64,000 nucleotides of DNA, taken from Bacteroidales bacterium (GTDB lineage Bacteria > Bacteroidota > Bacteroidia > Bacteroidales > WCHB1-69). Below, in pieces: positions 1-64,000 of the stretch. Position numbers and translations under genes: made by a program. Under the pieces are notes generated by a model, which did not search any database, was not told the DNA's origin, and saw only the letters and a program-made list of their open reading frames with translations. The first letter of the stretch is position 1, and each line of letters starts with the position of its first letter. The stretch lies in contig JBBQWB010000005.1 in assembly GCA_038210985.1 (NCBI GenBank), positions 19 to 64,018 on the forward strand. The letters are read 5' to 3'.

Positions 1-1667
1 GTTGACCAAATAAATGTATATGGAGGGGTAGCATTTATGGCAGTGGCTATTAATGCACCAGAAGTATCTCCATAGCAAAATACGGTTGTTCCCGAAAGAA
101 CTACTTCCATTGGTAAATTAGGAGTGATAGTTATGGGGTCAATTAAAGTGTCGAAATTTCCTGCAAGTTGAGGAAACATATCGCCTGGGATATTTGGCTG
201 GAATCCACTTAACTGCCATGTGTGATTATACCATGTCATGGGTAAATATCCAAGTGGAATGGTAATATTTATAAGCGGTCCAATGGTAAAACTTAAATCC
301 ATTTCTGGAATTTGAATTTCGGGCATTTCAACAGCTGGTTGACAGAAAGTAGTATTTTGGGTTTGATTTTCAACAGGTACTTCGATGCATAATTCGGGGA
401 TGGAAGGAGCCATCATAAATGGGAAAGAAGGTAGGTTTAGGGTAAAAGTAAATGCTTCAATAATAAGTGCAAAGGTAATGCTATCCCATGTGTGATTTGT
501 AAAATCATTTGTCATAATATGAGCTAAGCTCAAATCCATACTAGGATAACCATTGCAAGGATATTTGAAATTCAAATTGTTATCAACCTCAAAAAATATA
601 GTACTAGCAAATCCATTCCTCACCACTTCATCGGCATTAGCAGGATTTGTTTCGGTGTATTCAACAGCTATTGGAAATGTTACTTTTGTCCAAATAGTAG
701 GATCGAATTTTAAATCTTGGACTAAAAAGTTTTTAACTCTAAAAGTAAGGTCTAAGAGGTCGTAATCTACGGTGAAACCACTACCTAAATCTATGGTGCC
801 CTGAAGTGCACTAAGAATTTCATATACGGATGAACCAGGTCCTGAAACTGCCATTAAAAACTGAATAATATCCAATTCAAGTGTCATATATGCACTGTCG
901 CCATGAGCATATAAAGTTTTTGAAGGTAAATCAAGATATGCAGTTGTTTCTACATAAGGAATTGAAATATTTCCACTAAGTCCAATTCCTGCTAAATTGT
1001 CAAAAACGATAGGTAAAACTTGCGATTCGCAAATTTGAAATTGATTATTTACCAAACATGGATAATGTGCTATACCAGTATATGTATTAATGTCGATAAT
1101 ATTTATAGATTCGGCAGGAATTTGATAATCCATAATATTGATGTCCCAACAGTCGAAAAAGCAGATATGAGCAGTTGCATCCACTCCAAATCCAAAATCA
1201 AATCCAAATTCAAATATTCCTTCTTCAGGAAATTTTGAATTCAACATCCAATCGTCTAATACTTCGTAATTTGAATGAATAGTTACAATATCTCCTTGAT
1301 TAAATTGTTGGTCATCTGGAAATTCAAGTTCAACACGAACAGGATATTGAACATCTATTTCGCCGCCATTAAAACCATTATATGCAATATGAGACGCAAA
1401 AAGCAACCACCAGTCGATGGTTATTAATGCACCAAACTGACCGCCAAAAACACTTTCAATAGAACCTAAACTATTTTGACCTGATTGATAAATATTGAAT
1501 AAATCAAAATTAAAATCGAACGTAAACCCTGCACCTTCATCCCACATGTTTTGTTGATAGGTGCGGTAAAACATTTCGTTCGTAACAACTTGTTGTGCAG
1601 ATACTGATTGAACAGTAAGGCTAATAAAAACAACAAGAAAAAAATGCAGAAAGTATCGTTTAATCAT
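1..1667 (-). CDS. Secreted hypothetical protein, N-terminal part (gene runs off the left edge); SprB-repeat-like segment at the window edge
   Basis: Not in the ORF track because there is no stop in the window. Read by hand: the minus-strand ATG at 1667-1665 gives MIKRYFLHFFLVVFISLTVQSVSAQQVVTNEMFYRTYQQNMWDEGAGFTFDFNFDLFNIYQSGQNSLG... (signal peptide). I hand-translated both ends of the stretch. The edge residues ...CYGDTSGALIATAINATPPYTFIWST resemble the SprB repeats of the 47900-52870 gene. The track lists no complete minus-strand ORF in 1-1667, which fits one open frame. Confidence 0.6.
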   Translation of the reverse strand, partial: MIKRYFLHFFLVVFISLTVQSVSAQQVVTNEMFYRTYQQNMWDEGAGFTFDFNFDLFNIYQSGQNSLGSIESVFGGQFGALITIDWWLLFASHIAYNGFNGGEIDVQYPVRVELEFPDDQQFNQGDIVTIHSNYEVLDDWMLNSKFPEEGIFEFGFDFGFGVDATAHICFFDCWDINIMDYQIPAESINIIDINTYTGIAHYPCLVNNQFQICESQVLPIVFDNLAGIGLSGNISIPYVETTAYLDLPSKTLYAHGDSAYMTLELDIIQFLMAVSGPGSSVYEILSALQGTIDLGSGFTVDYDLLDLTFRVKNFLVQDLKFDPTIWTKVTFPIAVEYTETNPANADEVVRNGFASTIFFEVDNNLNFKYPCNGYPSMDLSLAHIMTNDFTNHTWDSITFALIIEAFTFTLNLPSFPFMMAPSIPELCIEVPVENQTQNTTFCQPAVEMPEIQIPEMDLSFTIGPLINITIPLGYLPMTWYNHTWQLSGFQPNIPGDMFPQLAGNFDTLIDPITITPNLPMEVVLSGTTVFCYGDTSGALIATAINATPPYTFIWS

Positions 1668-1681
1668 TGCAAGATTTTTTT

Positions 1682-2233
1682 TCAGAATTTAACACTTAAT
1701 AAGCTCTTTTTTAAAATTTCAAATACTTCGGATTTTAACTCCACTGGATAAGTTGCCGAAACCCAAATTGTTCTGATGTAATCACCAGTAAATAACATCA
1801 TTCGTTCATATTCTTTACCCTCAATTTGATTTGAAAGAAATACTAAAATACCTTCATGATTATCGTATGTCATCACGTTTTCTTGACCAATGTATGTAAC
1901 ACCTTGTGGCTCTAAAACTTCGGGTGTAATGTTTTTTACTGCCATAAGGTAAACTACTCGTTTCATTTCGGATATTTGAATAAACGAAGAAGATTGAAAA
2001 TTTACAAGGGTAGTGTTGTTTACACGCATAAATTTGCTTGGAGGAGTAAAACTTACGTGAAATGTATCAATCGAAAGCGTTTTTATACCATCATAAACCA
2101 AGGTGTCGAGAGCTGCTTTTGTGCTTTGATTCTCAAAAAATGATTCATCCCCCTTCATGTGAGGGAGAATTTGCGAAAAGGATAAAAAACTAAAATTGAA
2201 AAACAAATAAATGAAGAAAATAGACCTTTTCAT
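1682..2233 (-). CDS. Hypothetical secreted protein
   Basis: 183-aa ORF with an N-terminal signal peptide (MKRSIFFIYLFFNFSFLSFSQ). Its stop lies 14 nt upstream of the next minus-strand start, so the two are probably co-transcribed. No recognisable family motif. Confidence 0.55.
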   Translation of the reverse strand: MKRSIFFIYLFFNFSFLSFSQILPHMKGDESFFENQSTKAALDTLVYDGIKTLSIDTFHVSFTPPSKFMRVNNTTLVNFQSSSFIQISEMKRVVYLMAVKNITPEVLEPQGVTYIGQENVMTYDNHEGILVFLSNQIEGKEYERMMLFTGDYIRTIWVSATYPVELKSEVFEILKKSLLSVKF

Positions 2234-2470
2234 GATTGATTTTTAGAATTTTATTATTTAAAAGCCGATATTTTGAATCCAAAGATACAATAAATTTCAA
2301 GAGTTATGTTAAATAATTAAAAAATATTGTAACATTTTTCAGACGGTTAATTAGCCTCCTTAGTTGCCTGTTAACATTTATTTTTGGTAGAAAAAATAAA
2401 AATTGTTGCTAAAATGTTTTAGTTTTAGTTTTTTTTAATATTTTTACTCCCAATATAAAATAAATTAACC

Positions 2471-3502
2471 ATGAATAAGGACAAGATTTCGTTGAAACAT
2501 ATTTCAGAAAGCTTAGGAGTTTCTAATACATTAGTTTCTTTAGTTCTGAATAATAAAGGGGATATTCATGGAATTAGCAAAGAAACGCAGTTGCGAGTTT
2601 TTAATAAAGCAAAAGAATTAGACTATAAACCTAGCTTTTTAGCCAGAGGACTTCGGACTGGACGTTCATTTACTTTGGGACTAATTGTATCGGATATTTC
2701 AAATCCATTTTATTCAAAGTTGGTTCGTTATATGGAAGATGAAGCCGAGAAAAACAACTTCACTTTTCTAGTTGGTAGCACCGATGAGTCGAATGACAGA
2801 GAAAATAAAATTCTTAGAATGCTATTGGATAGACAAGTTGACGGATTAATTATTTCTTCATCTCAGTCAAATTCTAATTTCATTAATGAATTAAAAAACA
2901 GAAAAATACCATTTGTTTTGATTGATCGATTTTTTGAAGATCAAACGGACATTAATTCAATTTCGGTTGACAATATTAAGGGAACGTATAAAGCCATTGA
3001 GCATTTAGTGGTGAATGGATATAAAAATATTGCCATGTTTGCAATCACTCCAATTTATATTTCTTCTATTCGAGAGCGTATTGACGCTTATTTAAGGTCG
3101 ATTGAAGCATTTGGTTTTAAATATGGAAATGAATTATTATTTGAACTCGATTATTATAATATCAATCAAAGTGTTCAAAGTGCGTTGTATAGTATTTTAA
3201 ATCAAGACGAAAGTCCTGTTGATGCCATTTTTGCTATCAATAACAATGTGGCAATTGCATGTTTAAAAGTGATTAATGAAATGGGCGTTAAAATGCCAGA
3301 ACAACTTGGATTTATTAGTTTTGATGACGTAGATTTATTCGAGCTTACAACTCCCAAAATAACAGCAATTAGTCAACCAATCCAAGCAATTGCTGTTTCG
3401 GCAGTTCAAAAAGTAATAGAACTAATTAATAATCAAAACATTGAATCGGAACACGTTGTTCTTCAAACTAGTTTAATTGTTAGAGGTTCTACCCAAAAAT
3501 AA
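2471..3502 (+). CDS. LacI family transcriptional regulator
   Basis: N-terminal HTH (ISLKHISESLGVSNTLVSLVLNNKG...ETQLRVFNKAKELDYKPSFLARGLRTGRS) followed by a periplasmic-binding-protein-like sugar-binding fold. The length of 343 aa is typical. Confidence 0.9.
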   Translation: MNKDKISLKHISESLGVSNTLVSLVLNNKGDIHGISKETQLRVFNKAKELDYKPSFLARGLRTGRSFTLGLIVSDISNPFYSKLVRYMEDEAEKNNFTFLVGSTDESNDRENKILRMLLDRQVDGLIISSSQSNSNFINELKNRKIPFVLIDRFFEDQTDINSISVDNIKGTYKAIEHLVVNGYKNIAMFAITPIYISSIRERIDAYLRSIEAFGFKYGNELLFELDYYNINQSVQSALYSILNQDESPVDAIFAINNNVAIACLKVINEMGVKMPEQLGFISFDDVDLFELTTPKITAISQPIQAIAVSAVQKVIELINNQNIESEHVVLQTSLIVRGSTQK

Positions 3503-3511
3503 ATTTTTTAT

Positions 3512-4945
3512 ATGTCTAAAACTAATCGAAACTCACAGGCTTTGCTTATGTTGACGACCCTTTTTTTTATGTGGGGGTTTATAACATGTTTAAACGATAT
3601 TTTAATTCCATATTTGAAAAAAATTTTTGAGTTAAACTATTTCCGTGCGATGTTGGTCCAATTTTCATTTTTTGGAGCTTATTTTATTGGTTCACTCATT
3701 TATTTAGTTGTTTCATTTTGGAAAGATCCAATACGTATCATAGGTTATAAAAACAGTATTATTATAGGATTATTAGTTTCAGCTACTGCATGTTTTATGT
3801 TCTATCCTGCATCCAGTTTGCATAGTTACCCGCTTTTTTTAACCGCTTTATTTGTGTTAGGATTGGGATTTACACTTTTGCAAATTACGGCAAATCCTTT
3901 TGTTGCTGTATTAGGTCCTCAAAAATCGGCATCCGCTCGATTAAATCTAGCACAAGGTTTCAACTCTTTAGGAACAACCATTGCTCCAATTATTGGTGGA
4001 TATTTAATCTTTCATTTTTTTAATCAATGGGGAAGTCCTATTTTAAATAATTTAGGCAACCCAATATTAATGAGCGATGGGAACTCACTTTCGGCTGCTA
4101 GTGTTCAGTTGCCCTATGCTTTATTTGCTTCTGTTTTTATTCTTTTAGCCATGGTTTTTTTCTTTACCAAATTGCCAGATATTGACGAAGAAAAAGGTAA
4201 AACCAATGGTTTTGCGGTTTTTAAATATCGTCATTTGCTTTTTGGAATGATTGCCATATTTATGTACGTTGGTTCGGAAGTTTCGGTTGGAAGCATGATA
4301 ATTAATTTTTTGGGCGAAACTCAAAAAATGCCCGAAATGCAAGCAAAATCTTTCTTGGCTTTTTATTGGGGAGGTGCCATGATTGGACGTTTTGCAGGTG
4401 CAATATCCCTTAACGATACGTACTCTCAAATAAAAAAACTATTATTGATGACCCTTCTCTCTTTTACCACATTTGCCTTAATTATTGGAATAGTTTATCT
4501 GGAAAGTGGTGCATCTCTCGAACAGTTTTTACCTTTTATGGTTTTTATGGTTCTTAATCTTTTTATGTTCTTTATTGCTAAATCATCCCCCAGTCGTACA
4601 CTTATGTTCTTCGCAATTACTGCAATTTGCTTATTGTTGATTACCATATTATTTAATTTCTCTTGGGCAATGTGGTGTATAATTTCACTTGGCTTATTTA
4701 ATTCTATAATGTGGTCAAATATTTTTACATTGGCAATAAAAGATTTAGGAAAATACACATCTCAAGGTTCTTCAATACTTATTATGGCAATTCTTGGTGG
4801 AGCAATTTTACCTCTCATTCAGGGTTACCTAGCCGATTCAATTGGAGTGCTATTCTCGTTTATAGTGCCGCTTGTTGGATATATGTATCTAGTTTTTTAC
4901 GGTGCTTATGGTTATAAAGTGAAAATACAAAAATATGAATCTTAA
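3512..4945 (+). CDS. MFS sugar transporter, glucose/galactose/fucose (GluP/FucP) family
   Basis: The N-terminal signature LFFMWGFITCLNDILIPYLKKIF is typical of the FucP/GluP subfamily. About 12 hydrophobic segments. Located 9 nt after the LacI stop. Confidence 0.9.
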   Translation: MSKTNRNSQALLMLTTLFFMWGFITCLNDILIPYLKKIFELNYFRAMLVQFSFFGAYFIGSLIYLVVSFWKDPIRIIGYKNSIIIGLLVSATACFMFYPASSLHSYPLFLTALFVLGLGFTLLQITANPFVAVLGPQKSASARLNLAQGFNSLGTTIAPIIGGYLIFHFFNQWGSPILNNLGNPILMSDGNSLSAASVQLPYALFASVFILLAMVFFFTKLPDIDEEKGKTNGFAVFKYRHLLFGMIAIFMYVGSEVSVGSMIINFLGETQKMPEMQAKSFLAFYWGGAMIGRFAGAISLNDTYSQIKKLLLMTLLSFTTFALIIGIVYLESGASLEQFLPFMVFMVLNLFMFFIAKSSPSRTLMFFAITAICLLLITILFNFSWAMWCIISLGLFNSIMWSNIFTLAIKDLGKYTSQGSSILIMAILGGAILPLIQGYLADSIGVLFSFIVPLVGYMYLVFYGAYGYKVKIQKYES

Positions 4946-5900
4946 TAAAAAACTTGTTGTTGGAATTGACATTGGTGGAACCAATACTGAAATCGGAATT
5001 GTAAATGAAGGTGGAGATATCTTGTTTAAGGAAACAATCTCTTCTAGATGTACTGAAAATTTTGAGGAATTTATACACATTTTAGCTGATAAAATTCTTG
5101 AAATTATTGATAATTTGGGATTTAAAGGGATGGTAAATGGCATTGGATTAGGAGCTCCAAACGGCAATTATTACACTGGAACCGTCGAATTTGCACCAAA
5201 TTTAATTTGGAAAGGTGTTTTACCTTTTGTAGCTGCACTTAAAAAAGCAAGCTCTTTAAATGTTGTGATGACCAATGATGCAAATGCTGCAGCATTTGGC
5301 GAAGGTGTTTATGGAGGAGCAAAAGGGATGAAACATTATGTGGTAATTACCTTAGGGACGGGCTTAGGAAGCGGTATTGTTTGCGATGGAAAACTTCTGT
5401 ATGGCCACGATGGATTTGCTGGTGAATTAGGGCATGTAATTGTTCAAGAAGAGGGAGGACGAAAATGTGGTTGTGGACGATATGGTTGCCTCGAAACCTA
5501 TGTTTCAGCTCCTGGAATTGTAAAAACTGCCATCGAGTTTCTGAATAATTTACAAGACGATAGTGTTTTGCGAAATGTTTCTCCTACCAAAATGACATCT
5601 TTAGACATAGCTGAGGCAGCTCAAAACAATGATAAAATTGCCCAAATGTGCTTCGACTTTACTGCCAAAAAATTGGCTATAGCATTGGCTAATTTGGCTG
5701 CTATTACTAGTCCCGAAGCTATATTCCTTTCGGGTGGACTAGCAAATTCTGGCAATATTCTTTTTAAGCCATTAATTAACTATTACAACCAGTATGTTCT
5801 AGCTATTTTTAAGGGCAAAACTCAAATTTTAGCCTCGCAATTAAAAGATAATAGCACTGGCTTGTTGGGTGCCGCTGCCTTAGCTCAATATGAGCTTTAA
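4935..5900 (+). CDS. ROK family sugar kinase (glucokinase-like)
   Basis: ATP-binding VGIDIGGTNTEIGIV, the ROK signature region, and the Zn-binding motif CGCGRYGCLETY. The start overlaps the transporter stop by 11 nt. Confidence 0.85.
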   Translation: MNLNKKLVVGIDIGGTNTEIGIVNEGGDILFKETISSRCTENFEEFIHILADKILEIIDNLGFKGMVNGIGLGAPNGNYYTGTVEFAPNLIWKGVLPFVAALKKASSLNVVMTNDANAAAFGEGVYGGAKGMKHYVVITLGTGLGSGIVCDGKLLYGHDGFAGELGHVIVQEEGGRKCGCGRYGCLETYVSAPGIVKTAIEFLNNLQDDSVLRNVSPTKMTSLDIAEAAQNNDKIAQMCFDFTAKKLAIALANLAAITSPEAIFLSGGLANSGNILFKPLINYYNQYVLAIFKGKTQILASQLKDNSTGLLGAAALAQYEL

Positions 5901-5939
5901 AACATTGAGAATAAGTTAAAATCTAAATATTATTATTTA

Positions 5940-8474
5940 ATGACAACTTTAAACAAGCTTTTTAAATCTACTGTTTTTCTTAGTTGTTTATTACTTTGTA
6001 ATATAGCTGTTTTTGCTCAAAAAGAAATGATATTCTTCAACCAAAATTGGAAATTCTCGTGCAACGACTCCAATGTATATCGAAATGCGAGCATCCCTGG
6101 TTCCGTTTTTACCGATTTGATGTCGAATAATATTATCGAAAATCCATTTATTAAAGATAATGAGAAAAAAATCGATTGGGTTGCTAACCAAAAATGGACT
6201 TATATTAATATATTTGATGTGGATGTTAAAAAAATATCAAAATATTCAAATATCGAAATTTGGTTTGAAGGGTTGGATACTTATACATCTATTTATTTAA
6301 ACGATTCTTTGATAATCGAATCCAACAACGCTTTTCATCCATGGTTTGCCGATGTAAAATTACTTCTTAAGCCCAAGGAGAACATTTTAAAAATAGTTTT
6401 TCAACCACTAAAGCAGATTTTAGAAGTTGCAGCTGAAAAATATCCATTTAAATTACCCGAAGGAAATCGGTTGTATGCTCGCAAACCTCAATTTCATTTT
6501 GGGTGGGATTTTGCCCCAAGTATTTTAAATATATCTATTTCTAAGCCTGTTTCTTTAAGGTTTTGGAATGGATTTTCGTTCGAAGATGTCTCTTGTGATG
6601 CAAAACCCGAAAACAACAATGGAATTTTGGGCTCACTCTTTTTTATTCGTACAAATAAAGACACATTCATGAAGTTTTCGCTTCAAATTAAAGATATTAA
6701 ATCGGGCAAAATATGGTACGATGATAAAGTTAAAACCTCGATTACCAATTTGCGATCTATCGAAGTTAAAATAGCAGATATTAAAATATGGTCGGTAAAT
6801 AATCCAAATTATTATGATGTTTTATTTACTATTTCACATTCAAAATATGGAAATCAAAGCATTCAAAAAAGGATTGGATTTCGCGATATATTATTAAAAC
6901 GGACAGCAGATTCGGTGGGAACCCAGTTTTTTATCGAATTAAATGGAAATTCTGTTTTTTGTAAAGGTGCAAACTGGGTGCCTGCAGAAGTTTTTCAACA
7001 TAAAAATTCTATCGAAAAATATCGAAAACTTTTAATTTTAGCAAAAGATGCTGGATATAATATGATTCGAGTTTGGGGAGGTGGATATTATGAGGATAAT
7101 TCTTTTTACGAACTTTGCGATAGCTTGGGAATAATGGTTTGGCAGGATTTTATGTTTGCTTGCAGTATGTATCCTTTTAATGAGGAATTTATTTCTTCGG
7201 TAAAAACCGAAGCCGATTTTCAACTTCGGCGCATGAGTAGTCATCCTTCCATTGCATTGTGGTGTGGCAACAACGAAAATACCGAAGGTTGGTTTAATTG
7301 GGGCTGGCAAAAACAATTAGGCTATTCAAAAGCTGACTCTGCCGATATCTGGAATGGCAATTACAACCTTTTTTATGTAAAATTACCTGAATGGTGTAGC
7401 TTTTATAATTTACCCAACAACTATGTGCCTTCATCGCCATTGCTTGGTTGGGGTCGGGATGCAGCATACAAATCGGGCGATATACACTATTGGGGCGTTT
7501 GGTGGGGAAACGAGCCATTTGAAAAATATACCGAAAAAGTTGGTCGATTTGTGAGCGAATATGGATTTCAGTCGTTTCCAGTAAAGTCCACCGTAGAATA
7601 TATGATGCAGGGTTCTTTGGATAGCCTTAAACATCCATATATTGCTCAGCATCAAAAACATGCTCGTGGCCATCAAACCATTGAAGAATATATGAAGCGA
7701 GATTTTTTCATTCCCGATTCTATCGATGATTATCTCTATTTATCCGAATTGCTTCAAAGTGAAGGGGTCGCCAAAGCAATTTTAGCTCATCGTTTAGCAA
7801 TGCCATATTGTATGGGAACTTTGTTTTGGCAATTTAACGACTGTTGGCCCGCTATTTCGTGGTCGGCAGTAGATTATTTTAATCAACCAAAAGCTTTTTA
7901 TTATCAAACCAAACGTTTGTTTAAAGAATTCGCTCCAATTATCATTCATCGAAACGATTCGGTTTTGTTTTACGTGAGCAATTTATCCAATAATACATGG
8001 AATGGAAAAGTTATTATCGGTAGTTTTAATGCAGATTCCAAAAAGTTAAAGTATGATACAATTATTTTAAGTAGTGAGGCAATGCATAATAAAGTAATAA
8101 TATCTTATAAACCCGATAATTTTAAAATTATGGTTTATGGAATGCAAATGATGGATAATACAGGGCTAATTTGTGGACACTTTACACTTTTTGGAAAAAA
8201 TGATATTGCTTATCGTTTTCTAAATCCACAAATAAAAACAGATGTGGTTTTAGGGTGTAATAATCCCGAATTTTCGTTCTGTTATCGAGTTTCATCAAAT
8301 GTTCCAGTGTTTGGATATAAAAATGAAAACCAAAATGGAGCTTTTACCGACAATAGCTTTCATCTTTTTCCAGGTTTTGTATATGAATTTTCCGAAATGA
8401 AAATTAATACTTCGATTACAAAATACTCTAATATTAAGTTTAAATGTCTAAATAATTTAAAATCAGAGAAATAA
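5940..8474 (+). CDS. Glycoside hydrolase family 2, beta-mannosidase-like
   Basis: Signal peptide; FEGLDTYTSIYLND, WQDFMFACSMYP, CGNNENTEGW and FVSEYGFQSFP blocks typical of GH2 beta-mannosidases; 844 aa. Confidence 0.85.
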   Translation: MTTLNKLFKSTVFLSCLLLCNIAVFAQKEMIFFNQNWKFSCNDSNVYRNASIPGSVFTDLMSNNIIENPFIKDNEKKIDWVANQKWTYINIFDVDVKKISKYSNIEIWFEGLDTYTSIYLNDSLIIESNNAFHPWFADVKLLLKPKENILKIVFQPLKQILEVAAEKYPFKLPEGNRLYARKPQFHFGWDFAPSILNISISKPVSLRFWNGFSFEDVSCDAKPENNNGILGSLFFIRTNKDTFMKFSLQIKDIKSGKIWYDDKVKTSITNLRSIEVKIADIKIWSVNNPNYYDVLFTISHSKYGNQSIQKRIGFRDILLKRTADSVGTQFFIELNGNSVFCKGANWVPAEVFQHKNSIEKYRKLLILAKDAGYNMIRVWGGGYYEDNSFYELCDSLGIMVWQDFMFACSMYPFNEEFISSVKTEADFQLRRMSSHPSIALWCGNNENTEGWFNWGWQKQLGYSKADSADIWNGNYNLFYVKLPEWCSFYNLPNNYVPSSPLLGWGRDAAYKSGDIHYWGVWWGNEPFEKYTEKVGRFVSEYGFQSFPVKSTVEYMMQGSLDSLKHPYIAQHQKHARGHQTIEEYMKRDFFIPDSIDDYLYLSELLQSEGVAKAILAHRLAMPYCMGTLFWQFNDCWPAISWSAVDYFNQPKAFYYQTKRLFKEFAPIIIHRNDSVLFYVSNLSNNTWNGKVIIGSFNADSKKLKYDTIILSSEAMHNKVIISYKPDNFKIMVYGMQMMDNTGLICGHFTLFGKNDIAYRFLNPQIKTDVVLGCNNPEFSFCYRVSSNVPVFGYKNENQNGAFTDNSFHLFPGFVYEFSEMKINTSITKYSNIKFKCLNNLKSEK

Positions 8475-8513
8475 ACTTTAATTTATAAACTTTAATTTAT
8501 AAACTTTAATTTA
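8472..8513. repeat. Three perfect tandem copies of the 14-bp unit TAAACTTTAATTTA, bridging the GH2 stop and the GH92 start
   Basis: Copies at 8472-8485, 8486-8499 and 8500-8513 are identical. The first TAA is the GH2 stop codon. The last A is the A of the GH92 ATG (8513-8515). Confidence 0.95.
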
Positions 8514-11500
8514 TGAAAACACCAAGCCGTTTATTTTTAACTAGTTTATTGAATTTCATTTTTTTATTTTTGAGTGCTCAAAAAACAAATTTTACTCAAT
8601 ATGTAAACCCATTTGTTGGTACAGGTGGACACGGACACGCTTATCCAGGAGCTCAGCTTCCATTTGGCTTTATGCAACTTAGCCCCGACACTCGTTTAGA
8701 TGGTTGGGACGGTTGTTCAGCTTATCATTATTCCGATTCGATAATTTATGGATTTTCTCACACACATCTAAGTGGCACAGGTTGTTCCGATTATGGGGAT
8801 ATATTAATAATGCCATCGGTTGGAATTAAAACTCCTGGAAATTATAATTTTGCTTCTAATTTTTCAAAAAAAACCGAAAAAGCTAGCCCTGGATACTATT
8901 CAGTATTGCTCGAAAAACCTAATGTATTGGTTGAACTTACGGCAACAGAGCGTTGTGGAATGCATAAATATACGTTTCCCAAAAAAACAGAAAAATTGGT
9001 ATTTCTCGATTTAAAACATCGCGACGAAGTGTTGGATTCATATATCGAAATAGTTAGCAATACCGAAATTAGGGGAATGCGTCGCTCCAAAGCTTGGGCA
9101 AACGATCAGCATATTTATTTTGTAATTCGATTTTCTAAACCTTTTACCAAAGCTGAAATTTTTAAAGACGATATTATTTGTTCATCTTCCATTTTTGCTC
9201 GTTCGAAAAATGTAAAATCACGATTTATTTTTTCTTCAAAATTAAGAGAACCTCTTTACCTGAAAATTGGAATCTCGGGAGTAGATACATTAGGAGCTCG
9301 CTTAAATTTAGACAAAGAAATGCCAAATTGGGATTTCGAGAAAATAGAACAACAAGCCAATGAAAAATGGAATAAAGAATTGTCTAAAATTGAAGTGGAA
9401 GGTGGAACGGATGAGCAAATGAGGGTGTTTTATTCGGCTTTGTATCATGCATTTTTGTCACCAAATGTGTTTAACGATGTTGATGGTAGATACAGAGGAC
9501 GAGATAATGAAATATACATTGCCAAAGGCTGGAATTATTATACCGTTTTTTCATTGTGGGATACTTACCGAACATTACATCCTCTTTTAACGCTAATTGA
9601 CCCAGCAAGAACACTCGATTTTATTAAAACATTTTTAGCTCAATATGAACAGTCGGGATTATTGCCAATGTGGGAATTGTCGGCTAACGAAACCGATTGC
9701 ATGATTGGATACCACGCCGTTCCGGTTATTTTTGATGCTTGGAGTAAAGGAATTAAAGACTTTGATATAAATAAGGCATACGAAGCCATGAAAGCTTCGG
9801 CAATGCAAAAAAGATTGGGAATAAGCGAAATGGATATATTGGGTTATATTCCTTCGGATTTGGAGCACGAATCCGTTTCAAAAACTTTAGAATATGCATT
9901 TGATGATTGGTGTATTGCTCAAGTTGCTAAGTCTTTAGGAAACGATGTCGATTATCAATATTTTATAAATCGGGCACAGGCTTACAAACAAGTTTTTGAT
10001 AAAAATAGTGGATTTATGCGTCCACGTTTTAATGGAGGCTGGATGAGTCCATTTGACCCAACCGAAGTAAATAATAATTATACCGAAGCAAATTCTTGGC
10101 AATATTCGTTTTATGTTCCTCATGATATCGGGACATTTATTCAGTTAATGGGCGGAAATAAAGATTTTGAAGCCAAACTCGATGCCTTGTTTGAAGCTAA
10201 AGAATCGCTTAGCGGACGGGGTCAAGTGGATATCACTGGATTAATTGGTCAATATGCTCACGGAAACGAACCCAGTCACCACATTGCGTATTTATACAAT
10301 TTTGTGGGAGCTCCCGAAAAAACACAGTTTTACGTTCGTAAAATTATGAACGATTTTTATACGTCAAAACCCGATGGACTTTGCGGAAACGAAGATTGCG
10401 GGCAAATGTCGGCATGGTTGGTAATGAGTGCAATGGGATTTTATCCAGTAACACCTGGCGTAAATTATTATTGCATTGGTTCGCCTTGGTTTAAAAAAGT
10501 AAAAATAAACTTGCCAAGTGGAAAGGTTTTCACGATAGATGCACCAAATAATTCGGAATCAAATATTTACATTAAATCTGCAAAAGTTAATGGCGTTGTA
10601 AATTTGTCTTCTTTTCTGTTATTTGAGGATATTGAAAAGGGTAGCACTTTGTATTTGGAAATGACAGATAAAAAGGGCTCAAATTTTGGCAAACAAATCG
10701 AACACATTCCTACTACCAAAATTTTAGGTGAATTATTTTGGGTAAGTCCAATTATTAATGCTGCTTCTCGAACATTTGTCGATAGCATTTTAGTGGACAT
10801 TACAAATCCAAACCAAGATGGAAAATCGCTTATTTATTATTCTACCAACGATTCAAATAAATTGGAAATGATAGAGGAGAAATCTGCATTTCCCAAGTCA
10901 AATATTTATTACACCATAGATGGAACCATTCCTAATCGAGAATCTAAAATTGCAACAAAAGTATTTTATATTCATTCAACTACTGAAATTAAATCCATAA
11001 TAATTGCCGATAATGGCAAACAAAGTTTAATTACGGAAGCAAAATTTTATTTACTACCTAAAAACGTAAGTGTAAAATTAACATATCCTTTCAATCCGCA
11101 ATATAATGCAGGTGGAGCCGAAGGTTTGGTGGATGGAATTCGCGGAACCACAAATTGGAGATTGGGAAATTGGCAGGGATATCAAGAGGCAGACTTTGAA
11201 GTAGTAATAGATTATGGTAGCGATAAAATGATTAAAACCATTGGTGCTGGTTTTTTACAAGATGCGAAATCGTGGATTTGGATGCCAACAGAAGTTGAGT
11301 ATTATACTTCTAAGGATGGTAAAACTTTTGATTTTGCCGGAAAAATTAATAATGAAATTGCTCAAGATGATTTTGAAATACAAACGCTCGATTTTCAATT
11401 CAATCTAGAAAAGCAAACTTCTGCTAGGTTTATTAAAGTAAAGGCTAAAAATATCGGAAATATTTCTAACTGGCATCCTGGTTTTGGTTTTAGAGGGTTT

Positions 11501-11536
11501 ATTTTTGTAGATGAGGTTTGGATATTGTCAAAGTAG
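8513..11536 (+). CDS. Glycoside hydrolase family 92 alpha-mannosidase with C-terminal chitobiase-C-like and F5/8 type C (discoidin) domains
   Basis: Signal peptide; GH92 hallmarks GTGGHGHAYPGAQLPFGFMQLSPDT, GFSHTHLSGTG and GNEPSHHIAYLY. The C-terminal IYYTIDGTIPN segment and the GLVDGIRGTTNWRLGNWQGY...FIKVKAKN segment look like carbohydrate-binding add-ons. Confidence 0.9.
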   Translation: MKTPSRLFLTSLLNFIFLFLSAQKTNFTQYVNPFVGTGGHGHAYPGAQLPFGFMQLSPDTRLDGWDGCSAYHYSDSIIYGFSHTHLSGTGCSDYGDILIMPSVGIKTPGNYNFASNFSKKTEKASPGYYSVLLEKPNVLVELTATERCGMHKYTFPKKTEKLVFLDLKHRDEVLDSYIEIVSNTEIRGMRRSKAWANDQHIYFVIRFSKPFTKAEIFKDDIICSSSIFARSKNVKSRFIFSSKLREPLYLKIGISGVDTLGARLNLDKEMPNWDFEKIEQQANEKWNKELSKIEVEGGTDEQMRVFYSALYHAFLSPNVFNDVDGRYRGRDNEIYIAKGWNYYTVFSLWDTYRTLHPLLTLIDPARTLDFIKTFLAQYEQSGLLPMWELSANETDCMIGYHAVPVIFDAWSKGIKDFDINKAYEAMKASAMQKRLGISEMDILGYIPSDLEHESVSKTLEYAFDDWCIAQVAKSLGNDVDYQYFINRAQAYKQVFDKNSGFMRPRFNGGWMSPFDPTEVNNNYTEANSWQYSFYVPHDIGTFIQLMGGNKDFEAKLDALFEAKESLSGRGQVDITGLIGQYAHGNEPSHHIAYLYNFVGAPEKTQFYVRKIMNDFYTSKPDGLCGNEDCGQMSAWLVMSAMGFYPVTPGVNYYCIGSPWFKKVKINLPSGKVFTIDAPNNSESNIYIKSAKVNGVVNLSSFLLFEDIEKGSTLYLEMTDKKGSNFGKQIEHIPTTKILGELFWVSPIINAASRTFVDSILVDITNPNQDGKSLIYYSTNDSNKLEMIEEKSAFPKSNIYYTIDGTIPNRESKIATKVFYIHSTTEIKSIIIADNGKQSLITEAKFYLLPKNVSVKLTYPFNPQYNAGGAEGLVDGIRGTTNWRLGNWQGYQEADFEVVIDYGSDKMIKTIGAGFLQDAKSWIWMPTEVEYYTSKDGKTFDFAGKINNEIAQDDFEIQTLDFQFNLEKQTSARFIKVKAKNIGNISNWHPGFGFRGFIFVDEVWILSK

Positions 11537-11557
11537 TGTCTTGATTGAGTTATAGAA

Positions 11558-11598
11558 GGTATAATAGATTCCTCACTGCGTTCTGAATCTATTATACC
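11558..11598. repeat. Hairpin with a perfect 14-bp stem (GGTATAATAGATTC / GAATCTATTATACC) and a 13-nt loop containing the recurrent CCTCAC word
   Basis: Arms at 11558-11571 and 11585-11598 are exact reverse complements. Begins 22 nt after the GH92 stop. Confidence 0.9.
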
Positions 11599-11601
11599 GA
11601 A

Positions 11602-11684
11602 GAGCTAGTTCGGATTTGCAATCCGAACAAACAAAAAACTGCTTGGATTACGTTAAGCTCGGATTGCAAATCCGAGCAAACCGA
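11602..11684 (+). repeat. Intergenic repeat module A (twin hairpin GTTCGGATTTGCAATCCGAAC ... GCTCGGATTGCAAATCCGAGC), copy 1
   Basis: Hairpins at 11608-11628 and 11657-11677. The same roughly 80-bp module recurs at 56419-56498 and 63784-63864, and in a fused single-hairpin form at 47431-47464. Confidence 0.9.
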
Positions 11685-11790
11685 ACACCTAAATAAATTA
11701 ACAGTATATGCTTTTGTTTCAGGTTATTATAAAATTCTGTCTTTGGTAACGAAACGAAGTGGAGTGAGGAATCACTTATATCGAAGAACT

Positions 11791-11858
11791 GGTTCGCCAC
11801 GGCGAAGTCGAAGCATCCGCAGTCTCCTTCTACTTCGCCGTGGCGAATCAGGATGGTT
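11791..11858 (-). repeat. Intergenic repeat module B, full palindromic form
   Basis: Arms TTCGCCACGGCGAAGTCGAAG (11793-11813) and CTTCTACTTCGCCGTGGCGAA (11827-11847), with one mismatch. Each arm contains the inner palindrome TTCGCC-NN-GGCGAA. The reverse complement matches half copies at 21901-21962, 56222-56275 and 63867-63912. Confidence 0.85.
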
Positions 11859-11956
11859 GCTCTTGATAAAACCCCAATATATATCAGTATGTCAATGTAT
11901 TATAAGGTTTAGACATTGTTAATAAAACGTAGTGCGATGATAAATTTAAAACAAAA

Positions 11957-12122
11957 GTGTTGTTTGTAAACAACAAAAAGTAATATAAATTGTTGTGTTA
12001 ATACAACAATAAAAGATATAAACGTTGTGAACAAACAACAGAAAAATATTAAAAATAACTAATACAAACAACAAAAAATAAATTAAAATAACATATAGAT
12101 ACAACAAAAAGCATTAATTTTG
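11957..12122 (+). repeat. Array of five phased ACAACA(A/G)(A/T)AAA boxes (period 32-33 bp), the first three embedded in GTTGT..ACAAC inverted repeats; ends at the -7 box of the ATPase gene
   Basis: Boxes start at 11970, 12003, 12035, 12068 and 12101. Inverted repeats are TGTTGTTT-GT-AAACAACA, ATTGTTGT-GTTAAT-ACAACAAT and GTTGT-GAACAA-ACAAC. Confidence 0.8.
12115..12122 (+). promoter_or_regulatory. Bacteroidota -7 promoter box TAATTTTG (consensus TAnnTTTG) upstream of the ATPase gene
   Basis: Exact match to TAnnTTTG, ending 20 nt before the ATG at 12143. No clear -33 TTTG at canonical spacing. Confidence 0.45.
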
Positions 12123-12142
12123 TGGTATGAAAACAATGTATT

Positions 12143-13339
12143 ATGGAGCAGTTAATTAAATTTTCGCAAATAAAAGTTAGTAAAACGAATTTCAATTTCA
12201 CTAGATATTTGCTAGATACCATCGAGTGGAGCGACCGACTTATTGGCATTAAAGGGTCGAGGGGAGTTGGAAAAACTACCCTTATGCTCCAGCGCTTAAA
12301 AAAAGAGTATGGCAATTCAACCCAAGCAATGTATGTGTCATTAGATGACTTTTATTTTACAAAACACCGATTTTTTGATTTTGCCGAACAATTTTACATC
12401 ATGGGAGGAAGAGTTTTATTTGTGGATGAAGTTCATCGGTATCCTAATTGGTCACTCGAAATTAAAAATCTTTACGATGTATATGACGAATTAAAAATAG
12501 TTTTTTCTGGATCATCGGCTTTACAGATTCAAAAAGCAGATGGTGATTTGAGCCGAAGAGCTGCCATTTATAATTTGCATGAATTGTCGTTTAGAGAATA
12601 TTTATTATTGTCAAATAAAATGTCGTATAAATCATTCAGTTTAAATGATATTTTAACTAATCATCCCGAAATTGCGATGGATATTTCAAAGCAAGTTGTC
12701 ATCATTCCACTTTTTAATCAATATCTTCGCGAAGGTTTATACCCTTTTTTTATGGAAGCAAAGGGACAGTTTTATGATCGTTTAATAAATACCATAAACA
12801 CAATTATCGAAAGTGATTTGCAAATTATTGAAAATATAAACTACCAAACTACTTATAAACTTCGTCAATTGGTTGCTGTTCTTGCGGATAGTGTGCCTTT
12901 TAAGGTAAATATTTCGGAATTAAGTCGTAAAGTTGAGATGAGTCGAGATTTATTGTTGCGATTGATTATTTCCTTAGATAGAGCAAATCTTATAAAAACC
13001 TTACAAATAGAGGGTTCAGCCATAGGGTATTTAACAAAACCTGATAAAATATACTTAAATAATACCGAATTGTTATTTGCTTTACATAGTGGTAAAGAAA
13101 ATTTTGAAGGAACCGTTCGAGAAACTTTTTTTATGAATCAAATGATTCAGTCGCATAATGTTAAATCGTCAAAAACGGGTGATTTTTTAATTGATGAGCA
13201 ATTCACATTTGAGGTGGGTGGTGCTAAAAAAAGTTTTAATCAAATTGCAGGCATCGATAAATCCTATGTGGTAGCCGATAATATCGAACTTGGCTACGGT
13301 AATAAAATTCCACTTTGGTTGTTCGGATTTATGTATTAA
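12143..13339 (+). CDS. AAA+ ATPase of the AAA_14/DUF4143 type (function unknown)
   Basis: Walker A GIKGSRGVGKTTLM and Walker B VLFVDEVHRYPNW. The size (398 aa) and layout are typical of the widespread ATP-binding DUF4143 family. Confidence 0.8.
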   Translation: MEQLIKFSQIKVSKTNFNFTRYLLDTIEWSDRLIGIKGSRGVGKTTLMLQRLKKEYGNSTQAMYVSLDDFYFTKHRFFDFAEQFYIMGGRVLFVDEVHRYPNWSLEIKNLYDVYDELKIVFSGSSALQIQKADGDLSRRAAIYNLHELSFREYLLLSNKMSYKSFSLNDILTNHPEIAMDISKQVVIIPLFNQYLREGLYPFFMEAKGQFYDRLINTINTIIESDLQIIENINYQTTYKLRQLVAVLADSVPFKVNISELSRKVEMSRDLLLRLIISLDRANLIKTLQIEGSAIGYLTKPDKIYLNNTELLFALHSGKENFEGTVRETFFMNQMIQSHNVKSSKTGDFLIDEQFTFEVGGAKKSFNQIAGIDKSYVVADNIELGYGNKIPLWLFGFMY

Positions 13340-13398
13340 TAATTATTTCGATAATTTTCGTCATAGTAAAAGACCAATAATAAATGATCTAAAATTAG

Positions 13399-14340
13399 AT
13401 GACTAAAAAAAAATTAAAAGGGACGATACTGTTAATTTGGGTGGCTTTTTTAATGCTTAACATAATTGCGTGTTTTCATGCATACAAGTTCACGCATTTT
13501 TCGGATGAGATTGGCGAAAAATCGAAAGATCCGCAAAAATTATCCTCCTTTGAAAAAATTAAAACATTGATGTTTGGTATCGACAATCCAAGACCAACAA
13601 ACAATTTACGTCCAACCCAGCCATTCGAAACCATAAAATTAAAAGGCACCAAAGAAATCGAATGTTGGAGTATAAAAGTCGATAGTTCTAAAGGAACAGT
13701 AGTTTTGTTTCATGGTTTTAGCGGGCAAAAATCTTCGATGTTGGATAAGTCAGATGAGTTTATTAAACTTGGGTATAGTACATTTTTGGTTGATTTTATG
13801 GGCTCAGGAGGTTCGGAAGGCAATCAAACTACTTTGGGCTTTTTTGAAGCCGAACAAGTGAAATCCTGTTTCGACTATTTAGTTGAAAAAGGAGAAAAAA
13901 ATATTTGTTTATTTGGAACATCTATGGGAGCTGTTGCCATTTTAAAAGCCATGGATGAATTCAAATTAAAGCCTGCAACCATAATTATCGAATGCCCTTT
14001 TGGTTCGACGTACGAAACTGTTTGTGCACGGTTTCACAACATGAATATTCCTGCTTTTCCAATGGTAAGTTTACTGGTGTTTTGGGGTGGTTTGCAAAAT
14101 GGTTTTTGGGCATTTAATCACAATCCAACCAAATATGCAAAAAATGTAAATTACCCAACTTTATTATTTTATGGCGAAAAAGATGAAAAAGTAAGCCGAA
14201 ATGAAGTTAACGAAATCTTTGCTAATTTAAATGGAAAAAAGAAACTAGTAACTTTTCCTTTAGCATGGCACGAGAATTATCTATTAAAATACAAGGAAAA
14301 ATGGGTTTTTGAAACGGAGGCTTTTTTGACAAATCAATAA
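13399..14340 (+). CDS. Alpha/beta hydrolase with N-terminal membrane anchor
   Basis: N-terminal TM helix, HGFSG oxyanion region, nucleophile elbow GTSMGA, C-terminal W-H (LAWHENY) region. Confidence 0.8.
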   Translation: MTKKKLKGTILLIWVAFLMLNIIACFHAYKFTHFSDEIGEKSKDPQKLSSFEKIKTLMFGIDNPRPTNNLRPTQPFETIKLKGTKEIECWSIKVDSSKGTVVLFHGFSGQKSSMLDKSDEFIKLGYSTFLVDFMGSGGSEGNQTTLGFFEAEQVKSCFDYLVEKGEKNICLFGTSMGAVAILKAMDEFKLKPATIIIECPFGSTYETVCARFHNMNIPAFPMVSLLVFWGGLQNGFWAFNHNPTKYAKNVNYPTLLFYGEKDEKVSRNEVNEIFANLNGKKKLVTFPLAWHENYLLKYKEKWVFETEAFLTNQ

Positions 14341-14453
14341 ATAAAAGAACTTTTATTGCAACTAATTTGTTAAAATTATCGTCCAAAATGAATTCTATAT
14401 TAATTATTTATTTGAAATTAAATTATTATATTCATAAAACTGAATTTATTTTT

Positions 14454-14461
14454 TAAATTTG
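14454..14461 (+). promoter_or_regulatory. -7 box TAAATTTG upstream of the five-gene cluster
   Basis: Exact TAnnTTTG match ending 18 nt before the ATG at 14480. Confidence 0.45.
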
Positions 14462-14479
14462 CTCATAAAAACATACTAA

Positions 14480-14845
14480 ATGAAAATTTTAATATTTAGT
14501 TTCACACTAACTTTAATTGTTTTTTTATTTTCTTCTTGTCGTTCCGAAAGTGAAGAAAAATATTTTAGCAGTTTGGTGGCAATTCACACCTGTGATACAA
14601 TATCTGTTACTTACAATAATCAAATTAAAGCAATTTTCGAATCAAAATGTTTAGAATGTCATACCGCTGGTGCTGTTGCGGGTTGCGATTTAGATTCGTA
14701 CGAACATTCAACTAGTTATATTCAATCAACCCAGCCAATCTCTAGGTTATACGATTATGTTAAAAACAACGACCATCAAGGCGTTATTTTAGACACGTGC
14801 AGTTTAAAACAATTAGCCAAATGGATGCTAAATCCAGCTCCTTAA
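14480..14845 (+). CDS. Small lipoprotein with a single CXXCH heme-c binding motif (PSCyt1-like)
   Basis: Lipobox LFSSC; motif IFESKCLECHTAG (C-L-E-C-H); 121 aa. First gene of a five-gene same-strand cluster. Confidence 0.65.
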   Translation: MKILIFSFTLTLIVFLFSSCRSESEEKYFSSLVAIHTCDTISVTYNNQIKAIFESKCLECHTAGAVAGCDLDSYEHSTSYIQSTQPISRLYDYVKNNDHQGVILDTCSLKQLAKWMLNPAP

Positions 14846-14870
14846 AATTTAAAACTAAATTTAAAATTTT

Positions 14871-15746
14871 ATGCGTAAACTAGCTTTCGTATGCATCGCT
14901 TTATTACTGTTTGTTTTAACTTATGCTCAAGATAGCATTCCTATCGTTGATGATTTTGGCAACGACTCACCCATTATCGATAAAACATTTCCGACTATTC
15001 AAATTTTTAATTTTCCGACTACCGATGTTTTGACAAAAGGTGAAATGAAAGTACATATTGGTCATCGTATGGGTGAAATTAGTACTGGAATAGATGGGCT
15101 TTTTGGTCTATTTACAGCCAATTCACGTATTGGTGCCGATATGGGTTTAATCAAAAACGTAACTATTGGAATTGGCTCAACTAGTCAGCAAAAAAATTAC
15201 GACGCATACCTAAAGTATCGCATAATTCAACAAGGAAATCACAAAATGCCTTTTACTGTTTCATTACTTTCAGATATTTTGGTTACGAATGCGAGTGTTA
15301 ATTATCCGGATGGAAAAGATGAATTATGGCGAAAATTGTCTTATTTTTCCACGTTAATGTTATCGCGAAAGTTTTCCGAAAAGTTTTCAGCTCAGCTCTC
15401 TTTTGATGTAATTCATAAAAATTTGGTGGCTACTTCGGATGATAAAAACACCATGTTTTCGGGTGGATTAGCTTTAAATTATAAACTAAATAGAATTTGG
15501 TATTTAGCAGGCGAATACAACTATTTTCCAAAAGATCAAATAAATTCAGTTCATGTTTCAAGCAACCAAATTTCATTAGGATTTCAAATTCACACTGGAC
15601 CTCGCCATGTATTTCAAATTTTCATTTCAAATTCGGGAGGACTTAACGAAAGTAAAATTATTACCGAAACTCTTCATCAAGGTAAAATGAATCCAAGTCA
15701 TATCCGAATTTGTTTCAATATCCCAACTACATTCAAATTATATTAA
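14871..15746 (+). CDS. Putative outer-membrane beta-barrel protein (DUF5777-like)
   Basis: Signal peptide ending AQ, an alternating hydrophobic strand pattern throughout, and a C-terminal aromatic residue (...TTFKLY). The family assignment is from memory and is not verified. Confidence 0.6.
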   Translation: MRKLAFVCIALLLFVLTYAQDSIPIVDDFGNDSPIIDKTFPTIQIFNFPTTDVLTKGEMKVHIGHRMGEISTGIDGLFGLFTANSRIGADMGLIKNVTIGIGSTSQQKNYDAYLKYRIIQQGNHKMPFTVSLLSDILVTNASVNYPDGKDELWRKLSYFSTLMLSRKFSEKFSAQLSFDVIHKNLVATSDDKNTMFSGGLALNYKLNRIWYLAGEYNYFPKDQINSVHVSSNQISLGFQIHTGPRHVFQIFISNSGGLNESKIITETLHQGKMNPSHIRICFNIPTTFKLY

Positions 15747-15761
15747 TCAAAAACTTATTTT

Positions 15762-16619
15762 ATGAAAAAACTCATCTTTTTATTTTGTATGACTCTTTTA
15801 GCTAATGGATTAGTATTTGCCGAATTTATTAGTAATAACAGCATAAGTAAACCAAAGTCAAACAAGCCCGAAGTTATTTCGGTGTTAAATCAAGGCGATA
15901 CTACTATGCTATTTCAGGTAAAAACTGTAACGTATAATGGACAATATGGTCCTCGGCATGTGTTTGCAATTTGGATTACTAACGAAAGCGATCAATATAT
16001 TACAAGCTTAAAAGTTAGAGCAGCAACGTACAAAGCGAAGCTTAACAAATGGAAAACATACTCGGGAGGAGTTGTGCCAGTTGATGCCATAAGTGGACCT
16101 ACTCTTACTACTCATCAAACTCATGTGGTTGCTTGGAACGGCAAAAATGTTAATGGTTCAGTTGTTCCCGATGGAAACTACCGTGTTTATGTGGAGTTTA
16201 ATGAAACAAATAATACTTCTGGAAATCCTAATACATACGTTACATTTACCAAAGGAGCATCAAATCAACACCTAACACCTGCCAATACAAGCTATTTTCA
16301 AAATATGGATTTGCAGTTTTTTACTCCAACTAGTATTTCAAATTTTGAATCTGAAAAAAGCATTTCTTTTTCAGTATCTCCTAATCCGGTAAAAGAAGTT
16401 GCTCAAATTCAGGTAATCCTATTTAAATCAGAAAGAGTAAGTATTGATATTTATTCCATTAATGGAATAATGGTTCATTCATTCCAAGCAAATGTTTATC
16501 CCGAAGGACAACATGCTTTTTTATGGTATCCATTCGACTCGGATGTTAAAAGCGGTACATATTTTGCAAGACTCACCGCCGGAAAATCCGTTAAAATTCA
16601 AAAAATCATCGTTAAATAA
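15762..16619 (+). CDS. DUF2271-like protein fused to a type A T9SS C-terminal sorting domain
   Basis: Signal peptide. The core HVFAIWITNESDQYITSLKV ... VDAISGPTLT ... VPDGNYRVYVEF resembles DUF2271. The C-terminal roughly 80 aa (FSVSPNPVKE...GTYFARLTAGKSVKIQKIIVK) is a Por_Secre_tail-type CTD. Confidence 0.7.
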   Translation: MKKLIFLFCMTLLANGLVFAEFISNNSISKPKSNKPEVISVLNQGDTTMLFQVKTVTYNGQYGPRHVFAIWITNESDQYITSLKVRAATYKAKLNKWKTYSGGVVPVDAISGPTLTTHQTHVVAWNGKNVNGSVVPDGNYRVYVEFNETNNTSGNPNTYVTFTKGASNQHLTPANTSYFQNMDLQFFTPTSISNFESEKSISFSVSPNPVKEVAQIQVILFKSERVSIDIYSINGIMVHSFQANVYPEGQHAFLWYPFDSDVKSGTYFARLTAGKSVKIQKIIVK

Positions 16620-16625
16620 TACATT

Positions 16626-16991
16626 ATGAAAAAAATATTAATATTCTCCTTACTATTATTAAGCACTACAATTTCGGCAATAGCATGCGATATTACACTT
16701 AAAGTTGAAAAAGAAAAAAGTGTTTATTCGGTTGGAGATGAAATAGTTGTAAAAATTACGATTGTGTTAATTCATCGTGATTGTCCTATTAATATTAAAA
16801 ACACCCAATTAACCCCAGTAAATTTGAAAATACTTCAAGGAACCGATTGGAAAGAAGTTTCAAAAGGTACTTGGGAACGCAAGCTTAAACTTAAAGTATT
16901 AGAAACAAATCAAAAAGAGGCTACTTTAACGGTGCTAAGAACATGTGAACGGGAAGGTGGAAAAGCTATATTGAAATTTAAGTTGAAGTAA
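16626..16991 (+). CDS. Small secreted hypothetical protein (4 Cys)
   Basis: Signal peptide MKKILIFSLLLLSTTISAIA; 121 aa. The gap is 6 nt to the upstream gene and 3 nt to the downstream gene. Confidence 0.6.
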   Translation: MKKILIFSLLLLSTTISAIACDITLKVEKEKSVYSVGDEIVVKITIVLIHRDCPINIKNTQLTPVNLKILQGTDWKEVSKGTWERKLKLKVLETNQKEATLTVLRTCEREGGKAILKFKLK

Positions 16992-16994
16992 AAC

Positions 16995-18080
16995 ATGAAA
17001 AATATTTTTGGATTTAAGTTGATTTTAGTTTTACTTACTATCTTTTTAGGTTTTGGAGGATTTAATTTAACTCCTAAATTAATTTCTGCCACACATCAAA
17101 CTACTGTTCAACAAACCACCGAGGAGGATGAATTTAAAGATTTTGACGAGACAGCCGACACGGTTGCCACTTGTAATGGCGATTGTGCATCTTGTCCGAA
17201 TAGTCAAACCGAAGTTGTCAACGATTCATTAATTTCTAACAGTACTTGGTGGATTATTGCAATCCTAGCAACTACTGTAATTGCTGGTGTTTTGGTGCGA
17301 TTTAAAACTACAAGAAAATTCAGAATTTTATTTTTGTTAGGTTCGGTGGTCTTTTTTGGAGTTTATCGCGGAACTTGTCCATGTATGATTTCTTCGTTCG
17401 AAAATTTTGTTTTAACTCTAACTGGTGCAGATTTTGTTTGGTATCATTTATTGTGGTTTATAGGACTAATTCCGATTACCTATTTATTTGGAAGGGTTTT
17501 TTGTGGCTGGATTTGCCATCTTGGAGCACTTCAGGAATTACTTTATCGTCCTGGGAAATTCAAATTTTTTACTTCAAAAAGAGCTCGTATTGTAATGAAA
17601 GTGATGCAATATGTTCTATTTGCCACCTTAGTTATTCAACTCATTGTTCAACAAGAAATATTTTGGTGTAAAATAGATCCATTTTTGGCTATTTATCAGT
17701 TAATGCTGGCATATAATTACGAAATTTTGAGTATTGTTTTAATTTCACTTTTACTTATAACATCACTTTTATCTTATCGCCCATTTTGCAGAGCTGCTTG
17801 TCCGGTTGGATTAGTTTTGGGTTGGATTGAAAAGATACCAGGTGCAACTATTATTGGTCTGAAAAACGATGCTTGTATTAGTTGTGTAAGTTGTTCAAAA
17901 ACTTGCGATATTGAAGCAATTTATAAAAACAAAAAGCAAACAATACTAAATAACGAAGAGTGTATTATGTGCGGTGAATGTATGGATTCGTGTTTACAAA
18001 GCGGGTTAGGTATTTTTAGAGTTTCTAAAAAACGCCTTTCTAAATGCTCTTTTGATTCGAGCAAATGCGAAAATAAATAA
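16995..18080 (+). CDS. NapH/MauN-like membrane polyferredoxin (4Fe-4S binding protein)
   Basis: Several TM helices; loop motifs CGWICHLGALQE and RPFCRAACPVG (CX3C / CX3CP); two ferredoxin motifs CISCVSCSKTC and CIMCGECMDSC. There is an extra N-terminal CNGDCASCP cluster. Confidence 0.85.
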   Translation: MKNIFGFKLILVLLTIFLGFGGFNLTPKLISATHQTTVQQTTEEDEFKDFDETADTVATCNGDCASCPNSQTEVVNDSLISNSTWWIIAILATTVIAGVLVRFKTTRKFRILFLLGSVVFFGVYRGTCPCMISSFENFVLTLTGADFVWYHLLWFIGLIPITYLFGRVFCGWICHLGALQELLYRPGKFKFFTSKRARIVMKVMQYVLFATLVIQLIVQQEIFWCKIDPFLAIYQLMLAYNYEILSIVLISLLLITSLLSYRPFCRAACPVGLVLGWIEKIPGATIIGLKNDACISCVSCSKTCDIEAIYKNKKQTILNNEECIMCGECMDSCLQSGLGIFRVSKKRLSKCSFDSSKCENK

Positions 18081-18114
18081 TTGCTCTCTGGGGTTTCAGT
18101 CTTTGGTGTTCCGC

Positions 18115-18194
18115 CTTTGTTGGTGTTATCATCAACAAAGTAAACTTATAAAATAAATTTAGGCAATACACTGTTGGAGTAAACACCAACAGTG
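18115..18194. repeat. Two GTTGG/CCAAC-type hairpins (module C family) downstream of the polyferredoxin gene
   Basis: CTTTGTTG(18115-18122)/CAACAAAG(18133-18140) and CACTGTTGG(18169-18177)/CCAACAGTG(18186-18194). A related hairpin, CCCGTTGGTG-ATAA-CACCAACGGG, lies at 21985-22008. Confidence 0.75.
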
Positions 18195-18230
18195 GAGGAA
18201 ACAGTGGATGAAAAGATTATTTTTTAAATT

Positions 18231-18420
18231 TTAAATGAGCAAAAGATTAACGTAATGGATAAAATTGGCATATTGGCATATTGGAAGTTCCTTAAAACAG
18301 TATTCTGATGAAACTTTTATTAACTTGGGCAAGTTTTATTATTTCAGTAAGAAAAACCGTCTAATTTTCAAGGAACTTTTTGGATGGGACCATTAGTTAA
18401 TCTTTATTTTGCTCATTTAA
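18231..18420. repeat. 190-bp imperfect long palindrome (MITE-like element or structured RNA)
   Basis: The outer arm TTAAATGAGCAAAAGATTAACGTAATGG (18231-18258) pairs with 18390-18420, whose reverse complement is TTAAATGAGCAAAATAAAGATTAACTAATGG. The inner arm AAGTTCCTTAAAA (18285-18297) pairs with TTTTCAAGGAACTT (18365-18378). There is an internal tandem GGCATATT x2. Confidence 0.8.
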
Positions 18421-18569
18421 TTCTTAATAATTTCACACCTTCACTTAAATATAAATAATTTGGTAAAACAATAATCTTTCCAATTATAAATTTGTACGCT
18501 TGGTAGTTAATATTTATTTTATTTTCGTTTAATTTTACAAATATACATTAATTATTAGAAAAGGCGGTG

Positions 18570-18609
18570 TATTTACATGTATGAATTTATGAATTCATAC
18601 ATGTAAATA
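18570..18609. terminator. Perfect 18-bp-stem hairpin with 4-nt loop; possible bidirectional terminator between convergent genes
   Basis: TATTTACATGTATGAATT-TATG-AATTCATACATGTAAATA, checked base by base. It lies 61 nt downstream of the AraC stop (minus strand). There is no adjacent U-tract on either strand. Confidence 0.4.
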
Positions 18610-18669
18610 TATAAAGTGCAAATAAACAGTGTGTTGAGGTTTTTAAATTATGCTAATTTATTCCTTTTC

Positions 18670-19884
18670 TTAATTGTTTTTTCTAAAATCAGTAGGAGTA
18701 TATCCCGTATTCCTTTTAAAAGATGTGTTAAAAGATGACTTTGAATGAAATCCAACCATATTAGCGATAGCTTCAATGGTATATAATCTTCCTTTTTCGG
18801 ATAATAAAATGGCTTTCGAATCTTCAATTCGATAATTATTTATAAACGTAAAAAAATTCACATTGTAGTGTTCGTTGATAATTTGCGATAAATATCTCGT
18901 GTTAGTTCCAAGCGTATCCGAAATGTCTTCAATGGTAACTTTACTGTTGTGGTATGGTTTTGATAATAAATACTCTTCTAATTTGATGATAAGTTCTTGT
19001 TTGTATTCACTAGTTAATGGTGAGCTGGAGTATTTCTTTTTAATTTCTTCGTATTCAATGCTTTCAGTATTATCCTTGATGTCTAAATCCGAAGTAATTT
19101 TAATTTTATTTTTCAATAAATTATAAATGTTAGTTTGCAATATGGCTTTAATGCCAAAATAAAGGTTTACCAATGCAAAAACAACATTTATTACGATACG
19201 AATCCAAATATCGTTGTTTATACCAACAAATAGGGTGAAAAATGACAATAGAAAAAAAGCTAAAAAAATACCAACAAAAACATTAAGCCATTTAAGATTG
19301 ATTATTTCGGTATAGGAAAAGAAGAATTTTATGTTTTTATGATGTCGTTTAATCAATCGATAAAATAAAATTGGATAAATAATCATTTGGCCTATTAATC
19401 CGATATATACACCTATGCGGAAAACCCAAATAATGAAAGTCCAAATATTAGGGATGTCAATATTTTTAAAACCGTAGTTGATAAAATCAATTTTTTCCTG
19501 AATGGACAAAAATAAGTATGGAGTAAGTAAAATTGAAATTACCAATGTTGGGATAAAATGAATGAAAATGGTTTTGTTATTGGTTGGCTTAATTTGAGTA
19601 ATTGAATCGACATACAAATAAAATAATGGGAGCACTACAAAGGTAATGGGAAGAGTGAAGTAAAAAGCCCAAACTATTGCATCCAATTTTTCGTAGTAAA
19701 AAGCATAGGAGATTATGAAAAAGCCAAAAATGGACAGTTTGTACAAAGCCATGAAAATATAGTTGCTTTTTTTTGTCGAAATAAAAAGACTAATAAATAT
19801 GACAAAAAACAATAAGCCCTGATGTGCAGGAACTAGCGATAGTATTTTGTCAAACTGTTCAATAAAAGGCTCCATGATATCCAA
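18670..19884 (-). CDS. AraC family transcriptional regulator with N-terminal multi-pass membrane domain
   Basis: About 7-8 hydrophobic helices over the first 250 aa. The C-terminal AraC HTH (ISDTLGTNTRYLSQIINEH...IANMVGFHSKSSFNTSFKRNTGYTPTDFR) is clear. Confidence 0.85.
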   Translation of the reverse strand: MDIMEPFIEQFDKILSLVPAHQGLLFFVIFISLFISTKKSNYIFMALYKLSIFGFFIISYAFYYEKLDAIVWAFYFTLPITFVVLPLFYLYVDSITQIKPTNNKTIFIHFIPTLVISILLTPYLFLSIQEKIDFINYGFKNIDIPNIWTFIIWVFRIGVYIGLIGQMIIYPILFYRLIKRHHKNIKFFFSYTEIINLKWLNVFVGIFLAFFLLSFFTLFVGINNDIWIRIVINVVFALVNLYFGIKAILQTNIYNLLKNKIKITSDLDIKDNTESIEYEEIKKKYSSSPLTSEYKQELIIKLEEYLLSKPYHNSKVTIEDISDTLGTNTRYLSQIINEHYNVNFFTFINNYRIEDSKAILLSEKGRLYTIEAIANMVGFHSKSSFNTSFKRNTGYTPTDFRKNN

Positions 19885-19889
19885 AAAGA

Positions 19890-20351
19890 TTAATAACCTC
19901 GTGTTTTTCCAGTTATTTTTTCAATTTCAATATCGTAAACAACAACATTGTTAACTGCTGGTTCGCTATATGTAAATTGATCTTTGCCCGAATATTTTTT
20001 CATAACCATATTTAATACTCTGATTTTTTCTTCATTGCTTTCGATTTTTTTAGTTTTTCCCCAAAGCAAAACACTTTTGTATAACATTCCCCAGCTGCAT
20101 GCAACATCTTCGTGTTGACGATACATTTTGTGATCGCAACTAAAAGCAACACAAATTTGATTGTTTTTTTCAAGTATTCTTTGTTTTTTGCCACCAGGTC
20201 CTGAATGAATGTATAAGTGGTTTTCCTCAAAAGCAAAGTTAAAAGGTAAAACATAAGGAATTGTGTCGTCCACCATTCCAACATAACAAACTTCACATTT
20301 ATTTATAATGTTGAAAATTTCCTCGTGATTGTCTAAAAATTTACTGTTCAT
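19890..20351 (-). CDS. Pyridoxamine 5'-phosphate oxidase family (flavin-binding split-barrel) protein
   Basis: 153 aa. The pattern CEVCYVGMVDDTIPYVLPFNFAFEENHLYIHSGPGGKK is typical of Pyridox_ox_2-type proteins. Confidence 0.75.
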   Translation of the reverse strand: MNSKFLDNHEEIFNIINKCEVCYVGMVDDTIPYVLPFNFAFEENHLYIHSGPGGKKQRILEKNNQICVAFSCDHKMYRQHEDVACSWGMLYKSVLLWGKTKKIESNEEKIRVLNMVMKKYSGKDQFTYSEPAVNNVVVYDIEIEKITGKTRGY

Positions 20352-20751
20352 TTTTTTCGATTGTTTTGTTTTGTACTATTTTAATTTTTCCAAATGCATC
20401 TAAAATTGCGGTTACTATCGACAATATTATACTAAAAGCGATTGCTGGTAAAAATCCATCTACTTCAAAACCGTCGATAAATTCGCTGGCCAACAATATA
20501 ATTAGTGCATTAATAACAAGCAAAAATAAGCCAAATGTGTAAATTGTAACTCGTATGGTTAAAAGAATCAATACTGGCTTTAAAAAAGAGTTTAAAAAGG
20601 ACAACACCAATGCGATTAAAAGAGAATTGATAAAAACGGGTTCGCCAATTTTTACTCCAGTTAATAACCATGCAGTAATTAATACCGCAAAAGCGGATAT
20701 GATAAGTTTAATTATATAAAATTTGAATTTTTGTCCTTTAAAATTTGCCAT
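20341..20751 (-). CDS. Holin superfamily IV-like (Phage_holin_4_2-type) small membrane protein
   Basis: The start is moved to the internal ATG at 20751 (MANFKGQKFKFYIIKLIISAFAVLITAWLL...). Four hydrophobic helices, about 136 aa. Overlaps the downstream gene by 11 nt. Confidence 0.6.
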   Translation of the reverse strand: MANFKGQKFKFYIIKLIISAFAVLITAWLLTGVKIGEPVFINSLLIALVLSFLNSFLKPVLILLTIRVTIYTFGLFLLVINALIILLASEFIDGFEVDGFLPAIAFSIILSIVTAILDAFGKIKIVQNKTIEKNEQ

Positions 20752-20931
20752 ATGCACATCGATTTTGATGCTAAAGTAAGATTTTTTTGTGTAATAATTT
20801 TTGTTTGCTAAATTTCTTTTGGAAAAATAATCGATAAATATTAAAAAGAACATTTTTTTTTCAATTTAATGCATTGTAGTAATAAATTTTTATTAATTTT
20901 AACCCGATATTTTAAATTAAAAATTATAATT

Positions 20932-21804
20932 ATGAAAAAAACCAACCTTTTTTTGAGTTTAATGCTTATGCTGCTTATCAGCAATTTATCTTTTGGTCAA
21001 ACCCAGCCACCAAATGGAGATTTTGAAACTTGGGAAAATACTAGTAAAGCTACTGGATGGACATCGTCGTTAAATGTTATTTCGCAAATTGAGTTTTTAG
21101 AACAGACGAACGAATTTCACGATGGTACTTATGGGGCAAAAATTACGTCTAAAGATATTTTTGGCGTTGCAATACCTGGTATTTGTACGTATGGAAATAT
21201 TAACGTTGATATGGGGGCTATGTCTGCCAAAATAACTGGAGGAAAAGCTTTTACCAATCGTCCTGTTAAATTTTCGGGATGGTACAAATATGCTCCTCTT
21301 GGCACCGACTCGATGATTGTTTTATGTGTGTTAACGAAATTTGATCCACTTTCGGGCAATAGCGACACCGTTGGTACTGCTTTTTTTATTAATACTATTT
21401 CAAATTCTACTTATGAAAAATTTGAAGTTGCTTTTGAGTATGATAATTCAGCAACCCCAGATACTATGAATATTACTATTTTATCTTCTGGATTTAGTTC
21501 AACTCCTGGTTCAGCTCTTATTATTGATGAACTGAAATTTGATTATGCGGTGAATGTTAACGATAACCAAGCATCAGATTTTTATATCTATCCAAACCCT
21601 TCAAATGGTGTGTATAATGTAAATTTGACCAAAAATGAAACTACTCGTTTTACAGTTTATAATTCGTTGGGACAAATGGTGTATCAAAACACAAGCAACG
21701 ACATCGTAAATATAATAGATTTAAGCCAATTTAAAAAAGGACTATATTTACTTGAGATTAATAATGGAAAGTCAATAAAAACCAGAAAATTGACTTTAAA
21801 ATAG
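20932..21804 (+). CDS. T9SS type A cargo protein, function unknown
   Basis: The start is moved to MKKTNLFLSLMLMLLISNLSFGQ (ATG 20932). The C-terminal FYIYPNPSNGVYNVNL...GLYLLEINNGKSIKTRKLTLK is a Por_Secre_tail CTD. A strong terminator follows. Confidence 0.75.
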   Translation: MKKTNLFLSLMLMLLISNLSFGQTQPPNGDFETWENTSKATGWTSSLNVISQIEFLEQTNEFHDGTYGAKITSKDIFGVAIPGICTYGNINVDMGAMSAKITGGKAFTNRPVKFSGWYKYAPLGTDSMIVLCVLTKFDPLSGNSDTVGTAFFINTISNSTYEKFEVAFEYDNSATPDTMNITILSSGFSSTPGSALIIDELKFDYAVNVNDNQASDFYIYPNPSNGVYNVNLTKNETTRFTVYNSLGQMVYQNTSNDIVNIIDLSQFKKGLYLLEINNGKSIKTRKLTLK

Positions 21805-21824
21805 TTTTTTGTATAAAAACAAAT

Positions 21825-21853
21825 AAAAAATGGGCATTCGTGCCCATTTTTTT
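21825..21853 (+). terminator. Rho-independent terminator of the 20932-21804 gene
   Basis: AAAAAATGGGCA-TTCG-TGCCCATTTTTT: a GC-containing stem, a TTCG tetraloop and a T-run, 21 nt after the stop. Symmetric A/T runs allow bidirectional function. Confidence 0.85.
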
Positions 21854-21860
21854 ATATTCA

Positions 21861-21962
21861 TTACCCTAGCAGTCATCCTGAGCTTGTCGTATAAATGAAT
21901 TTACCCTAGCAGTCATCCAGATTCGCCACGGCGAAGTCGAAGGAAGACTGCGGATGCTTCGA
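21861..21962 (+). repeat. Module B copy, preceded by a duplicated 18-bp leader TTACCCTAGCAGTCATCC
   Basis: The leader occurs at 21861-21878 and 21901-21918. The second copy continues as AGATTCGCCACGGCGAAGTCGAAGGAAGACTGCGGATGCTTCGA. Confidence 0.85.
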
Positions 21963-21984
21963 TAAACTTCTTAGCCAACACAAA

Positions 21985-22008
21985 CCCGTTGGTGATAACA
22001 CCAACGGG
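21985..22008. repeat. Hairpin CCCGTTGGTG-ATAA-CACCAACGGG (module C)
   Basis: Perfect 10-bp stem, located about 75 nt downstream of the minus-strand response-regulator stop. Confidence 0.8.
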
Positions 22009-22082
22009 AGCGATGGGGCTAAAAAACACCAACATGGACAATAAATCCGAGTAAGCGAGGATTAAGATTAAGCTATTTGATT

Positions 22083-22832
22083 TTAAACCGTATAGGAGTC
22101 GATTAAATCCTGAAAAGCTTGTTTGTAATTGTTTCCAATGGTTATTCGTTCGTTTTTAACTTCCACCATATTTCCCTCAATGCTTTTTATTTTGTGAATA
22201 TTCACAATAAACGATTTGTGCATTCTTACAAAGGCATCGGCTGGTAACTGTGTCTCAATTTTTTTCATCGAAAGGTAGGTTACAAGGGTTTGATCTTTTG
22301 TATGAACTTTGATATAATCGCCCAATGCTTCAATAAAATAAATATCCTCAATATTAACTTTGTAATTTTTCTTGTTCGATTTTATGAAAATAAATTTTTG
22401 ATGGACGGAAGGAGTTGTGGAAGATGTTTCAATGATTTTTTCGATAATGGTTACTTTTTCCTCTTTCTCTTTTAAACGTTCTTGAACTTTTTGAATGGAT
22501 TTAAAAAAACGATCAAACGCAAATGGCTTTTTCAAATAATCTATTACATCAAGTTCGTATCCTTCCATGGCATATTCCGAATATGCTGTTGTAAAGATTA
22601 CAAAAGGAGCATTTTTAAGCGTTTTCAAAAAACTTATTCCTGTCATTTTTGGCATGTTTATATCCAAAAACATGACGTCAATTTTGTTGTTATTCAATAC
22701 TTCCTGAGCCTCCATTGCATTGTTGCATTTTGCAATAATTTCGATGGATGGAATATCCTCGCAATATTTTTCAATAACACGTTGTGCCAATGGTTCATCG
22801 TCAACGAGAATTACTTTCATTATTTTATTCAT
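22083..22832 (-). CDS. LytTR family response regulator
   Basis: Receiver domain (KVILVDDEP...DVMFLDINMPKMTG) plus a LytTR DNA-binding domain (IYFIEALGDYIKVHT...). The start ATG at 22832 forms an ATGA overlap with the kinase stop. Confidence 0.9.
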   Translation of the reverse strand: MNKIMKVILVDDEPLAQRVIEKYCEDIPSIEIIAKCNNAMEAQEVLNNNKIDVMFLDINMPKMTGISFLKTLKNAPFVIFTTAYSEYAMEGYELDVIDYLKKPFAFDRFFKSIQKVQERLKEKEEKVTIIEKIIETSSTTPSVHQKFIFIKSNKKNYKVNIEDIYFIEALGDYIKVHTKDQTLVTYLSMKKIETQLPADAFVRMHKSFIVNIHKIKSIEGNMVEVKNERITIGNNYKQAFQDLIDSYTV

Positions 22833-23893
22833 AAACAACTAATGGTTAGGTTAATGCTAAAAATAGTAGCTTTTTTTTCTATTTCAAGTGTATGGCATTT
22901 TGGGTATAATAAGTCCAGTCGCTTTCGAACGTTTTCCAGTCCAATCCCCGAATATGGATTGAATTCGTGATTGCTATCCGCCTCTTTCGAGTTTTCTACT
23001 TTAAAACAAATAGAGCTTTTTGAAGTTTGGTTTAATTTTATTTTAATATGCGAATCGTTTGATTTTGAAGAGTGTTTAAAGGCGTTTTCTACAAAATTAA
23101 TAAAAAGGAGTGGAGCAATATTAATATCATCCGTAATTTCCGATTCAAAATATACTTGCATTTGTTCGCCTAATCGTAACTGTTCTAAGGAAATATAGTT
23201 TTGGATAAACTCGATTTCCTTTCGCAATGGAACGGTAATTTGACGACAGTCGTAAATTATATACCGCATTAGTTCCGAAAGTTTTAAAATCATTTCGGGT
23301 GTTTTGCTCGAGTTGTCTAACGACAGTGAGTATATGTTATTGAGCGTGTTAAATAAAAAGTGAGGATTGATTTGTGATTTTAAAGAATTGAGTTCCGATT
23401 CTAATTTTTGACGCTCCATCTCCTTTAATTTCAATGTGTTATCTTGCATTGTAAACCAATCGCGTAAAAGTTTAATAAAGGTAGTGGTAGTAATAAAAAA
23501 CCCAACCAAAAATGCTTCGGACAAAAATAAAATGCCGTAACGTGCTATGGCAGGGATATTTGCACTAAAGTATGTGTTGTAGTTATTGTTAAATAATAAA
23601 ATGCTTGAAAAAATATCTAATAAAAAGAAAAGGATAATGTTGCATAATTGAAAAAGGATAAATTTCCAATAATGTCTTTTTTGTAAAAAAACAGGAATTA
23701 ATATGGTAAGATTAATATAAACCGATATTGCTAAAAAAAGGAGGGTGGTAAAATTTTGAAATATTATTTTAACACTATCCGAATTTGGTTTATTTATATC
23801 GGGTAAAATAAGTAAAAATCCAGCAGTTGCCCAAAATAAAATATGTTGAAATAAAATACTTTGAATAATTTGCTTTGTGCGTTTAATAATCAT
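22829..23893 (-). CDS. Sensor histidine kinase, LytS/His_kinase (PF06580-type) family
   Basis: N-terminal TM helices, the phosphoacceptor region INPHFLFNTLNNIYSL, and a C-terminal ATPase region (ENAFKHS...GIGLENVRKRL). Confidence 0.85.
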   Translation of the reverse strand: MIIKRTKQIIQSILFQHILFWATAGFLLILPDINKPNSDSVKIIFQNFTTLLFLAISVYINLTILIPVFLQKRHYWKFILFQLCNIILFFLLDIFSSILLFNNNYNTYFSANIPAIARYGILFLSEAFLVGFFITTTTFIKLLRDWFTMQDNTLKLKEMERQKLESELNSLKSQINPHFLFNTLNNIYSLSLDNSSKTPEMILKLSELMRYIIYDCRQITVPLRKEIEFIQNYISLEQLRLGEQMQVYFESEITDDINIAPLLFINFVENAFKHSSKSNDSHIKIKLNQTSKSSICFKVENSKEADSNHEFNPYSGIGLENVRKRLDLLYPKCHTLEIEKKATIFSINLTISCL

Positions 23894-24052
23894 TATTTCT
23901 GTTATTGTTTTTTTTTTCGATGGCTTAAAAGTAGTAATTATTGATATAAATTGAGAGAAAAAAGCAAAAAGTATTTTTAAACAGTTTGTGATTCAGCTTT
24001 AATTAGGTATTTTTATTGGTGAAATAGGAGATTAATTTCAAAATTATTTAAA

Positions 24053-24517
24053 ATGAAAAATATATTTCATCCCATCTTATTTATTGCCACAATTGGAACT
24101 TTAATGATTTTCAGTTCGTGTGGTAAAGAGAACTATTACGAAAAGCGATCTGGTCCATGGAAAGTGGAGGAGGTAGAGATAGCTTATTATAAAAGTCACT
24201 TAAATACTCCCGATTCTGTTGTCCATTTTAAATCGGACACTTTAGGTTATTTTAATTTTTATCATGGAACTCCTTCAAGTGTTTACGTTTTAATTAACTA
24301 TCCGTCTGTGTTTTTAAATAAAGATTACGATGCTAAATACGAAGTCCATGAACAAAATTTCGACATTTTGGTAATTTCAAATTTGGTTGGTTCCACATGG
24401 GTGGATAAACGATTTGCTATTGATCATCCCAAACGAAAAACGCAGGAATGGACAATTGTGAGTGATGATTTTAACGGAAATGCTGTAAGAGAAACGATTA
24501 CGGTGCATAAAGAGTAA
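24053..24517 (+). CDS. Hypothetical lipoprotein
   Basis: Lipobox IFSSC; 154 aa; no family motif recognised. Confidence 0.55.
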   Translation: MKNIFHPILFIATIGTLMIFSSCGKENYYEKRSGPWKVEEVEIAYYKSHLNTPDSVVHFKSDTLGYFNFYHGTPSSVYVLINYPSVFLNKDYDAKYEVHEQNFDILVISNLVGSTWVDKRFAIDHPKRKTQEWTIVSDDFNGNAVRETITVHKE

Positions 24518-25438
24518 GGTTAAAAAGCTCCAATAGACCATAATAAAATCCCTCCTAAATCCCATAAAAGACGGACAGAAAAGGGAGTACAATAAAGCTG
24601 TCAGCAATGCTGTTTTGGATGTCGTAAGCAAAATTGCAATGGCTAAGAGTATTTATCATAAAATTATTCCAATGGAGAACAGGCTTTTTATTGGTTTTGA
24701 TTTGGAAAAATTCAAATGTAATTCATTTATGAGATAAATTAAAATGTAATTTTATTTTACGCCTTCAAGCCAGACAGGCTGTAACTTTTTATTCGTGCAA
24801 TATTTTTTTTATTATAAGGTACTCATGAACTCGCTGCTTCGCTGCTCGGTTTAGTGCAAAAAGTCACCAAAAACGCTTCTGCTGTCGTAAATATTCTAAA
24901 AATCAACTCATTTTGGCTAAAATCAGTAAACTCCTCTATTGTCGGAGTTGAATTGTAGGAGACTTTAGGCGAACTTCAATTTTTACTCCGATTTATACCG
25001 ATTGGATAGCTATAAAAAATCCTTACAAAAGATATTGTTTATCAGTTATTAGTGTGTTTTGTGTTAAATATATTTCCTAAGGCCATGTAACTTAGTATCA
25101 ACAAAGTTCCGTTTAAGTAAGTTGTTCTGAAATCAACATGATTTTGTTGTCTTCAACGCCTTCATTGCCTCTATTTCTCCAGCTGACTTGTTTAAGTTGC
25201 TGAAAATCAGCACTCCCTTTGGTTAGGGGCAATGATGATTTTCAGTAATAAACCAACAAAATCTTTATCGGAATGATTGGGCGTTTTGACGAAAATAATG
25301 CTGTTATACCGACACGGTTTCGGTAAGAGTTAAATTCGATTAATCTCTTTTGCACCCTATCAGAAACTCTCTCGGCATAAACCTTCCCATGGAATAATTT
25401 GATTAAAGAAAGCTAATATCAGACTTAATAGACGGACA

Positions 25439-26413
25439 CTAAATTACTTCGCTAATCAACAAAGTGTATAAATCTTTCACTTCTAATCCAAATACTCGAG
25501 CTTGCTGTGGAACAATGCTATTTTGCGATTGACCTGGAATGGTATTAACTTCTAAAAAATATAATCCAGTTTCATTAAAAATATAATCAAAACGGGCTAC
25601 TCCTTTGCAGTTAAGTCGTTGGTAAAGATAAGCGGAAGTTTCGCGACATTCGATGGCGATTTTTTCGTCGATAGGAGCAGGGGTAATTTCGTCCGCCATT
25701 CCGGTAGTGTATTTAGCTTCGTAGTCGAAATATTCTTTTTTGGTAACCACTTCGGTAATTGGAAGAACCACAATATCTCCTTTTGATTTAAAAACGCCGC
25801 AGGTAATTTCACGTCCCTTGATAAATCGTTCAATAAGCACTTGGTCGTCGTGTTTAAATGCAAGTTCCAAAGCTTCTAAAAGATTTACCGTTTTATTAAC
25901 TTTAGACATGCCCACGCTGGAACCCGAATTACAAGGTTTTACAAAACATGGGAGTCCAGTAATTTCAACAATAACTTCGGGATAAATTTTCTCTCCTTTA
26001 AATAAATGATACGATTCTGAAACTTTTACATCGTAAGATTTTACCACTCTATTGCAATAATTTTTATTAAACGTAAGCGAAGAAGTTAACACATCACTAC
26101 CGAGATATTTAATGCGTAAAAGCTCAAAATATCCTTGCAGTAATCCATTTTCGCCAGGCGTTCCATGAATTGCAATAAAGACTAAATCAAATATTTCTTT
26201 TTTGCCATCGATGGTTAAGCTAAAATCATTTTTATCTATATTATAATGCAAATTGTCGGTGTGTTCGTAAGTCCAATCTTTGCCTTTTACGTGAATTATT
26301 TTCGATGTAAAAAACTCTTTATCTAAATTGGATTGGATTACAGTAGCACTTTTTATCGAAATTTCATATTCGCCAGAATCGCCACCTGCTAATATTGCAA
26401 TATTTTTTTTCAT
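25439..26413 (-). CDS. ddl: D-alanine--D-alanine ligase
   Basis: The start is moved to MKKNIAILAGGDSGEYEIS (ATG 26413). ATP-grasp blocks FIAIHGTPGENGLLQG, CFVKPCNSGSSVG and LEVNTIPG. Confidence 0.9.
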   Translation of the reverse strand: MKKNIAILAGGDSGEYEISIKSATVIQSNLDKEFFTSKIIHVKGKDWTYEHTDNLHYNIDKNDFSLTIDGKKEIFDLVFIAIHGTPGENGLLQGYFELLRIKYLGSDVLTSSLTFNKNYCNRVVKSYDVKVSESYHLFKGEKIYPEVIVEITGLPCFVKPCNSGSSVGMSKVNKTVNLLEALELAFKHDDQVLIERFIKGREITCGVFKSKGDIVVLPITEVVTKKEYFDYEAKYTTGMADEITPAPIDEKIAIECRETSAYLYQRLNCKGVARFDYIFNETGLYFLEVNTIPGQSQNSIVPQQARVFGLEVKDLYTLLISEVI

Positions 26414-26455
26414 ATCATGAAATCGGATTAGTGAATGAATTAAATAAAATCGAAT

Positions 26456-26463
26456 CAAAAGTA
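26456..26463 (-). promoter_or_regulatory. -7 box TACTTTTG upstream of ddl
   Basis: The reverse complement of CAAAAGTA is an exact TAnnTTTG match, 42 nt upstream of the ATG at 26413. Confidence 0.4.
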
Positions 26464-26648
26464 CATTAATTTTAAAATTTAACTAAAGCTTTGGATTAAA
26501 TTTTATCCTCAGATTAATGTTTGTAACTATGGCTAATGAAAAATCAATTATTTCCTTGCGGATTTATGGTATTTGTATAATCTTTTAATTTATAGTGTTT
26601 GAAATACTTTTTTGTACATGTAAACGAAGTATAAACCAAACATTTTAT

Positions 26649-26656
26649 TAATTTTG
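26649..26656 (+). promoter_or_regulatory. -7 box TAATTTTG upstream of the PASTA gene
   Basis: Exact TAnnTTTG match ending 41 nt before the ATG at 26698. Confidence 0.4.
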
Positions 26657-26697
26657 TCAATTAAACAATAAAATCAGCTAAAATAGGTTATTGTGTC

Positions 26698-27267
26698 ATG
26701 ATTGATAAAATAAAAAACTTTCTTAAAATACCCATCGTAAAGCATGTTTTAATTGGTATTGGTGTATTTATTGGTTTAATAATCGTGGTGTCGTTTGTAT
26801 TACGTTTTTATACACGCCATGGCGATTCAATTACTTTACCCGATTTTACCGGTAAAACGCTGGAACAAATTCAGGAAATGGACAACGCTTCGCCTTTTAC
26901 ATTTATTGTAACAGATTCGGTGTATATGCTTGATAAACAAAAAGGAACGGTATATTCTCAAGATCCTCCAATTGGCTCAACGGTTAAATCGGGACGAAAA
27001 GTGTATGTTACTACGGTTGCATTCGGAGTGCCAAATGTTACCATGCCAAATCTTGCCGATTTATCGCTTCGACAGGCTTCGATGATGCTCGAAAATATTG
27101 GCTTAGTAGTTGGAAATGTGGTGTATCAGCCCAGCAAATATCACAATGCCGTGTTCGAACAACTGTATCAAGGACGTCCAATTAAAGAAGGAACCGAATT
27201 GAAACAAGGTTCAAAAATTACACTAGTTGTTGGCAAAGATGCTTCCATAGATAATGACTCAGAATAG
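26698..27267 (+). CDS. PASTA domain-containing membrane-anchored protein
   Basis: N-terminal TM helix followed by two PASTA-like repeats (LPDFTGKTLEQ..., MPNLADLSLRQASMMLENIGLVVGNV). Confidence 0.8.
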   Translation: MIDKIKNFLKIPIVKHVLIGIGVFIGLIIVVSFVLRFYTRHGDSITLPDFTGKTLEQIQEMDNASPFTFIVTDSVYMLDKQKGTVYSQDPPIGSTVKSGRKVYVTTVAFGVPNVTMPNLADLSLRQASMMLENIGLVVGNVVYQPSKYHNAVFEQLYQGRPIKEGTELKQGSKITLVVGKDASIDNDSE

Positions 27268-27290
27268 GTTAAATTGAAAATTCAATAAGT

Positions 27291-29387
27291 ATGAATAAAA
27301 AAATATTTTTCACCATTTTAATTTCGATTGTTATTATTCAAACTAATGCACAAGAGATTATTACAGGTTTAAATCGAAATCACATGGTGAAGCAGTCGGA
27401 ATCATTTGTAAAAAATATTTTGATTGATTACCCTCCTGTTACAATCCCTTTTATCGATGATTTTTCGAACTATACTATTTTTCCAAATCCAAATTTATGG
27501 ATTGATAACTACGTTTTTATTAACAGCAATTACACTACTTTTCCACCAACTATTGGTGTTGCTACCTTTGATGCCATTAATCAATATGGAGCAATTCATG
27601 CAAATGCACAATCTACCACATTTCCATCCGACACTTTAACCTCTCGTCCTATTCGTTTGGATACCTTATTCTTGCCAGTTTATCGACCAATAACAATTGC
27701 CGATTCTATCTATTTTAGTTTCTATTTTCAACCTGGAGGCTCTACCGGACAACCTTGGGAGCTTTTTGGCGACAAACCCGAATTTAACGACTCCTTAGTT
27801 TTGGAATTTGGCTATCGTACAGGAAACATTGTGTTAGATCATTATATTAGAGAACCTCAAGAAATTACAACCTATTTATTGCCTGGCGACTCTATCGAAA
27901 ATCATTGTTATTTAGGAGTTTATATTTATATTGAACAAGCTTATTTTCCCTACGATACCGTTTGGGTTCCTTGCGACTCGGTGATGAAACCCGAAATGGT
28001 TTGGACAAAAGTTTGGTATTCTAACGGCTTAAGTCTTCAACAAATGCTTACAAATACTGGAAAATATTTTAATTATGTTTTAATCCCAATTACAAACGAG
28101 CAATATCTAAATCCGGGATTTCAATTCCGTTTCCGAAATTATGCTAGTTTGGGAAATAATGCCTTGCCAGGTTGGCTCGGAAACGTTGACCAATGGAATA
28201 TAGATTATGTAAAATTAGACATCAATCGGAATTATGAAGATACTATTTTAAAAGATGTTGCTTTTGTGAATTTAGCTCCATCTACCTTAAAAAAATATCA
28301 ATCGATGCCTTGGAATCAATTTAAAGGATTCCAAAACGCTGAATTAAAAGATTCGGTTAAAATGCAATTAACAAATTTAGATGTTATTACAAAAAACACC
28401 AGTTTAATTTATAAAGCCGAAAATTTGGATAATTCATTAATTTATTCATACGATGGCGGAAGTTTTAATTTAGATCCGTATGTTACAAATGGGTATCAAA
28501 CCTATCAGCCACATGCACGTCCACCTATAAAATTTACGTTTCCCGAAGATGCAAACGATAGTGCAGATTTTGTGGTTACTTACATTCATAAAGAAGCTGG
28601 TATGGGCGATAAACGTGCCGAAAATGATACCATCCGCTTTAATCAGCACTTTTATAATTATTTTGCTTACGATGATGGCTCGCCCGAAAATGGATACGGA
28701 TTGTCGGTTGCTGGAGCAAAACTTGCGTATCGTTTTAAGTTAAATACTCCCGACACCATTCAGGCAATTCAAATGTTTTTTAATCAAACTTTTGACCATT
28801 CAAATCAACAAAACTTTTATTTAACCATTTGGAATAATGTAAATAACAAACCTGGAGATGTAATTTATGAGCAAGCTTTGGTTTTGCCAATTTTTGAAGA
28901 TTCGATTAACGAATTTCACACATATAAACTGGAAGAGCCTTTATTTGTGAGCGGAACATTTTATGTTGGTTGGCGTCAAACTTCCGAATACAACTTAAAT
29001 ATCGGTTTTGACCGTAATAATAATGCTTCGGAAAATATTTTTTACAATACCGATGGTGCATGGGTAAATTCGTTTTACACCGGAGCACTTATGATTCGTC
29101 CAATGCTTGGAAAAAGTTTTTCGATGGTTGGAATGGATGAATCTATTGCTGCAATCGATGTTCAACTTTATCCAAATCCAAACAATGGGAATTTTCTCAA
29201 TTTAAAATATCCCGAAAACATGGATAATAATGCAGTGGTAAATGTTTTTGATGTTACTGGAAGATTGATTTCTACGGAACAAATAAAACCATCCATTTCG
29301 ATATCATCGCTACAAAACGGACTTTATATTGTTGAAATTAAGACTAAAAACAATACAATTGCCAAGCGATTAATAATTTCAAAATAA
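27291..29387 (+). CDS. T9SS type A cargo protein, function unknown
   Basis: Signal peptide; 698 aa. The C-terminal VQLYPNPNNGNFLNL...GLYIVEIKTKNNTIAKRLIISK is a Por_Secre_tail CTD. Confidence 0.75.
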   Translation: MNKKIFFTILISIVIIQTNAQEIITGLNRNHMVKQSESFVKNILIDYPPVTIPFIDDFSNYTIFPNPNLWIDNYVFINSNYTTFPPTIGVATFDAINQYGAIHANAQSTTFPSDTLTSRPIRLDTLFLPVYRPITIADSIYFSFYFQPGGSTGQPWELFGDKPEFNDSLVLEFGYRTGNIVLDHYIREPQEITTYLLPGDSIENHCYLGVYIYIEQAYFPYDTVWVPCDSVMKPEMVWTKVWYSNGLSLQQMLTNTGKYFNYVLIPITNEQYLNPGFQFRFRNYASLGNNALPGWLGNVDQWNIDYVKLDINRNYEDTILKDVAFVNLAPSTLKKYQSMPWNQFKGFQNAELKDSVKMQLTNLDVITKNTSLIYKAENLDNSLIYSYDGGSFNLDPYVTNGYQTYQPHARPPIKFTFPEDANDSADFVVTYIHKEAGMGDKRAENDTIRFNQHFYNYFAYDDGSPENGYGLSVAGAKLAYRFKLNTPDTIQAIQMFFNQTFDHSNQQNFYLTIWNNVNNKPGDVIYEQALVLPIFEDSINEFHTYKLEEPLFVSGTFYVGWRQTSEYNLNIGFDRNNNASENIFYNTDGAWVNSFYTGALMIRPMLGKSFSMVGMDESIAAIDVQLYPNPNNGNFLNLKYPENMDNNAVVNVFDVTGRLISTEQIKPSISISSLQNGLYIVEIKTKNNTIAKRLIISK

Positions 29388-29401
29388 ACTAAAAATACAA
29401 C

Positions 29402-30460
29402 ATGATCGAAGAGCCTTTGCAATCCGACCAGAACGAAGAGAGTGAAGACTTATTTGAACATTTTCGGTTCGTTGCTGACGCACGTCAATCTTTATTAAGA
29501 TTAGACAAATTTTTAATGAATCGAATTGAAAATACTTCACGTAATAAAATTCAAAATGCAGCCAAAGCCGGAAATATTTTGGTTAATAATGTTGCCGAAA
29601 AACAAAATTACAAAGTAAAACCGGGCGATATAATTTCGATTGTAATGACTCATCCGCCCCGCGACATTGAAATTATTCCCCAAGATATTCCACTCATTAT
29701 TTCGTATGAAGATGACGATGTGTTAATGGTAAATAAAAAGCCAGGAATGGTCGTTCATCCAGCTTATGGAAATTATACAGGAACGCTAGTAAATGCTTTG
29801 GCATTTCGTTTTTTAAACTGTTTTAATGCCAATAAAGAGCCAGTTAAAGCACATCTTGTGCATCGCATCGACAAAGATACAAGTGGAATTATGGTGATTG
29901 CAAAAAATGAATATGCTCAAACAAAATTGGCAAACGACTTTTTTCATCACACTATTCAACGCAAATACAATGCGATAGTTTGGGGCGATTTTGTGGAAGA
30001 TTCGGGAACTATTACAGGAAATATTGGACGAAGTTTAAAAGACCGAAAAGTGATGACGGTTTTTCCAAACGGAGAATTTGGAAAACATGCAGTTACTCAT
30101 TGGAGAGTGTTGGAACGTTTTGGTTATGTTACACTTATCGAATGTCAATTGGAAACTGGAAGGACACATCAAATTCGTGCCCACTTGCGTTCTATTGGGC
30201 ATCCATTGTTTAACGATGCAACCTATGGTGGCGATAGCATTTTAAAAGGAACTACGTTTACAAAATACAAACAGTTTGTTCAAAATTGTTTTAAACTTTT
30301 ACCTCGCCAAGCATTACATGCAAAATCATTAGGTTTTAAACACCCTGTGAGTGATATAGAAATTTTTATCGATTCCGAACTCCCCGAAGATATGAAATCC
30401 GCTTTGGAGAAATGGAGAGGGTACTCGAAACATAAATCGTTGGGAGAAGAAATGGAGTAG
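29402..30460 (+). CDS. rluD: RluA-family 23S rRNA pseudouridine synthase (RluD-like) with S4 domain
   Basis: N-terminal S4 domain, catalytic HRIDKDTSG, and the GRTHQIRAH block. Confidence 0.9.
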   Translation: MIEEPLQSDQNEESEDLFEHFRFVADARQSLLRLDKFLMNRIENTSRNKIQNAAKAGNILVNNVAEKQNYKVKPGDIISIVMTHPPRDIEIIPQDIPLIISYEDDDVLMVNKKPGMVVHPAYGNYTGTLVNALAFRFLNCFNANKEPVKAHLVHRIDKDTSGIMVIAKNEYAQTKLANDFFHHTIQRKYNAIVWGDFVEDSGTITGNIGRSLKDRKVMTVFPNGEFGKHAVTHWRVLERFGYVTLIECQLETGRTHQIRAHLRSIGHPLFNDATYGGDSILKGTTFTKYKQFVQNCFKLLPRQALHAKSLGFKHPVSDIEIFIDSELPEDMKSALEKWRGYSKHKSLGEEME

Positions 30461-30552
30461 GAGTTGATTAGCTGATGTGCTGATTAGTTGATGTGATAAT
30501 GTGCTGATTAGTTGATGTGATAATGTGATGATTTGCTGATTTGTGGATGTGT
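30461..30552 (+). repeat. Low-complexity word repeat (module G), including two perfect tandem 24-mers GTGCTGATTAGTTGATGTGATAAT
   Basis: The 24-mers at 30477-30500 and 30501-30524 are identical. Starts directly after the rluD stop. The reverse complement shares CACATC(A/C)ACTAATCAGC and ATCATCACAT words with 43376-43451. Confidence 0.85.
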
Positions 30553-30663
30553 TACGAAACGAGAGTGTCAATGCATGTGGTTTTTGCATTTAAAGTTTGA
30601 AAAATAAAACTAGAGAATATTCAAATCTAATTTTTCAAATCAATTTTCCAAAAATATTTGTTT

Positions 30664-30671
30664 TATCTTTG
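30664..30671 (+). promoter_or_regulatory. -7 box TATCTTTG upstream of the LTA-synthase-like gene
   Basis: Exact TAnnTTTG match ending 18 nt before the ATG at 30690. Confidence 0.45.
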
Positions 30672-30689
30672 TTTGTTCAAAATTATTAA

Positions 30690-32669
30690 ATGAAGAAAGT
30701 TATTGGCTTTATACCTGCTCCAATTAGGCTTATTATAAAAGTTTATGCAATAGGAATACTGTTTTTCTTTGCGCTGCGGTTAGTTTTGCTTTTTGTAACT
30801 TTCGATCAAGTTAAATCCATTAATGATTCCACCACTTGGATTTTAATGCAGGCTTTTTTTATGGGCTGGCGTTTCGATACGGTTATTTCGGGATATCTGT
30901 TGGCTTTGCCCTTAGTTTTATTGAGTTTTGGAGAATTGTCTGAAAAAACTCGAAATTATTTAGCAAAGATTTCAAAATGGATAATTCTAATTTTATATTC
31001 TTTGGCTTTTATAGTTTGTTTTACCGATATTCCGCTTTTTAAACAGTTTGGAAATAGAATGAATATGTCGGCATTTCAGTGGTTCGATTCGCCAATGTTT
31101 GTCATTAAAATGGTATTTGGCGAAATTCGATATTGGATAGTTTTAATTCCATTAATCGGTTTTATTTGGGCTTGGATTTTTTTTGTAAATAAATTTTATA
31201 AAAACTTTTTGTCAAAACGTAGCTTTTTTAATAAAGGATTTTCTGTCCGAAAATTTTCAATATTCATTCCGTTAACCATTCTGTTTTGGGCTTTATTATT
31301 TCTGGGTATTCGTGGTAGAATTGAAAAAAAATCTCCTATACGAATTGGTACTGCCTTTTTTTCCGAATATCCATACGCCAATCAGTTGGGATTGAATCCT
31401 GTGTTTACATTAATGCGAAGTTATTTCGATCAGCTTAGAGCCGAAAATAATCCCATTAACTTTATGCCCGATGAGGAAGCGGTGGCATTTATGCAAAAAC
31501 AGTTAGAAATAGATTCACTTATTGCAAATTCGCCAATTGCCAGACAAATGAATGTTGGTAAAACAGCTAAACCATACAATGTAGTGTTGGTAATTATGGA
31601 AAGTATGGGAGCTCAAAATATGAAGCGATATGGCAATTCTAATAATTTAACGCCAACTTTAGATTCCATTGCCAATCATTCCATCGCTTTCGATTTTGCA
31701 TATACAACTGGAATTCATACACATAATGGACTTTTTTCGTCCGTATATGGTTTTCCCTCCATTCCTAAAAAACATCCGTTTAACGAATTTCCAATTAACG
31801 AATACACTGGATTGCCGGGAATTTTAAAACAAAATTCGTATCAAACCATGTTTTTTGTTCCCCACGATGATCAATTCGACAATATGGGAGGTTTTTTTAA
31901 AGCCAATCATTTTAACGAGATTTACAGCGAAAAAAATTATCCTTCCGAAAAAGTACTAAGTTCGCTGGGTGTGCCCGACCACGTAATGTTCGACTTTGCA
32001 ATAAATATTTTGAATCGCAAAAGTGAAACTAAAAAACCTTTTTTTGCAACCTTTATGACTGCAAGTAATCACGGTCCGTACATTGTGCCCAAGGATATTT
32101 CATTTAAACCAAAATCATCCGACCTAAAAACACAGCTTGTGGAATATGCCGATTGGGCGATAGCTAATTTTTTGCAAAATGCGAGGAAACAATCGTGGTT
32201 TAAAAACACCATTTTTGTATTTATTGCCGATCATGGGTTTCATGGAGCTAGTCCTTACGAAATGTCGCTTTGTTACCACCATACACCATTTTTAATTTAT
32301 GCTCCACAAATTCTCGACAGTACTTTTGCAGTCGATAAGGTGGCTTCGCAATTAGATGTTTTTCCAACAGTAATGGGAATTCTGCAAATTCCATATGTAA
32401 ATAATACATTAGGAGTTGATTTGTTAAATGAAAGCAGAAAATATGCACCAGTTTGTAACGATGAACGAATGGGTTGTGTTGGCAAAGATTGGTTTTTTGT
32501 TAAGCGAGAGGATGGAACTCCCATTTTGTACGATTTTAATTCAAAAACTTCAAAAAATACATTCAATCAAAATATTGAAATAGGGCAAGAAATGATGAAT
32601 TTCACAAACGCCACGTATCAAACTACCCAATATTTGATAAAACTCAAAAAAACTGGATTGTTGAAATGA
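30690..32669 (+). CDS. LTA synthase / sulfatase-like phosphoglycerol transferase family membrane protein
   Basis: Five N-terminal TM helices and an extracytoplasmic sulfatase-fold domain (VVLVIMESMGAQN, FMTASNHGPY, FIADHG). Confidence 0.8.
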   Translation: MKKVIGFIPAPIRLIIKVYAIGILFFFALRLVLLFVTFDQVKSINDSTTWILMQAFFMGWRFDTVISGYLLALPLVLLSFGELSEKTRNYLAKISKWIILILYSLAFIVCFTDIPLFKQFGNRMNMSAFQWFDSPMFVIKMVFGEIRYWIVLIPLIGFIWAWIFFVNKFYKNFLSKRSFFNKGFSVRKFSIFIPLTILFWALLFLGIRGRIEKKSPIRIGTAFFSEYPYANQLGLNPVFTLMRSYFDQLRAENNPINFMPDEEAVAFMQKQLEIDSLIANSPIARQMNVGKTAKPYNVVLVIMESMGAQNMKRYGNSNNLTPTLDSIANHSIAFDFAYTTGIHTHNGLFSSVYGFPSIPKKHPFNEFPINEYTGLPGILKQNSYQTMFFVPHDDQFDNMGGFFKANHFNEIYSEKNYPSEKVLSSLGVPDHVMFDFAINILNRKSETKKPFFATFMTASNHGPYIVPKDISFKPKSSDLKTQLVEYADWAIANFLQNARKQSWFKNTIFVFIADHGFHGASPYEMSLCYHHTPFLIYAPQILDSTFAVDKVASQLDVFPTVMGILQIPYVNNTLGVDLLNESRKYAPVCNDERMGCVGKDWFFVKREDGTPILYDFNSKTSKNTFNQNIEIGQEMMNFTNATYQTTQYLIKLKKTGLLK

Positions 32670-32770
32670 TTTTTTTGCGTTTTAAGACGCCAACAATATA
32701 GCCAAAACGCCAAGTTTAAAGAAAATAAAACATTATTAGAAATTTATCGTACAACACTTATTAAAATATT

Positions 32771-32778
32771 TAATTTTG
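32771..32778 (+). promoter_or_regulatory. -7 box TAATTTTG upstream of the patatin gene
   Basis: Exact TAnnTTTG match ending 19 nt before the ATG at 32798. This also supports the ATG rather than the upstream TTG as the start. Confidence 0.45.
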
Positions 32779-32797
32779 TAATTCCTAGTTTTTGTTT

Positions 32798-35095
32798 ATG
32801 AAAAACAAGTTATGGATATTTCTGGTGTTGTTGTTTTTTTTGTCCAATATTAGGGCACAAAAAGTAGCCTTAGTTCTCAGTGGAGGAGGAGCAAAGGGGA
32901 CAGCACATATTGGAGTAATACGAGCACTAGAGGAAGAAGGAATTCCCATTGATTATATTGCAGGTACATCTGCTGGAGCAATTGTTGGCGGCATGTATGC
33001 TGCTGGGCTTTCTCCCGATCAAATGGAAGCAATATTTCTCAATCCTGAATTTTCGAGCTGGGTTACAGGTGTAATTGATGAAGAATATATTTATTATTTT
33101 AAAAAACGAAAACCTAATCCAACTTGGGTTAGGGTAAAATTTGAATGGGATTCCATTTTTTCTCCGTCCTTACCAATAAATATTATTTCTCCATATCAAA
33201 TGGATTTTGCTTTTATCGAGCTTTTTTCGCAAGCCGACGTGCCTTCAAAAGGTAATTTCGATAGTTTGTTTATCCCTTTTAGGTGTGTTGCTACAAATTT
33301 GAATGAAAACATAGGGCAAGTCTTAAAATGTGGCAGCTTGCGTGATGCAATTAGGGCTTCCATGACCTATCCTTTTTATTTTAAACCCATTAAAATTGAT
33401 GGAAATGTAATGTATGATGGCGGAATGCGAAATAATTTTCCTTCGGATGTTGCCCTCGAAGAGTTTAATCCAGATGTTATAATTGGCAGTAAAGTTTCTC
33501 AATCAAACGAAACTCCAAATCCCGATAATCTTTTTACAATCCTCGAAAACATGTTGATGTTCAACGAGCAATTTGATCTTCTATGTGGATATGGAGTTTT
33601 AATCGAACCAAAAGTTGAAAATATTAGTGTTATCGATTTTTCAAAATCCGAAATATTTATTAAAAACGGATATATTGCTGCAAAAGCAAAAATTCGCGAA
33701 ATTCGAATGTATGTTCACGACAGCGTTCCTCAATGGCAAGTTGACATTCGCCGTAAGGAATTTACAGATAAAAAAGTTCCAGTTTACTTTGATGAAGTTA
33801 GTGTTAAAGGATTAGATTATCTTCAATCGGAATTTTTAAAAAAACAGTTACTAAAACGAAAGGATTCAATATCTCTAAGTGAACTTAAAAAAGAATATTT
33901 TAAGATTATTGCAGATGATAAAATCCGAAGTATCTATCCTAGTATTTTCTATAATATCAAAACAAATAAATATGCTTTTAACGCAATTGTAGAAAAATCC
34001 GAAAATTTTGAGTTGCAGTTTGGAGGTAATATTTCATCTAGCACTTTTACTACGTTTTTTCTGGAGTTGCAATACAAACAATTTGATATTCAAGGTTTAA
34101 AAGTTGCAGGAAATGCCTATTTAGGTAGGTTTTATAATTCGGCTTCTGCCAATGTTCGAATGGATTATGCTGGAGATAATCCTTTTTATCAGGAAGTTAC
34201 GATTGGCTTTAATAATTTTAACTTTTATAATACTTCCAGAATGTTTTTTGGAGATGAAACGCCTTCTTTTATCCGGAAAAATGAAAATTTTCTGAACTTC
34301 AATTTTTCATTTCCTTCCAAATATACAAATAAAGCAAAACTTGATTTTGGACTGAATATCGCATCCCTATCCGATAGCTATTATCAAACGTTTAATTTTA
34401 CACGACTCGACACCTACGATGAAAATTCTATGGACATGATAGGTGTTTATTTGCAACGTGAATTTAATACACTCGATAAACCTCAGTATGCTACTAGCGG
34501 ACAAAAACTAACATTCCAAACGCTTTATGTAAACGGATCTGAGCGAAATTCTCCAGGTTCAACTTCTCCCAATTTGAATGCACAAACAAAAAGTCATAAT
34601 TGGTTCACACTCCGAATGAACTACGAAAATTATGCTCCAATTTCAAGAAAATGGCGAATGGGAATTACAGGCGATTGTGCCTTTTCAAATCAGCAAGTTT
34701 CGGCAACGTATGTGGCTAGTAAACTTCGAGCACCAGCCTTTGTGCCAATTCCTCAATCGCAAGCAATATTTTTACGAAACTACCGCGATTTTAATTATCT
34801 TGCCATAGGATGGAAAAATATTTTTAAAGTGTATAAAAGTGTCGATTTTAGAGTGGAAACTTATGGATATATGCCAATTACTCCAATTTTGAGAAATACC
34901 GACGGTACTGCTTATATTGCCGACTTTAAAGATTGCTATAAATATGCAACTTTTATAGGTTCTGCTGGATTAGTATACGGAACCAAAATCGGTCCGCTCT
35001 CGCTAACCATAGATTATTACAGTAACTACGAAGATTACCTCACGTTTGGATTGAATTTTGGGTATCTTTTGTTTAATAAACGACCGCTTTATTAA
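32798..35095 (+). CDS. Patatin-like phospholipase fused to an Omp85-type beta-barrel (PlpD-like)
   Basis: The start is moved to ATG 32798. Signal peptide, the patatin motifs LVLSGGGAKGTAHIG and GTSAGA, an active-site DGG, and a C-terminal strand-rich half ending in an aromatic residue (...FNKRPLY). Confidence 0.85.
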   Translation: MKNKLWIFLVLLFFLSNIRAQKVALVLSGGGAKGTAHIGVIRALEEEGIPIDYIAGTSAGAIVGGMYAAGLSPDQMEAIFLNPEFSSWVTGVIDEEYIYYFKKRKPNPTWVRVKFEWDSIFSPSLPINIISPYQMDFAFIELFSQADVPSKGNFDSLFIPFRCVATNLNENIGQVLKCGSLRDAIRASMTYPFYFKPIKIDGNVMYDGGMRNNFPSDVALEEFNPDVIIGSKVSQSNETPNPDNLFTILENMLMFNEQFDLLCGYGVLIEPKVENISVIDFSKSEIFIKNGYIAAKAKIREIRMYVHDSVPQWQVDIRRKEFTDKKVPVYFDEVSVKGLDYLQSEFLKKQLLKRKDSISLSELKKEYFKIIADDKIRSIYPSIFYNIKTNKYAFNAIVEKSENFELQFGGNISSSTFTTFFLELQYKQFDIQGLKVAGNAYLGRFYNSASANVRMDYAGDNPFYQEVTIGFNNFNFYNTSRMFFGDETPSFIRKNENFLNFNFSFPSKYTNKAKLDFGLNIASLSDSYYQTFNFTRLDTYDENSMDMIGVYLQREFNTLDKPQYATSGQKLTFQTLYVNGSERNSPGSTSPNLNAQTKSHNWFTLRMNYENYAPISRKWRMGITGDCAFSNQQVSATYVASKLRAPAFVPIPQSQAIFLRNYRDFNYLAIGWKNIFKVYKSVDFRVETYGYMPITPILRNTDGTAYIADFKDCYKYATFIGSAGLVYGTKIGPLSLTIDYYSNYEDYLTFGLNFGYLLFNKRPLY

Positions 35096-35204
35096 TTTGA
35101 TTTTGATGCATTTTCGATACATTTCATAATAAATCTAAAATGATACTAATTTCCTTTTGTATTTTTCAAAAAATTACTAATTTCGTTTAATTATAATTAA
35201 AGCT

Positions 35205-36503
35205 ATGAAATACAAATCCATCGACTCCTCTTTGTTTGTTAGAAACCGACAAAAAGTTGTCAATAAGTTAAAATCAGATAGTCTGCTAATCCTTGTGTCT
35301 AACGACGAAATGCCACGCTCGGGCGACCAGTATTTTCCGTTTAAGCAAAATCCAAACATGTTATACTTAACGGGTATTGATCAGGAAGAAACCATTTTGA
35401 TTTTATGTCCCAATCATCCAAATGAATCGTATCGCGAAATTTTGTTTTTGAAACAAACAAACGAGCATATTGCCGTTTGGAATGGTCACAAATATACAAA
35501 GGAAGAAGGAAAAGCAATTTCTGGAATTTTAAATGTAAAATGGATTGAAGATTTTGACGCAATTTTAAAAGAGTTAATGGTTTATTCCAGAAATACCTAT
35601 TTGAATATTCCCGAAAATCCTCGTTTTTCGACCGAAGTTGTGTGCAATGAAAGTCGTTTTGCCAATAAATTAATGAAACAGTTTCCGTTGCATAAATATC
35701 GCCGATTTGCTCCAATTATTGATGTTATAAGAGTGGTTAAAGATGCCGAAGAAATTGAACAACTGAAAAAAGCGTGCGAAATTACATCAAAGGCTTTTTT
35801 TAAAGCTGTTGCTCAAGTTAAACCAGGTGTAATGGAATACGAAGTGGAAGCCGAATTAATTGGTGAAATGATTCGCAATGGAGCCTCAGGTCATTCGTTT
35901 ACGCCTATTGTTGCTTCCGGAAAAGGAACTTGCGTATTGCATTATATCGAAAATGATAAGCCAATGAAAGACGGAGATATGCTGTTGATGGATTTTGGAG
36001 CGGAATATGCTCATTATGCAGGCGATTTATCTCGAACAATTCCGGTAAATGGTAAGTTTTCTAATCGACAGAAGGAGGTTTATCAAGCATGTTTAAACGT
36101 GTATAAACAAGCAAAAAAAATGTTTGTACCCGGAAATACAATAAATAAACTTCATGCCGAAGTGTGTAAAATAATGGAACAGGAACTTGTAAAATTAGGT
36201 CTGTTTTCTTACGCCGATGTTGCCAATCAAGACCCGAATAATCCGCTTTTTAAAAAATATTTTATGCATGGCACTTCGCACTTTATCGGACTGGATGTGC
36301 ATGATGTTGGCACCAAAGATATGGTATTTTTAAACGGAATGGTGTTAAGTTGCGAGCCTGGTATTTATATCCCCGAAGAGGAAATTGGAATACGAATTGA
36401 AACCGATATGGTTGTAAGTCAATATCCTGTTGATTTGCTCGAAAATGTACCAGTTGAAGTAGAGGATTTGGAAGCATTGATGGGTAATAAAAGTAAAAAG
36501 TAA
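35205..36503 (+). CDS. M24B family Xaa-Pro aminopeptidase
   Basis: N-terminal AMP_N-like region and pita-bread fold metal ligands (LMDFGAEYAHYAGDLSRT, HGTSHFIGLDVHD, EPGIY, IRIETD). Confidence 0.85.
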   Translation: MKYKSIDSSLFVRNRQKVVNKLKSDSLLILVSNDEMPRSGDQYFPFKQNPNMLYLTGIDQEETILILCPNHPNESYREILFLKQTNEHIAVWNGHKYTKEEGKAISGILNVKWIEDFDAILKELMVYSRNTYLNIPENPRFSTEVVCNESRFANKLMKQFPLHKYRRFAPIIDVIRVVKDAEEIEQLKKACEITSKAFFKAVAQVKPGVMEYEVEAELIGEMIRNGASGHSFTPIVASGKGTCVLHYIENDKPMKDGDMLLMDFGAEYAHYAGDLSRTIPVNGKFSNRQKEVYQACLNVYKQAKKMFVPGNTINKLHAEVCKIMEQELVKLGLFSYADVANQDPNNPLFKKYFMHGTSHFIGLDVHDVGTKDMVFLNGMVLSCEPGIYIPEEEIGIRIETDMVVSQYPVDLLENVPVEVEDLEALMGNKSKK

Positions 36504-36643
36504 ACTGTTTCACGAATATTAAACTGCAAAGAATTTATTTCACAGTATAACAGTGTACCCCTGTGTGTACATTGTGCAACTCTGTGTAACTTTTTCCGTT
36601 TTAACCGCAGAGTAACGCAAAGTTTTCCGCAAAGCTTTTATGG

Positions 36644-36737
36644 TTGTCATGCATCCGCCAGTGGTTGGAGAAACGTATTGAATCTTAAGCATCTATTACG
36701 TTATTAGATTCCTCACTAAGTGTTGGAATGACAAATC
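36644..36737 (+). repeat. Intergenic repeat module E, copy 1 (94 bp)
   Basis: TTGTCATGCATCCGCCAGTGGTTGGAGAAACGTATTGAATCTTAAGCATCTATTACGTTATTAGATTCCTCACTAAGTGTTGGAATGACAAATC. It differs at only a few positions from 44354-44447. Confidence 0.9.
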
Positions 36738-36822
36738 GCTAGGGTAAAAGACAAATGTTTGTGATGCAGTAACTTTAAACCATTTATTATTACAGTAAAT
36801 GCATTTGATAAGTATTTGGCAC

Positions 36823-36858
36823 AAAAAAAGGATGCGTATATTTTACACATCCTTTTTA
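36823..36858 (-). terminator. Rho-independent terminator of the 36878-41608 gene
   Basis: AAAAAGGATG (36825-34) pairs with CATCCTTTTT (36848-57) across a 13-nt loop. On the minus strand the stem is followed by a T-run. Located 20 nt after the stop. Confidence 0.75.
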
Positions 36859-36877
36859 TTTGATTCAATTAGATGAA

Positions 36878-39800
36878 CTATTGAACAATGATTTTTTTGA
36901 TAATATTTTGACGATCGGTAATAATCTTTACAATGTAAGTTGAGGAGGTTAAATGCGATAAATCACTAACGTTTTGATTTCCGGTAAATACCAAGCGTCC
37001 TTGAATATCATATAGTTTAATTTCCTTAATTACTTCATTGTCTAAGTTTTGAACATATAATTTTTTATTACTTTGCCAAACCATTATTTGCGATAAATTA
37101 TTTTCGGTAACACCGCTGGTAATTGGTTCTTTAAATTCAAATCTATCCACCATGTCACTTTCAGTTGGAGTGAAGATATAAGGGATGTTAGGGTAAATAA
37201 ATGTCTGACTTACTTTATCATACAATACTGGAATTTGCGTTCCATCGAGAGTATGAGAGTAGATAATAACATGTTCAGTAAGTTCGGCAGGTTCAAAATA
37301 AATATTTCTATTAAATAATTTATCCATATTATTGAAGGTAGAAATTGTCATTTCTTCCGTTCCTTTTTTACTGTATAATTGAGGTGCAACAATGCTTCCT
37401 CTTAATTTTGAGGCATCAAACATAGGATCAAAATCATCCATAGATTCCTGACGAATTACAAAAACTGTTTCATCCGAAAAATTCTCATTTGCTACTTTAA
37501 CTCGAATTATGTTTGCAGCATCTTCATTTTTAAGGAAAGGAGTGGTGTTGTGAACTCTAACATTATTATTCATGCTAATACTGCTGCCACTTGTGATTGC
37601 TTGAACAAAGAAACCTTGTCCAGATGCAATATATCTACTTCCACCATTGGCAGATATTCCTTGTTCGTTACCAGTGATAGATAAATAAACTTTATATTGG
37701 TTATTATCCCAAGTGTATATTGCCCTTCCAACATTGGTTTTTGACCAACCGCTGGCTGCATCCACATCTATTGCGGATGGGTATGGATTTCCAATAAGAT
37801 TCCATCCATCACTTGTTTTTGGAAGAGCTATTGGTCCAACTGTTCCATTGTTTATCATTCCAGTATATGTTCTGGTTTCACTACTGTTAGTCCAAATAGA
37901 ATAACCCTGACCAACATTCAGCGGTATGCTTGTGGCAGAAATATATTCACCAAAAGCATTGGTGGTTTCATTGTATAGTCTTAGCCAGATATCCGTAAAA
38001 ACTCCAGATACCGCATTGGTAATTGGGGATGAAGTTAAATGCCATTTTCCAGAAGATAAATAGCGTTCAATTTTGTATGAACCACTTCCTGCTGTTGTAT
38101 TGGTAATCAATGACCCGTCTCCTGAGGCATTCGATTTTATAGTTAGTGTTCCGTTATTTGTAAGTTCTTGAGCAATGGTTAATGTACCACCTTGATTAAT
38201 AGTTAAAGTTGATCCATTTTCGATTGTAATATTTTTTGCCAGAGCATTAGTGCCAGAACCGACAATAGGCTTATTTGCCACATTTGGAATTACAGCATCT
38301 TTGGTAATGTTTGGAATGGTTGCAGGATTCCAGTTGCCAACAGTATTCCAATCTGTACTAGAACTTCCGGTCCATTGATGAGCTAAAGCAGTGTAATGAG
38401 TTATATAAATATCATCCCAGTTAATACGGTTGCCACCAATGATTTTTTCCAGCCTAATTCGAACATTACCAGGTATATTAACTGTAAATACTTTTGTTTG
38501 TAAAGTAGTAGTGCTTGATACAATTGTATCGCTAATAAAAGCGGTCCATGTTGCTCCTCCATCATCTGAAACTTTCAGCAACCAACTTGCGATTGCATCA
38601 CTTCCATATCTCGCAGTAGAAACCGAAACAGTTCCGATACCACCCGTTATATCAAAATTTGTTTGAATATAACCTGCATTTCTTAAACGTACTGATTGAG
38701 TTCCGTTTTTCGGATCATCTGGAGATGTACCGATTAAAGCATCGGACATGTACCAATTACCGGCAGAACAAGTAACATTTCCAGCGGTATATGAGCCTTT
38801 ACTTCCTATTTCAAAATCTTCCCAAGGAGCATCCAATGTGGGTTTACTTAATGGATTGTTTGTAGCTATTGTAACATTGTATTTTGTGTAAGTTCCAGTA
38901 TTGTTATATTCGTAAACTCTAAACCAATAGGTAGTGGCTGGACTTAATTCCGAAACTATGACTGAATTGCCATTATCGTTATATACAATTTGTTCCCCAC
39001 TTCCATACACTGTATTAGCCAAATAATTGGTGCCATCAACAGGGTCTGTAAATGAATTACTTGTGTTTACTTTTACTATTCTTTTTTCACCGTTGCCAGA
39101 AGTCCAGCTGAGATCAATAGATCTAGAACCTATTGTTGTAAAAATAATATTGGTTGCCTGTGTTGTTGGAGCGGCTCCAAAAACATCTCCACTTAAAGTT
39201 ACTGTTTTATCACTAGCACCTGAAGATGTAACTTGAATGGTTTGAGTGTTGTATTGACTTACAGCTAAGCCAGTTTTTAAGCGAACATAAATATTTTGAG
39301 TAACACTTCCCAATATGGGTGTTATTTCAATTGGGTTTGTTGGAGTAAAACCAGCACCCGAAACAGTAGAAATTTCATAATTTGCAGGTGGAGCAATGCT
39401 GACATTATGGGTTAAATCTGAACCAGTAACGATAAATGACTGTTGTGCTGAAGGCCCATTTCCAAAGATATATGCAAAATTATTCAACGAAGTTTCTGAA
39501 ACAGAAATAGCCGGTGAAACTGCACCTACTTGAATAAAACCTCCAATTGCTAAACCATTTGTACCAGCAGTAGCTGCAGACTGAAATCCCCAACCTCCAG
39601 TGGTTGTTTGACCACTAGCATAATAACGTAGTGTAACTGTAGTGCCTGAAGCAATATTTTGAAGAGCAGAAACACCAGACAAATTTAATTGTGTCATTGT
39701 AAGTGAAGTGGATTGTACTGGTGAACCAATAAGTGTAAAAGTTGAACCATCGGTACTATAAGCAAATTGCGATGTTACACCTGGAGTAGCAAAAAAACTG

Positions 39801-41608
39801 GCTGTACCATTAAAATTTGCATCTATTGTCGCTATCGACATAGTATATCCAACACTTGGGGCAAGTGTAATTTGTAAATAATCTGTATTTGCAGTTGATA
39901 TACCTTCATTTTTAAAACCAGCCGTTCTAAATGAATTATTTGCATTACTCCATACAGCGCCTGCACCACGAGTAATAGTATTTGCATTAGACGTTGAAAC
40001 TAAATTAGTATTAAATGTAGTTGCGGGATAAGTTGGCAATGAGGTAGATCCAACTCCTGTAAAATCCCAGGCAGCTATTACCGCTGGTGCTGAATTAATA
40101 ATAATATTCCCACTTGTTGTATTTGTTAATACACCTGAACTTGCGGTAATGGTATATGTGCTAGTAGCATTAAATTTAATATCGTTGAAAGTTGCAACTC
40201 CATTAACGGCTGCTACAGTGAGTGTGCCTGAAATTAAACCGCTTCCGCTTGCTTTACTTAATATGATATTTCCACTAAATTCAGTGTCAATGCTATTGTC
40301 TGGACGATGAGCTTCCAACGTAAAACTAGATAAATTGGTATTAATAATACCTGTAGCTGGAGGAGTTGTGCCAAAAGCTAATTTTGTTGCTGGTGATTTG
40401 GTGGTAAAGGTTAAAACATTTCCGTAAATGTAAGTCGAGCCATCGTAAACATACGCTTTATAACTGTATCCAGTATTTGATGTTAATCCTATTAATGCAA
40501 GTGAATAAGCACCAGTGGTTAATCCAGCAACTGTATTTTTTGTAACTCCAGTTCCACCAACCAATGGATTGTTATTTGCAGAAGTTAGTGAATATACAAA
40601 ACCTTTTTCGCTAGTATTAGGGCAAGTGCCAAGAGTAGTTAAATTTGCATTTAAAGTTGCCGTTGTATTTCCAATAGTGCTTGCAGCTTGAGAACTGACT
40701 ACGGCTGTAATTGCTCCTGTGCCACTACCAGTAACTGAACGGTCAATACTACTGGAAACGCCACCGCCACCAATTGCGATATTGCCATTATAAGATTGAG
40801 CAACAACGGGAGAAAATTTGACAAAAACCTCTTGACTAATGCTTCCACTGCTTGGAGCAATAGAAAGAGAAGGGTTGTATACACCACCAGATGTAGTAGA
40901 ATATGTGAATCCACTTAAGGCAGCAACGGTAACATTGGCAGTGGTTAAATTTGAGCCTGTAATTGTAAAGCTATTGGGACCATAAGTACCTCCTATACAT
41001 TGCGTGCCAAAATCAGCAAGGGGAGAAACGGAGAGAGTGGGAGTGGCTGATATAGTCCCTACAAGTTTAATATCGTCGATACGGAATTGAGTAGTAGTAA
41101 TAGTTTGTGTAAATCTAATTCTCAAATTTGCGGTTGCAGGAATAGTTCCTGACGGTGTAATAAGAATCCAAGTGGCTGTTCCTGAACCCGTAGGACGTGT
41201 ATAAGTTAGTTGTGTCCAACTTGTTCCATCCGAACTGATTTCTATTTTAAGTTCGTTATTTCCTGTTGTGGTGCTTTTATTATGTCCAAGTGAAAGTGTC
41301 AAGTTAGTATATCCGCTAGTATTAATGCCTTCAATCATAAAATCTTTACCCACCAAAGCTGTAATAAAAACATTTGCTCCACCTGAAGCCCCCGTGTATC
41401 CTGAAGAGCTAGTGCTGGTTCTTAAATCTGCAGTTCCAGACATGGTATATGAGTCATTATCAAAGCCATTGGCTGTTTCATGAGCACTAATAGCGGTTGT
41501 ACCACCAACTGTACCCATTGTTTCCGTGAAAATTGTCGTTTGTGCAAAAGTACTACCCATGCCTATCATAATGGCTAGGAGCATAATAAAAGCGTTAATT
41601 TTTTTCAT
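36878..41608 (-). CDS. Very large T9SS type A cargo protein (adhesin-like; Thr/Ser/Gly-rich Ig/FN3-like repeats)
   Basis: The start is moved to MKKINAFIMLLAIMIGMGSTFAQ (ATG 41608). FN3-like segment (SIDLSWTSGNGEKRIVK...ATTYWFRVYEYN). The C-terminal Por_Secre_tail (LYVQNLDNEV...STYIVKIITDRQNIIKKIIVQ) is followed by a rho-independent terminator. Confidence 0.8.
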   Translation of the reverse strand: MKKINAFIMLLAIMIGMGSTFAQTTIFTETMGTVGGTTAISAHETANGFDNDSYTMSGTADLRTSTSSSGYTGASGGANVFITALVGKDFMIEGINTSGYTNLTLSLGHNKSTTTGNNELKIEISSDGTSWTQLTYTRPTGSGTATWILITPSGTIPATANLRIRFTQTITTTQFRIDDIKLVGTISATPTLSVSPLADFGTQCIGGTYGPNSFTITGSNLTTANVTVAALSGFTYSTTSGGVYNPSLSIAPSSGSISQEVFVKFSPVVAQSYNGNIAIGGGGVSSSIDRSVTGSGTGAITAVVSSQAASTIGNTTATLNANLTTLGTCPNTSEKGFVYSLTSANNNPLVGGTGVTKNTVAGLTTGAYSLALIGLTSNTGYSYKAYVYDGSTYIYGNVLTFTTKSPATKLAFGTTPPATGIINTNLSSFTLEAHRPDNSIDTEFSGNIILSKASGSGLISGTLTVAAVNGVATFNDIKFNATSTYTITASSGVLTNTTSGNIIINSAPAVIAAWDFTGVGSTSLPTYPATTFNTNLVSTSNANTITRGAGAVWSNANNSFRTAGFKNEGISTANTDYLQITLAPSVGYTMSIATIDANFNGTASFFATPGVTSQFAYSTDGSTFTLIGSPVQSTSLTMTQLNLSGVSALQNIASGTTVTLRYYASGQTTTGGWGFQSAATAGTNGLAIGGFIQVGAVSPAISVSETSLNNFAYIFGNGPSAQQSFIVTGSDLTHNVSIAPPANYEISTVSGAGFTPTNPIEITPILGSVTQNIYVRLKTGLAVSQYNTQTIQVTSSGASDKTVTLSGDVFGAAPTTQATNIIFTTIGSRSIDLSWTSGNGEKRIVKVNTSNSFTDPVDGTNYLANTVYGSGEQIVYNDNGNSVIVSELSPATTYWFRVYEYNNTGTYTKYNVTIATNNPLSKPTLDAPWEDFEIGSKGSYTAGNVTCSAGNWYMSDALIGTSPDDPKNGTQSVRLRNAGYIQTNFDITGGIGTVSVSTARYGSDAIASWLLKVSDDGGATWTAFISDTIVSSTTTLQTKVFTVNIPGNVRIRLEKIIGGNRINWDDIYITHYTALAHQWTGSSSTDWNTVGNWNPATIPNITKDAVIPNVANKPIVGSGTNALAKNITIENGSTLTINQGGTLTIAQELTNNGTLTIKSNASGDGSLITNTTAGSGSYKIERYLSSGKWHLTSSPITNAVSGVFTDIWLRLYNETTNAFGEYISATSIPLNVGQGYSIWTNSSETRTYTGMINNGTVGPIALPKTSDGWNLIGNPYPSAIDVDAASGWSKTNVGRAIYTWDNNQYKVYLSITGNEQGISANGGSRYIASGQGFFVQAITSGSSISMNNNVRVHNTTPFLKNEDAANIIRVKVANENFSDETVFVIRQESMDDFDPMFDASKLRGSIVAPQLYSKKGTEEMTISTFNNMDKLFNRNIYFEPAELTEHVIIYSHTLDGTQIPVLYDKVSQTFIYPNIPYIFTPTESDMVDRFEFKEPITSGVTENNLSQIMVWQSNKKLYVQNLDNEVIKEIKLYDIQGRLVFTGNQNVSDLSHLTSSTYIVKIITDRQNIIKKIIVQ

Positions 41609-41863
41609 ATCAATTTGATTTGTGTATATGCAGTTTTTATTTGTATTCAAACAAACAAAAAAACACAGAAATTGTTCTTAATTACAATTTCTATCTTATT
41701 GTTTTTTGAAATATATGCAAAAATACGTTTTTTTATTCTTTGTTACAAATATTTATAGCAAACTTAACAAAATAAAACACAGTTTTTTAATTATTGAATT
41801 TGAGATAATAATTACATTTTTCTTAATTCACCTTAAATTTTCCTCAAATTTCAAAGATTTATT

Positions 41864-41871
41864 TACTTTTG
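41864..41871 (+). promoter_or_regulatory. -7 box TACTTTTG upstream of pepP
   Basis: Exact TAnnTTTG match ending 40 nt before the ATG at 41912. It overlaps the track's upstream-extended start at 41873, which argues against that start. Confidence 0.4.
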
Positions 41872-41911
41872 TGTGAGAATCATTTTAAATAAACAAATAA
41901 AAATCAGGTTT

Positions 41912-43297
41912 ATGTTTCAAAAAGAAGTATATAAAAATCGCAGAGCTCAATTGCTCGAAAAAATCGAAAACGGTATAATAATCTTATTGGGAAATACCGA
42001 AAGTCCGATGAATTATCCATCCAATACGTTTCATTTTCGTCAAGACAGTAACTTTTTATATTTTGCTGGATTAAATCATCCTAATATGGCGATGATTATG
42101 GATGTAGATGAAAAAAAATGTACGCTTTTTGGCGATGATTTTGAAATTGATGACATTATTTGGATGGGACCACAACCAAAAATTTTGGAACTTGCAACAA
42201 ATGTTGGAATTGACCATACAGCTGCATTTGGCGAATTTGATAAAATGGTAGAAATTGCAAAAATGAATGGACGCAAAATTCATTTCGTGCCTCCTTATCG
42301 TGCCGAAAATAAGATTAAGCTGAGTGATATTTTAGCTATTTCAGTTCAGAATTTAAAAGCGAAAGCTTCCGTTGAATTAATTAAAGCAATTGTATCGCTT
42401 CGCGAAATTAAAAGCAATTTGGAAATTGCCGAGATGGAAAAAGCATGTTTAACAGGTTACAATATGCAAACTACCGCCATGAAAATGTGTAAAGCTGGTA
42501 TATTTGAGCGCGAAATTGCAGGAGCAATTGAAGGCATTGCATTGGCTGGTGGTGGAAGCGTTTCTTTTCCAGTAATTTTATCACAAAATGGCGAAACATT
42601 GCACAACCACGATCATAGTAAAGTTTTAGAAAATGGACGTTTGCTTTTAGTGGATTGTGGTGCCGAAAATGATATGAATTATTGTTCGGATTATACACGA
42701 ACTATTCCGGTTAGCGGAAAATATTCGGACAAACAAAAAGCAATTTATCAAATTGTGTTGGATGCTAATACAAAATCTATTGAAGCAATTAAACCTGGAA
42801 TAAAATACAGAGAAGTTCATTTTTTGTCGGCTAAAATTGTTGCTCAAGGTTTAAAAGATTTAGGTTTGATGAAAGGCGATGTGGACAAAGCAGTTGAACT
42901 AGGTGCACACGCTTTGTTTTTACCTCACGGATTAGGACATCAGCTGGGTTTGGATGTTCATGACATGGAAGATTTAGGTGAAAATTTTGTGGGATATGAC
43001 GAAACTACGCATCGAAGCGATATTTTTGGAACCGCATATTTGCGTATGGGTAAACAATTACAGCCAGGACACGTAATTACCGTTGAACCTGGTATTTATT
43101 TTATTCCAACCCTGATTGATATTTGGAAAGCCAAAAATAAATTTCCCGAATTCATAAATTATGATGCATTGGAAGAATATAAAACTTTTGGTGGAATTCG
43201 TATTGAAGACGATGTGTTAGTAACCGAAACGGGATATAGAGTTTTGGGCAAAGCTGTTCCAAAAACTATTGCTGAAGTGGAAGACATGATGGCTTAA
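41912..43297 (+). CDS. pepP: Aminopeptidase P family (M24B) Xaa-Pro aminopeptidase
   Basis: The start is moved to MFQKEVYKNRRAQLL (ATG 41912). Metal-ligand blocks LVDCGAENDMNYCSDYTRT, HGLGHQLGLDVHD, EPGIYF and GIRIEDD. Confidence 0.85.
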   Translation: MFQKEVYKNRRAQLLEKIENGIIILLGNTESPMNYPSNTFHFRQDSNFLYFAGLNHPNMAMIMDVDEKKCTLFGDDFEIDDIIWMGPQPKILELATNVGIDHTAAFGEFDKMVEIAKMNGRKIHFVPPYRAENKIKLSDILAISVQNLKAKASVELIKAIVSLREIKSNLEIAEMEKACLTGYNMQTTAMKMCKAGIFEREIAGAIEGIALAGGGSVSFPVILSQNGETLHNHDHSKVLENGRLLLVDCGAENDMNYCSDYTRTIPVSGKYSDKQKAIYQIVLDANTKSIEAIKPGIKYREVHFLSAKIVAQGLKDLGLMKGDVDKAVELGAHALFLPHGLGHQLGLDVHDMEDLGENFVGYDETTHRSDIFGTAYLRMGKQLQPGHVITVEPGIYFIPTLIDIWKAKNKFPEFINYDALEEYKTFGGIRIEDDVLVTETGYRVLGKAVPKTIAEVEDMMA

Positions 43298-43313
43298 TTC
43301 AGTATTATTACAA

Positions 43314-43355
43314 ATAAAGTCCTAATTCAATATTTGAGTTTGGACTTTATTTTTT
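43314..43355 (+). terminator. Candidate rho-independent terminator of pepP
   Basis: ATAAAGTCC (43314-22) pairs with GGACTTTAT (43342-50) and is followed by TTTTT. The 19-nt loop is large, so confidence is moderate. Confidence 0.45.
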
Positions 43356-43375
43356 CAATCGAAATCAATATTTTA

Positions 43376-43451
43376 ATCATCACATCAGCTTATCATCACA
43401 TCATCACATCCACTAATCAGCTCATCACCACATCATCTCATCATCACATCA
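43376..43451 (-). repeat. Module G word repeat, opposite orientation to the 30461-30552 copy
   Basis: ATCATCACATCAGCTTATCATCACATCATCACATCCACTAATCAGCTCATCACCACATCATCTCATCATCACATCAA. Confidence 0.75.
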
Positions 43452-43523
43452 ATTTTTTTTCCAACTTTCAACAAACAATCCACAAATAACTAAAAAAGAC
43501 CTACTTTTAAAAAAAAATAATGT

Positions 43524-44330
43524 ATGAATATTAAGAATGGTTATTTCGATGGAAAAAGAATCCGCTACAGCGACGAAGGAAGCGGAGACGTTTTAGTACT
43601 TTTACATGGCTTTATCGAGCGGATTGAAATATGGAAAGAGTTTAGCGAGCATTTGTCAAAACAATTTCGAGTTATATGCATCGAACTTCCTGGTCATGGC
43701 GAAAGTGAAGTAATAGCAAGCGTTCAAACCATGGAATTAATGGCAGATATGGTAAGTGAAATATTGCAAAAACTTCAAATAAAATCAGTGGTTATGGTTG
43801 GACATTCAATGGGAGGGTACGTTGGATTGGCGTTTGCCGAAAAACATCCAATTATGCTAAAAGGCTTAGGCTTATTCCATTCTCATGTTTTGGGCGATAC
43901 TTCACAGGCTAAGTTAGGTCGAGAGCGTACAATTGAAATTATTAAATTAAATAAGGCTGGTTTTGTTTTTAACTTTATATCCGATTTATTTGCCGAATGT
44001 AATCGTGAATTATATACAAAGGAGATAAAAGAACTTCAGAAAGGTGCAGAAACTCTTACGAATGAAGCTTTAGTTGCTTGTTTGCAAGGGATGAAAGAGC
44101 GTAGCGATAAGTTGGTGTTGCTTATGGATATAGATGTTCCGATGATGTTTATTGCTGGCAAGGAAGATTCGAGGGTTTCCATAAATGCTATTATGGCTCA
44201 AGCAATTATTCCAAATCAATCTCAAATTTTAGTTTTAGGCGATTGTGGTCACATGGGTTATATTGAAAAAAAACAAGAAACTTTAAGTTTTGTAAATCAA
44301 TTTGTTCAAACTTGTTATTCTACAAAATAA
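43524..44330 (+). CDS. Alpha/beta hydrolase
   Basis: HGF oxyanion region, nucleophile elbow GHSMGG, and a C-terminal GHMGY histidine region; 268 aa. Confidence 0.8.
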   Translation: MNIKNGYFDGKRIRYSDEGSGDVLVLLHGFIERIEIWKEFSEHLSKQFRVICIELPGHGESEVIASVQTMELMADMVSEILQKLQIKSVVMVGHSMGGYVGLAFAEKHPIMLKGLGLFHSHVLGDTSQAKLGRERTIEIIKLNKAGFVFNFISDLFAECNRELYTKEIKELQKGAETLTNEALVACLQGMKERSDKLVLLMDIDVPMMFIAGKEDSRVSINAIMAQAIIPNQSQILVLGDCGHMGYIEKKQETLSFVNQFVQTCYSTK

Positions 44331-44353
44331 AAGCATATCGTGAGCATCTTTAA

Positions 44354-44447
44354 TTGTCATGCATCCGCCAGTGGTTGGAGAAACGTAGTGAAGCGTAAGC
44401 ATCTATTACGTTATTAGATTCCTCACTACGTGTCGGAATGAAAAATC
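44354..44447 (+). repeat. Intergenic repeat module E, copy 2 (94 bp)
   Basis: Same length and orientation as 36644-36737, with a handful of substitutions. Lies between convergent genes (hydrolase + / rluB -). Confidence 0.9.
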
Positions 44448-44482
44448 AATCGAGTAGACTAGAAGTTATTTTACCGCAAAGT

Positions 44483-46339
44483 TTATTGCAACGAGCGTTT
44501 TAAAATAGTAATCTCTTTTTCGTTTAGAATTCTCCAACGACCACGTGGTAAATCTTTTTTAGTTAGCCCAGCATAAAGAGTCCTGTCAAGTTTTACAACT
44601 TTGTAATCCAAAGATTCAAACATGCGGCGAACCACACGATTTTGTCCCGAATGGATTTCTATACCCACTTCTCTTTTTGTATCAGGGTTAATATATTCGA
44701 TTGAATCGGGTTTAATAAATGTGTCGTCTAAACTTATTCCTTCTGAAAGTTTTATAAAATCGGGTTGTTTTAAATTTTTATCTAATTCAATTTGATAAAC
44801 TTTTTTAATGCCATGTTTAGGGTGCATAAGTTTTTTTGCCATTTCGCCATCGTTTGTGAAAAGCAATAAGCCAGTAGTATTTCGGTCTAACCTGCCAACA
44901 GGATAAACTCTTTCGCGACATGCTCCTTGAATAAGTTCCATCACATTTTTACGTCCTCGGTCATCTTCCAGTGTAGTAAGATAATCTTTAGGTTTATTCA
45001 ATAAAAGGTAAACGGATTTTTCGCGGCATAAAACTCTGTCTCCATAACGAACTTCGTCGGTAGGCATAACTTTAGTACCCAATTCGGTAATATACACGCC
45101 ATTTACCATAATGGCTCCCGATTCGATTATTGTATCTGCTTCGCGACGGGAGCAAATTCCAGCATTGGAAATATATTTATTGAGTCGTATTGGACCCGTT
45201 TTTTCTTCGTAGCTTAAACTTAAAACTTTTGGTTTTTCGACTAATCTGCCTGTTTTTTTTCTGTTTTCAACAATTTCGGTTAATATTTCCGATTCGGCAT
45301 TAATGTTTCTACGGACTTTACGTGGAGGTTTATTATCACGAGAATCTTGATTAAATTTAAAATCTGTGCTTTTTCCACCTTTAAAATATCCACCTTCAGC
45401 TTTGTCCGACGAGTAGCTTGAACTATGTCTATCACTCCGTTCTTCGCGAGAAGAAGTGCGTTTGTATGTTGTTTCTTTTTTATCTTCAGAAGTATCGGAA
45501 TTGTCTGTTTTAGATGTTCGTCTTTTTGGACTTTCGTTTTCATCTACAAATGAAATTCGATCTTTATACGAAAGTTTTGATTTTGGATTATCTCCTTTTT
45601 TTTGAACAGTGAATGATTTTTTTTCACCGTCTGAATCCCTTTCATAGAGACTTTTTCGTTCGTTATCATCAGGTGAGTCATAGCGTTTTTTGGGATATGA
45701 ATCTCCGTCGGAATGATTGCGTTTGTAACCACCAGTGCTTCTGTCTTCATCGCTTGATCCGTATCTTTTTTTAGGATAAGAATCGCCTTCATTTCGGTTG
45801 CTTCTGTATCCATCGTGGCTACCTTTATCGTCCGAAGAGCCGTATCTTTTTTTAGTCGAGCTGTCACCTGCTTTTTTTACATCAAATTTACGTTTATAAT
45901 CATCCGATCCCGTGTTTTCATCTCTTGAACCGTATCGTTTTTTAGGATATGAATCACCTTCGCTGCGTTCGCCATAACTTTTGCGAAAACCACCCTCGGA
46001 ACGTTGTCCTCTGTCATCTGAAGAGCCATAGCGTTTTTTAGGATATGTGTCGCCTTCCTTTTTTACACTGAATGTTCTTTTTGGACGATTGCCAGAAGCG
46101 CCGTCATTATTAGAACCATAGCTTTTTTTTGGAAATGAATCACTGTCCTTTTTTGCACTCCAATCTCTTTTTTTGTACTCTTTGGGTGCACCATCATCTT
46201 TTGCTGCGTAAAGTTTTTTGGGAGATGAATCCCCATCGTTTTTACTTATTCGAGTTCGCTTTTTCCCATCGGTTTTTGCAGAACTGCCCTTGCTGAATCC
46301 TCCCGACTTAGCTTTGGGTTTTTTACTTCTTTCGGTCAT
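44483..46339 (-). CDS. rluB: RsuA/RluB-family pseudouridine synthase with a roughly 380-aa repetitive, charged N-terminal extension
   Basis: The C-terminal third carries an S4 domain (IRLNKYISNAGICSRREAD) and the catalytic GRLDRNTTGLLLFTNDG. The N-terminal part is K/R/D/S/G-rich with seven GDSYPKKRYGSSD-like repeats. Confidence 0.85.
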   Translation of the reverse strand: MTERSKKPKAKSGGFSKGSSAKTDGKKRTRISKNDGDSSPKKLYAAKDDGAPKEYKKRDWSAKKDSDSFPKKSYGSNNDGASGNRPKRTFSVKKEGDTYPKKRYGSSDDRGQRSEGGFRKSYGERSEGDSYPKKRYGSRDENTGSDDYKRKFDVKKAGDSSTKKRYGSSDDKGSHDGYRSNRNEGDSYPKKRYGSSDEDRSTGGYKRNHSDGDSYPKKRYDSPDDNERKSLYERDSDGEKKSFTVQKKGDNPKSKLSYKDRISFVDENESPKRRTSKTDNSDTSEDKKETTYKRTSSREERSDRHSSSYSSDKAEGGYFKGGKSTDFKFNQDSRDNKPPRKVRRNINAESEILTEIVENRKKTGRLVEKPKVLSLSYEEKTGPIRLNKYISNAGICSRREADTIIESGAIMVNGVYITELGTKVMPTDEVRYGDRVLCREKSVYLLLNKPKDYLTTLEDDRGRKNVMELIQGACRERVYPVGRLDRNTTGLLLFTNDGEMAKKLMHPKHGIKKVYQIELDKNLKQPDFIKLSEGISLDDTFIKPDSIEYINPDTKREVGIEIHSGQNRVVRRMFESLDYKVVKLDRTLYAGLTKKDLPRGRWRILNEKEITILKRSLQ

Positions 46340-46367
46340 AAAACAGGTTGTAAATTATATTAGCCTG

Positions 46368-46375
46368 CAAAGATA
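46368..46375 (-). promoter_or_regulatory. -7 box TATCTTTG upstream of the rluB-like gene
   Basis: The reverse complement of CAAAGATA is an exact TAnnTTTG match, 28 nt upstream of the ATG at 46339. Confidence 0.4.
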
Positions 46376-46565
46376 CATAAAAATTGTTAGCTAAAGTATT
46401 TTAAGGAAGTAAATTTTCATTACATAATTGCCAATTTATGAATTTTGATAGTTTACTGTGTTTTAAAAATTTAATTACCAAAGATTCACTTTTTGGTCCT
46501 CAAAATATTGCCAATCAGAATGGTATTGAAGAGTTTTAGGTGTTTGGATTTTCTGTGGAGAAAAA

Positions 46566-46621
46566 CAACAAACAACAAACAACAAACAACAAACAACAAA
46601 CAACAAACAACAAACAACAAA
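46566..46621. repeat. Heptanucleotide tandem repeat (CAACAAA)x8, perfect
   Basis: Counted unit by unit from 46566 to 46621. On the minus (gene) strand it reads (TTTGTTG)8. It lies between the yraN stop (46663) and the rluB start (46339). Confidence 0.95.
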
Positions 46622-46662
46622 CACATCACTCGTCAACCCGTTACTTGTTACTTTTCAGATTT

Positions 46663-47025
46663 TCAAATTCCCGGAGCAAAAGCATCTTCAATATGATTTA
46701 TTTGCTTAGTATTTGCGTTAAATAGCACGCTAACAATATCAAATCTAAATTCGCAATCAAGATTATTTTTTTCGGAATAGTTATTTGTTGCTCGAATTAA
46801 AAACTTTTGTTTGGCTTTTGTTACAAATTCTTCGGGTTCGCCAAAATAACTGGTTCTTCGTGTTTTAACTTCCACAATAACCGTAATTTCGCCATCTTCT
46901 GCTATGATGTCGATTTCGTCAGATCCAAAACGCCAGTTTCGTTCTAAAATCTTGTATCCTTTTTTTGACAAATAATTAGCTGCCAGATTTTCGCCCATTG
47001 TTCCAAAGTCGTTGTGTTCGGCCAT
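46663..47025 (-). CDS. yraN: YraN family (UPF0102) endonuclease-like protein
   Basis: The start is moved to MAEHNDFGTMGENLAANYLSKKGYKILERNWR...DEIDIIAEDGEITVIVEVKTRR, which gives the typical UPF0102 layout at about 120 aa. Confidence 0.8.
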   Translation of the reverse strand: MAEHNDFGTMGENLAANYLSKKGYKILERNWRFGSDEIDIIAEDGEITVIVEVKTRRTSYFGEPEEFVTKAKQKFLIRATNNYSEKNNLDCEFRFDIVSVLFNANTKQINHIEDAFAPGI

Positions 47026-47035
47026 TTGTTTTAAT

Positions 47036-47308
47036 TTATTTTGTAAGCATTTCAAAAAAATATCTTAATTCTTCTTTTCTTTCTGTAGAAATATCCTTTT
47101 TGGGGATGTCGTTAATAGCTCCTTCTATTGCGTATAGTTTATGCAGGCAAGCACCAGAATCAATAGCACGCAATCGGATAAATGTTTGTTCACATCCTAA
47201 ATTTTTCAATTCCGAAATTGTATTAATCCCTGCTTGTTTAAGCAATCCATCTAAGGTTTTTCCTAAATTTGGCAAAGTGGTTAGATTATCCATCTTTTTT
47301 TTTATCAA
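47036..47308 (-). CDS. TfoX/Sxy C-terminal-domain-only protein
   Basis: LTTLPNLGKTLDGLLKQAGINTISELKNLGCEQTFIRLRA...LYAIEGAINDIP...RKEEL closely parallels the C-terminal domain of Sxy/TfoX (LPN.G...L..AGI......G......ALEGAI). Confidence 0.75.
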   Translation of the reverse strand: MIKKKMDNLTTLPNLGKTLDGLLKQAGINTISELKNLGCEQTFIRLRAIDSGACLHKLYAIEGAINDIPKKDISTERKEELRYFFEMLTK

Positions 47309-47430
47309 AGATAATAAACAGTTTTTGAATTATTGATTTTTATTCAATTAAAACTTCCATCTAGGGTCTTCTTTTTCTCCTTTTTCCTTATTTCTACTGT
47401 TTCGTAGTTAATCAGCAAATTAGCTAAATA

Positions 47431-47464
47431 GAGCTTGTTCGGATTTGCAATCCGAGCAAACCGA
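47431..47464 (+). repeat. Module A, fused single-hairpin variant
   Basis: GAGCTTGTTCGGATTTGCAATCCGAGCAAACCGA combines the left arm of hairpin 1 with the right arm of hairpin 2 of the full module. Confidence 0.8.
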
Positions 47465-47520
47465 GATTCCTCACATCAAAGCGTCTCGATATTTCGACTT
47501 CGCTCAATATATCGCTCCGC

Positions 47521-47575
47521 TCGACGACCGATTTAATCTGCTAATTCTCACATCCTCACATTAGCTTATCATTTT
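47521..47575. repeat. Module G-like word repeat
   Basis: CGATTTAATCTGCTAATTCTCACATCCTCACATTAGCTTATCATT shares the CACATCC, CTAAT and AGCTTATCAT words with 43376-43451. Confidence 0.5.
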
Positions 47576-47612
47576 GTTGCTTTCTCCTTTCTTCTTTCCC
47601 CTTTTTTTTCAT

Positions 47613-47647
47613 ACTCAATACTCAATACCCAATACCCAATACCCATC
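47613..47647. repeat. Degenerate heptamer tandem repeat ACTCAAT ACTCAAT ACCCAAT ACCCAAT ACCCATC
   Basis: Five consecutive 7-bp units, flanked by polypyrimidine tracts in 47361-47390 and 47576-47610. Confidence 0.85.
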
Positions 47648-47683
47648 ACTTATTACCCATAACCCATAAACCTTTAACTCCAT

Positions 47684-47706
47684 TTTCGACAGGCTCAACC
47701 TCCGTA
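47684..47706 (-). repeat. Module D fragment, reverse orientation
   Basis: TTCGACAGGCTCAACC matches the reverse complement of GGTTGAGCCCGTCGAA (56290-56305 and 63932-63947) at 15 of 16 positions. Confidence 0.6.
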
Positions 47707-47899
47707 AATTTCCCCTTTCTTCAATATTTAAGCAACTAAAAACATGAAAAAAGCGACTTAATTGTTAAAATAAATATAATTTATGTGAGTTATAATGAGT
47801 ATGTAATAAAATTTTTGTATTTTCATAGATTATTTTCAAATAGATTAAACAATTACACTCGAAATAAAAAATTAGTATAATTTATAGCAAGGATTTGAA

Positions 47900-50800
47900 A
47901 TGAACCAAAACATGAATAAACGAATATTCAAAAAGCATAGAGAATGTCATTTGGTAAAAGTGAGCTTCATTCTTTTTTGGTTTTTGTTTTTGTATTTGCC
48001 AATCATTATGGCAGGTAGTCGCGACACTCTCCGCTCATCGGGCGAATGGGCTTATACTGAAAATAAAGGTCAGTGGGAAAATCAAATTTTATATAAAGCT
48101 CGATTACATGAGGGGGCTTTGTTTTTAGAAAAACAAGGTTATACGGTTGTTGTGCAAGACCGTAAAGCCATTCATAAATTAATGGAATATAAATCTAGTA
48201 AAGATTCAAAGATTAATAAAGATATTCCCTTAGATAGAACAATAAAATGTCATGCTTATAAAGTCTTTTTTGAAAATTCAAATACAAATACAAAGGTTGA
48301 ATCTTTCAACCCTTCTACAGATTACCAAAACTTCTATATTGGAAGCGATCAAACGAAATGGAAATCAAATGTAAGAGCTTATAATCAAGTAAAATATTCG
48401 AATATTTACGACGGAATAGATTGGATTGTTTATTCGCAAGACAGCAAGTTTAAGTATGATTTTGTGATTTCACCTGGCAAAAATCCCGAAGTGATTAACA
48501 TGAGATACGATGGTGCAAATAAATTAAGCTTATCAAAAGGTAATTTGCTTATCGAAACTTCCGTAAATACATTAAGCGAATTAAAACCTTATGCGTATCA
48601 AATTATCGACGGAATTACAAAGCCGGTTGATTGTAAATTTGTACTAAAAGGAAATATAGTTTCTTTTGAGTGTTCGTCTTACGACAAAACTATTCCTTTA
48701 ATTATCGATCCAGTATTGATATTTTGCTCTTTTAGCGGTTCGCAAGCCGATAATTGGGGCTATACAGCTACTTACGACCAACATGGATTTTTATATGCAG
48801 GAGGTTCTGTTTTTGGCGTTGGCTATCCACTTACCTCAGGTGCTTATCAAATTACTTATGGAATGGGAAATAGTGATATTAGCATTTCAAAATTTGACAG
48901 TTTGGGCGTTAGTTTAGTTTTTTCGACTTATTTAGGAGGAAACGGTGCGGAAGTGCCCAACAGTTTGATTGTTAATGGTAATAATGAACTGTATATGTTA
49001 GGAACTACAGGTTCAGCTAATTTTCCTACAACTACTGGTTGTTACGATAATTCGTTTAACGGTGGAACTAATTATACCCTCACATATATAATTGGTTATC
49101 CAAATGGGTCGGACATTGTTTTATGTAAATTTTCGGCGAATGGCACTCAACTTTTGGGATCTACATTTGTTGGAGGTAGTGGCAACGATGGATTAAACAC
49201 AATTGCTGCTTTAAAGAAAAATTATGCCGATGATGTGCGTGGCGAAATTATGATTGACGCCAACTCGAATGTGTATGTGGTAAGTAGTACTACCTCCACA
49301 AATTTTCCTGTTACTGCAAATTCGGTTCAACTTACTCATGGAGGAGGTGTTCAAGATGGTTGTGTATTTAAAATGAATCATAATTTAACAAATTTGATTT
49401 GGGGTACTTATTTAGGAGGCAACGGAAACGATGCTTGTTACAGTATTCAGTTGGATGTTGATGATAATGTTTATGTCGCTGGTGGAACAACCTCTGCAAA
49501 TTTTCCAACAACGCCAAATGTTATCCAATCAAGTTTTGGTGGTGTGGTGGATGGTTTTATTACGTTAATAAAACAAAATGGGAATCAAATAATGGCATCC
49601 ACATATTATGGGTCATCGGTTTACGATCAAATATATTTAACTAAAACGGATAAAAAAAATTATGTCTATGTTTTAGGACAAACGAATGCTCCAGGTAATT
49701 TTTTTATTCACAATGCAACTTGGAACAAGCCAGGAGGAGGACAGTTTTTAAGCAAATTCACGTCAAATTTGCAAACAATAATTTGGTCAACTGCATTTGG
49801 GTCATCGAGTAATGTTTCTGGAACACCGGATATTTCTCCCACTGCACTTTTGGTCGATTTATGTAATAATATTTATATTTCGGGCTGGGGCGGTTCTTCC
49901 TTAAATGGCTTTGGAGGAACAACAGGTATGCCTATCACAGTCGATGCATTCCAAAATACAACCGATAATAATGATTATTATTTTTTAGTCATTACCGACG
50001 ATGCTTCTGCCATAGTTTATGGAACTTATTTTGGTGGAAGTGCTTCACTTGAGCATGTGGATGGCGGAACAAGTCGTTTTGATAAAAAAGGACGCATTTA
50101 TCAAGCAATTTGTGCTGGATGTGGAAATCATGACGATTTGCCAACAACTGTTGGAGCATGGTCGCAAACTAACAACAGCTCGAATTGTAATATTGGTGTT
50201 GTTAAATTTGATTTTAATTTGCCAGTCGTTATTGCCGATTTTGTTATACCCAATATAGTATGTGCTCCAATTAATATTAACTTCCAAAATACTTCCCAAA
50301 CCATACCAAACGGCACCACAATATGGAGTTGGAACTTTGGAGATAACTCAACCTCGAACCAGCAAAATCCAAGTCATACTTACACCCAATCGGGAATTTA
50401 TGATATTACACTAATTGTTCGAAATATTGGAAGTTGCAATTCGGCAGATACAATTACAAAACAGCTTATTGTTTTATCAAATACTAAAGATACTCTTCCC
50501 GAAAAACATATTTGTTTGGGCGATTTTATACAAATTGGAATTCCTCCTTCAGGGAATTCTTCTATTATTTACATTTGGTCGCCAGCCAGTGGATTAAGTA
50601 ATACGAGTATTTCGAATCCAATTGCAAACTCTCCAACCACTATAAATTACATGTTACGTGTAAGCGATGGTGTTTGTACGGATACTCTGATGCAAAAAGT
50701 GAATGTGTATAATATTCAGGTGGATGCCGGAAATAATATTACGGTTTGCCGTGGCGATACTGCAACATTAACTGCTTCTTCCAGTGGAGGTGCAAATAGA

Positions 50801-52870
50801 TTTGTTTGGTCGTCTAATTCAAATTTTTCCGACACAATTAATACAAATTTGCTTACTAATATTTTCCGTCCAATAATAAATCAAGCCAAAACCTATTACG
50901 TAAAAGCTACGAATGGATATTGCTGGGCATACGATAGTGTAACGGTATTTATGTCGTTTGCAGATATTTATACAACACCAGCCATTACAATTTGTCAGGG
51001 AGATACAATTCAACTTTCTGCAACAAATTTAATAGGTGGTCAAACAATAGGTTATACTTGGTCGCCATCATCTGGAATTATATCGGGTGCAAATACTGCA
51101 ACTCCGCGTGTTAACCCATCTACAACTACTACTTATGTCGTAACCGGAACAAATACTTTTGGATGTAAGGATACAGCTTCGGTAAAAGTTTTTGTAAATT
51201 CAGTTTCAAGTAATAGTCAGGTGAATAATGCAACTTGTTATGGCTTGTGCAATGGCTCAATTCAGTTAAATCCAAGTGGAGGTAATGCTCCATATTCATA
51301 CCATTGGGCTCATGCAACTGGCAATTTTTATACTATTTCGAGTTTATGTGCTGGAGATTATACGGTAACTATTACCGACAATATCGGCTGTAAAAAAGTT
51401 ATTCCATTTACCATACAGCACCCCAGTCAAATAACAGTTAGTTATATCGATACGATGCAGGTTTTGTGCAATGGAGATTGTAATGGAACAGTCAGAGCTG
51501 TTGCTTCGGGTGGTGTGCCATCTTTTTCGTATCATTGGATTAATGGAGTCAATATCGATTATGCAACAGGATTATGTGCAGGAATTTATACCGTAACCGT
51601 AACCGACCAAAATCAGTGTACCGTAAGTTCTCAGTTCCGAATTTTAGACACATCTACTTTTGATGCAAGTGGTTCAGCTATTGCTGCTCGTTGTTTTGGC
51701 GAATGTAATGGGGTTGTGACGGTGGTTGCAAGTAGTGGACTGCCTCCGTACACGTATCACTGGAATATCGGAAATGATAGCACTTCGTTCCACAATTTAT
51801 GTGCAAACACATATAGTGTTACTGTTTCGGATGCAAATACCTGCATTCGGAATGTATATATTTCTGTTCCAGAGCCTTCGGTGTTAGAAATCGACTCCGT
51901 TTATCTTAGAAATCCATTATGTAACGGAAGCTGTAACGGAATAATTAGGCTTTTCCCAATTGGTGGAACCTTGCCATATACCTTTACTTGGAATGGAATA
52001 AGTGGAGGTTCGTTTGCCGAAAATTTGTGTTCGGGAACCTATCATATTGTTGTGAGCGATTTTAATGGTTGTCAAACTGATATAAGTATTATTCTTATTC
52101 AGCCCGATCCACTTGCTGTAACTGTTAACACTACAAAAGTGCCGTGTTTAGATGCTTGTATTGGAAGTGCTTATGCCACTGTTACTGGTGGAACACAGCA
52201 ATATTATTATTATTGGAGCAATGGACCTACTCAGGTTACCGAAGTTCATAATTTGTGTAAAGGAAATTATATGGTAACAGTTTCCGATTTCAATAATTGT
52301 CATACTATGGCTCAGTTTTCAGTTCTCGATTCATCCTTGTTTCCAACTACTGGTTTTGATGCGTGGAGCGAAAAAGACACTATTTACGAAACTCAATCGA
52401 TACAATTGCAGAGCACAGTATTTCCAGAGTTTACCTATCACTGGGGCCCAGGAAACAGTTTAAATAATCCAAATATTCCAAATCCTTTGGCAACGCCTGG
52501 TAATTCTACAATTTATGTAGTTACGGTGAGTGATGTATATGGTTGTATTTTAACCGACACCGTTCGAATAATTGTATTGGATGTTATTTGTGATGAGCCG
52601 TTTGTATATGTTCCAAATGCTTTTACGCCAAACGGAGATGGCAATAACGATGTGTTATTTGTTCGAAGCGAAATTGTAACCGATGTTATTTTTGCGGTGT
52701 ATGATCGTTGGGGCGAAAAAGTATTTGAAACAACCAATATGAGCAAAGGCTGGGATGGAACGTATAAGGGAGTTAAATCCGATCCAGGAGTGTTTGTTTA
52801 TTATTTGGATGCAACTTGTCTTAATAAAGATAAATATATTAAAAAAGGGAATGTGACATTAATTAGATAA
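47900..52870 (+). CDS. Giant T9SS type B cargo protein: beta-propeller (SBBP-like) repeats, PKD domain, five SprB repeats, gliding-motility-associated C-terminal domain
   Basis: Signal/anchor at the N-terminus. Repeated NFPTT... propeller-like units. One PKD signature (WSWNFGDNSTSNQQNPSHTY). SprB repeats (CYGLCNGSIQLNPSGGNAPYSYHW, CNGDCNGTVRAVASGGVPSFSYHW, and others). Type B CTD (VPNAFTPNGDGNNDVLFV...GWDGTYKG...VTLIR). Confidence 0.85.
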   Translation: MNQNMNKRIFKKHRECHLVKVSFILFWFLFLYLPIIMAGSRDTLRSSGEWAYTENKGQWENQILYKARLHEGALFLEKQGYTVVVQDRKAIHKLMEYKSSKDSKINKDIPLDRTIKCHAYKVFFENSNTNTKVESFNPSTDYQNFYIGSDQTKWKSNVRAYNQVKYSNIYDGIDWIVYSQDSKFKYDFVISPGKNPEVINMRYDGANKLSLSKGNLLIETSVNTLSELKPYAYQIIDGITKPVDCKFVLKGNIVSFECSSYDKTIPLIIDPVLIFCSFSGSQADNWGYTATYDQHGFLYAGGSVFGVGYPLTSGAYQITYGMGNSDISISKFDSLGVSLVFSTYLGGNGAEVPNSLIVNGNNELYMLGTTGSANFPTTTGCYDNSFNGGTNYTLTYIIGYPNGSDIVLCKFSANGTQLLGSTFVGGSGNDGLNTIAALKKNYADDVRGEIMIDANSNVYVVSSTTSTNFPVTANSVQLTHGGGVQDGCVFKMNHNLTNLIWGTYLGGNGNDACYSIQLDVDDNVYVAGGTTSANFPTTPNVIQSSFGGVVDGFITLIKQNGNQIMASTYYGSSVYDQIYLTKTDKKNYVYVLGQTNAPGNFFIHNATWNKPGGGQFLSKFTSNLQTIIWSTAFGSSSNVSGTPDISPTALLVDLCNNIYISGWGGSSLNGFGGTTGMPITVDAFQNTTDNNDYYFLVITDDASAIVYGTYFGGSASLEHVDGGTSRFDKKGRIYQAICAGCGNHDDLPTTVGAWSQTNNSSNCNIGVVKFDFNLPVVIADFVIPNIVCAPININFQNTSQTIPNGTTIWSWNFGDNSTSNQQNPSHTYTQSGIYDITLIVRNIGSCNSADTITKQLIVLSNTKDTLPEKHICLGDFIQIGIPPSGNSSIIYIWSPASGLSNTSISNPIANSPTTINYMLRVSDGVCTDTLMQKVNVYNIQVDAGNNITVCRGDTATLTASSSGGANRFVWSSNSNFSDTINTNLLTNIFRPIINQAKTYYVKATNGYCWAYDSVTVFMSFADIYTTPAITICQGDTIQLSATNLIGGQTIGYTWSPSSGIISGANTATPRVNPSTTTTYVVTGTNTFGCKDTASVKVFVNSVSSNSQVNNATCYGLCNGSIQLNPSGGNAPYSYHWAHATGNFYTISSLCAGDYTVTITDNIGCKKVIPFTIQHPSQITVSYIDTMQVLCNGDCNGTVRAVASGGVPSFSYHWINGVNIDYATGLCAGIYTVTVTDQNQCTVSSQFRILDTSTFDASGSAIAARCFGECNGVVTVVASSGLPPYTYHWNIGNDSTSFHNLCANTYSVTVSDANTCIRNVYISVPEPSVLEIDSVYLRNPLCNGSCNGIIRLFPIGGTLPYTFTWNGISGGSFAENLCSGTYHIVVSDFNGCQTDISIILIQPDPLAVTVNTTKVPCLDACIGSAYATVTGGTQQYYYYWSNGPTQVTEVHNLCKGNYMVTVSDFNNCHTMAQFSVLDSSLFPTTGFDAWSEKDTIYETQSIQLQSTVFPEFTYHWGPGNSLNNPNIPNPLATPGNSTIYVVTVSDVYGCILTDTVRIIVLDVICDEPFVYVPNAFTPNGDGNNDVLFVRSEIVTDVIFAVYDRWGEKVFETTNMSKGWDGTYKGVKSDPGVFVYYLDATCLNKDKYIKKGNVTLIR

Positions 52871-52877
52871 ATATTAA

Positions 52878-53900
52878 TTGAGAAAAATATTAATTATAAT
52901 ATCGGTTTTATTTTATGCTAATTGCAATCAAATTGCAAATGGACAAGATATACATTTTTCTCAATTTTGGTTGACTCCATTAAACACAAATCCAGCTTTT
53001 ACTGGCTTTTTTGATGGTCAAGCAAGGGTAAACGCACAGCATCGAACTCAATGGAGAGCCATTACAAAACCTTATTTAACCTTTTCTTCCTCCATTGATT
53101 TGCCTTTGATAAAACGCCCATACCGACAGGAAATGTATGGATTTGGTGCATTGGTTTATCGCGATGTTGCAGGCGATTCGGATTTTGGAACTACCCAAAT
53201 TGACCTTTCGTTTTCGTACATAAAAGGATTAAATCGAAAGAACAATCATTTTATTGCGTTCGGAGTTCAAGCTGGTGTAGCTCAGCGGACATTAAATTAT
53301 TCCGAACTGTTTTTTGACGAACAATATTTTAACGGACGTTTTAATAATGGAAGTCCGAATTCGGAGCAATTTGCAAAAGATAATTTCATTTTCGGGAATG
53401 TAAATGCTGGTGTAAACTGGGTTTATCAACCTCGTCATCGTCAAATGTGGAATGTGGGTTTGGCATTGCACCATATCAATCGTCCAAAGCAATCGTTGTT
53501 TAACAACAATCAAATTCGCTTGGATATGAAACTAATTGGAACTGCAACAACTTCAATTAAAGTGGATGATTATATAGATGTAGTGCCAATGATTATGGCA
53601 AGTTTTCAAGGTACGTATAAAGAAATTATTTTTGGAGGTTTAACAAAATATATACTCGACAAAGATGTTTTAACCTACACTACTATAAATGCGGGTATAT
53701 TTTATCGAGCTGGAGATGCCGCTTATGTAATGCTTGGTGGTGAATATTTAAAATATAATTTTGGGATTAGCTACGATATTAATATGTCTCGATTACATAT
53801 TGCAAGCCGATATAAAGGCGGCTGGGAATTATCGATAAACTACTTATTTAGCAAATATAAACCTCGTAGAATTCGGGAAGTGCCTTGTCCGATTTTCTAA
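52878..53900 (+). CDS. PorP/SprF family type IX secretion system membrane protein
   Basis: The signature IHFSQFWLTPLNTNPAFTGF sits near the N-terminus, and the protein is a beta-barrel-like 340 aa. A TTG start is inferred because no in-frame ATG lies near the 5' end. Located 7 nt after the type B cargo gene. Confidence 0.8.
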   Translation: MRKILIIISVLFYANCNQIANGQDIHFSQFWLTPLNTNPAFTGFFDGQARVNAQHRTQWRAITKPYLTFSSSIDLPLIKRPYRQEMYGFGALVYRDVAGDSDFGTTQIDLSFSYIKGLNRKNNHFIAFGVQAGVAQRTLNYSELFFDEQYFNGRFNNGSPNSEQFAKDNFIFGNVNAGVNWVYQPRHRQMWNVGLALHHINRPKQSLFNNNQIRLDMKLIGTATTSIKVDDYIDVVPMIMASFQGTYKEIIFGGLTKYILDKDVLTYTTINAGIFYRAGDAAYVMLGGEYLKYNFGISYDINMSRLHIASRYKGGWELSINYLFSKYKPRRIREVPCPIF

Positions 53901-53909
53901 AAATACTCT

Positions 53910-56213
53910 ATGAAAACTTTTAAACATATCTTGCTATTACTAATTTTTACTGCCAATATTGGATTGTTGTGCTATGGGCAGGATGTTGAAACACAAACTA
54001 TTAGAGCTGCTGATGAAGCTTACAGTGAAGGAGATTATTACACTGCATCAATTTATTATGGCAGATTGGTAAACGATGTCCCTAATCGAAAGCTGGAAAA
54101 TGTTGAAAAATATGCCCAAGCATTATATAAATATCACGCATACAACGATGCAGCAAATTGGTTTGAGTATTTATATAAAAACGACTCCATCAAAAAATTT
54201 CCGGAATCTCTTTTTTGGTGTGCATTAATGACAAAACAAGCCGCAAAATATGTCGAGGCTTTAGTCCTTTTTCAAAAATTTGAAGTGGAATATAAAGGTG
54301 AAAATCAATTTTTAAAGGATAAAACAAAAGTTGAAATAAAAGCCTGTAATGAATCCATCAGAGCAATGTCGCAACCATTGGATTTAAAAATCGAACATTT
54401 ATCTAAAAATGTAAATTCGCCATATTCCGAGTTTAATGCCATTCAATTAGGAGATACTGCATTGTATTTTTCATCCCTACGCTTGGTGGTCGCCGAAAGT
54501 GTAAATTCGATTTTTCCAGGTGTTTTTGTGTCCAAAATTTACCGTTCCACAATGTCAATTGCAGGATATTCCGAAGGTAAAGAGTTGCCACAAGCCATTA
54601 ATAATCCCGAAACCCATAACGCAAATTTTTGTTTTAGTCCCGATAAATCAAGATTGTATTTTACACGTTGCAAAAACGAACGAAAACCACAACTTAATTG
54701 CGAAATTTGGGTGAGCGAAATGAGTAAAGATAAATGGAAAAAACCAGAACGACTTACTCGAAGAATTAATGCTCCGGGTGCTACTTCAACTCATCCATAT
54801 ATCACTTCGCAAAATGATGAAGAAATATTGTATTTTTCGACCGACCGACCTGGTGGCTATGGCGGAATGGATATCTGGTATTCGGTTTATAATAATGGAA
54901 AGTACTATGACCCGGTTAATTTGGGAAGCAATATTAATACGCAGGGAAACGAAATTACGCCCTTTTATGATTCAAAAAGTCCTACATTGTATTTTAGTTC
55001 CGATTGGCATCCTGGAATGGGTGGATTTGATATTTTTTCTTCTAAAGGCGGATTAAATCAGTGGGGGAGCGTTATTAATGTTGGATATCCAATTAATTCT
55101 CCTGCAAACGATTTGTACTTTAATATCATCGAAGACGACAGCGAAGCTGGTTATTTTACTTCAAATCGACAAGGTTCGTATTTTATTAATGGCGAAACTT
55201 GCTGTAACGACATTTATTATTACGAATGGAAAGAAAAACCAAAACAAATTGCATTAATTGATACTTTGTTTATCGAAAATCATGATATTTCATTAAAAAT
55301 CAAGGATTTACTTCCGCTTACTTTGTATTTTCACAATGATGAACCCGATCCTGCAACTACAAAAACTACCACAAATAAAAATTACAAAGCTACTTTAGCA
55401 GATTATTTTTCGTTAAAAGACATGTACCGACAGGAATATTCTCAAGGCTTAGAAGGAAACGATAAAACAAAGGCTCAACAGGATATTGATGACTTTTTTA
55501 ATAATTATGTGAAAAAAGGTTTTACCGATTTAGAGCTTTTTGCCGAATGGTTGAAAAAGGATTTAGACAGAGGTAACAATGTAAAAATTACCATTCGTGG
55601 ATATACTAGTCCGTTGCATACTGCCGAATATAATATGAAGTTGGCTTCGCGTCGAATTTCGAGTTTGAAAAACTATATTTTTGAATATAATAATGGAGTT
55701 TTTATGCCATATATTAATGGCGAAGTGAAAAATAGTTTACTCGAAATTTTGGATGCTCCAATTGGTAAAACCGAATCTAGCCCTTTGGTTAGTGATAATC
55801 CGAACGATAAACGGAATTCGATATATAGTCGGGCAGCTGCTTTAGAACGCCGAATTCAAATTGTGATGTACGAATCAGAAAAAGCAAAAACGCCATCGGA
55901 TTCATTACCTGAAATTAAATTAGCTCAATCTGTAATTGATTTTGGTTTGGTTAACCTTAATCAAAATAACACTTTGGTCGTTCAATTTTTAAATGTAGGT
56001 AATTCCGATTTGTATATTACGGACGTATCTTCGGATAATCCAGCAGTTGAAGTTGCGTTTAGCGGTAATCCTGTGTCAAAAAATCAAAAAGGAGATTTTA
56101 CAATTAAACTTCATTCAAAAACTATTGATAAAGTATTAAATTCGAAAATTGTCATTAAAAGTAACTCGTGGCGTGGCGATATAATTTTTGAAGTCAAAGC
56201 AAAAGTTGAATAA
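53910..56213 (+). CDS. OmpA family protein with TPR-like N-terminus, PD40/TolB-like beta-propeller repeats and C-terminal Ig-like (DUF1573-like) domain
   Basis: Signal peptide. PD40-like units (ALYFSS, SRLYFTRC, ILYFSTDRPGGYGGMDIWYS, TLYFSSDWHPGMGGFDIFSS). OmpA-like block VKITIRGYTSPLHTAEYNMKLASRRISSLKNYI. Confidence 0.8.
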   Translation: MKTFKHILLLLIFTANIGLLCYGQDVETQTIRAADEAYSEGDYYTASIYYGRLVNDVPNRKLENVEKYAQALYKYHAYNDAANWFEYLYKNDSIKKFPESLFWCALMTKQAAKYVEALVLFQKFEVEYKGENQFLKDKTKVEIKACNESIRAMSQPLDLKIEHLSKNVNSPYSEFNAIQLGDTALYFSSLRLVVAESVNSIFPGVFVSKIYRSTMSIAGYSEGKELPQAINNPETHNANFCFSPDKSRLYFTRCKNERKPQLNCEIWVSEMSKDKWKKPERLTRRINAPGATSTHPYITSQNDEEILYFSTDRPGGYGGMDIWYSVYNNGKYYDPVNLGSNINTQGNEITPFYDSKSPTLYFSSDWHPGMGGFDIFSSKGGLNQWGSVINVGYPINSPANDLYFNIIEDDSEAGYFTSNRQGSYFINGETCCNDIYYYEWKEKPKQIALIDTLFIENHDISLKIKDLLPLTLYFHNDEPDPATTKTTTNKNYKATLADYFSLKDMYRQEYSQGLEGNDKTKAQQDIDDFFNNYVKKGFTDLELFAEWLKKDLDRGNNVKITIRGYTSPLHTAEYNMKLASRRISSLKNYIFEYNNGVFMPYINGEVKNSLLEILDAPIGKTESSPLVSDNPNDKRNSIYSRAAALERRIQIVMYESEKAKTPSDSLPEIKLAQSVIDFGLVNLNQNNTLVVQFLNVGNSDLYITDVSSDNPAVEVAFSGNPVSKNQKGDFTIKLHSKTIDKVLNSKIVIKSNSWRGDIIFEVKAKVE

Positions 56214-56221
56214 AAACTAAT

Positions 56222-56314
56222 TTACCTAGCAGTCATCCTGATTCGCCACGGCGAAGTCGAAAGAGACTGCGAATAGTTTTATGCTCGGTGGTTGAGCCCG
56301 TCGAAACCATCCGT
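56222..56314 (+). repeat. Module B (56222-56275) followed by module D (56287-56314)
   Basis: TTACCTAGCAGTCATCCTGATTCGCCACGGCGAAGTCGAAAGAGACTGCGAATAG ... GGTGGTTGAGCCCGTCGAAACCATCCGT. Starts 9 nt after the OmpA-family stop. Confidence 0.9.
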
Positions 56315-56418
56315 GCTAACTCTTAAATTTCATCAAAAAATATTTCAAGCCTTGAGTATTCGTGCTTCAACGATGATAACGTCAACAATTTCAGGAACAC
56401 CAAATGGACAGGGTTGAG

Positions 56419-56498
56419 GTGCTAGTTCGGATTTGCAATCCGAACAAACAAAAAATTGCTGGGATTACAATTAAGCTCGGATTACAAATCCGAGCAAT
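56419..56498 (+). repeat. Module A, copy 3
   Basis: Hairpins at 56425-56445 and 56475-56495 (the second has loop variant TTACAAA). Lies about 40 nt downstream of the minus-strand valS stop, so it could terminate both convergent transcripts. Confidence 0.9.
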
Positions 56499-56537
56499 CA
56501 TAGTGTTTGGCGTTTTCTTACAAGAACTAATTATCAA

Positions 56538-59171
56538 TTATCCTTGAAATTGCGTTAGTTGTTGTTTCAAAATTTCAATTTTTGAAGCGGCATCATCCCG
56601 TTTTTTGAATTCAACTTCAACAACTTGCTTAGGAGCATTGTTTACAAATCGCTCATTGCTCAGTTTTTGCATAACAGATTTTAAAAACCCTTCTAAATAA
56701 GTAATTTCTTCCTTGATTTTTTGAATTTCTGCCTCCACGTCAATTCGACCATCCAAAGGAACAAAACATTCTAATTTATCTACCCTAAACCCCGAAGCAT
56801 TTGTTACAGAACTGCTTATAATTTCAATATTGCTTAAATTAGCAAGCTTACAAATTAAAGAATTAAATGTACTCGAAAAATTAGATTCGTGTTTTACAAT
56901 TTTAAGCTCCAAAACATCTTTCATCGGAATGTTTTTCTCCTGACGAATTGCTCGGATATTAATTATTATCTCTTTTGCAATATCAAATTGTTGAATAAGC
57001 TCAATGTTTGTGTTTTCAACGGTAGGCATTTCGTCAGTCATTATCGATTCATCCTCTGATATATCATTTAAAATATGCCAAACTTCTTCGGTAATAAATG
57101 GCATAAATGGATGAAGAATTTTCATCAATTTATCAAAAAACAGTATTGTTTTATCATACGTAATTTTATCAATTGGCATTTGATAAGCAGGTTTAATCGC
57201 TTCTAAATACCACGAGCAGAAATCGTCCCAAATCAATTTGTAAACAATCATCAATGCATCCGACAAACGATATTTTTCAAAGGCATCATTTATTTTGCCT
57301 AACGTGTCATTTATTTGAGCATCAAAGCAATCGATTCCAATTTTTGCATGTTCGGGTTGAGCGATAGTTGCATCAATTTCCCAACCTTTCACAAGCCTCA
57401 TTGCATTCCAAATTTTATTGCTAAAATTCCGACCTTGCTCGCACGACGATTCATCAAACAGCAAATCGTTTCCTGCTGGCGAGCTGTAAAGCATCCCAAC
57501 ACGAACACCGTCGGCACCATATTGTTCCATTAGCATTATTGGGTCGGGTGAATTACCTAATGATTTTGACATTTTCCGATGCAATTTATCACGAACAATC
57601 CCCGTAAGGTAAACATGGTGAAACGGAATTTCATTCAAATATTCTTGTCCAGCCATAATCATACGAGCTACCCAGAAAAATAAAATTTCGGGAGCAGTTA
57701 TCAATACTTCGGTTGGATAATAATATTTAATGTCTTCATTTTCGGGATTTCGAATGCCATCGAATACCGAAATAGGCCATAACCAAGACGAAAACCAAGT
57801 GTCTAAAACATCTTCGTCTTGTTTTAAATCACTTTTTTGAAGATTTAATTCGGGATATTTCTGTTTGGCAATTTCCAATGCTTCTTCAATGGATAATGCA
57901 ACTACATATTCATTGTTTGGAAGATAATATGCCGGAATTTGTTGTCCCCACCAAAGTTGGCGCGAAATACACCAATCTTTAATGTTTTCCATCCAGTGAG
58001 AATATACATTTTTAAACTTTTCGGGATAAAATGCAATTGTATTATTCATTACAACCTCTAATGCAGGTTTTGCCATTTCTTGCATATTACAAAACCATTG
58101 TATCGAAATTTTGGGTTCAATAACTTCGTCTGTACGTTCGCTATATCCAACTTTATTAGTATATTCTTCTTCTTTAACTAGAAAATTTTTAGTTTTTAGT
58201 TCGGCAATAATTTCTTTACGAACTGCAAAACGATCTTTGCCAACAAATAATACTGCATTTTCATTTAAGGTTCCATCTGGATTAAAAATATCGATAGATT
58301 CCAAATGATGTTTAATGCCAATATTGTAGTCGTTAATATCGTGAGCAGGTGTAATTTTTAGTGCACCCGTTCCAAAATCTATTTCAACATACTCGTCATA
58401 TATAATTGGTATAGAGCGATTTAATAGTGGTACTAAAACTCTTTTGCCTTTTAAGTGAGTGTATCTTTCATCGTTTGGATTTACGCAAACTGCGGTATCA
58501 CCCAATATTGTTTCTGGTCGTGTGGTAGCAATTGTAACAAATTCATTATCAGAATCTTCAATAGGATAATTTAGATAATATAATTTTGATTGAACTTCTT
58601 TATAAATTACTTCTTCGTCGGAAACTGCTGTTAAAGCTCTTGGATCCCAGTTTACCATACGAGCACCGCGATAAATTAATCCTTTGTTGAATAAATCGAC
58701 AAAAACCTTCAAAACCGATTCAGACATATTGTTGTCCATAGTAAACTTTGTTCGGTCCCAATCGCACGAAGCACCAAGTTTTTTTAGTTGTTCAAGTATA
58801 ATACCACCATGTTTTTCTTTCCATTCCCAAGCATGTTTTAAAAACTCTTCGCGAGATAGCGATGATTTTTCGATACCTTCGGCTTTTAGTTTTGCAACTA
58901 CTTTAGCTTCGGTTGCAATGGATGCATGGTCAGTTCCTGGAACCCAGCAAGCATTGAAGCCTAACATACGTGCACGGCGAATCAAAACATCCTGAATGGT
59001 GTTGTTGAGCATGTGTCCCATGTGTAAAACCCCAGTTACATTTGGTGGCGGAATTACGATAGTGTATGCTTTTCGATGATCGGGTTTAGACGAAAACAAT
59101 TTCTTTTCCATCCATATTTGATACCATTTATCTTCAACTTGAGATGGGGTAAATTTAGTTGCAATTTCCAT
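56538..59171 (-). CDS. valS: Valine--tRNA ligase
   Basis: HIGH motif [18 protein letters not shown] motif KMSKSLGN, an editing domain and a C-terminal coiled coil; 877 aa. Confidence 0.97.
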
Positions 59172-59195
59172 ATTAATTGTTGCTTAATGAGTTTG

Positions 59196-59203
59196 CAAAA
59201 TTA
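59196..59203 (-). promoter_or_regulatory. -7 box TAATTTTG upstream of valS
   Basis: The reverse complement of CAAAATTA is an exact TAnnTTTG match, 24 nt upstream of the ATG at 59171. Confidence 0.45.
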
Positions 59204-59355
59204 ATAAAAAAAAAGAGTTAACCTTAAACAACCTTATTAAGAATAAAAATGTCTATAACTACGTGATAAATTATATTAAAAAAGATTGTTTTACGAATAA
59301 AAGATATTTTTAACAAAAATAAACTGACTTTTCTGTTTCTTTAGAGTTTTTATTT

Positions 59356-59363
59356 TACATTTG
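59356..59363 (+). promoter_or_regulatory. -7 box TACATTTG upstream of the PKD-repeat gene
   Basis: Exact TAnnTTTG match ending 30 nt before the ATG at 59394. Confidence 0.4.
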
Positions 59364-59393
59364 TTGTTGGTAAGAAGGCAGTTTTAATATTTT

Positions 59394-62300
59394 ATGAAAA
59401 AATTAATCTCGATACACATACTTATACTGATAATTCCCTTTGGGATTTTTGCACAAGCTCCATTGGCTAATTTCAATCAAAATGTTACCTCTGGATGTGG
59501 TTCATTGTTGGTTTGCTTTACCAATACCTCCACAGGTTCACAGCCAATGACCTATTTGTGGGATTTTGGCAACGGACAAACCTCGCCTTATGAAAATCCA
59601 TGTATTAATTTTAATTCGCCTGGTACATACACAGTTAAGCTTACGGTTACCAATTCGCAAGGAAGTAATGTAAAAGTGAAAACAGGATTAATTATTGTTC
59701 ATGCACGTCCAATAGTAAATTTCACAGCTTCTGATACAATTGGTTGTCAGCCATTTATGACTACTTTTTCGCCTCAAATTACGGGCGGTGGCAATATTAT
59801 TCAATACACTTGGGATTTTGGCGATGGAAATAGCTCTCCTCAAAACAGTCCAACATACGTTTATGGTTCGCCAGGAACATTTTCGGTATCTCTTACGGTT
59901 CGAGACCATAATCAATGTACGGGTGCAAAAAGTCGATTAAATTACATTTATGTAAAACCTAAACCAAATGCTAGCTTTGTTGGTGCTCCAATTGAATCCT
60001 GTGAAGCTCCTTTAAATACTTCATTTACAAACATGTCGCAAGGGGCAGGATTAACTTATTCATGGAGTTTTGGAAATACTTTGAGTTCCACAATGACAAA
60101 TCCTTCAACCGTTTACAGTAGTTCAGGTTCTTATAATGTTCGCTTAATTGCCGAAAATTCTTTTGGTTGTAAAGATACTCTGATAAAACCTTCTTATGTT
60201 AACATTGGGAATTTTCATGCAACTTACACAGCTATTCCATCAACTGGTTGTGCTCCATTAAATGTAGCTTTTGCTGGAACTTCATCGGCTAGTGCTAATT
60301 ATCAATGGTATTTTGGCGATGGACAATCATCGGTTGGACAACAAGTTGACCATATTTATTCCGGTCCAGGTCAATATTCGATTAAAGTTGTTGGAACAAA
60401 TTCTGCTGGATGCATTGATTCGATAACAACCATAAATCAAATTACGGTAACTCCTGGTCCAACTGTTACTTTCACAGCAAATGATACGATGGGTTGTCAG
60501 CGCCCATTTCCTGTTACTTTTACCAATACTACTCCAAATACTCAAACTTGTACTTGGAATTTTGGGGATGGTGCTAATGGAACAGGAAATACGGTGAATC
60601 ATTCGTATACTAGTTATGGAAATTATACGGTTACTTGTACGGTTGTGGATAATGTTGGTTGTACAAATGTGTTGGTAAAACAACACTATATTACAGTGGT
60701 TAAACCAACCCCCTATGTTGTTACAGATATTACCAGTGGTTGTGCTCCAATAACCGTTCATTTTTCCGACACAAGTGCCACCACATCGCCAATTGTTAGT
60801 TGGAAATGGAATTTCGGCGATGGTAGTCCGCAAAGTACTTCTGCTAATCCAACACACACATATTCTGATACAGGTCAATATACAATATCATTGATTATAG
60901 TAAATCAAGAAGGTTGTACAGATACATTAGTTCTACAGAATTATATTCGAACTGGACTTCATCCAATTGCAAATTTTATGGGCGATTCACTTTTTGGCTG
61001 TCATCCTTTAAAAACTCAATTTACCGATATGTCGAGCTCGTTTGCCAATGAATGGCATTGGTATTTTGGCGATGATGAATCAGAAGATCAGAATCCTCAA
61101 CATACTTTTCAGGATACAGGTTTTGTGGATGTTGCATTAGTGGTTTCTCATAATGGCTGTTCGGATTCGTTGATGAAAGAAAAATATGTTTACGTCCGAT
61201 TTCCAAAACCTGAATTTATTACCTTAAATAATATAAATTGTAGTGCACCGCATTCTGTAAATTTTTTGGATTTATCGATTAATGCTACTTCATGGTATTG
61301 GGATTTTGGAGATGGTGCTACTTCTAATTCGCAAAATCCTTCGCATACCTATTTAAATCCAGGATCATATTCAGTAGAACTTAGGGTTTATAATGATACC
61401 ACAGGTTGTACTGATTCTACAACAAAAGTTGCATATATAAAAATTTCTCAAGTGAACGGAGGTTATACTATAATCCCTGATAATGTTTGTCAGTATGACA
61501 ATATCTGCTTTCACGACACTACTCAAACTTTATATCCCATTGTTGAGTGGAAGTGGTATTTTGGCGATGGGGGAACTGATTTTACTAGTGGCATAAATGC
61601 TTGTCATTCATACCATTTTGCTGGAAATTATAATATTCGATTAAATATAAAAGACTCCATTGGGTGCATTAAAAATATTATTAAAAATAATGCCGTTACA
61701 ATCCACACTCTTCCTTCTCCTCGTTTTACATCAAACGCCACGCAGGGTTGTATTCCATTCACTGTTCAATTTACCGACCAGTCATTTAACCCCGAACCAA
61801 CCACAATATCATCGTGGTATTGGGATTTTGGAGATGGAAATCATAGCACAGATCAAAATCCATCGCATACTTATTATAATGTTGGAACTTACAATGTAAG
61901 TTTATCTATCGGCGATGCCCGAGGTTGCGATAGTTCGATTTCAAAGTATAATTATATCTCAATTACTAAACCAACCGCTAATTTTTTATCCGATTCGCTA
62001 TTATGCTCTCATGATACATTGAGTTTTTTCAATATTAGTTCGGGCGAGGGTTTAACATACCATTGGGATTTTGGAAATACACAAACTAGTACGGATGCAA
62101 ATCCTTTTACTGTTTATGTTTCCAGCACAAATGAAACTTATACAGTGAGCTTAATAGCTACCGATATTTATGGCTGTAAGGATACTTTAGATAGAGAAGT
62201 TTCTATTTCGACACCTATTGCTGATTTTAATGCGGTATCTCAAACATCCGATTGTCCGCCGTTTAATGCAATATTCAATAATGCATCTTCGTCGGATGTG

Positions 62301-63773
62301 ATAAGTTGGCAATGGTCATTTGGCGATATGTTAAGTGGTTCAAACAATACCTCTTATTTTCCTAGTCCACAACATCAGTATATTAATTCGGGAGAGTATA
62401 ATGTTGAATTAATTGTAAAAAATCAAATGGGTTGTTCAGATACAACCACAAAATTTAATTATATTTTGGTGGATGGACCTCGTGGGACATTTGACTTTTT
62501 CCCAAAAACAGGTTGTGCTCCTTTAACCGTTACATTTACATCCAATGCCCAAAATACAGCGAACTATACTTGGGTTTTTGGGGATGGTGGAATTGCAACC
62601 GGCCCTTCGACTACATGGACATTCGAAAATGGAGGTTTTTATTTACCAGTATTAATTATTTCTGATTCATTAAATACTTCAATAGGTGATACATCGCTTT
62701 GTAGCGTTACACTTAGTACTATGGATTCAATATATGTAATTCAACCTCACCCTAATTTTACTTTTATTGATACTTTATATTGTCCAGGTCAAACTGTCCA
62801 ATTTACCGACTCTAGTTATGGTATAGGAGTTATAAATTCGTGGAGCTGGGATTTTGGAGATGGCGTTAATAGTACTTTACAAAACCCTTCCCATTCTTTT
62901 AATTCACCAGGCAATCAAACAGTTACTTTAATCTTTAAAATGGATTCTTGCGAAAGCTCCATAACTAAAGTAGTTAGGATATTTGACTATCCCGATGTTA
63001 CCATTTCAACTTCTGGTTTGGAAGGCTGTTATCCCCACGAAGTTGATTTTTATGTAGATATGAATACCGTTACTTACCCAGTTGTTGAATACGTTTGGAA
63101 TTTTAACGATGGTTCAGCTTCAATTACTCAACAAAATGTCGATCATCAATTTACAATATCTGGAAATTACAATGTTCAACTTACATTAAAATTTGCAAAT
63201 GGTTGTGAGCATACATACTCTTTCCCAACCGACGTAATAGTTCATCAAATGCCAGATGCTAATTTTACATTTGCCAACGATTTTGTTTATCCTGGCGATG
63301 TTATTACGTTTACAAGCTCAAGTACTGGGGATATAACCCAATGGGTTTGGAATTTAGGCGATGGAACAACGCACGATAGTATAACCACATTTACTCATTC
63401 TTATGCTACATCGGGTTATTATACGGTAACATTGTGGGTTTCAACGGATGCTGGTTGTACCGACTCGGTTCGAAAAACAGTAACAATTATCGAAGGGGTT
63501 ACAATTCCCAATGTGTTTACTCCAAATGGAGATGGATTTAACGATGAGTTTGTAATAATTTCGTATGGCTTATTCAGACAAACCAACTTGCAAATTTTTA
63601 ATCGCTGGGGAACTTTAATATGGCAAACAGATAATCCTCAAGAATATTGGAATGGCAAAGAAATGAAAACTGGCAAAGATGTTCCTGATGGAACTTACTA
63701 TTACACGTATAAAGCTATTTCGGTAACCGACGCTGAGTTTTTGTCATCTGGAACGGTAACATTGTTGAGGTAA
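59394..63773 (+). CDS. T9SS type B cargo protein with about 16 tandem PKD domains
   Basis: Signal peptide. Sixteen W.(W/F)(D/N/Y)FGDG...NPSH.Y..(G).Y.V.L signatures. Type B CTD (IPNVFTPNGDGFNDEFVI...YWNGK...GTVTLLR). Confidence 0.85.
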   Translation: MKKLISIHILILIIPFGIFAQAPLANFNQNVTSGCGSLLVCFTNTSTGSQPMTYLWDFGNGQTSPYENPCINFNSPGTYTVKLTVTNSQGSNVKVKTGLIIVHARPIVNFTASDTIGCQPFMTTFSPQITGGGNIIQYTWDFGDGNSSPQNSPTYVYGSPGTFSVSLTVRDHNQCTGAKSRLNYIYVKPKPNASFVGAPIESCEAPLNTSFTNMSQGAGLTYSWSFGNTLSSTMTNPSTVYSSSGSYNVRLIAENSFGCKDTLIKPSYVNIGNFHATYTAIPSTGCAPLNVAFAGTSSASANYQWYFGDGQSSVGQQVDHIYSGPGQYSIKVVGTNSAGCIDSITTINQITVTPGPTVTFTANDTMGCQRPFPVTFTNTTPNTQTCTWNFGDGANGTGNTVNHSYTSYGNYTVTCTVVDNVGCTNVLVKQHYITVVKPTPYVVTDITSGCAPITVHFSDTSATTSPIVSWKWNFGDGSPQSTSANPTHTYSDTGQYTISLIIVNQEGCTDTLVLQNYIRTGLHPIANFMGDSLFGCHPLKTQFTDMSSSFANEWHWYFGDDESEDQNPQHTFQDTGFVDVALVVSHNGCSDSLMKEKYVYVRFPKPEFITLNNINCSAPHSVNFLDLSINATSWYWDFGDGATSNSQNPSHTYLNPGSYSVELRVYNDTTGCTDSTTKVAYIKISQVNGGYTIIPDNVCQYDNICFHDTTQTLYPIVEWKWYFGDGGTDFTSGINACHSYHFAGNYNIRLNIKDSIGCIKNIIKNNAVTIHTLPSPRFTSNATQGCIPFTVQFTDQSFNPEPTTISSWYWDFGDGNHSTDQNPSHTYYNVGTYNVSLSIGDARGCDSSISKYNYISITKPTANFLSDSLLCSHDTLSFFNISSGEGLTYHWDFGNTQTSTDANPFTVYVSSTNETYTVSLIATDIYGCKDTLDREVSISTPIADFNAVSQTSDCPPFNAIFNNASSSDVISWQWSFGDMLSGSNNTSYFPSPQHQYINSGEYNVELIVKNQMGCSDTTTKFNYILVDGPRGTFDFFPKTGCAPLTVTFTSNAQNTANYTWVFGDGGIATGPSTTWTFENGGFYLPVLIISDSLNTSIGDTSLCSVTLSTMDSIYVIQPHPNFTFIDTLYCPGQTVQFTDSSYGIGVINSWSWDFGDGVNSTLQNPSHSFNSPGNQTVTLIFKMDSCESSITKVVRIFDYPDVTISTSGLEGCYPHEVDFYVDMNTVTYPVVEYVWNFNDGSASITQQNVDHQFTISGNYNVQLTLKFANGCEHTYSFPTDVIVHQMPDANFTFANDFVYPGDVITFTSSSTGDITQWVWNLGDGTTHDSITTFTHSYATSGYYTVTLWVSTDAGCTDSVRKTVTIIEGVTIPNVFTPNGDGFNDEFVIISYGLFRQTNLQIFNRWGTLIWQTDNPQEYWNGKEMKTGKDVPDGTYYYTYKAISVTDAEFLSSGTVTLLR

Positions 63774-63783
63774 TATTCACAGG

Positions 63784-63864
63784 GAGCTAGTTCGGATTTG
63801 CAATCCGAACAAACAAAAAATTGCTTGGATTACATTAAGCTCGGATTGCAAATCCGAGCAAACG
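63784..63864 (+). repeat. Module A, copy 4
   Basis: Hairpins at 63790-63810 and 63839-63859. Starts 11 nt after the stop of the PKD gene. Confidence 0.9.
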
Positions 63865-63866
63865 GA

Positions 63867-63956
63867 GCAGTCATCCAGATTCGCCACGGCGAAGTCGAAG
63901 GAAACTGCGAATAGCTTGGCAAATGCTTGGTGGTTGAGCCCGTCGAAACCATCCGT
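63867..63956 (+). repeat. Module B followed by module D
   Basis: GCAGTCATCCAGATTCGCCACGGCGAAGTCGAAGGAAACTGCGAATAGC ... GGTGGTTGAGCCCGTCGAAACCATCCGT, the same modules as at 56222-56314. Confidence 0.9.
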
Positions 63957-64000
63957 AAAGTCCATCAATAAAATCAAGCCTCAAAACAACTGAATTAAAC

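Follow-up and report, generated by a model that had tools for sequence, protein, structure and literature searches.

Several described systems move electrons beyond the cytosol. In NosR/PceC-type NapH-like flavinylation systems, genes for a multi-pass membrane protein, which has Fer4_5/CX3CP features and a di-cluster ferredoxin domain on the cytoplasmic side, are linked to genes for a secreted protein with an ApbE-type flavinylation motif, the flavin carrier being an FMN-bind domain (Meheust et al. 2021, eLife, PMC8238504). PepSY-like/DUF2271/DUF4198/ApbE clusters instead use DUF2271 as the flavinylation substrate, with [S/T]GA[S/T] experimentally shown to be the ApbE site (PMC8238504), and in other bacteria DUF2271 operons have been connected with ferric reduction as well as iron acquisition (PMC8238504; PMC11870441), with fitness data available for these clusters in Caulobacter (PMC11870441). 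Another set, comprising thioredoxin-like, DUF4266, ApbE and DUF3570 proteins, forms a hybrid thioredoxin/flavinylation system of the DsbD type, and electron flow through flavinylated systems could go in either direction (PMC8238504). At the outer membrane, MtrCAB of Shewanella and OmaB-OmbB-OmcB of Geobacter put a barrel gene beside genes for c-type cytochromes and for a redox protein at the cell surface. Where a barrel encloses a multihaem protein, it has about 20-26 strands. A smaller solution is Cyc2, a fused monohaem cytochrome-porin (PMC6344600).

The locus discussed here lies in the window, that is, the whole 64 kb stretch of DNA, from an uncultured Bacteroidales bacterium, that was analysed. 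Its five genes (g1 to g5) appear to encode a system for extracytosolic electron transfer that varies the flavinylation-linked or the porin-cytochrome theme. All evidence is computational. With NosR/PceC systems it shares the multi-pass NapH-like protein, its Fer4_5/CX3CP and di-cluster ferredoxin features, and the genetic coupling to a secreted protein with a flavinylation-type motif. However, the flavin carrier here is DUF2271 on a separate, predicted T9SS-exported protein, an undescribed Ig-like domain (g4) takes the periplasmic position at the NapH-like N-terminus, the unit also includes a haem lipoprotein and a barrel of the outer membrane, and no terminal reductase (NosZ, PceA, NirS) is linked. 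The PepSY/DUF2271 clusters likewise combine a DUF2271 substrate with a membrane electron-transfer protein and a small beta-sandwich that is secreted, DUF4198 in their case and g4 in this one. Here, however, the membrane part is NapH-like, DUF4198 and ApbE are absent from the cluster, the DUF2271 protein has a T9SS sorting domain, and a barrel and a cytochrome come in addition. Like porin-cytochrome conduits, the locus sets a barrel gene beside a cytochrome gene and a surface redox protein gene, and in sister loci DUF5777 barrels sit among 5-7-haem cytochromes with NapC/NirT-type and cytochrome b561-type inner-membrane proteins; yet 12 strands are predicted for the barrel, the window totals one haem, and the distal protein would be a T9SS-exported flavoprotein rather than a type II-secreted decahaem lipoprotein. 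The outer-membrane unit of one CXXCH haem and one modest barrel recalls Cyc2 in its architecture, but the haem domain is a separate lipoprotein instead of an N-terminal fusion, and the barrel is smaller and of a different family. Finally, DsbD-type clusters also join a small lipoprotein or secreted redox protein to a presumably outer-membrane-associated protein and flavinylation, with a haem lipoprotein here in place of DUF4266, DUF5777 in place of flavinylated DUF3570 and a NapH-like protein in place of DsbD.

Layout of the locus

Five intact plus-strand open reading frames occupy positions 14480-18080, separated by 25, 15, 6 and 3 nt, just as the preliminary description had it. A terminator scan placed no terminator among them, and together with gaps of 3-25 nt this indicates probable co-transcription. 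Upstream, TAAATTTG (14454..14461, + strand) matches the Bacteroidota -7 box, with the g1 ATG 18 nt downstream. The box is present as described, but TANNTTTG occurs in the window at chance frequency (110 found against 107 expected), so that the motif alone is weak promoter evidence, and it is its position that makes TAAATTTG a candidate promoter. The repeat hairpins reported after the last gene were found, one with 11-nt arms at 18115-18140 and one with 12-nt arms at 18169-18194; both are built on a TGTTGG/CCAACA core, and a T run comes after them. This region (18115..18226, + strand) has a minimum free energy of -38.8 kcal/mol (fold z = -2.6) and is a candidate operon terminator, albeit one not called by a simple terminator scan. 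No ApbE was detected in the 64 kb window, in line with the earlier statement, and no further CXXCH protein or 4Fe-4S protein; genes for cytochrome c maturation, for an electron donor or for a terminal reductase are likewise absent from it.

Properties of the gene products

Profile searches bore out the families proposed in the preliminary description, namely a c-type haem protein, DUF5777, DUF2271 with a T9SS sorting domain, and a NapH-like Fer4_5 protein. The first gene (14480..14845, 121 aa) encodes the monohaem lipoprotein, with a lipobox (LFSS-C20) and one c-type haem site (C57-L-E-C-H61). C20, C57, C60 and H61 are invariant in its family, and a profile built from 16 homologues finds matches among class I cytochromes c (E = 1e-3 to 1e-4), including c6 (full length), PccH (4rlr), FoxE (5mab) and CcoP. 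H98 is the probable distal haem ligand. In the corresponding column, His occurs in flavin and multihaem contexts and Met-Pro in a YceI context; the His pattern accords with a haem whose potential is low enough to suit flavin and Fe-S partners. The protein had been placed facing the periplasm. Its lipoprotein nature stands, but it may face the cell surface instead, because the cysteine that bears the lipid anchor is followed by an acidic run (RSESEE).

The second product (14871..15746, 291 aa) has a signal peptide, the C-terminal FKLY noted earlier, and invariant His65 and His246; it matches DUF5777 (Pfam PF19089) at 1.3e-59, a family on which no paper was found in the searchable literature. 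Its AF2 model (pLDDT 87) has 12 strands and a helix at residues 70-82, and its best fold matches are the NanC, KdgM, OmpG, FapF and COG4313 channels. As modelled, the barrel could not sheath a cytochrome in the way of MtrB, being too narrow, so the conduit mechanism cannot be MtrAB-like. A haem domain would not fit inside it, and a continuous cofactor path across the outer membrane cannot yet be drawn. In other genomes DUF5777 occurs inside multihaem cytochrome clusters, and in a further context its gene stands with those for T9SS cargo, a cytochrome c and a NapH-like/TPR protein.

In the third product (15762..16619, 285 aa) DUF2271 covers approximately residues 40-200 (37.5 bits, cutoff 27.3) and a type A T9SS C-terminal sorting domain residues 205-285 (Por_Secre_tail 32.3 bits, cutoff 27; TIGR04183 36.9 bits, cutoff 23). 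The latter also matches the solved T9SS cargo domains 8glk_D and 8glj_D. Orthologues carry the flavinylation-type motif as DA[IV][ST]GA[ST], for instance with SGAS. The window copy reads D108-A-I-S-G-P-T114, with proline in place of the alanine of the canonical [ST]GA[ST]; GPT is found in two distant relatives as well. This copy is a putative flavinylation substrate.

The fourth product (16626..16991, 121 aa) is a basic (pI 9.5) secreted protein of no described family, modelled as an Ig-like beta-sandwich (pLDDT 83); fold comparison gave no functional clue. Its family spans 268 representative clusters and conserves C21 (which directly follows the signal peptide), H50, C53, W75, R105 and C107. 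The four cysteines attributed to it are in fact three. We propose that the conserved Cys3-His site may hold a cofactor, and the Sec-type signal peptide argues against a pre-assembled Fe-S cluster. The fifth (16995..18080, 361 aa) is the NapH-like membrane polyferredoxin, scoring 53.1 bits against Fer4_5 (cutoff 22) and 75 bits against TIGR02163, under that model's 213-bit cutoff. Both loops previously noted (CGWICHLG and RPFCRAACPVG) are present. Hydropathy and charge place on the periplasmic side an acidic N-terminal region (residues 23-78) with CX3CX2CP, as well as a CPC; the cytoplasmic side has CX3CH, CX3CP and the two expected CX2CX2CX3C [4Fe-4S] motifs. These cysteine motifs are conserved in the g5 alignment.

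Conservation and modularity

More than ten independent metagenome or MAG loci, at 38-82% identity, show this gene order with the same tight spacing; the arrangement is not due to chance. Order and spacing of g1-g4 are kept at 38-75% identity in L001, L002, L004, L057, L058 and L008, and HMM matches give the same order in L056, L059, L062, L065 and L068. All homologues come from uncultured organisms. The operon seen in the window is real, but it is not a fixed five-gene unit, because g5 adjoins the other genes in no more than about half of the loci (the window, L002/L003, L008, L052, L068) and is absent or displaced in L001, L004, L056-L059 and L062; in L057 a divergent copy lies about 3 kb off. 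The envelope-spanning redox reading is partly supported, its redox families and g1-g4 co-conservation standing while a fixed five-gene unit does not. No computational result turned up of the kind named in advance as contradicting it. The system appears to be modular, with a putative outer-membrane/surface core and an optional inner-membrane module.

Two further contexts link the genes to other electron-transfer proteins. In a second cluster type (L054, L055, L060, L063) g4 is paired with a NapH-like protein; such pairs are also found beside Tat-signal polyferredoxins, and one natural fusion (P0262) joins a g4 domain to a NapH-like protein. Because of this fusion and pairing, g4 is best read as a partner of the NapH-like protein and not as an anonymous extra. 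The other context concerns g1 and g2. In ten loci (L017, L021, L023, L028, L033, L038, L041, L044, L049, L066) a g1-homologue and DUF5777 pair is flanked by a 5-6-haem lipoprotein on one side and a 7-haem cytochrome on the other, and most of these loci also carry cytochrome b561 and a NapC/NirT-like 6-haem protein. A Crp regulator accompanies the clusters, L066 has a ResB/CcsA gene, and a DUF2271-PKD-T9SS gene stands beside the cluster in nine of the ten (all but L066). The porin-cytochrome likeness suggested earlier thus gains from the company kept by this pair, but loses by the 12-strand barrel.

Proposed electron route and competing explanations

Our preferred reading, to which we give about an even chance, is that the operon encodes a modular extracytosolic electron-transfer chain ending in a surface-displayed flavoprotein. 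Electrons from a cytoplasmic donor or from quinol would enter the NapH-like protein on the cytoplasmic side, where its [4Fe-4S]/CX3C(P/H) motifs lie, and be passed through to the periplasmic one. At that face g4, basic and Ig-like and with its conserved Cys3-His site, might dock on the acidic, cysteine-bearing g5 N-terminal region, standing where the FMN-bind domain sits in NosR/PceC-type proteins. The probably bis-His monohaem lipoprotein and the barrel would cooperate at the outer membrane, and g3, flavinylated by ApbE in the periplasm and then exported and anchored by the T9SS, would be the distal redox centre. In favour of such flavinylation, the relative L001 has an ApbE gene 5 kb upstream of its g1-g4 cluster, right beside a DUF2271-T9SS paralogue. 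The most likely role would be to reduce an extracellular or surface oxidant, the leading candidates being Fe(III) or another metal, or humic-type acceptors; the tie of DUF2271 operons elsewhere to ferric reduction speaks for this reading too. In this scheme we infer the direction of flow, the passage across the outer membrane and the identity of the acceptor.

Reductive metal uptake, mainly in the periplasm, is an alternative that we consider unlikely. The g1, g3 and g4 products would then be a periplasmic or inner-leaflet Fe(III)/Cu(II) reductase and metal-handling set fed by g5, akin to PepSY-DUF2271-DUF4198 systems and the polyferredoxin CcoG, and the barrel would be a small-solute channel for a metal chelate or reduced ion instead of an electron conduit. 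CcoG, a Cu(II) reductase, joins Fer4_5 polyferredoxin features to an Ig-like domain, DUF2271 operons have their link to iron, the barrel resembles NanC, KdgM and OmpG, a Cys3-His site in an Ig-like fold would suit a metal, and a TonB-dependent receptor lies near L002. One haem and one flavin, thin for respiratory flux, also suit a low, assimilatory one. However, g3 and its relatives all keep the sorting domain and so are predicted to reside at the surface or outside the cell, the g1-g2 pair occurs within clusters of at least 20 haems that look respiratory rather than assimilatory, and Feo, VIT1 and TonB-dependent transporter genes are not consistently linked, none adjoining the operon in the window. 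Quite improbable, in our view, is inward flow, whereby the surface flavoprotein and/or the monohaem-barrel pair oxidises Fe(II) (as Cyc2 or FoxE) or reduced humics and feeds the membrane pool through g4 and g5. The single haem and small barrel recall Cyc2, the g1 profile weakly matches the Fe(II) oxidase FoxE (5mab, E = 0.006), and flavinylated systems could run either way. Yet probable bis-His ligation and flavin/Fe-S partners imply low potentials that would favour donation over Fe(II) oxidation, the multihaem clusters contain NapC/NirT-type and cytochrome b561 quinol-dehydrogenase-type parts and Crp/FNR-type regulators typical of anaerobic reductive respiration, and Lentimicrobiaceae have been described as fermenters or putative electrogens (PMC13013709).

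Cysteines raise a different prospect, thiol-based maintenance, in which those of g5 and g4 relay reducing power by DsbD-like thiol-disulfide exchange to a flavoprotein that repairs or protects surface and T9SS cargo proteins or detoxifies oxidants. The periplasm-facing CX3CX2CP and CPC of g5 and the three conserved g4 cysteines would serve such a relay, and in L001 a paralogous DUF2271-T9SS gene directly adjoins ApbE, DUF4266 (CXC motif) and DUF3570, together with a thioredoxin-like protein, the ApbE gene lying 5 kb upstream of the homologous g1-g4 cluster. This scenario leaves the conserved haem lipoprotein and barrel without a role, this pair occurs in multihaem clusters, and no thioredoxin-fold or DsbD gene was found in the operon or window; we rate its chances as slim. 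Equally doubtful is that there is no single pathway, either because g1-g3 and g4-g5 are independent neighbours or because SGPT renders this copy non-functional. Independence could be argued from the dispensability of g5 in about half of the loci and from g4-g5 pairs lacking g1-g3 (L054, L055, L063), with a looser arrangement in L064, where a 95-aa ORF separates g4 from a NapH-like ORF seen only via the g5 alignment. But g4 directly follows g3, even without g5, in the 12 distinct loci where both were called, and beyond these follows a fragmented g3 in L068; L060 joins a DUF2271-PKD-T9SS gene directly to the g4-NapH pair, and the co-transcription indicated in the window speaks for one unit. Decay of this copy might be suspected from the departure of SGPT from consensus and from the closest MAG (L008), in which g1 has CIECR and g3 and g4 are truncated. 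Against it, all five reading frames are intact in the window, and an identical g3 occurs in an independent assembly (L050).

The g1-g4 core and its outer-membrane pair

The operon consists of five genes on the + strand, which the ORF table places at 14480-14845 (g1, a monohaem lipoprotein), 14871-15746 (g2, a DUF5777 outer-membrane barrel), 15762-16619 (g3, a DUF2271 protein with a type A T9SS sorting domain), 16626-16991 (g4, a small secreted Ig-like protein) and 16995-18080 (g5, a NapH-like polyferredoxin). The same-strand arrangement and the gaps of 25, 15, 6 and 3 nt reported in the preliminary description are borne out exactly. Sixty-eight related loci (L001-L068) were gathered from metagenomes and MAGs by anchoring on relatives of g3, g2 and g4, and were annotated with HMMs made from the sequences of this analysis. 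The genes g1-g2-g3-g4 are found in this order, tightly spaced and similarly diverged, in L001 (identical to L007, a Bacteroidales MAG), L002/L003, L004, L008, L056-L059, L062, L065 and L068, at 38% to 75% identity to the window across genes and loci. A g5 gene directly after g4 is limited to the window, L002/L003, L008, L052 and L068; a divergent copy lies about 3 kb off in L057, and the visible flanks of the other loci hold none. The conserved unit is thus g1-g4 with g5 as a frequent accessory, and conservation of the gene order holds for the first four genes but not for the fifth, which adjoins g4 in some loci only. The closest genome match (L008 1428-4358, a Lentimicrobiaceae MAG) reads CIECR instead of CXXCH in g1 and has truncated or overlapping g3 and g4 ORFs, anomalies that could stem from a decaying cluster or from faulty assembly.

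The first gene encodes a lipoprotein with the lipobox LFSS-C20 and a single CLECH site, the only CXXCH in the window. Both this motif and the lipobox cysteine are invariant in 16 g1 homologues. Matches of g1 to Pfam cytochrome families all fall below cutoffs, and a profile of the 16 homologues matches class I cytochromes c, namely c6 (over its full length), PccH, CcoP and FoxE, with E-values of 1e-3 to 1e-4. Class I cytochromes classically use Met-Pro as the distal ligand. At the corresponding column of the g1 alignment, Met-Pro is found in homologues encoded beside YceI, and His in those of multihaem clusters and of the window type, making His98 the predicted distal ligand of the window protein. 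From this alignment we infer that the g1-type haem in flavin and multihaem contexts is bis-His ligated and of low potential. An acidic stretch after the lipid-anchor cysteine, resembling the K-(D/E)2 export signal of Bacteroidota lipoproteins (PMC5080379), suggests that g1 is exposed at the surface. The additional cysteines C38 and C107 are both found in the window, L002 and L004 and are both missing from the L001 orthologue; this joint presence or absence suggests a structural disulfide. A further cysteine, C69 (GCDLD), is restricted to the window-type subfamily.

The second protein matches DUF5777 (PF19089) over all 247 profile positions (1-247; 201.8 bits, cutoff 23.1, 1.3e-59). Its AF2 model (pLDDT 87) has 12 strands and one helix; the closest folds are the 12-14-strand channels NanC, KdgM, OmpG and FapF, and it also resembles COG4313 channels. 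Barrels that enclose a multihaem cytochrome have about 20-26 strands, and the strand count of the model led to rejection of g2 as an MtrB-like sheath. None of 85 DUF5777 relatives carries a cytochrome domain. Unusually for an outer-membrane barrel, His65 and His246 are invariant in DUF5777 and His182 nearly so (motifs HRFG, IHRNLV and GGHVFQI). A full-text literature search for DUF5777 returned no papers.

The pairing of g1 and g2 extends well beyond the window-type operon. Among distinct DUF5777 loci with upstream sequence, all but two have a g1-homologous small CXXCH lipoprotein directly upstream; the exceptions are L008, with its CIECR variant, and L067, which has no g1 gene. DUF5777 genes occur beside YceI, in multihaem clusters, in the window arrangement and in a NapH-like/TPR context. 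In the YceI context (L005 7611-9455; L006 7619-9456), the gene order is Met-Pro monohaem lipoprotein, DUF5777, YceI, tRNA_anti-like protein, while L067 (5175-6921) retains YceI and DUF5777 without the cytochrome gene. The multihaem clusters come from Bacteroidales and Lentimicrobiaceae MAGs (L017, L021, L023, L028, L033, L038, L041, L044 and L049, around 8000-16000, and L066 3879-12630), and their genes usually run from a 5-6-haem lipoprotein through the g1 homologue and DUF5777, in some cases with a cytochrome c next, to a 7-haem cytochrome, cytochrome b561 and a NapC/NirT-like 6-haem protein. They carry a Crp regulator, and L066 adds ResB/CcsA. Nine of the ten clusters have a DUF2271-PKD-T9SS gene as a neighbour. 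DUF5777 is the sole barrel inside the cytochrome cluster; in L044 a small OMP_b-brl gene adjoins the DUF2271-PKD gene. The 5-6-haem lipoprotein contains a collagen-like GPAGPAG stretch. The NapH-like/TPR context was found on a 55 kb contig (ENA ERZ27297709, source of the related protein P0119), which encodes a T9SS protein, a lysyl-oxidase-like/Ig_7/T9SS protein, a 706-aa NapH-like-TPR fusion, a cytochrome c, DUF5777 and a 135-aa protein, a gene run that forms a further link of NapH-like proteins, cytochrome c, DUF5777 and T9SS.

The DUF2271 protein and the g4-g5 partnership

The third protein combines a DUF2271 domain (PF10029, residues 57-168; 37.5 bits, cutoff 27.3) with a T9SS sorting domain at residues 205-285, which scores 36.9 bits against TIGR04183 (cutoff 23) and 32.3 against PF18962 (cutoff 27). 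The sorting-domain profile matches the solved T9SS cargo domains 8glk_D and 8glj_D. Together with an N-terminus, MKKLIFLFCMTLLANGLVFA, that reads as a signal peptide, this places g3 outside the cytosol. Flavinylation of DUF2271 by ApbE has been shown experimentally at [S/T]GA[S/T], the modified residue being Ser or Thr (PMC8238504). DA[IV][ST]GA[ST] is present in most of 26 aligned g3 relatives; the window protein reads D-A-I-S-G-P-T, with Pro in place of Ala. Two distant relatives (P0032 and P0033) also have GPT, and seven others depart from [ST]GA[ST], with TGET (P0014), TSAT or TAAT (P0025, P0034, P0035), TGST (P0026) or TGVT (P0028, P0030). An identical g3 protein occurs in an independent assembly, so the proline of SGPT is not an assembly error. 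The exact 285-aa protein is absent from the database, where a 276-aa version is found on a 1 kb contig. In an HMM search, no protein of the 64 kb window matched ApbE. The L001 locus does encode ApbE, in a thioredoxin-like/ApbE/DUF4266/DUF3570 cluster that includes a paralogous DUF2271-T9SS gene and is located 5 kb upstream of its g1-g4 genes; clusters of this type have been described (PMC8238504).

The fourth protein belongs to no described family and is confidently predicted to be an Ig-like sandwich (pLDDT 83). It has three cysteines and not four, the sole factual error in the preliminary description. A fold search returned generic Ig-like domains (ICAM, titin, MHC) and no informative structural neighbour, leaving unsupported the candidate assignments to cupredoxin, FixG_C or a DUF4198-like protein. 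The family comprises 268 representative clusters, and C21, H50, C53, W75, R105 and C107 are conserved in at least 94% of its aligned members. The protein might hold a metal-thiolate centre or a pair of redox-active thiols; because its signal peptide is of the Sec type, it is unlikely to carry a pre-assembled Fe-S cluster. One related protein, P0262, is a natural fusion in which a g4 domain forms the N-terminus of a NapH-like protein, the position that an FMN-bind domain occupies in most flavinylated NapH-like proteins (PMC8238504). Such a fusion argues that g4 belongs with the NapH-like protein. The contrast between the basic g4 (pI 9.5) and the acidic periplasmic N-terminus of g5 (pI 4.1) also suggests that the two could dock electrostatically. 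No FMN_bind match was found among the five operon proteins; the partners present are g4 and DUF2271.

The fifth protein scores far below the NapH cutoffs (75.1 bits versus 213 for TIGR02163, NapH/MauN; 65.2 versus 234 for NF007013, the NapH equivalog) and is therefore NapH-like and not a NapH orthologue. It matches Fer4_5 (PF12801) in two stretches (53.1 bits, cutoff 22), and contains five or six hydrophobic segments, two CX2CX2CX3C motifs, one CX3CH and one CX3CP. Based on hydropathy and charge distribution, an acidic N-terminal region bearing CX3CX2CP, as well as a CPC motif, is predicted to be periplasmic, and CX3CH, CX3CP and the two 4Fe-4S motifs to be cytoplasmic. Residues 23-78 of g5 (16995-17230 in the window) and the homologues in L054-L064 share a low-complexity acidic-aromatic stretch (DEFxEF, DDEFSEF) followed by two or three cysteines, which could serve in metal binding or g4 docking.

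The g4-NapH pair also recurs in a sister cluster, present at L054 6817-10902, L055 4317-8579, L060 1796-7369, L063 2455-6960 and L064 6983-12235. The two genes are directly adjacent in the first four of these loci and are separated by a 95-aa ORF in L064. Next come genes for a secreted protein of ~430 aa, which matches no Pfam family and ends in an outer-membrane-type C-terminus (...AELRITF), and for a Tat-signal polyferredoxin that has 6-13 4Fe-4S motifs. L060 also has a DUF2271-PKD-T9SS gene ahead of these genes. This arrangement looks like a 'porin-polyferredoxin' counterpart to porin-cytochrome clusters.

A proposed electron path and its rivals

Taken as a whole, the best-supported reading of the operon is a modular chain for outward electron transfer. 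Electrons would pass from g5 in the inner membrane to g4 in the periplasm, from g4 to g1 and g2 at the outer membrane, and from there to g3, which would carry FMN and be displayed at the surface by the T9SS. The most plausible acceptors are Fe(III) or another metal, or a humic-type compound, given the links of DUF2271 to iron and the multihaem sister clusters. A more specific proposal, possible but doubtful, is that DUF5777 and the bis-His monohaem lipoprotein form an unrecognised outer-membrane electron-transfer unit of Bacteroidota, served by interchangeable inner modules (multihaem NapC/cytochrome b561 or NapH-like/g4), which donates to a T9SS-displayed, covalently flavinylated DUF2271 protein and crosses the membrane via a 12-strand barrel, unlike MtrAB. 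To judge from the g2 model, the outer-membrane step would be the weak point of the chain. Because a haem domain does not fit inside a barrel of 12 strands, either a linker or the haem edge would enter it, or g1 would be exposed at the surface, or the barrel would be only a solute channel.

Several rival explanations were weighed. The proteins could instead take part in periplasmic reductive metal uptake, or electrons could flow inward. A thiol relay is a further rival. Finally, the modules might be unlinked or the window copy decayed. The outward chain is favored over these, and the whole interpretation is drawn from comparative genomics of uncultured organisms.

Known systems offer partial precedents. 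The operon would work like flavinylation-linked NapH-like systems, but its g5 is not NapH proper and its partner is not an FMN-bind protein. It would likewise resemble the porin-cytochrome conduits (MtrAB/Pcc), but the g2 model is not of the MtrB type, and the multihaem cytochrome beside the barrel is not found in the window; sister loci do have 5-7-haem proteins beside DUF5777. Cyc2 is a single polypeptide with a monohaem domain at the N-terminus of its barrel, whereas the lipoprotein g1 and the barrel g2 come from two ORFs. Most of what is understood about extracellular electron transfer comes from multihaem conduits in Proteobacteria and a flavin-based pathway in Firmicutes. For Bacteroidota, which abound in guts, sediments and digesters, metagenomic studies give no more than hints of such a capacity. 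Neither T9SS-linked DUF2271 nor DUF5777 nor a g4-like partner is discussed in the survey of flavinylation-linked systems by Meheust et al. (PMC8238504), and its text supplements do not mention PF19089, DUF5777, PF18962 or Lentimicrobium. Lentimicrobium was recently put forward as an electrogen, but the evidence was another, giant cytochrome cluster (PMC13013709).

If true, the proposed scheme would constitute a flavin-tipped, T9SS-dependent pathway of extracellular electron transfer. The window locus and its sister clusters provide a testable parts list, comprising the DUF5777 barrel, the monohaem lipoprotein, the putative T9SS-displayed DUF2271 flavoprotein and a new Ig-like partner of NapH-like proteins. 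They would assign putative functions to one DUF without a literature and to one undescribed family, and would tie the T9SS to redox biology. They also raise the question of how electrons pass the outer membrane when the sole barrel is too narrow for a cytochrome.

Signals and neighbours of the operon

Upstream of g1, TAAATTTG lies at 14454-14461. The pattern TANNTTTG occurs 110 times in the window against 107 expected from shuffled sequence and is not enriched, so only the position of the 14454-14461 box counts as evidence. A scan for sigma-70 promoters was uninformative, with 20 promoter-like sites against 26 expected. Two related hairpins (18115-18140 and 18169-18194) followed by a T run lie 3' of g5; an intrinsic-terminator scan did not call them. 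Rfam searches of the window and the operon surroundings yielded no riboswitch or other RNA family, the sole matches being spurious miRNA hits caused by a palindrome at 18570-18609. This palindrome is a perfect 18-nt inverted repeat, TATTTACATGTATGAATT / AATTCATACATGTAAATA, with a 4-nt spacer, and could act as a bidirectional terminator or a protein-binding site between the operon and a convergent AraC-type gene.

Neighbouring genes in the window are unrelated to the operon: GH92, AAA_14 and an alpha/beta hydrolase upstream, and the convergent AraC-type regulator, a PNPOx-like gene, a holin-like gene and a second T9SS cargo gene (20869-21804) downstream. The AraC-type membrane regulator (18670-19884) and the PNPOx-like gene (19890-20351) were rejected as parts of the system, being convergent and not kept beside the cluster in L002, L004 and L068. 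In L004 (7332-8529), the genes immediately preceding g1 encode an ECF sigma-70 factor and a 202-aa protein that may be an anti-sigma factor. In the multihaem clusters the regulators are instead of the Crp type, and neither kind adjoins the window operon.
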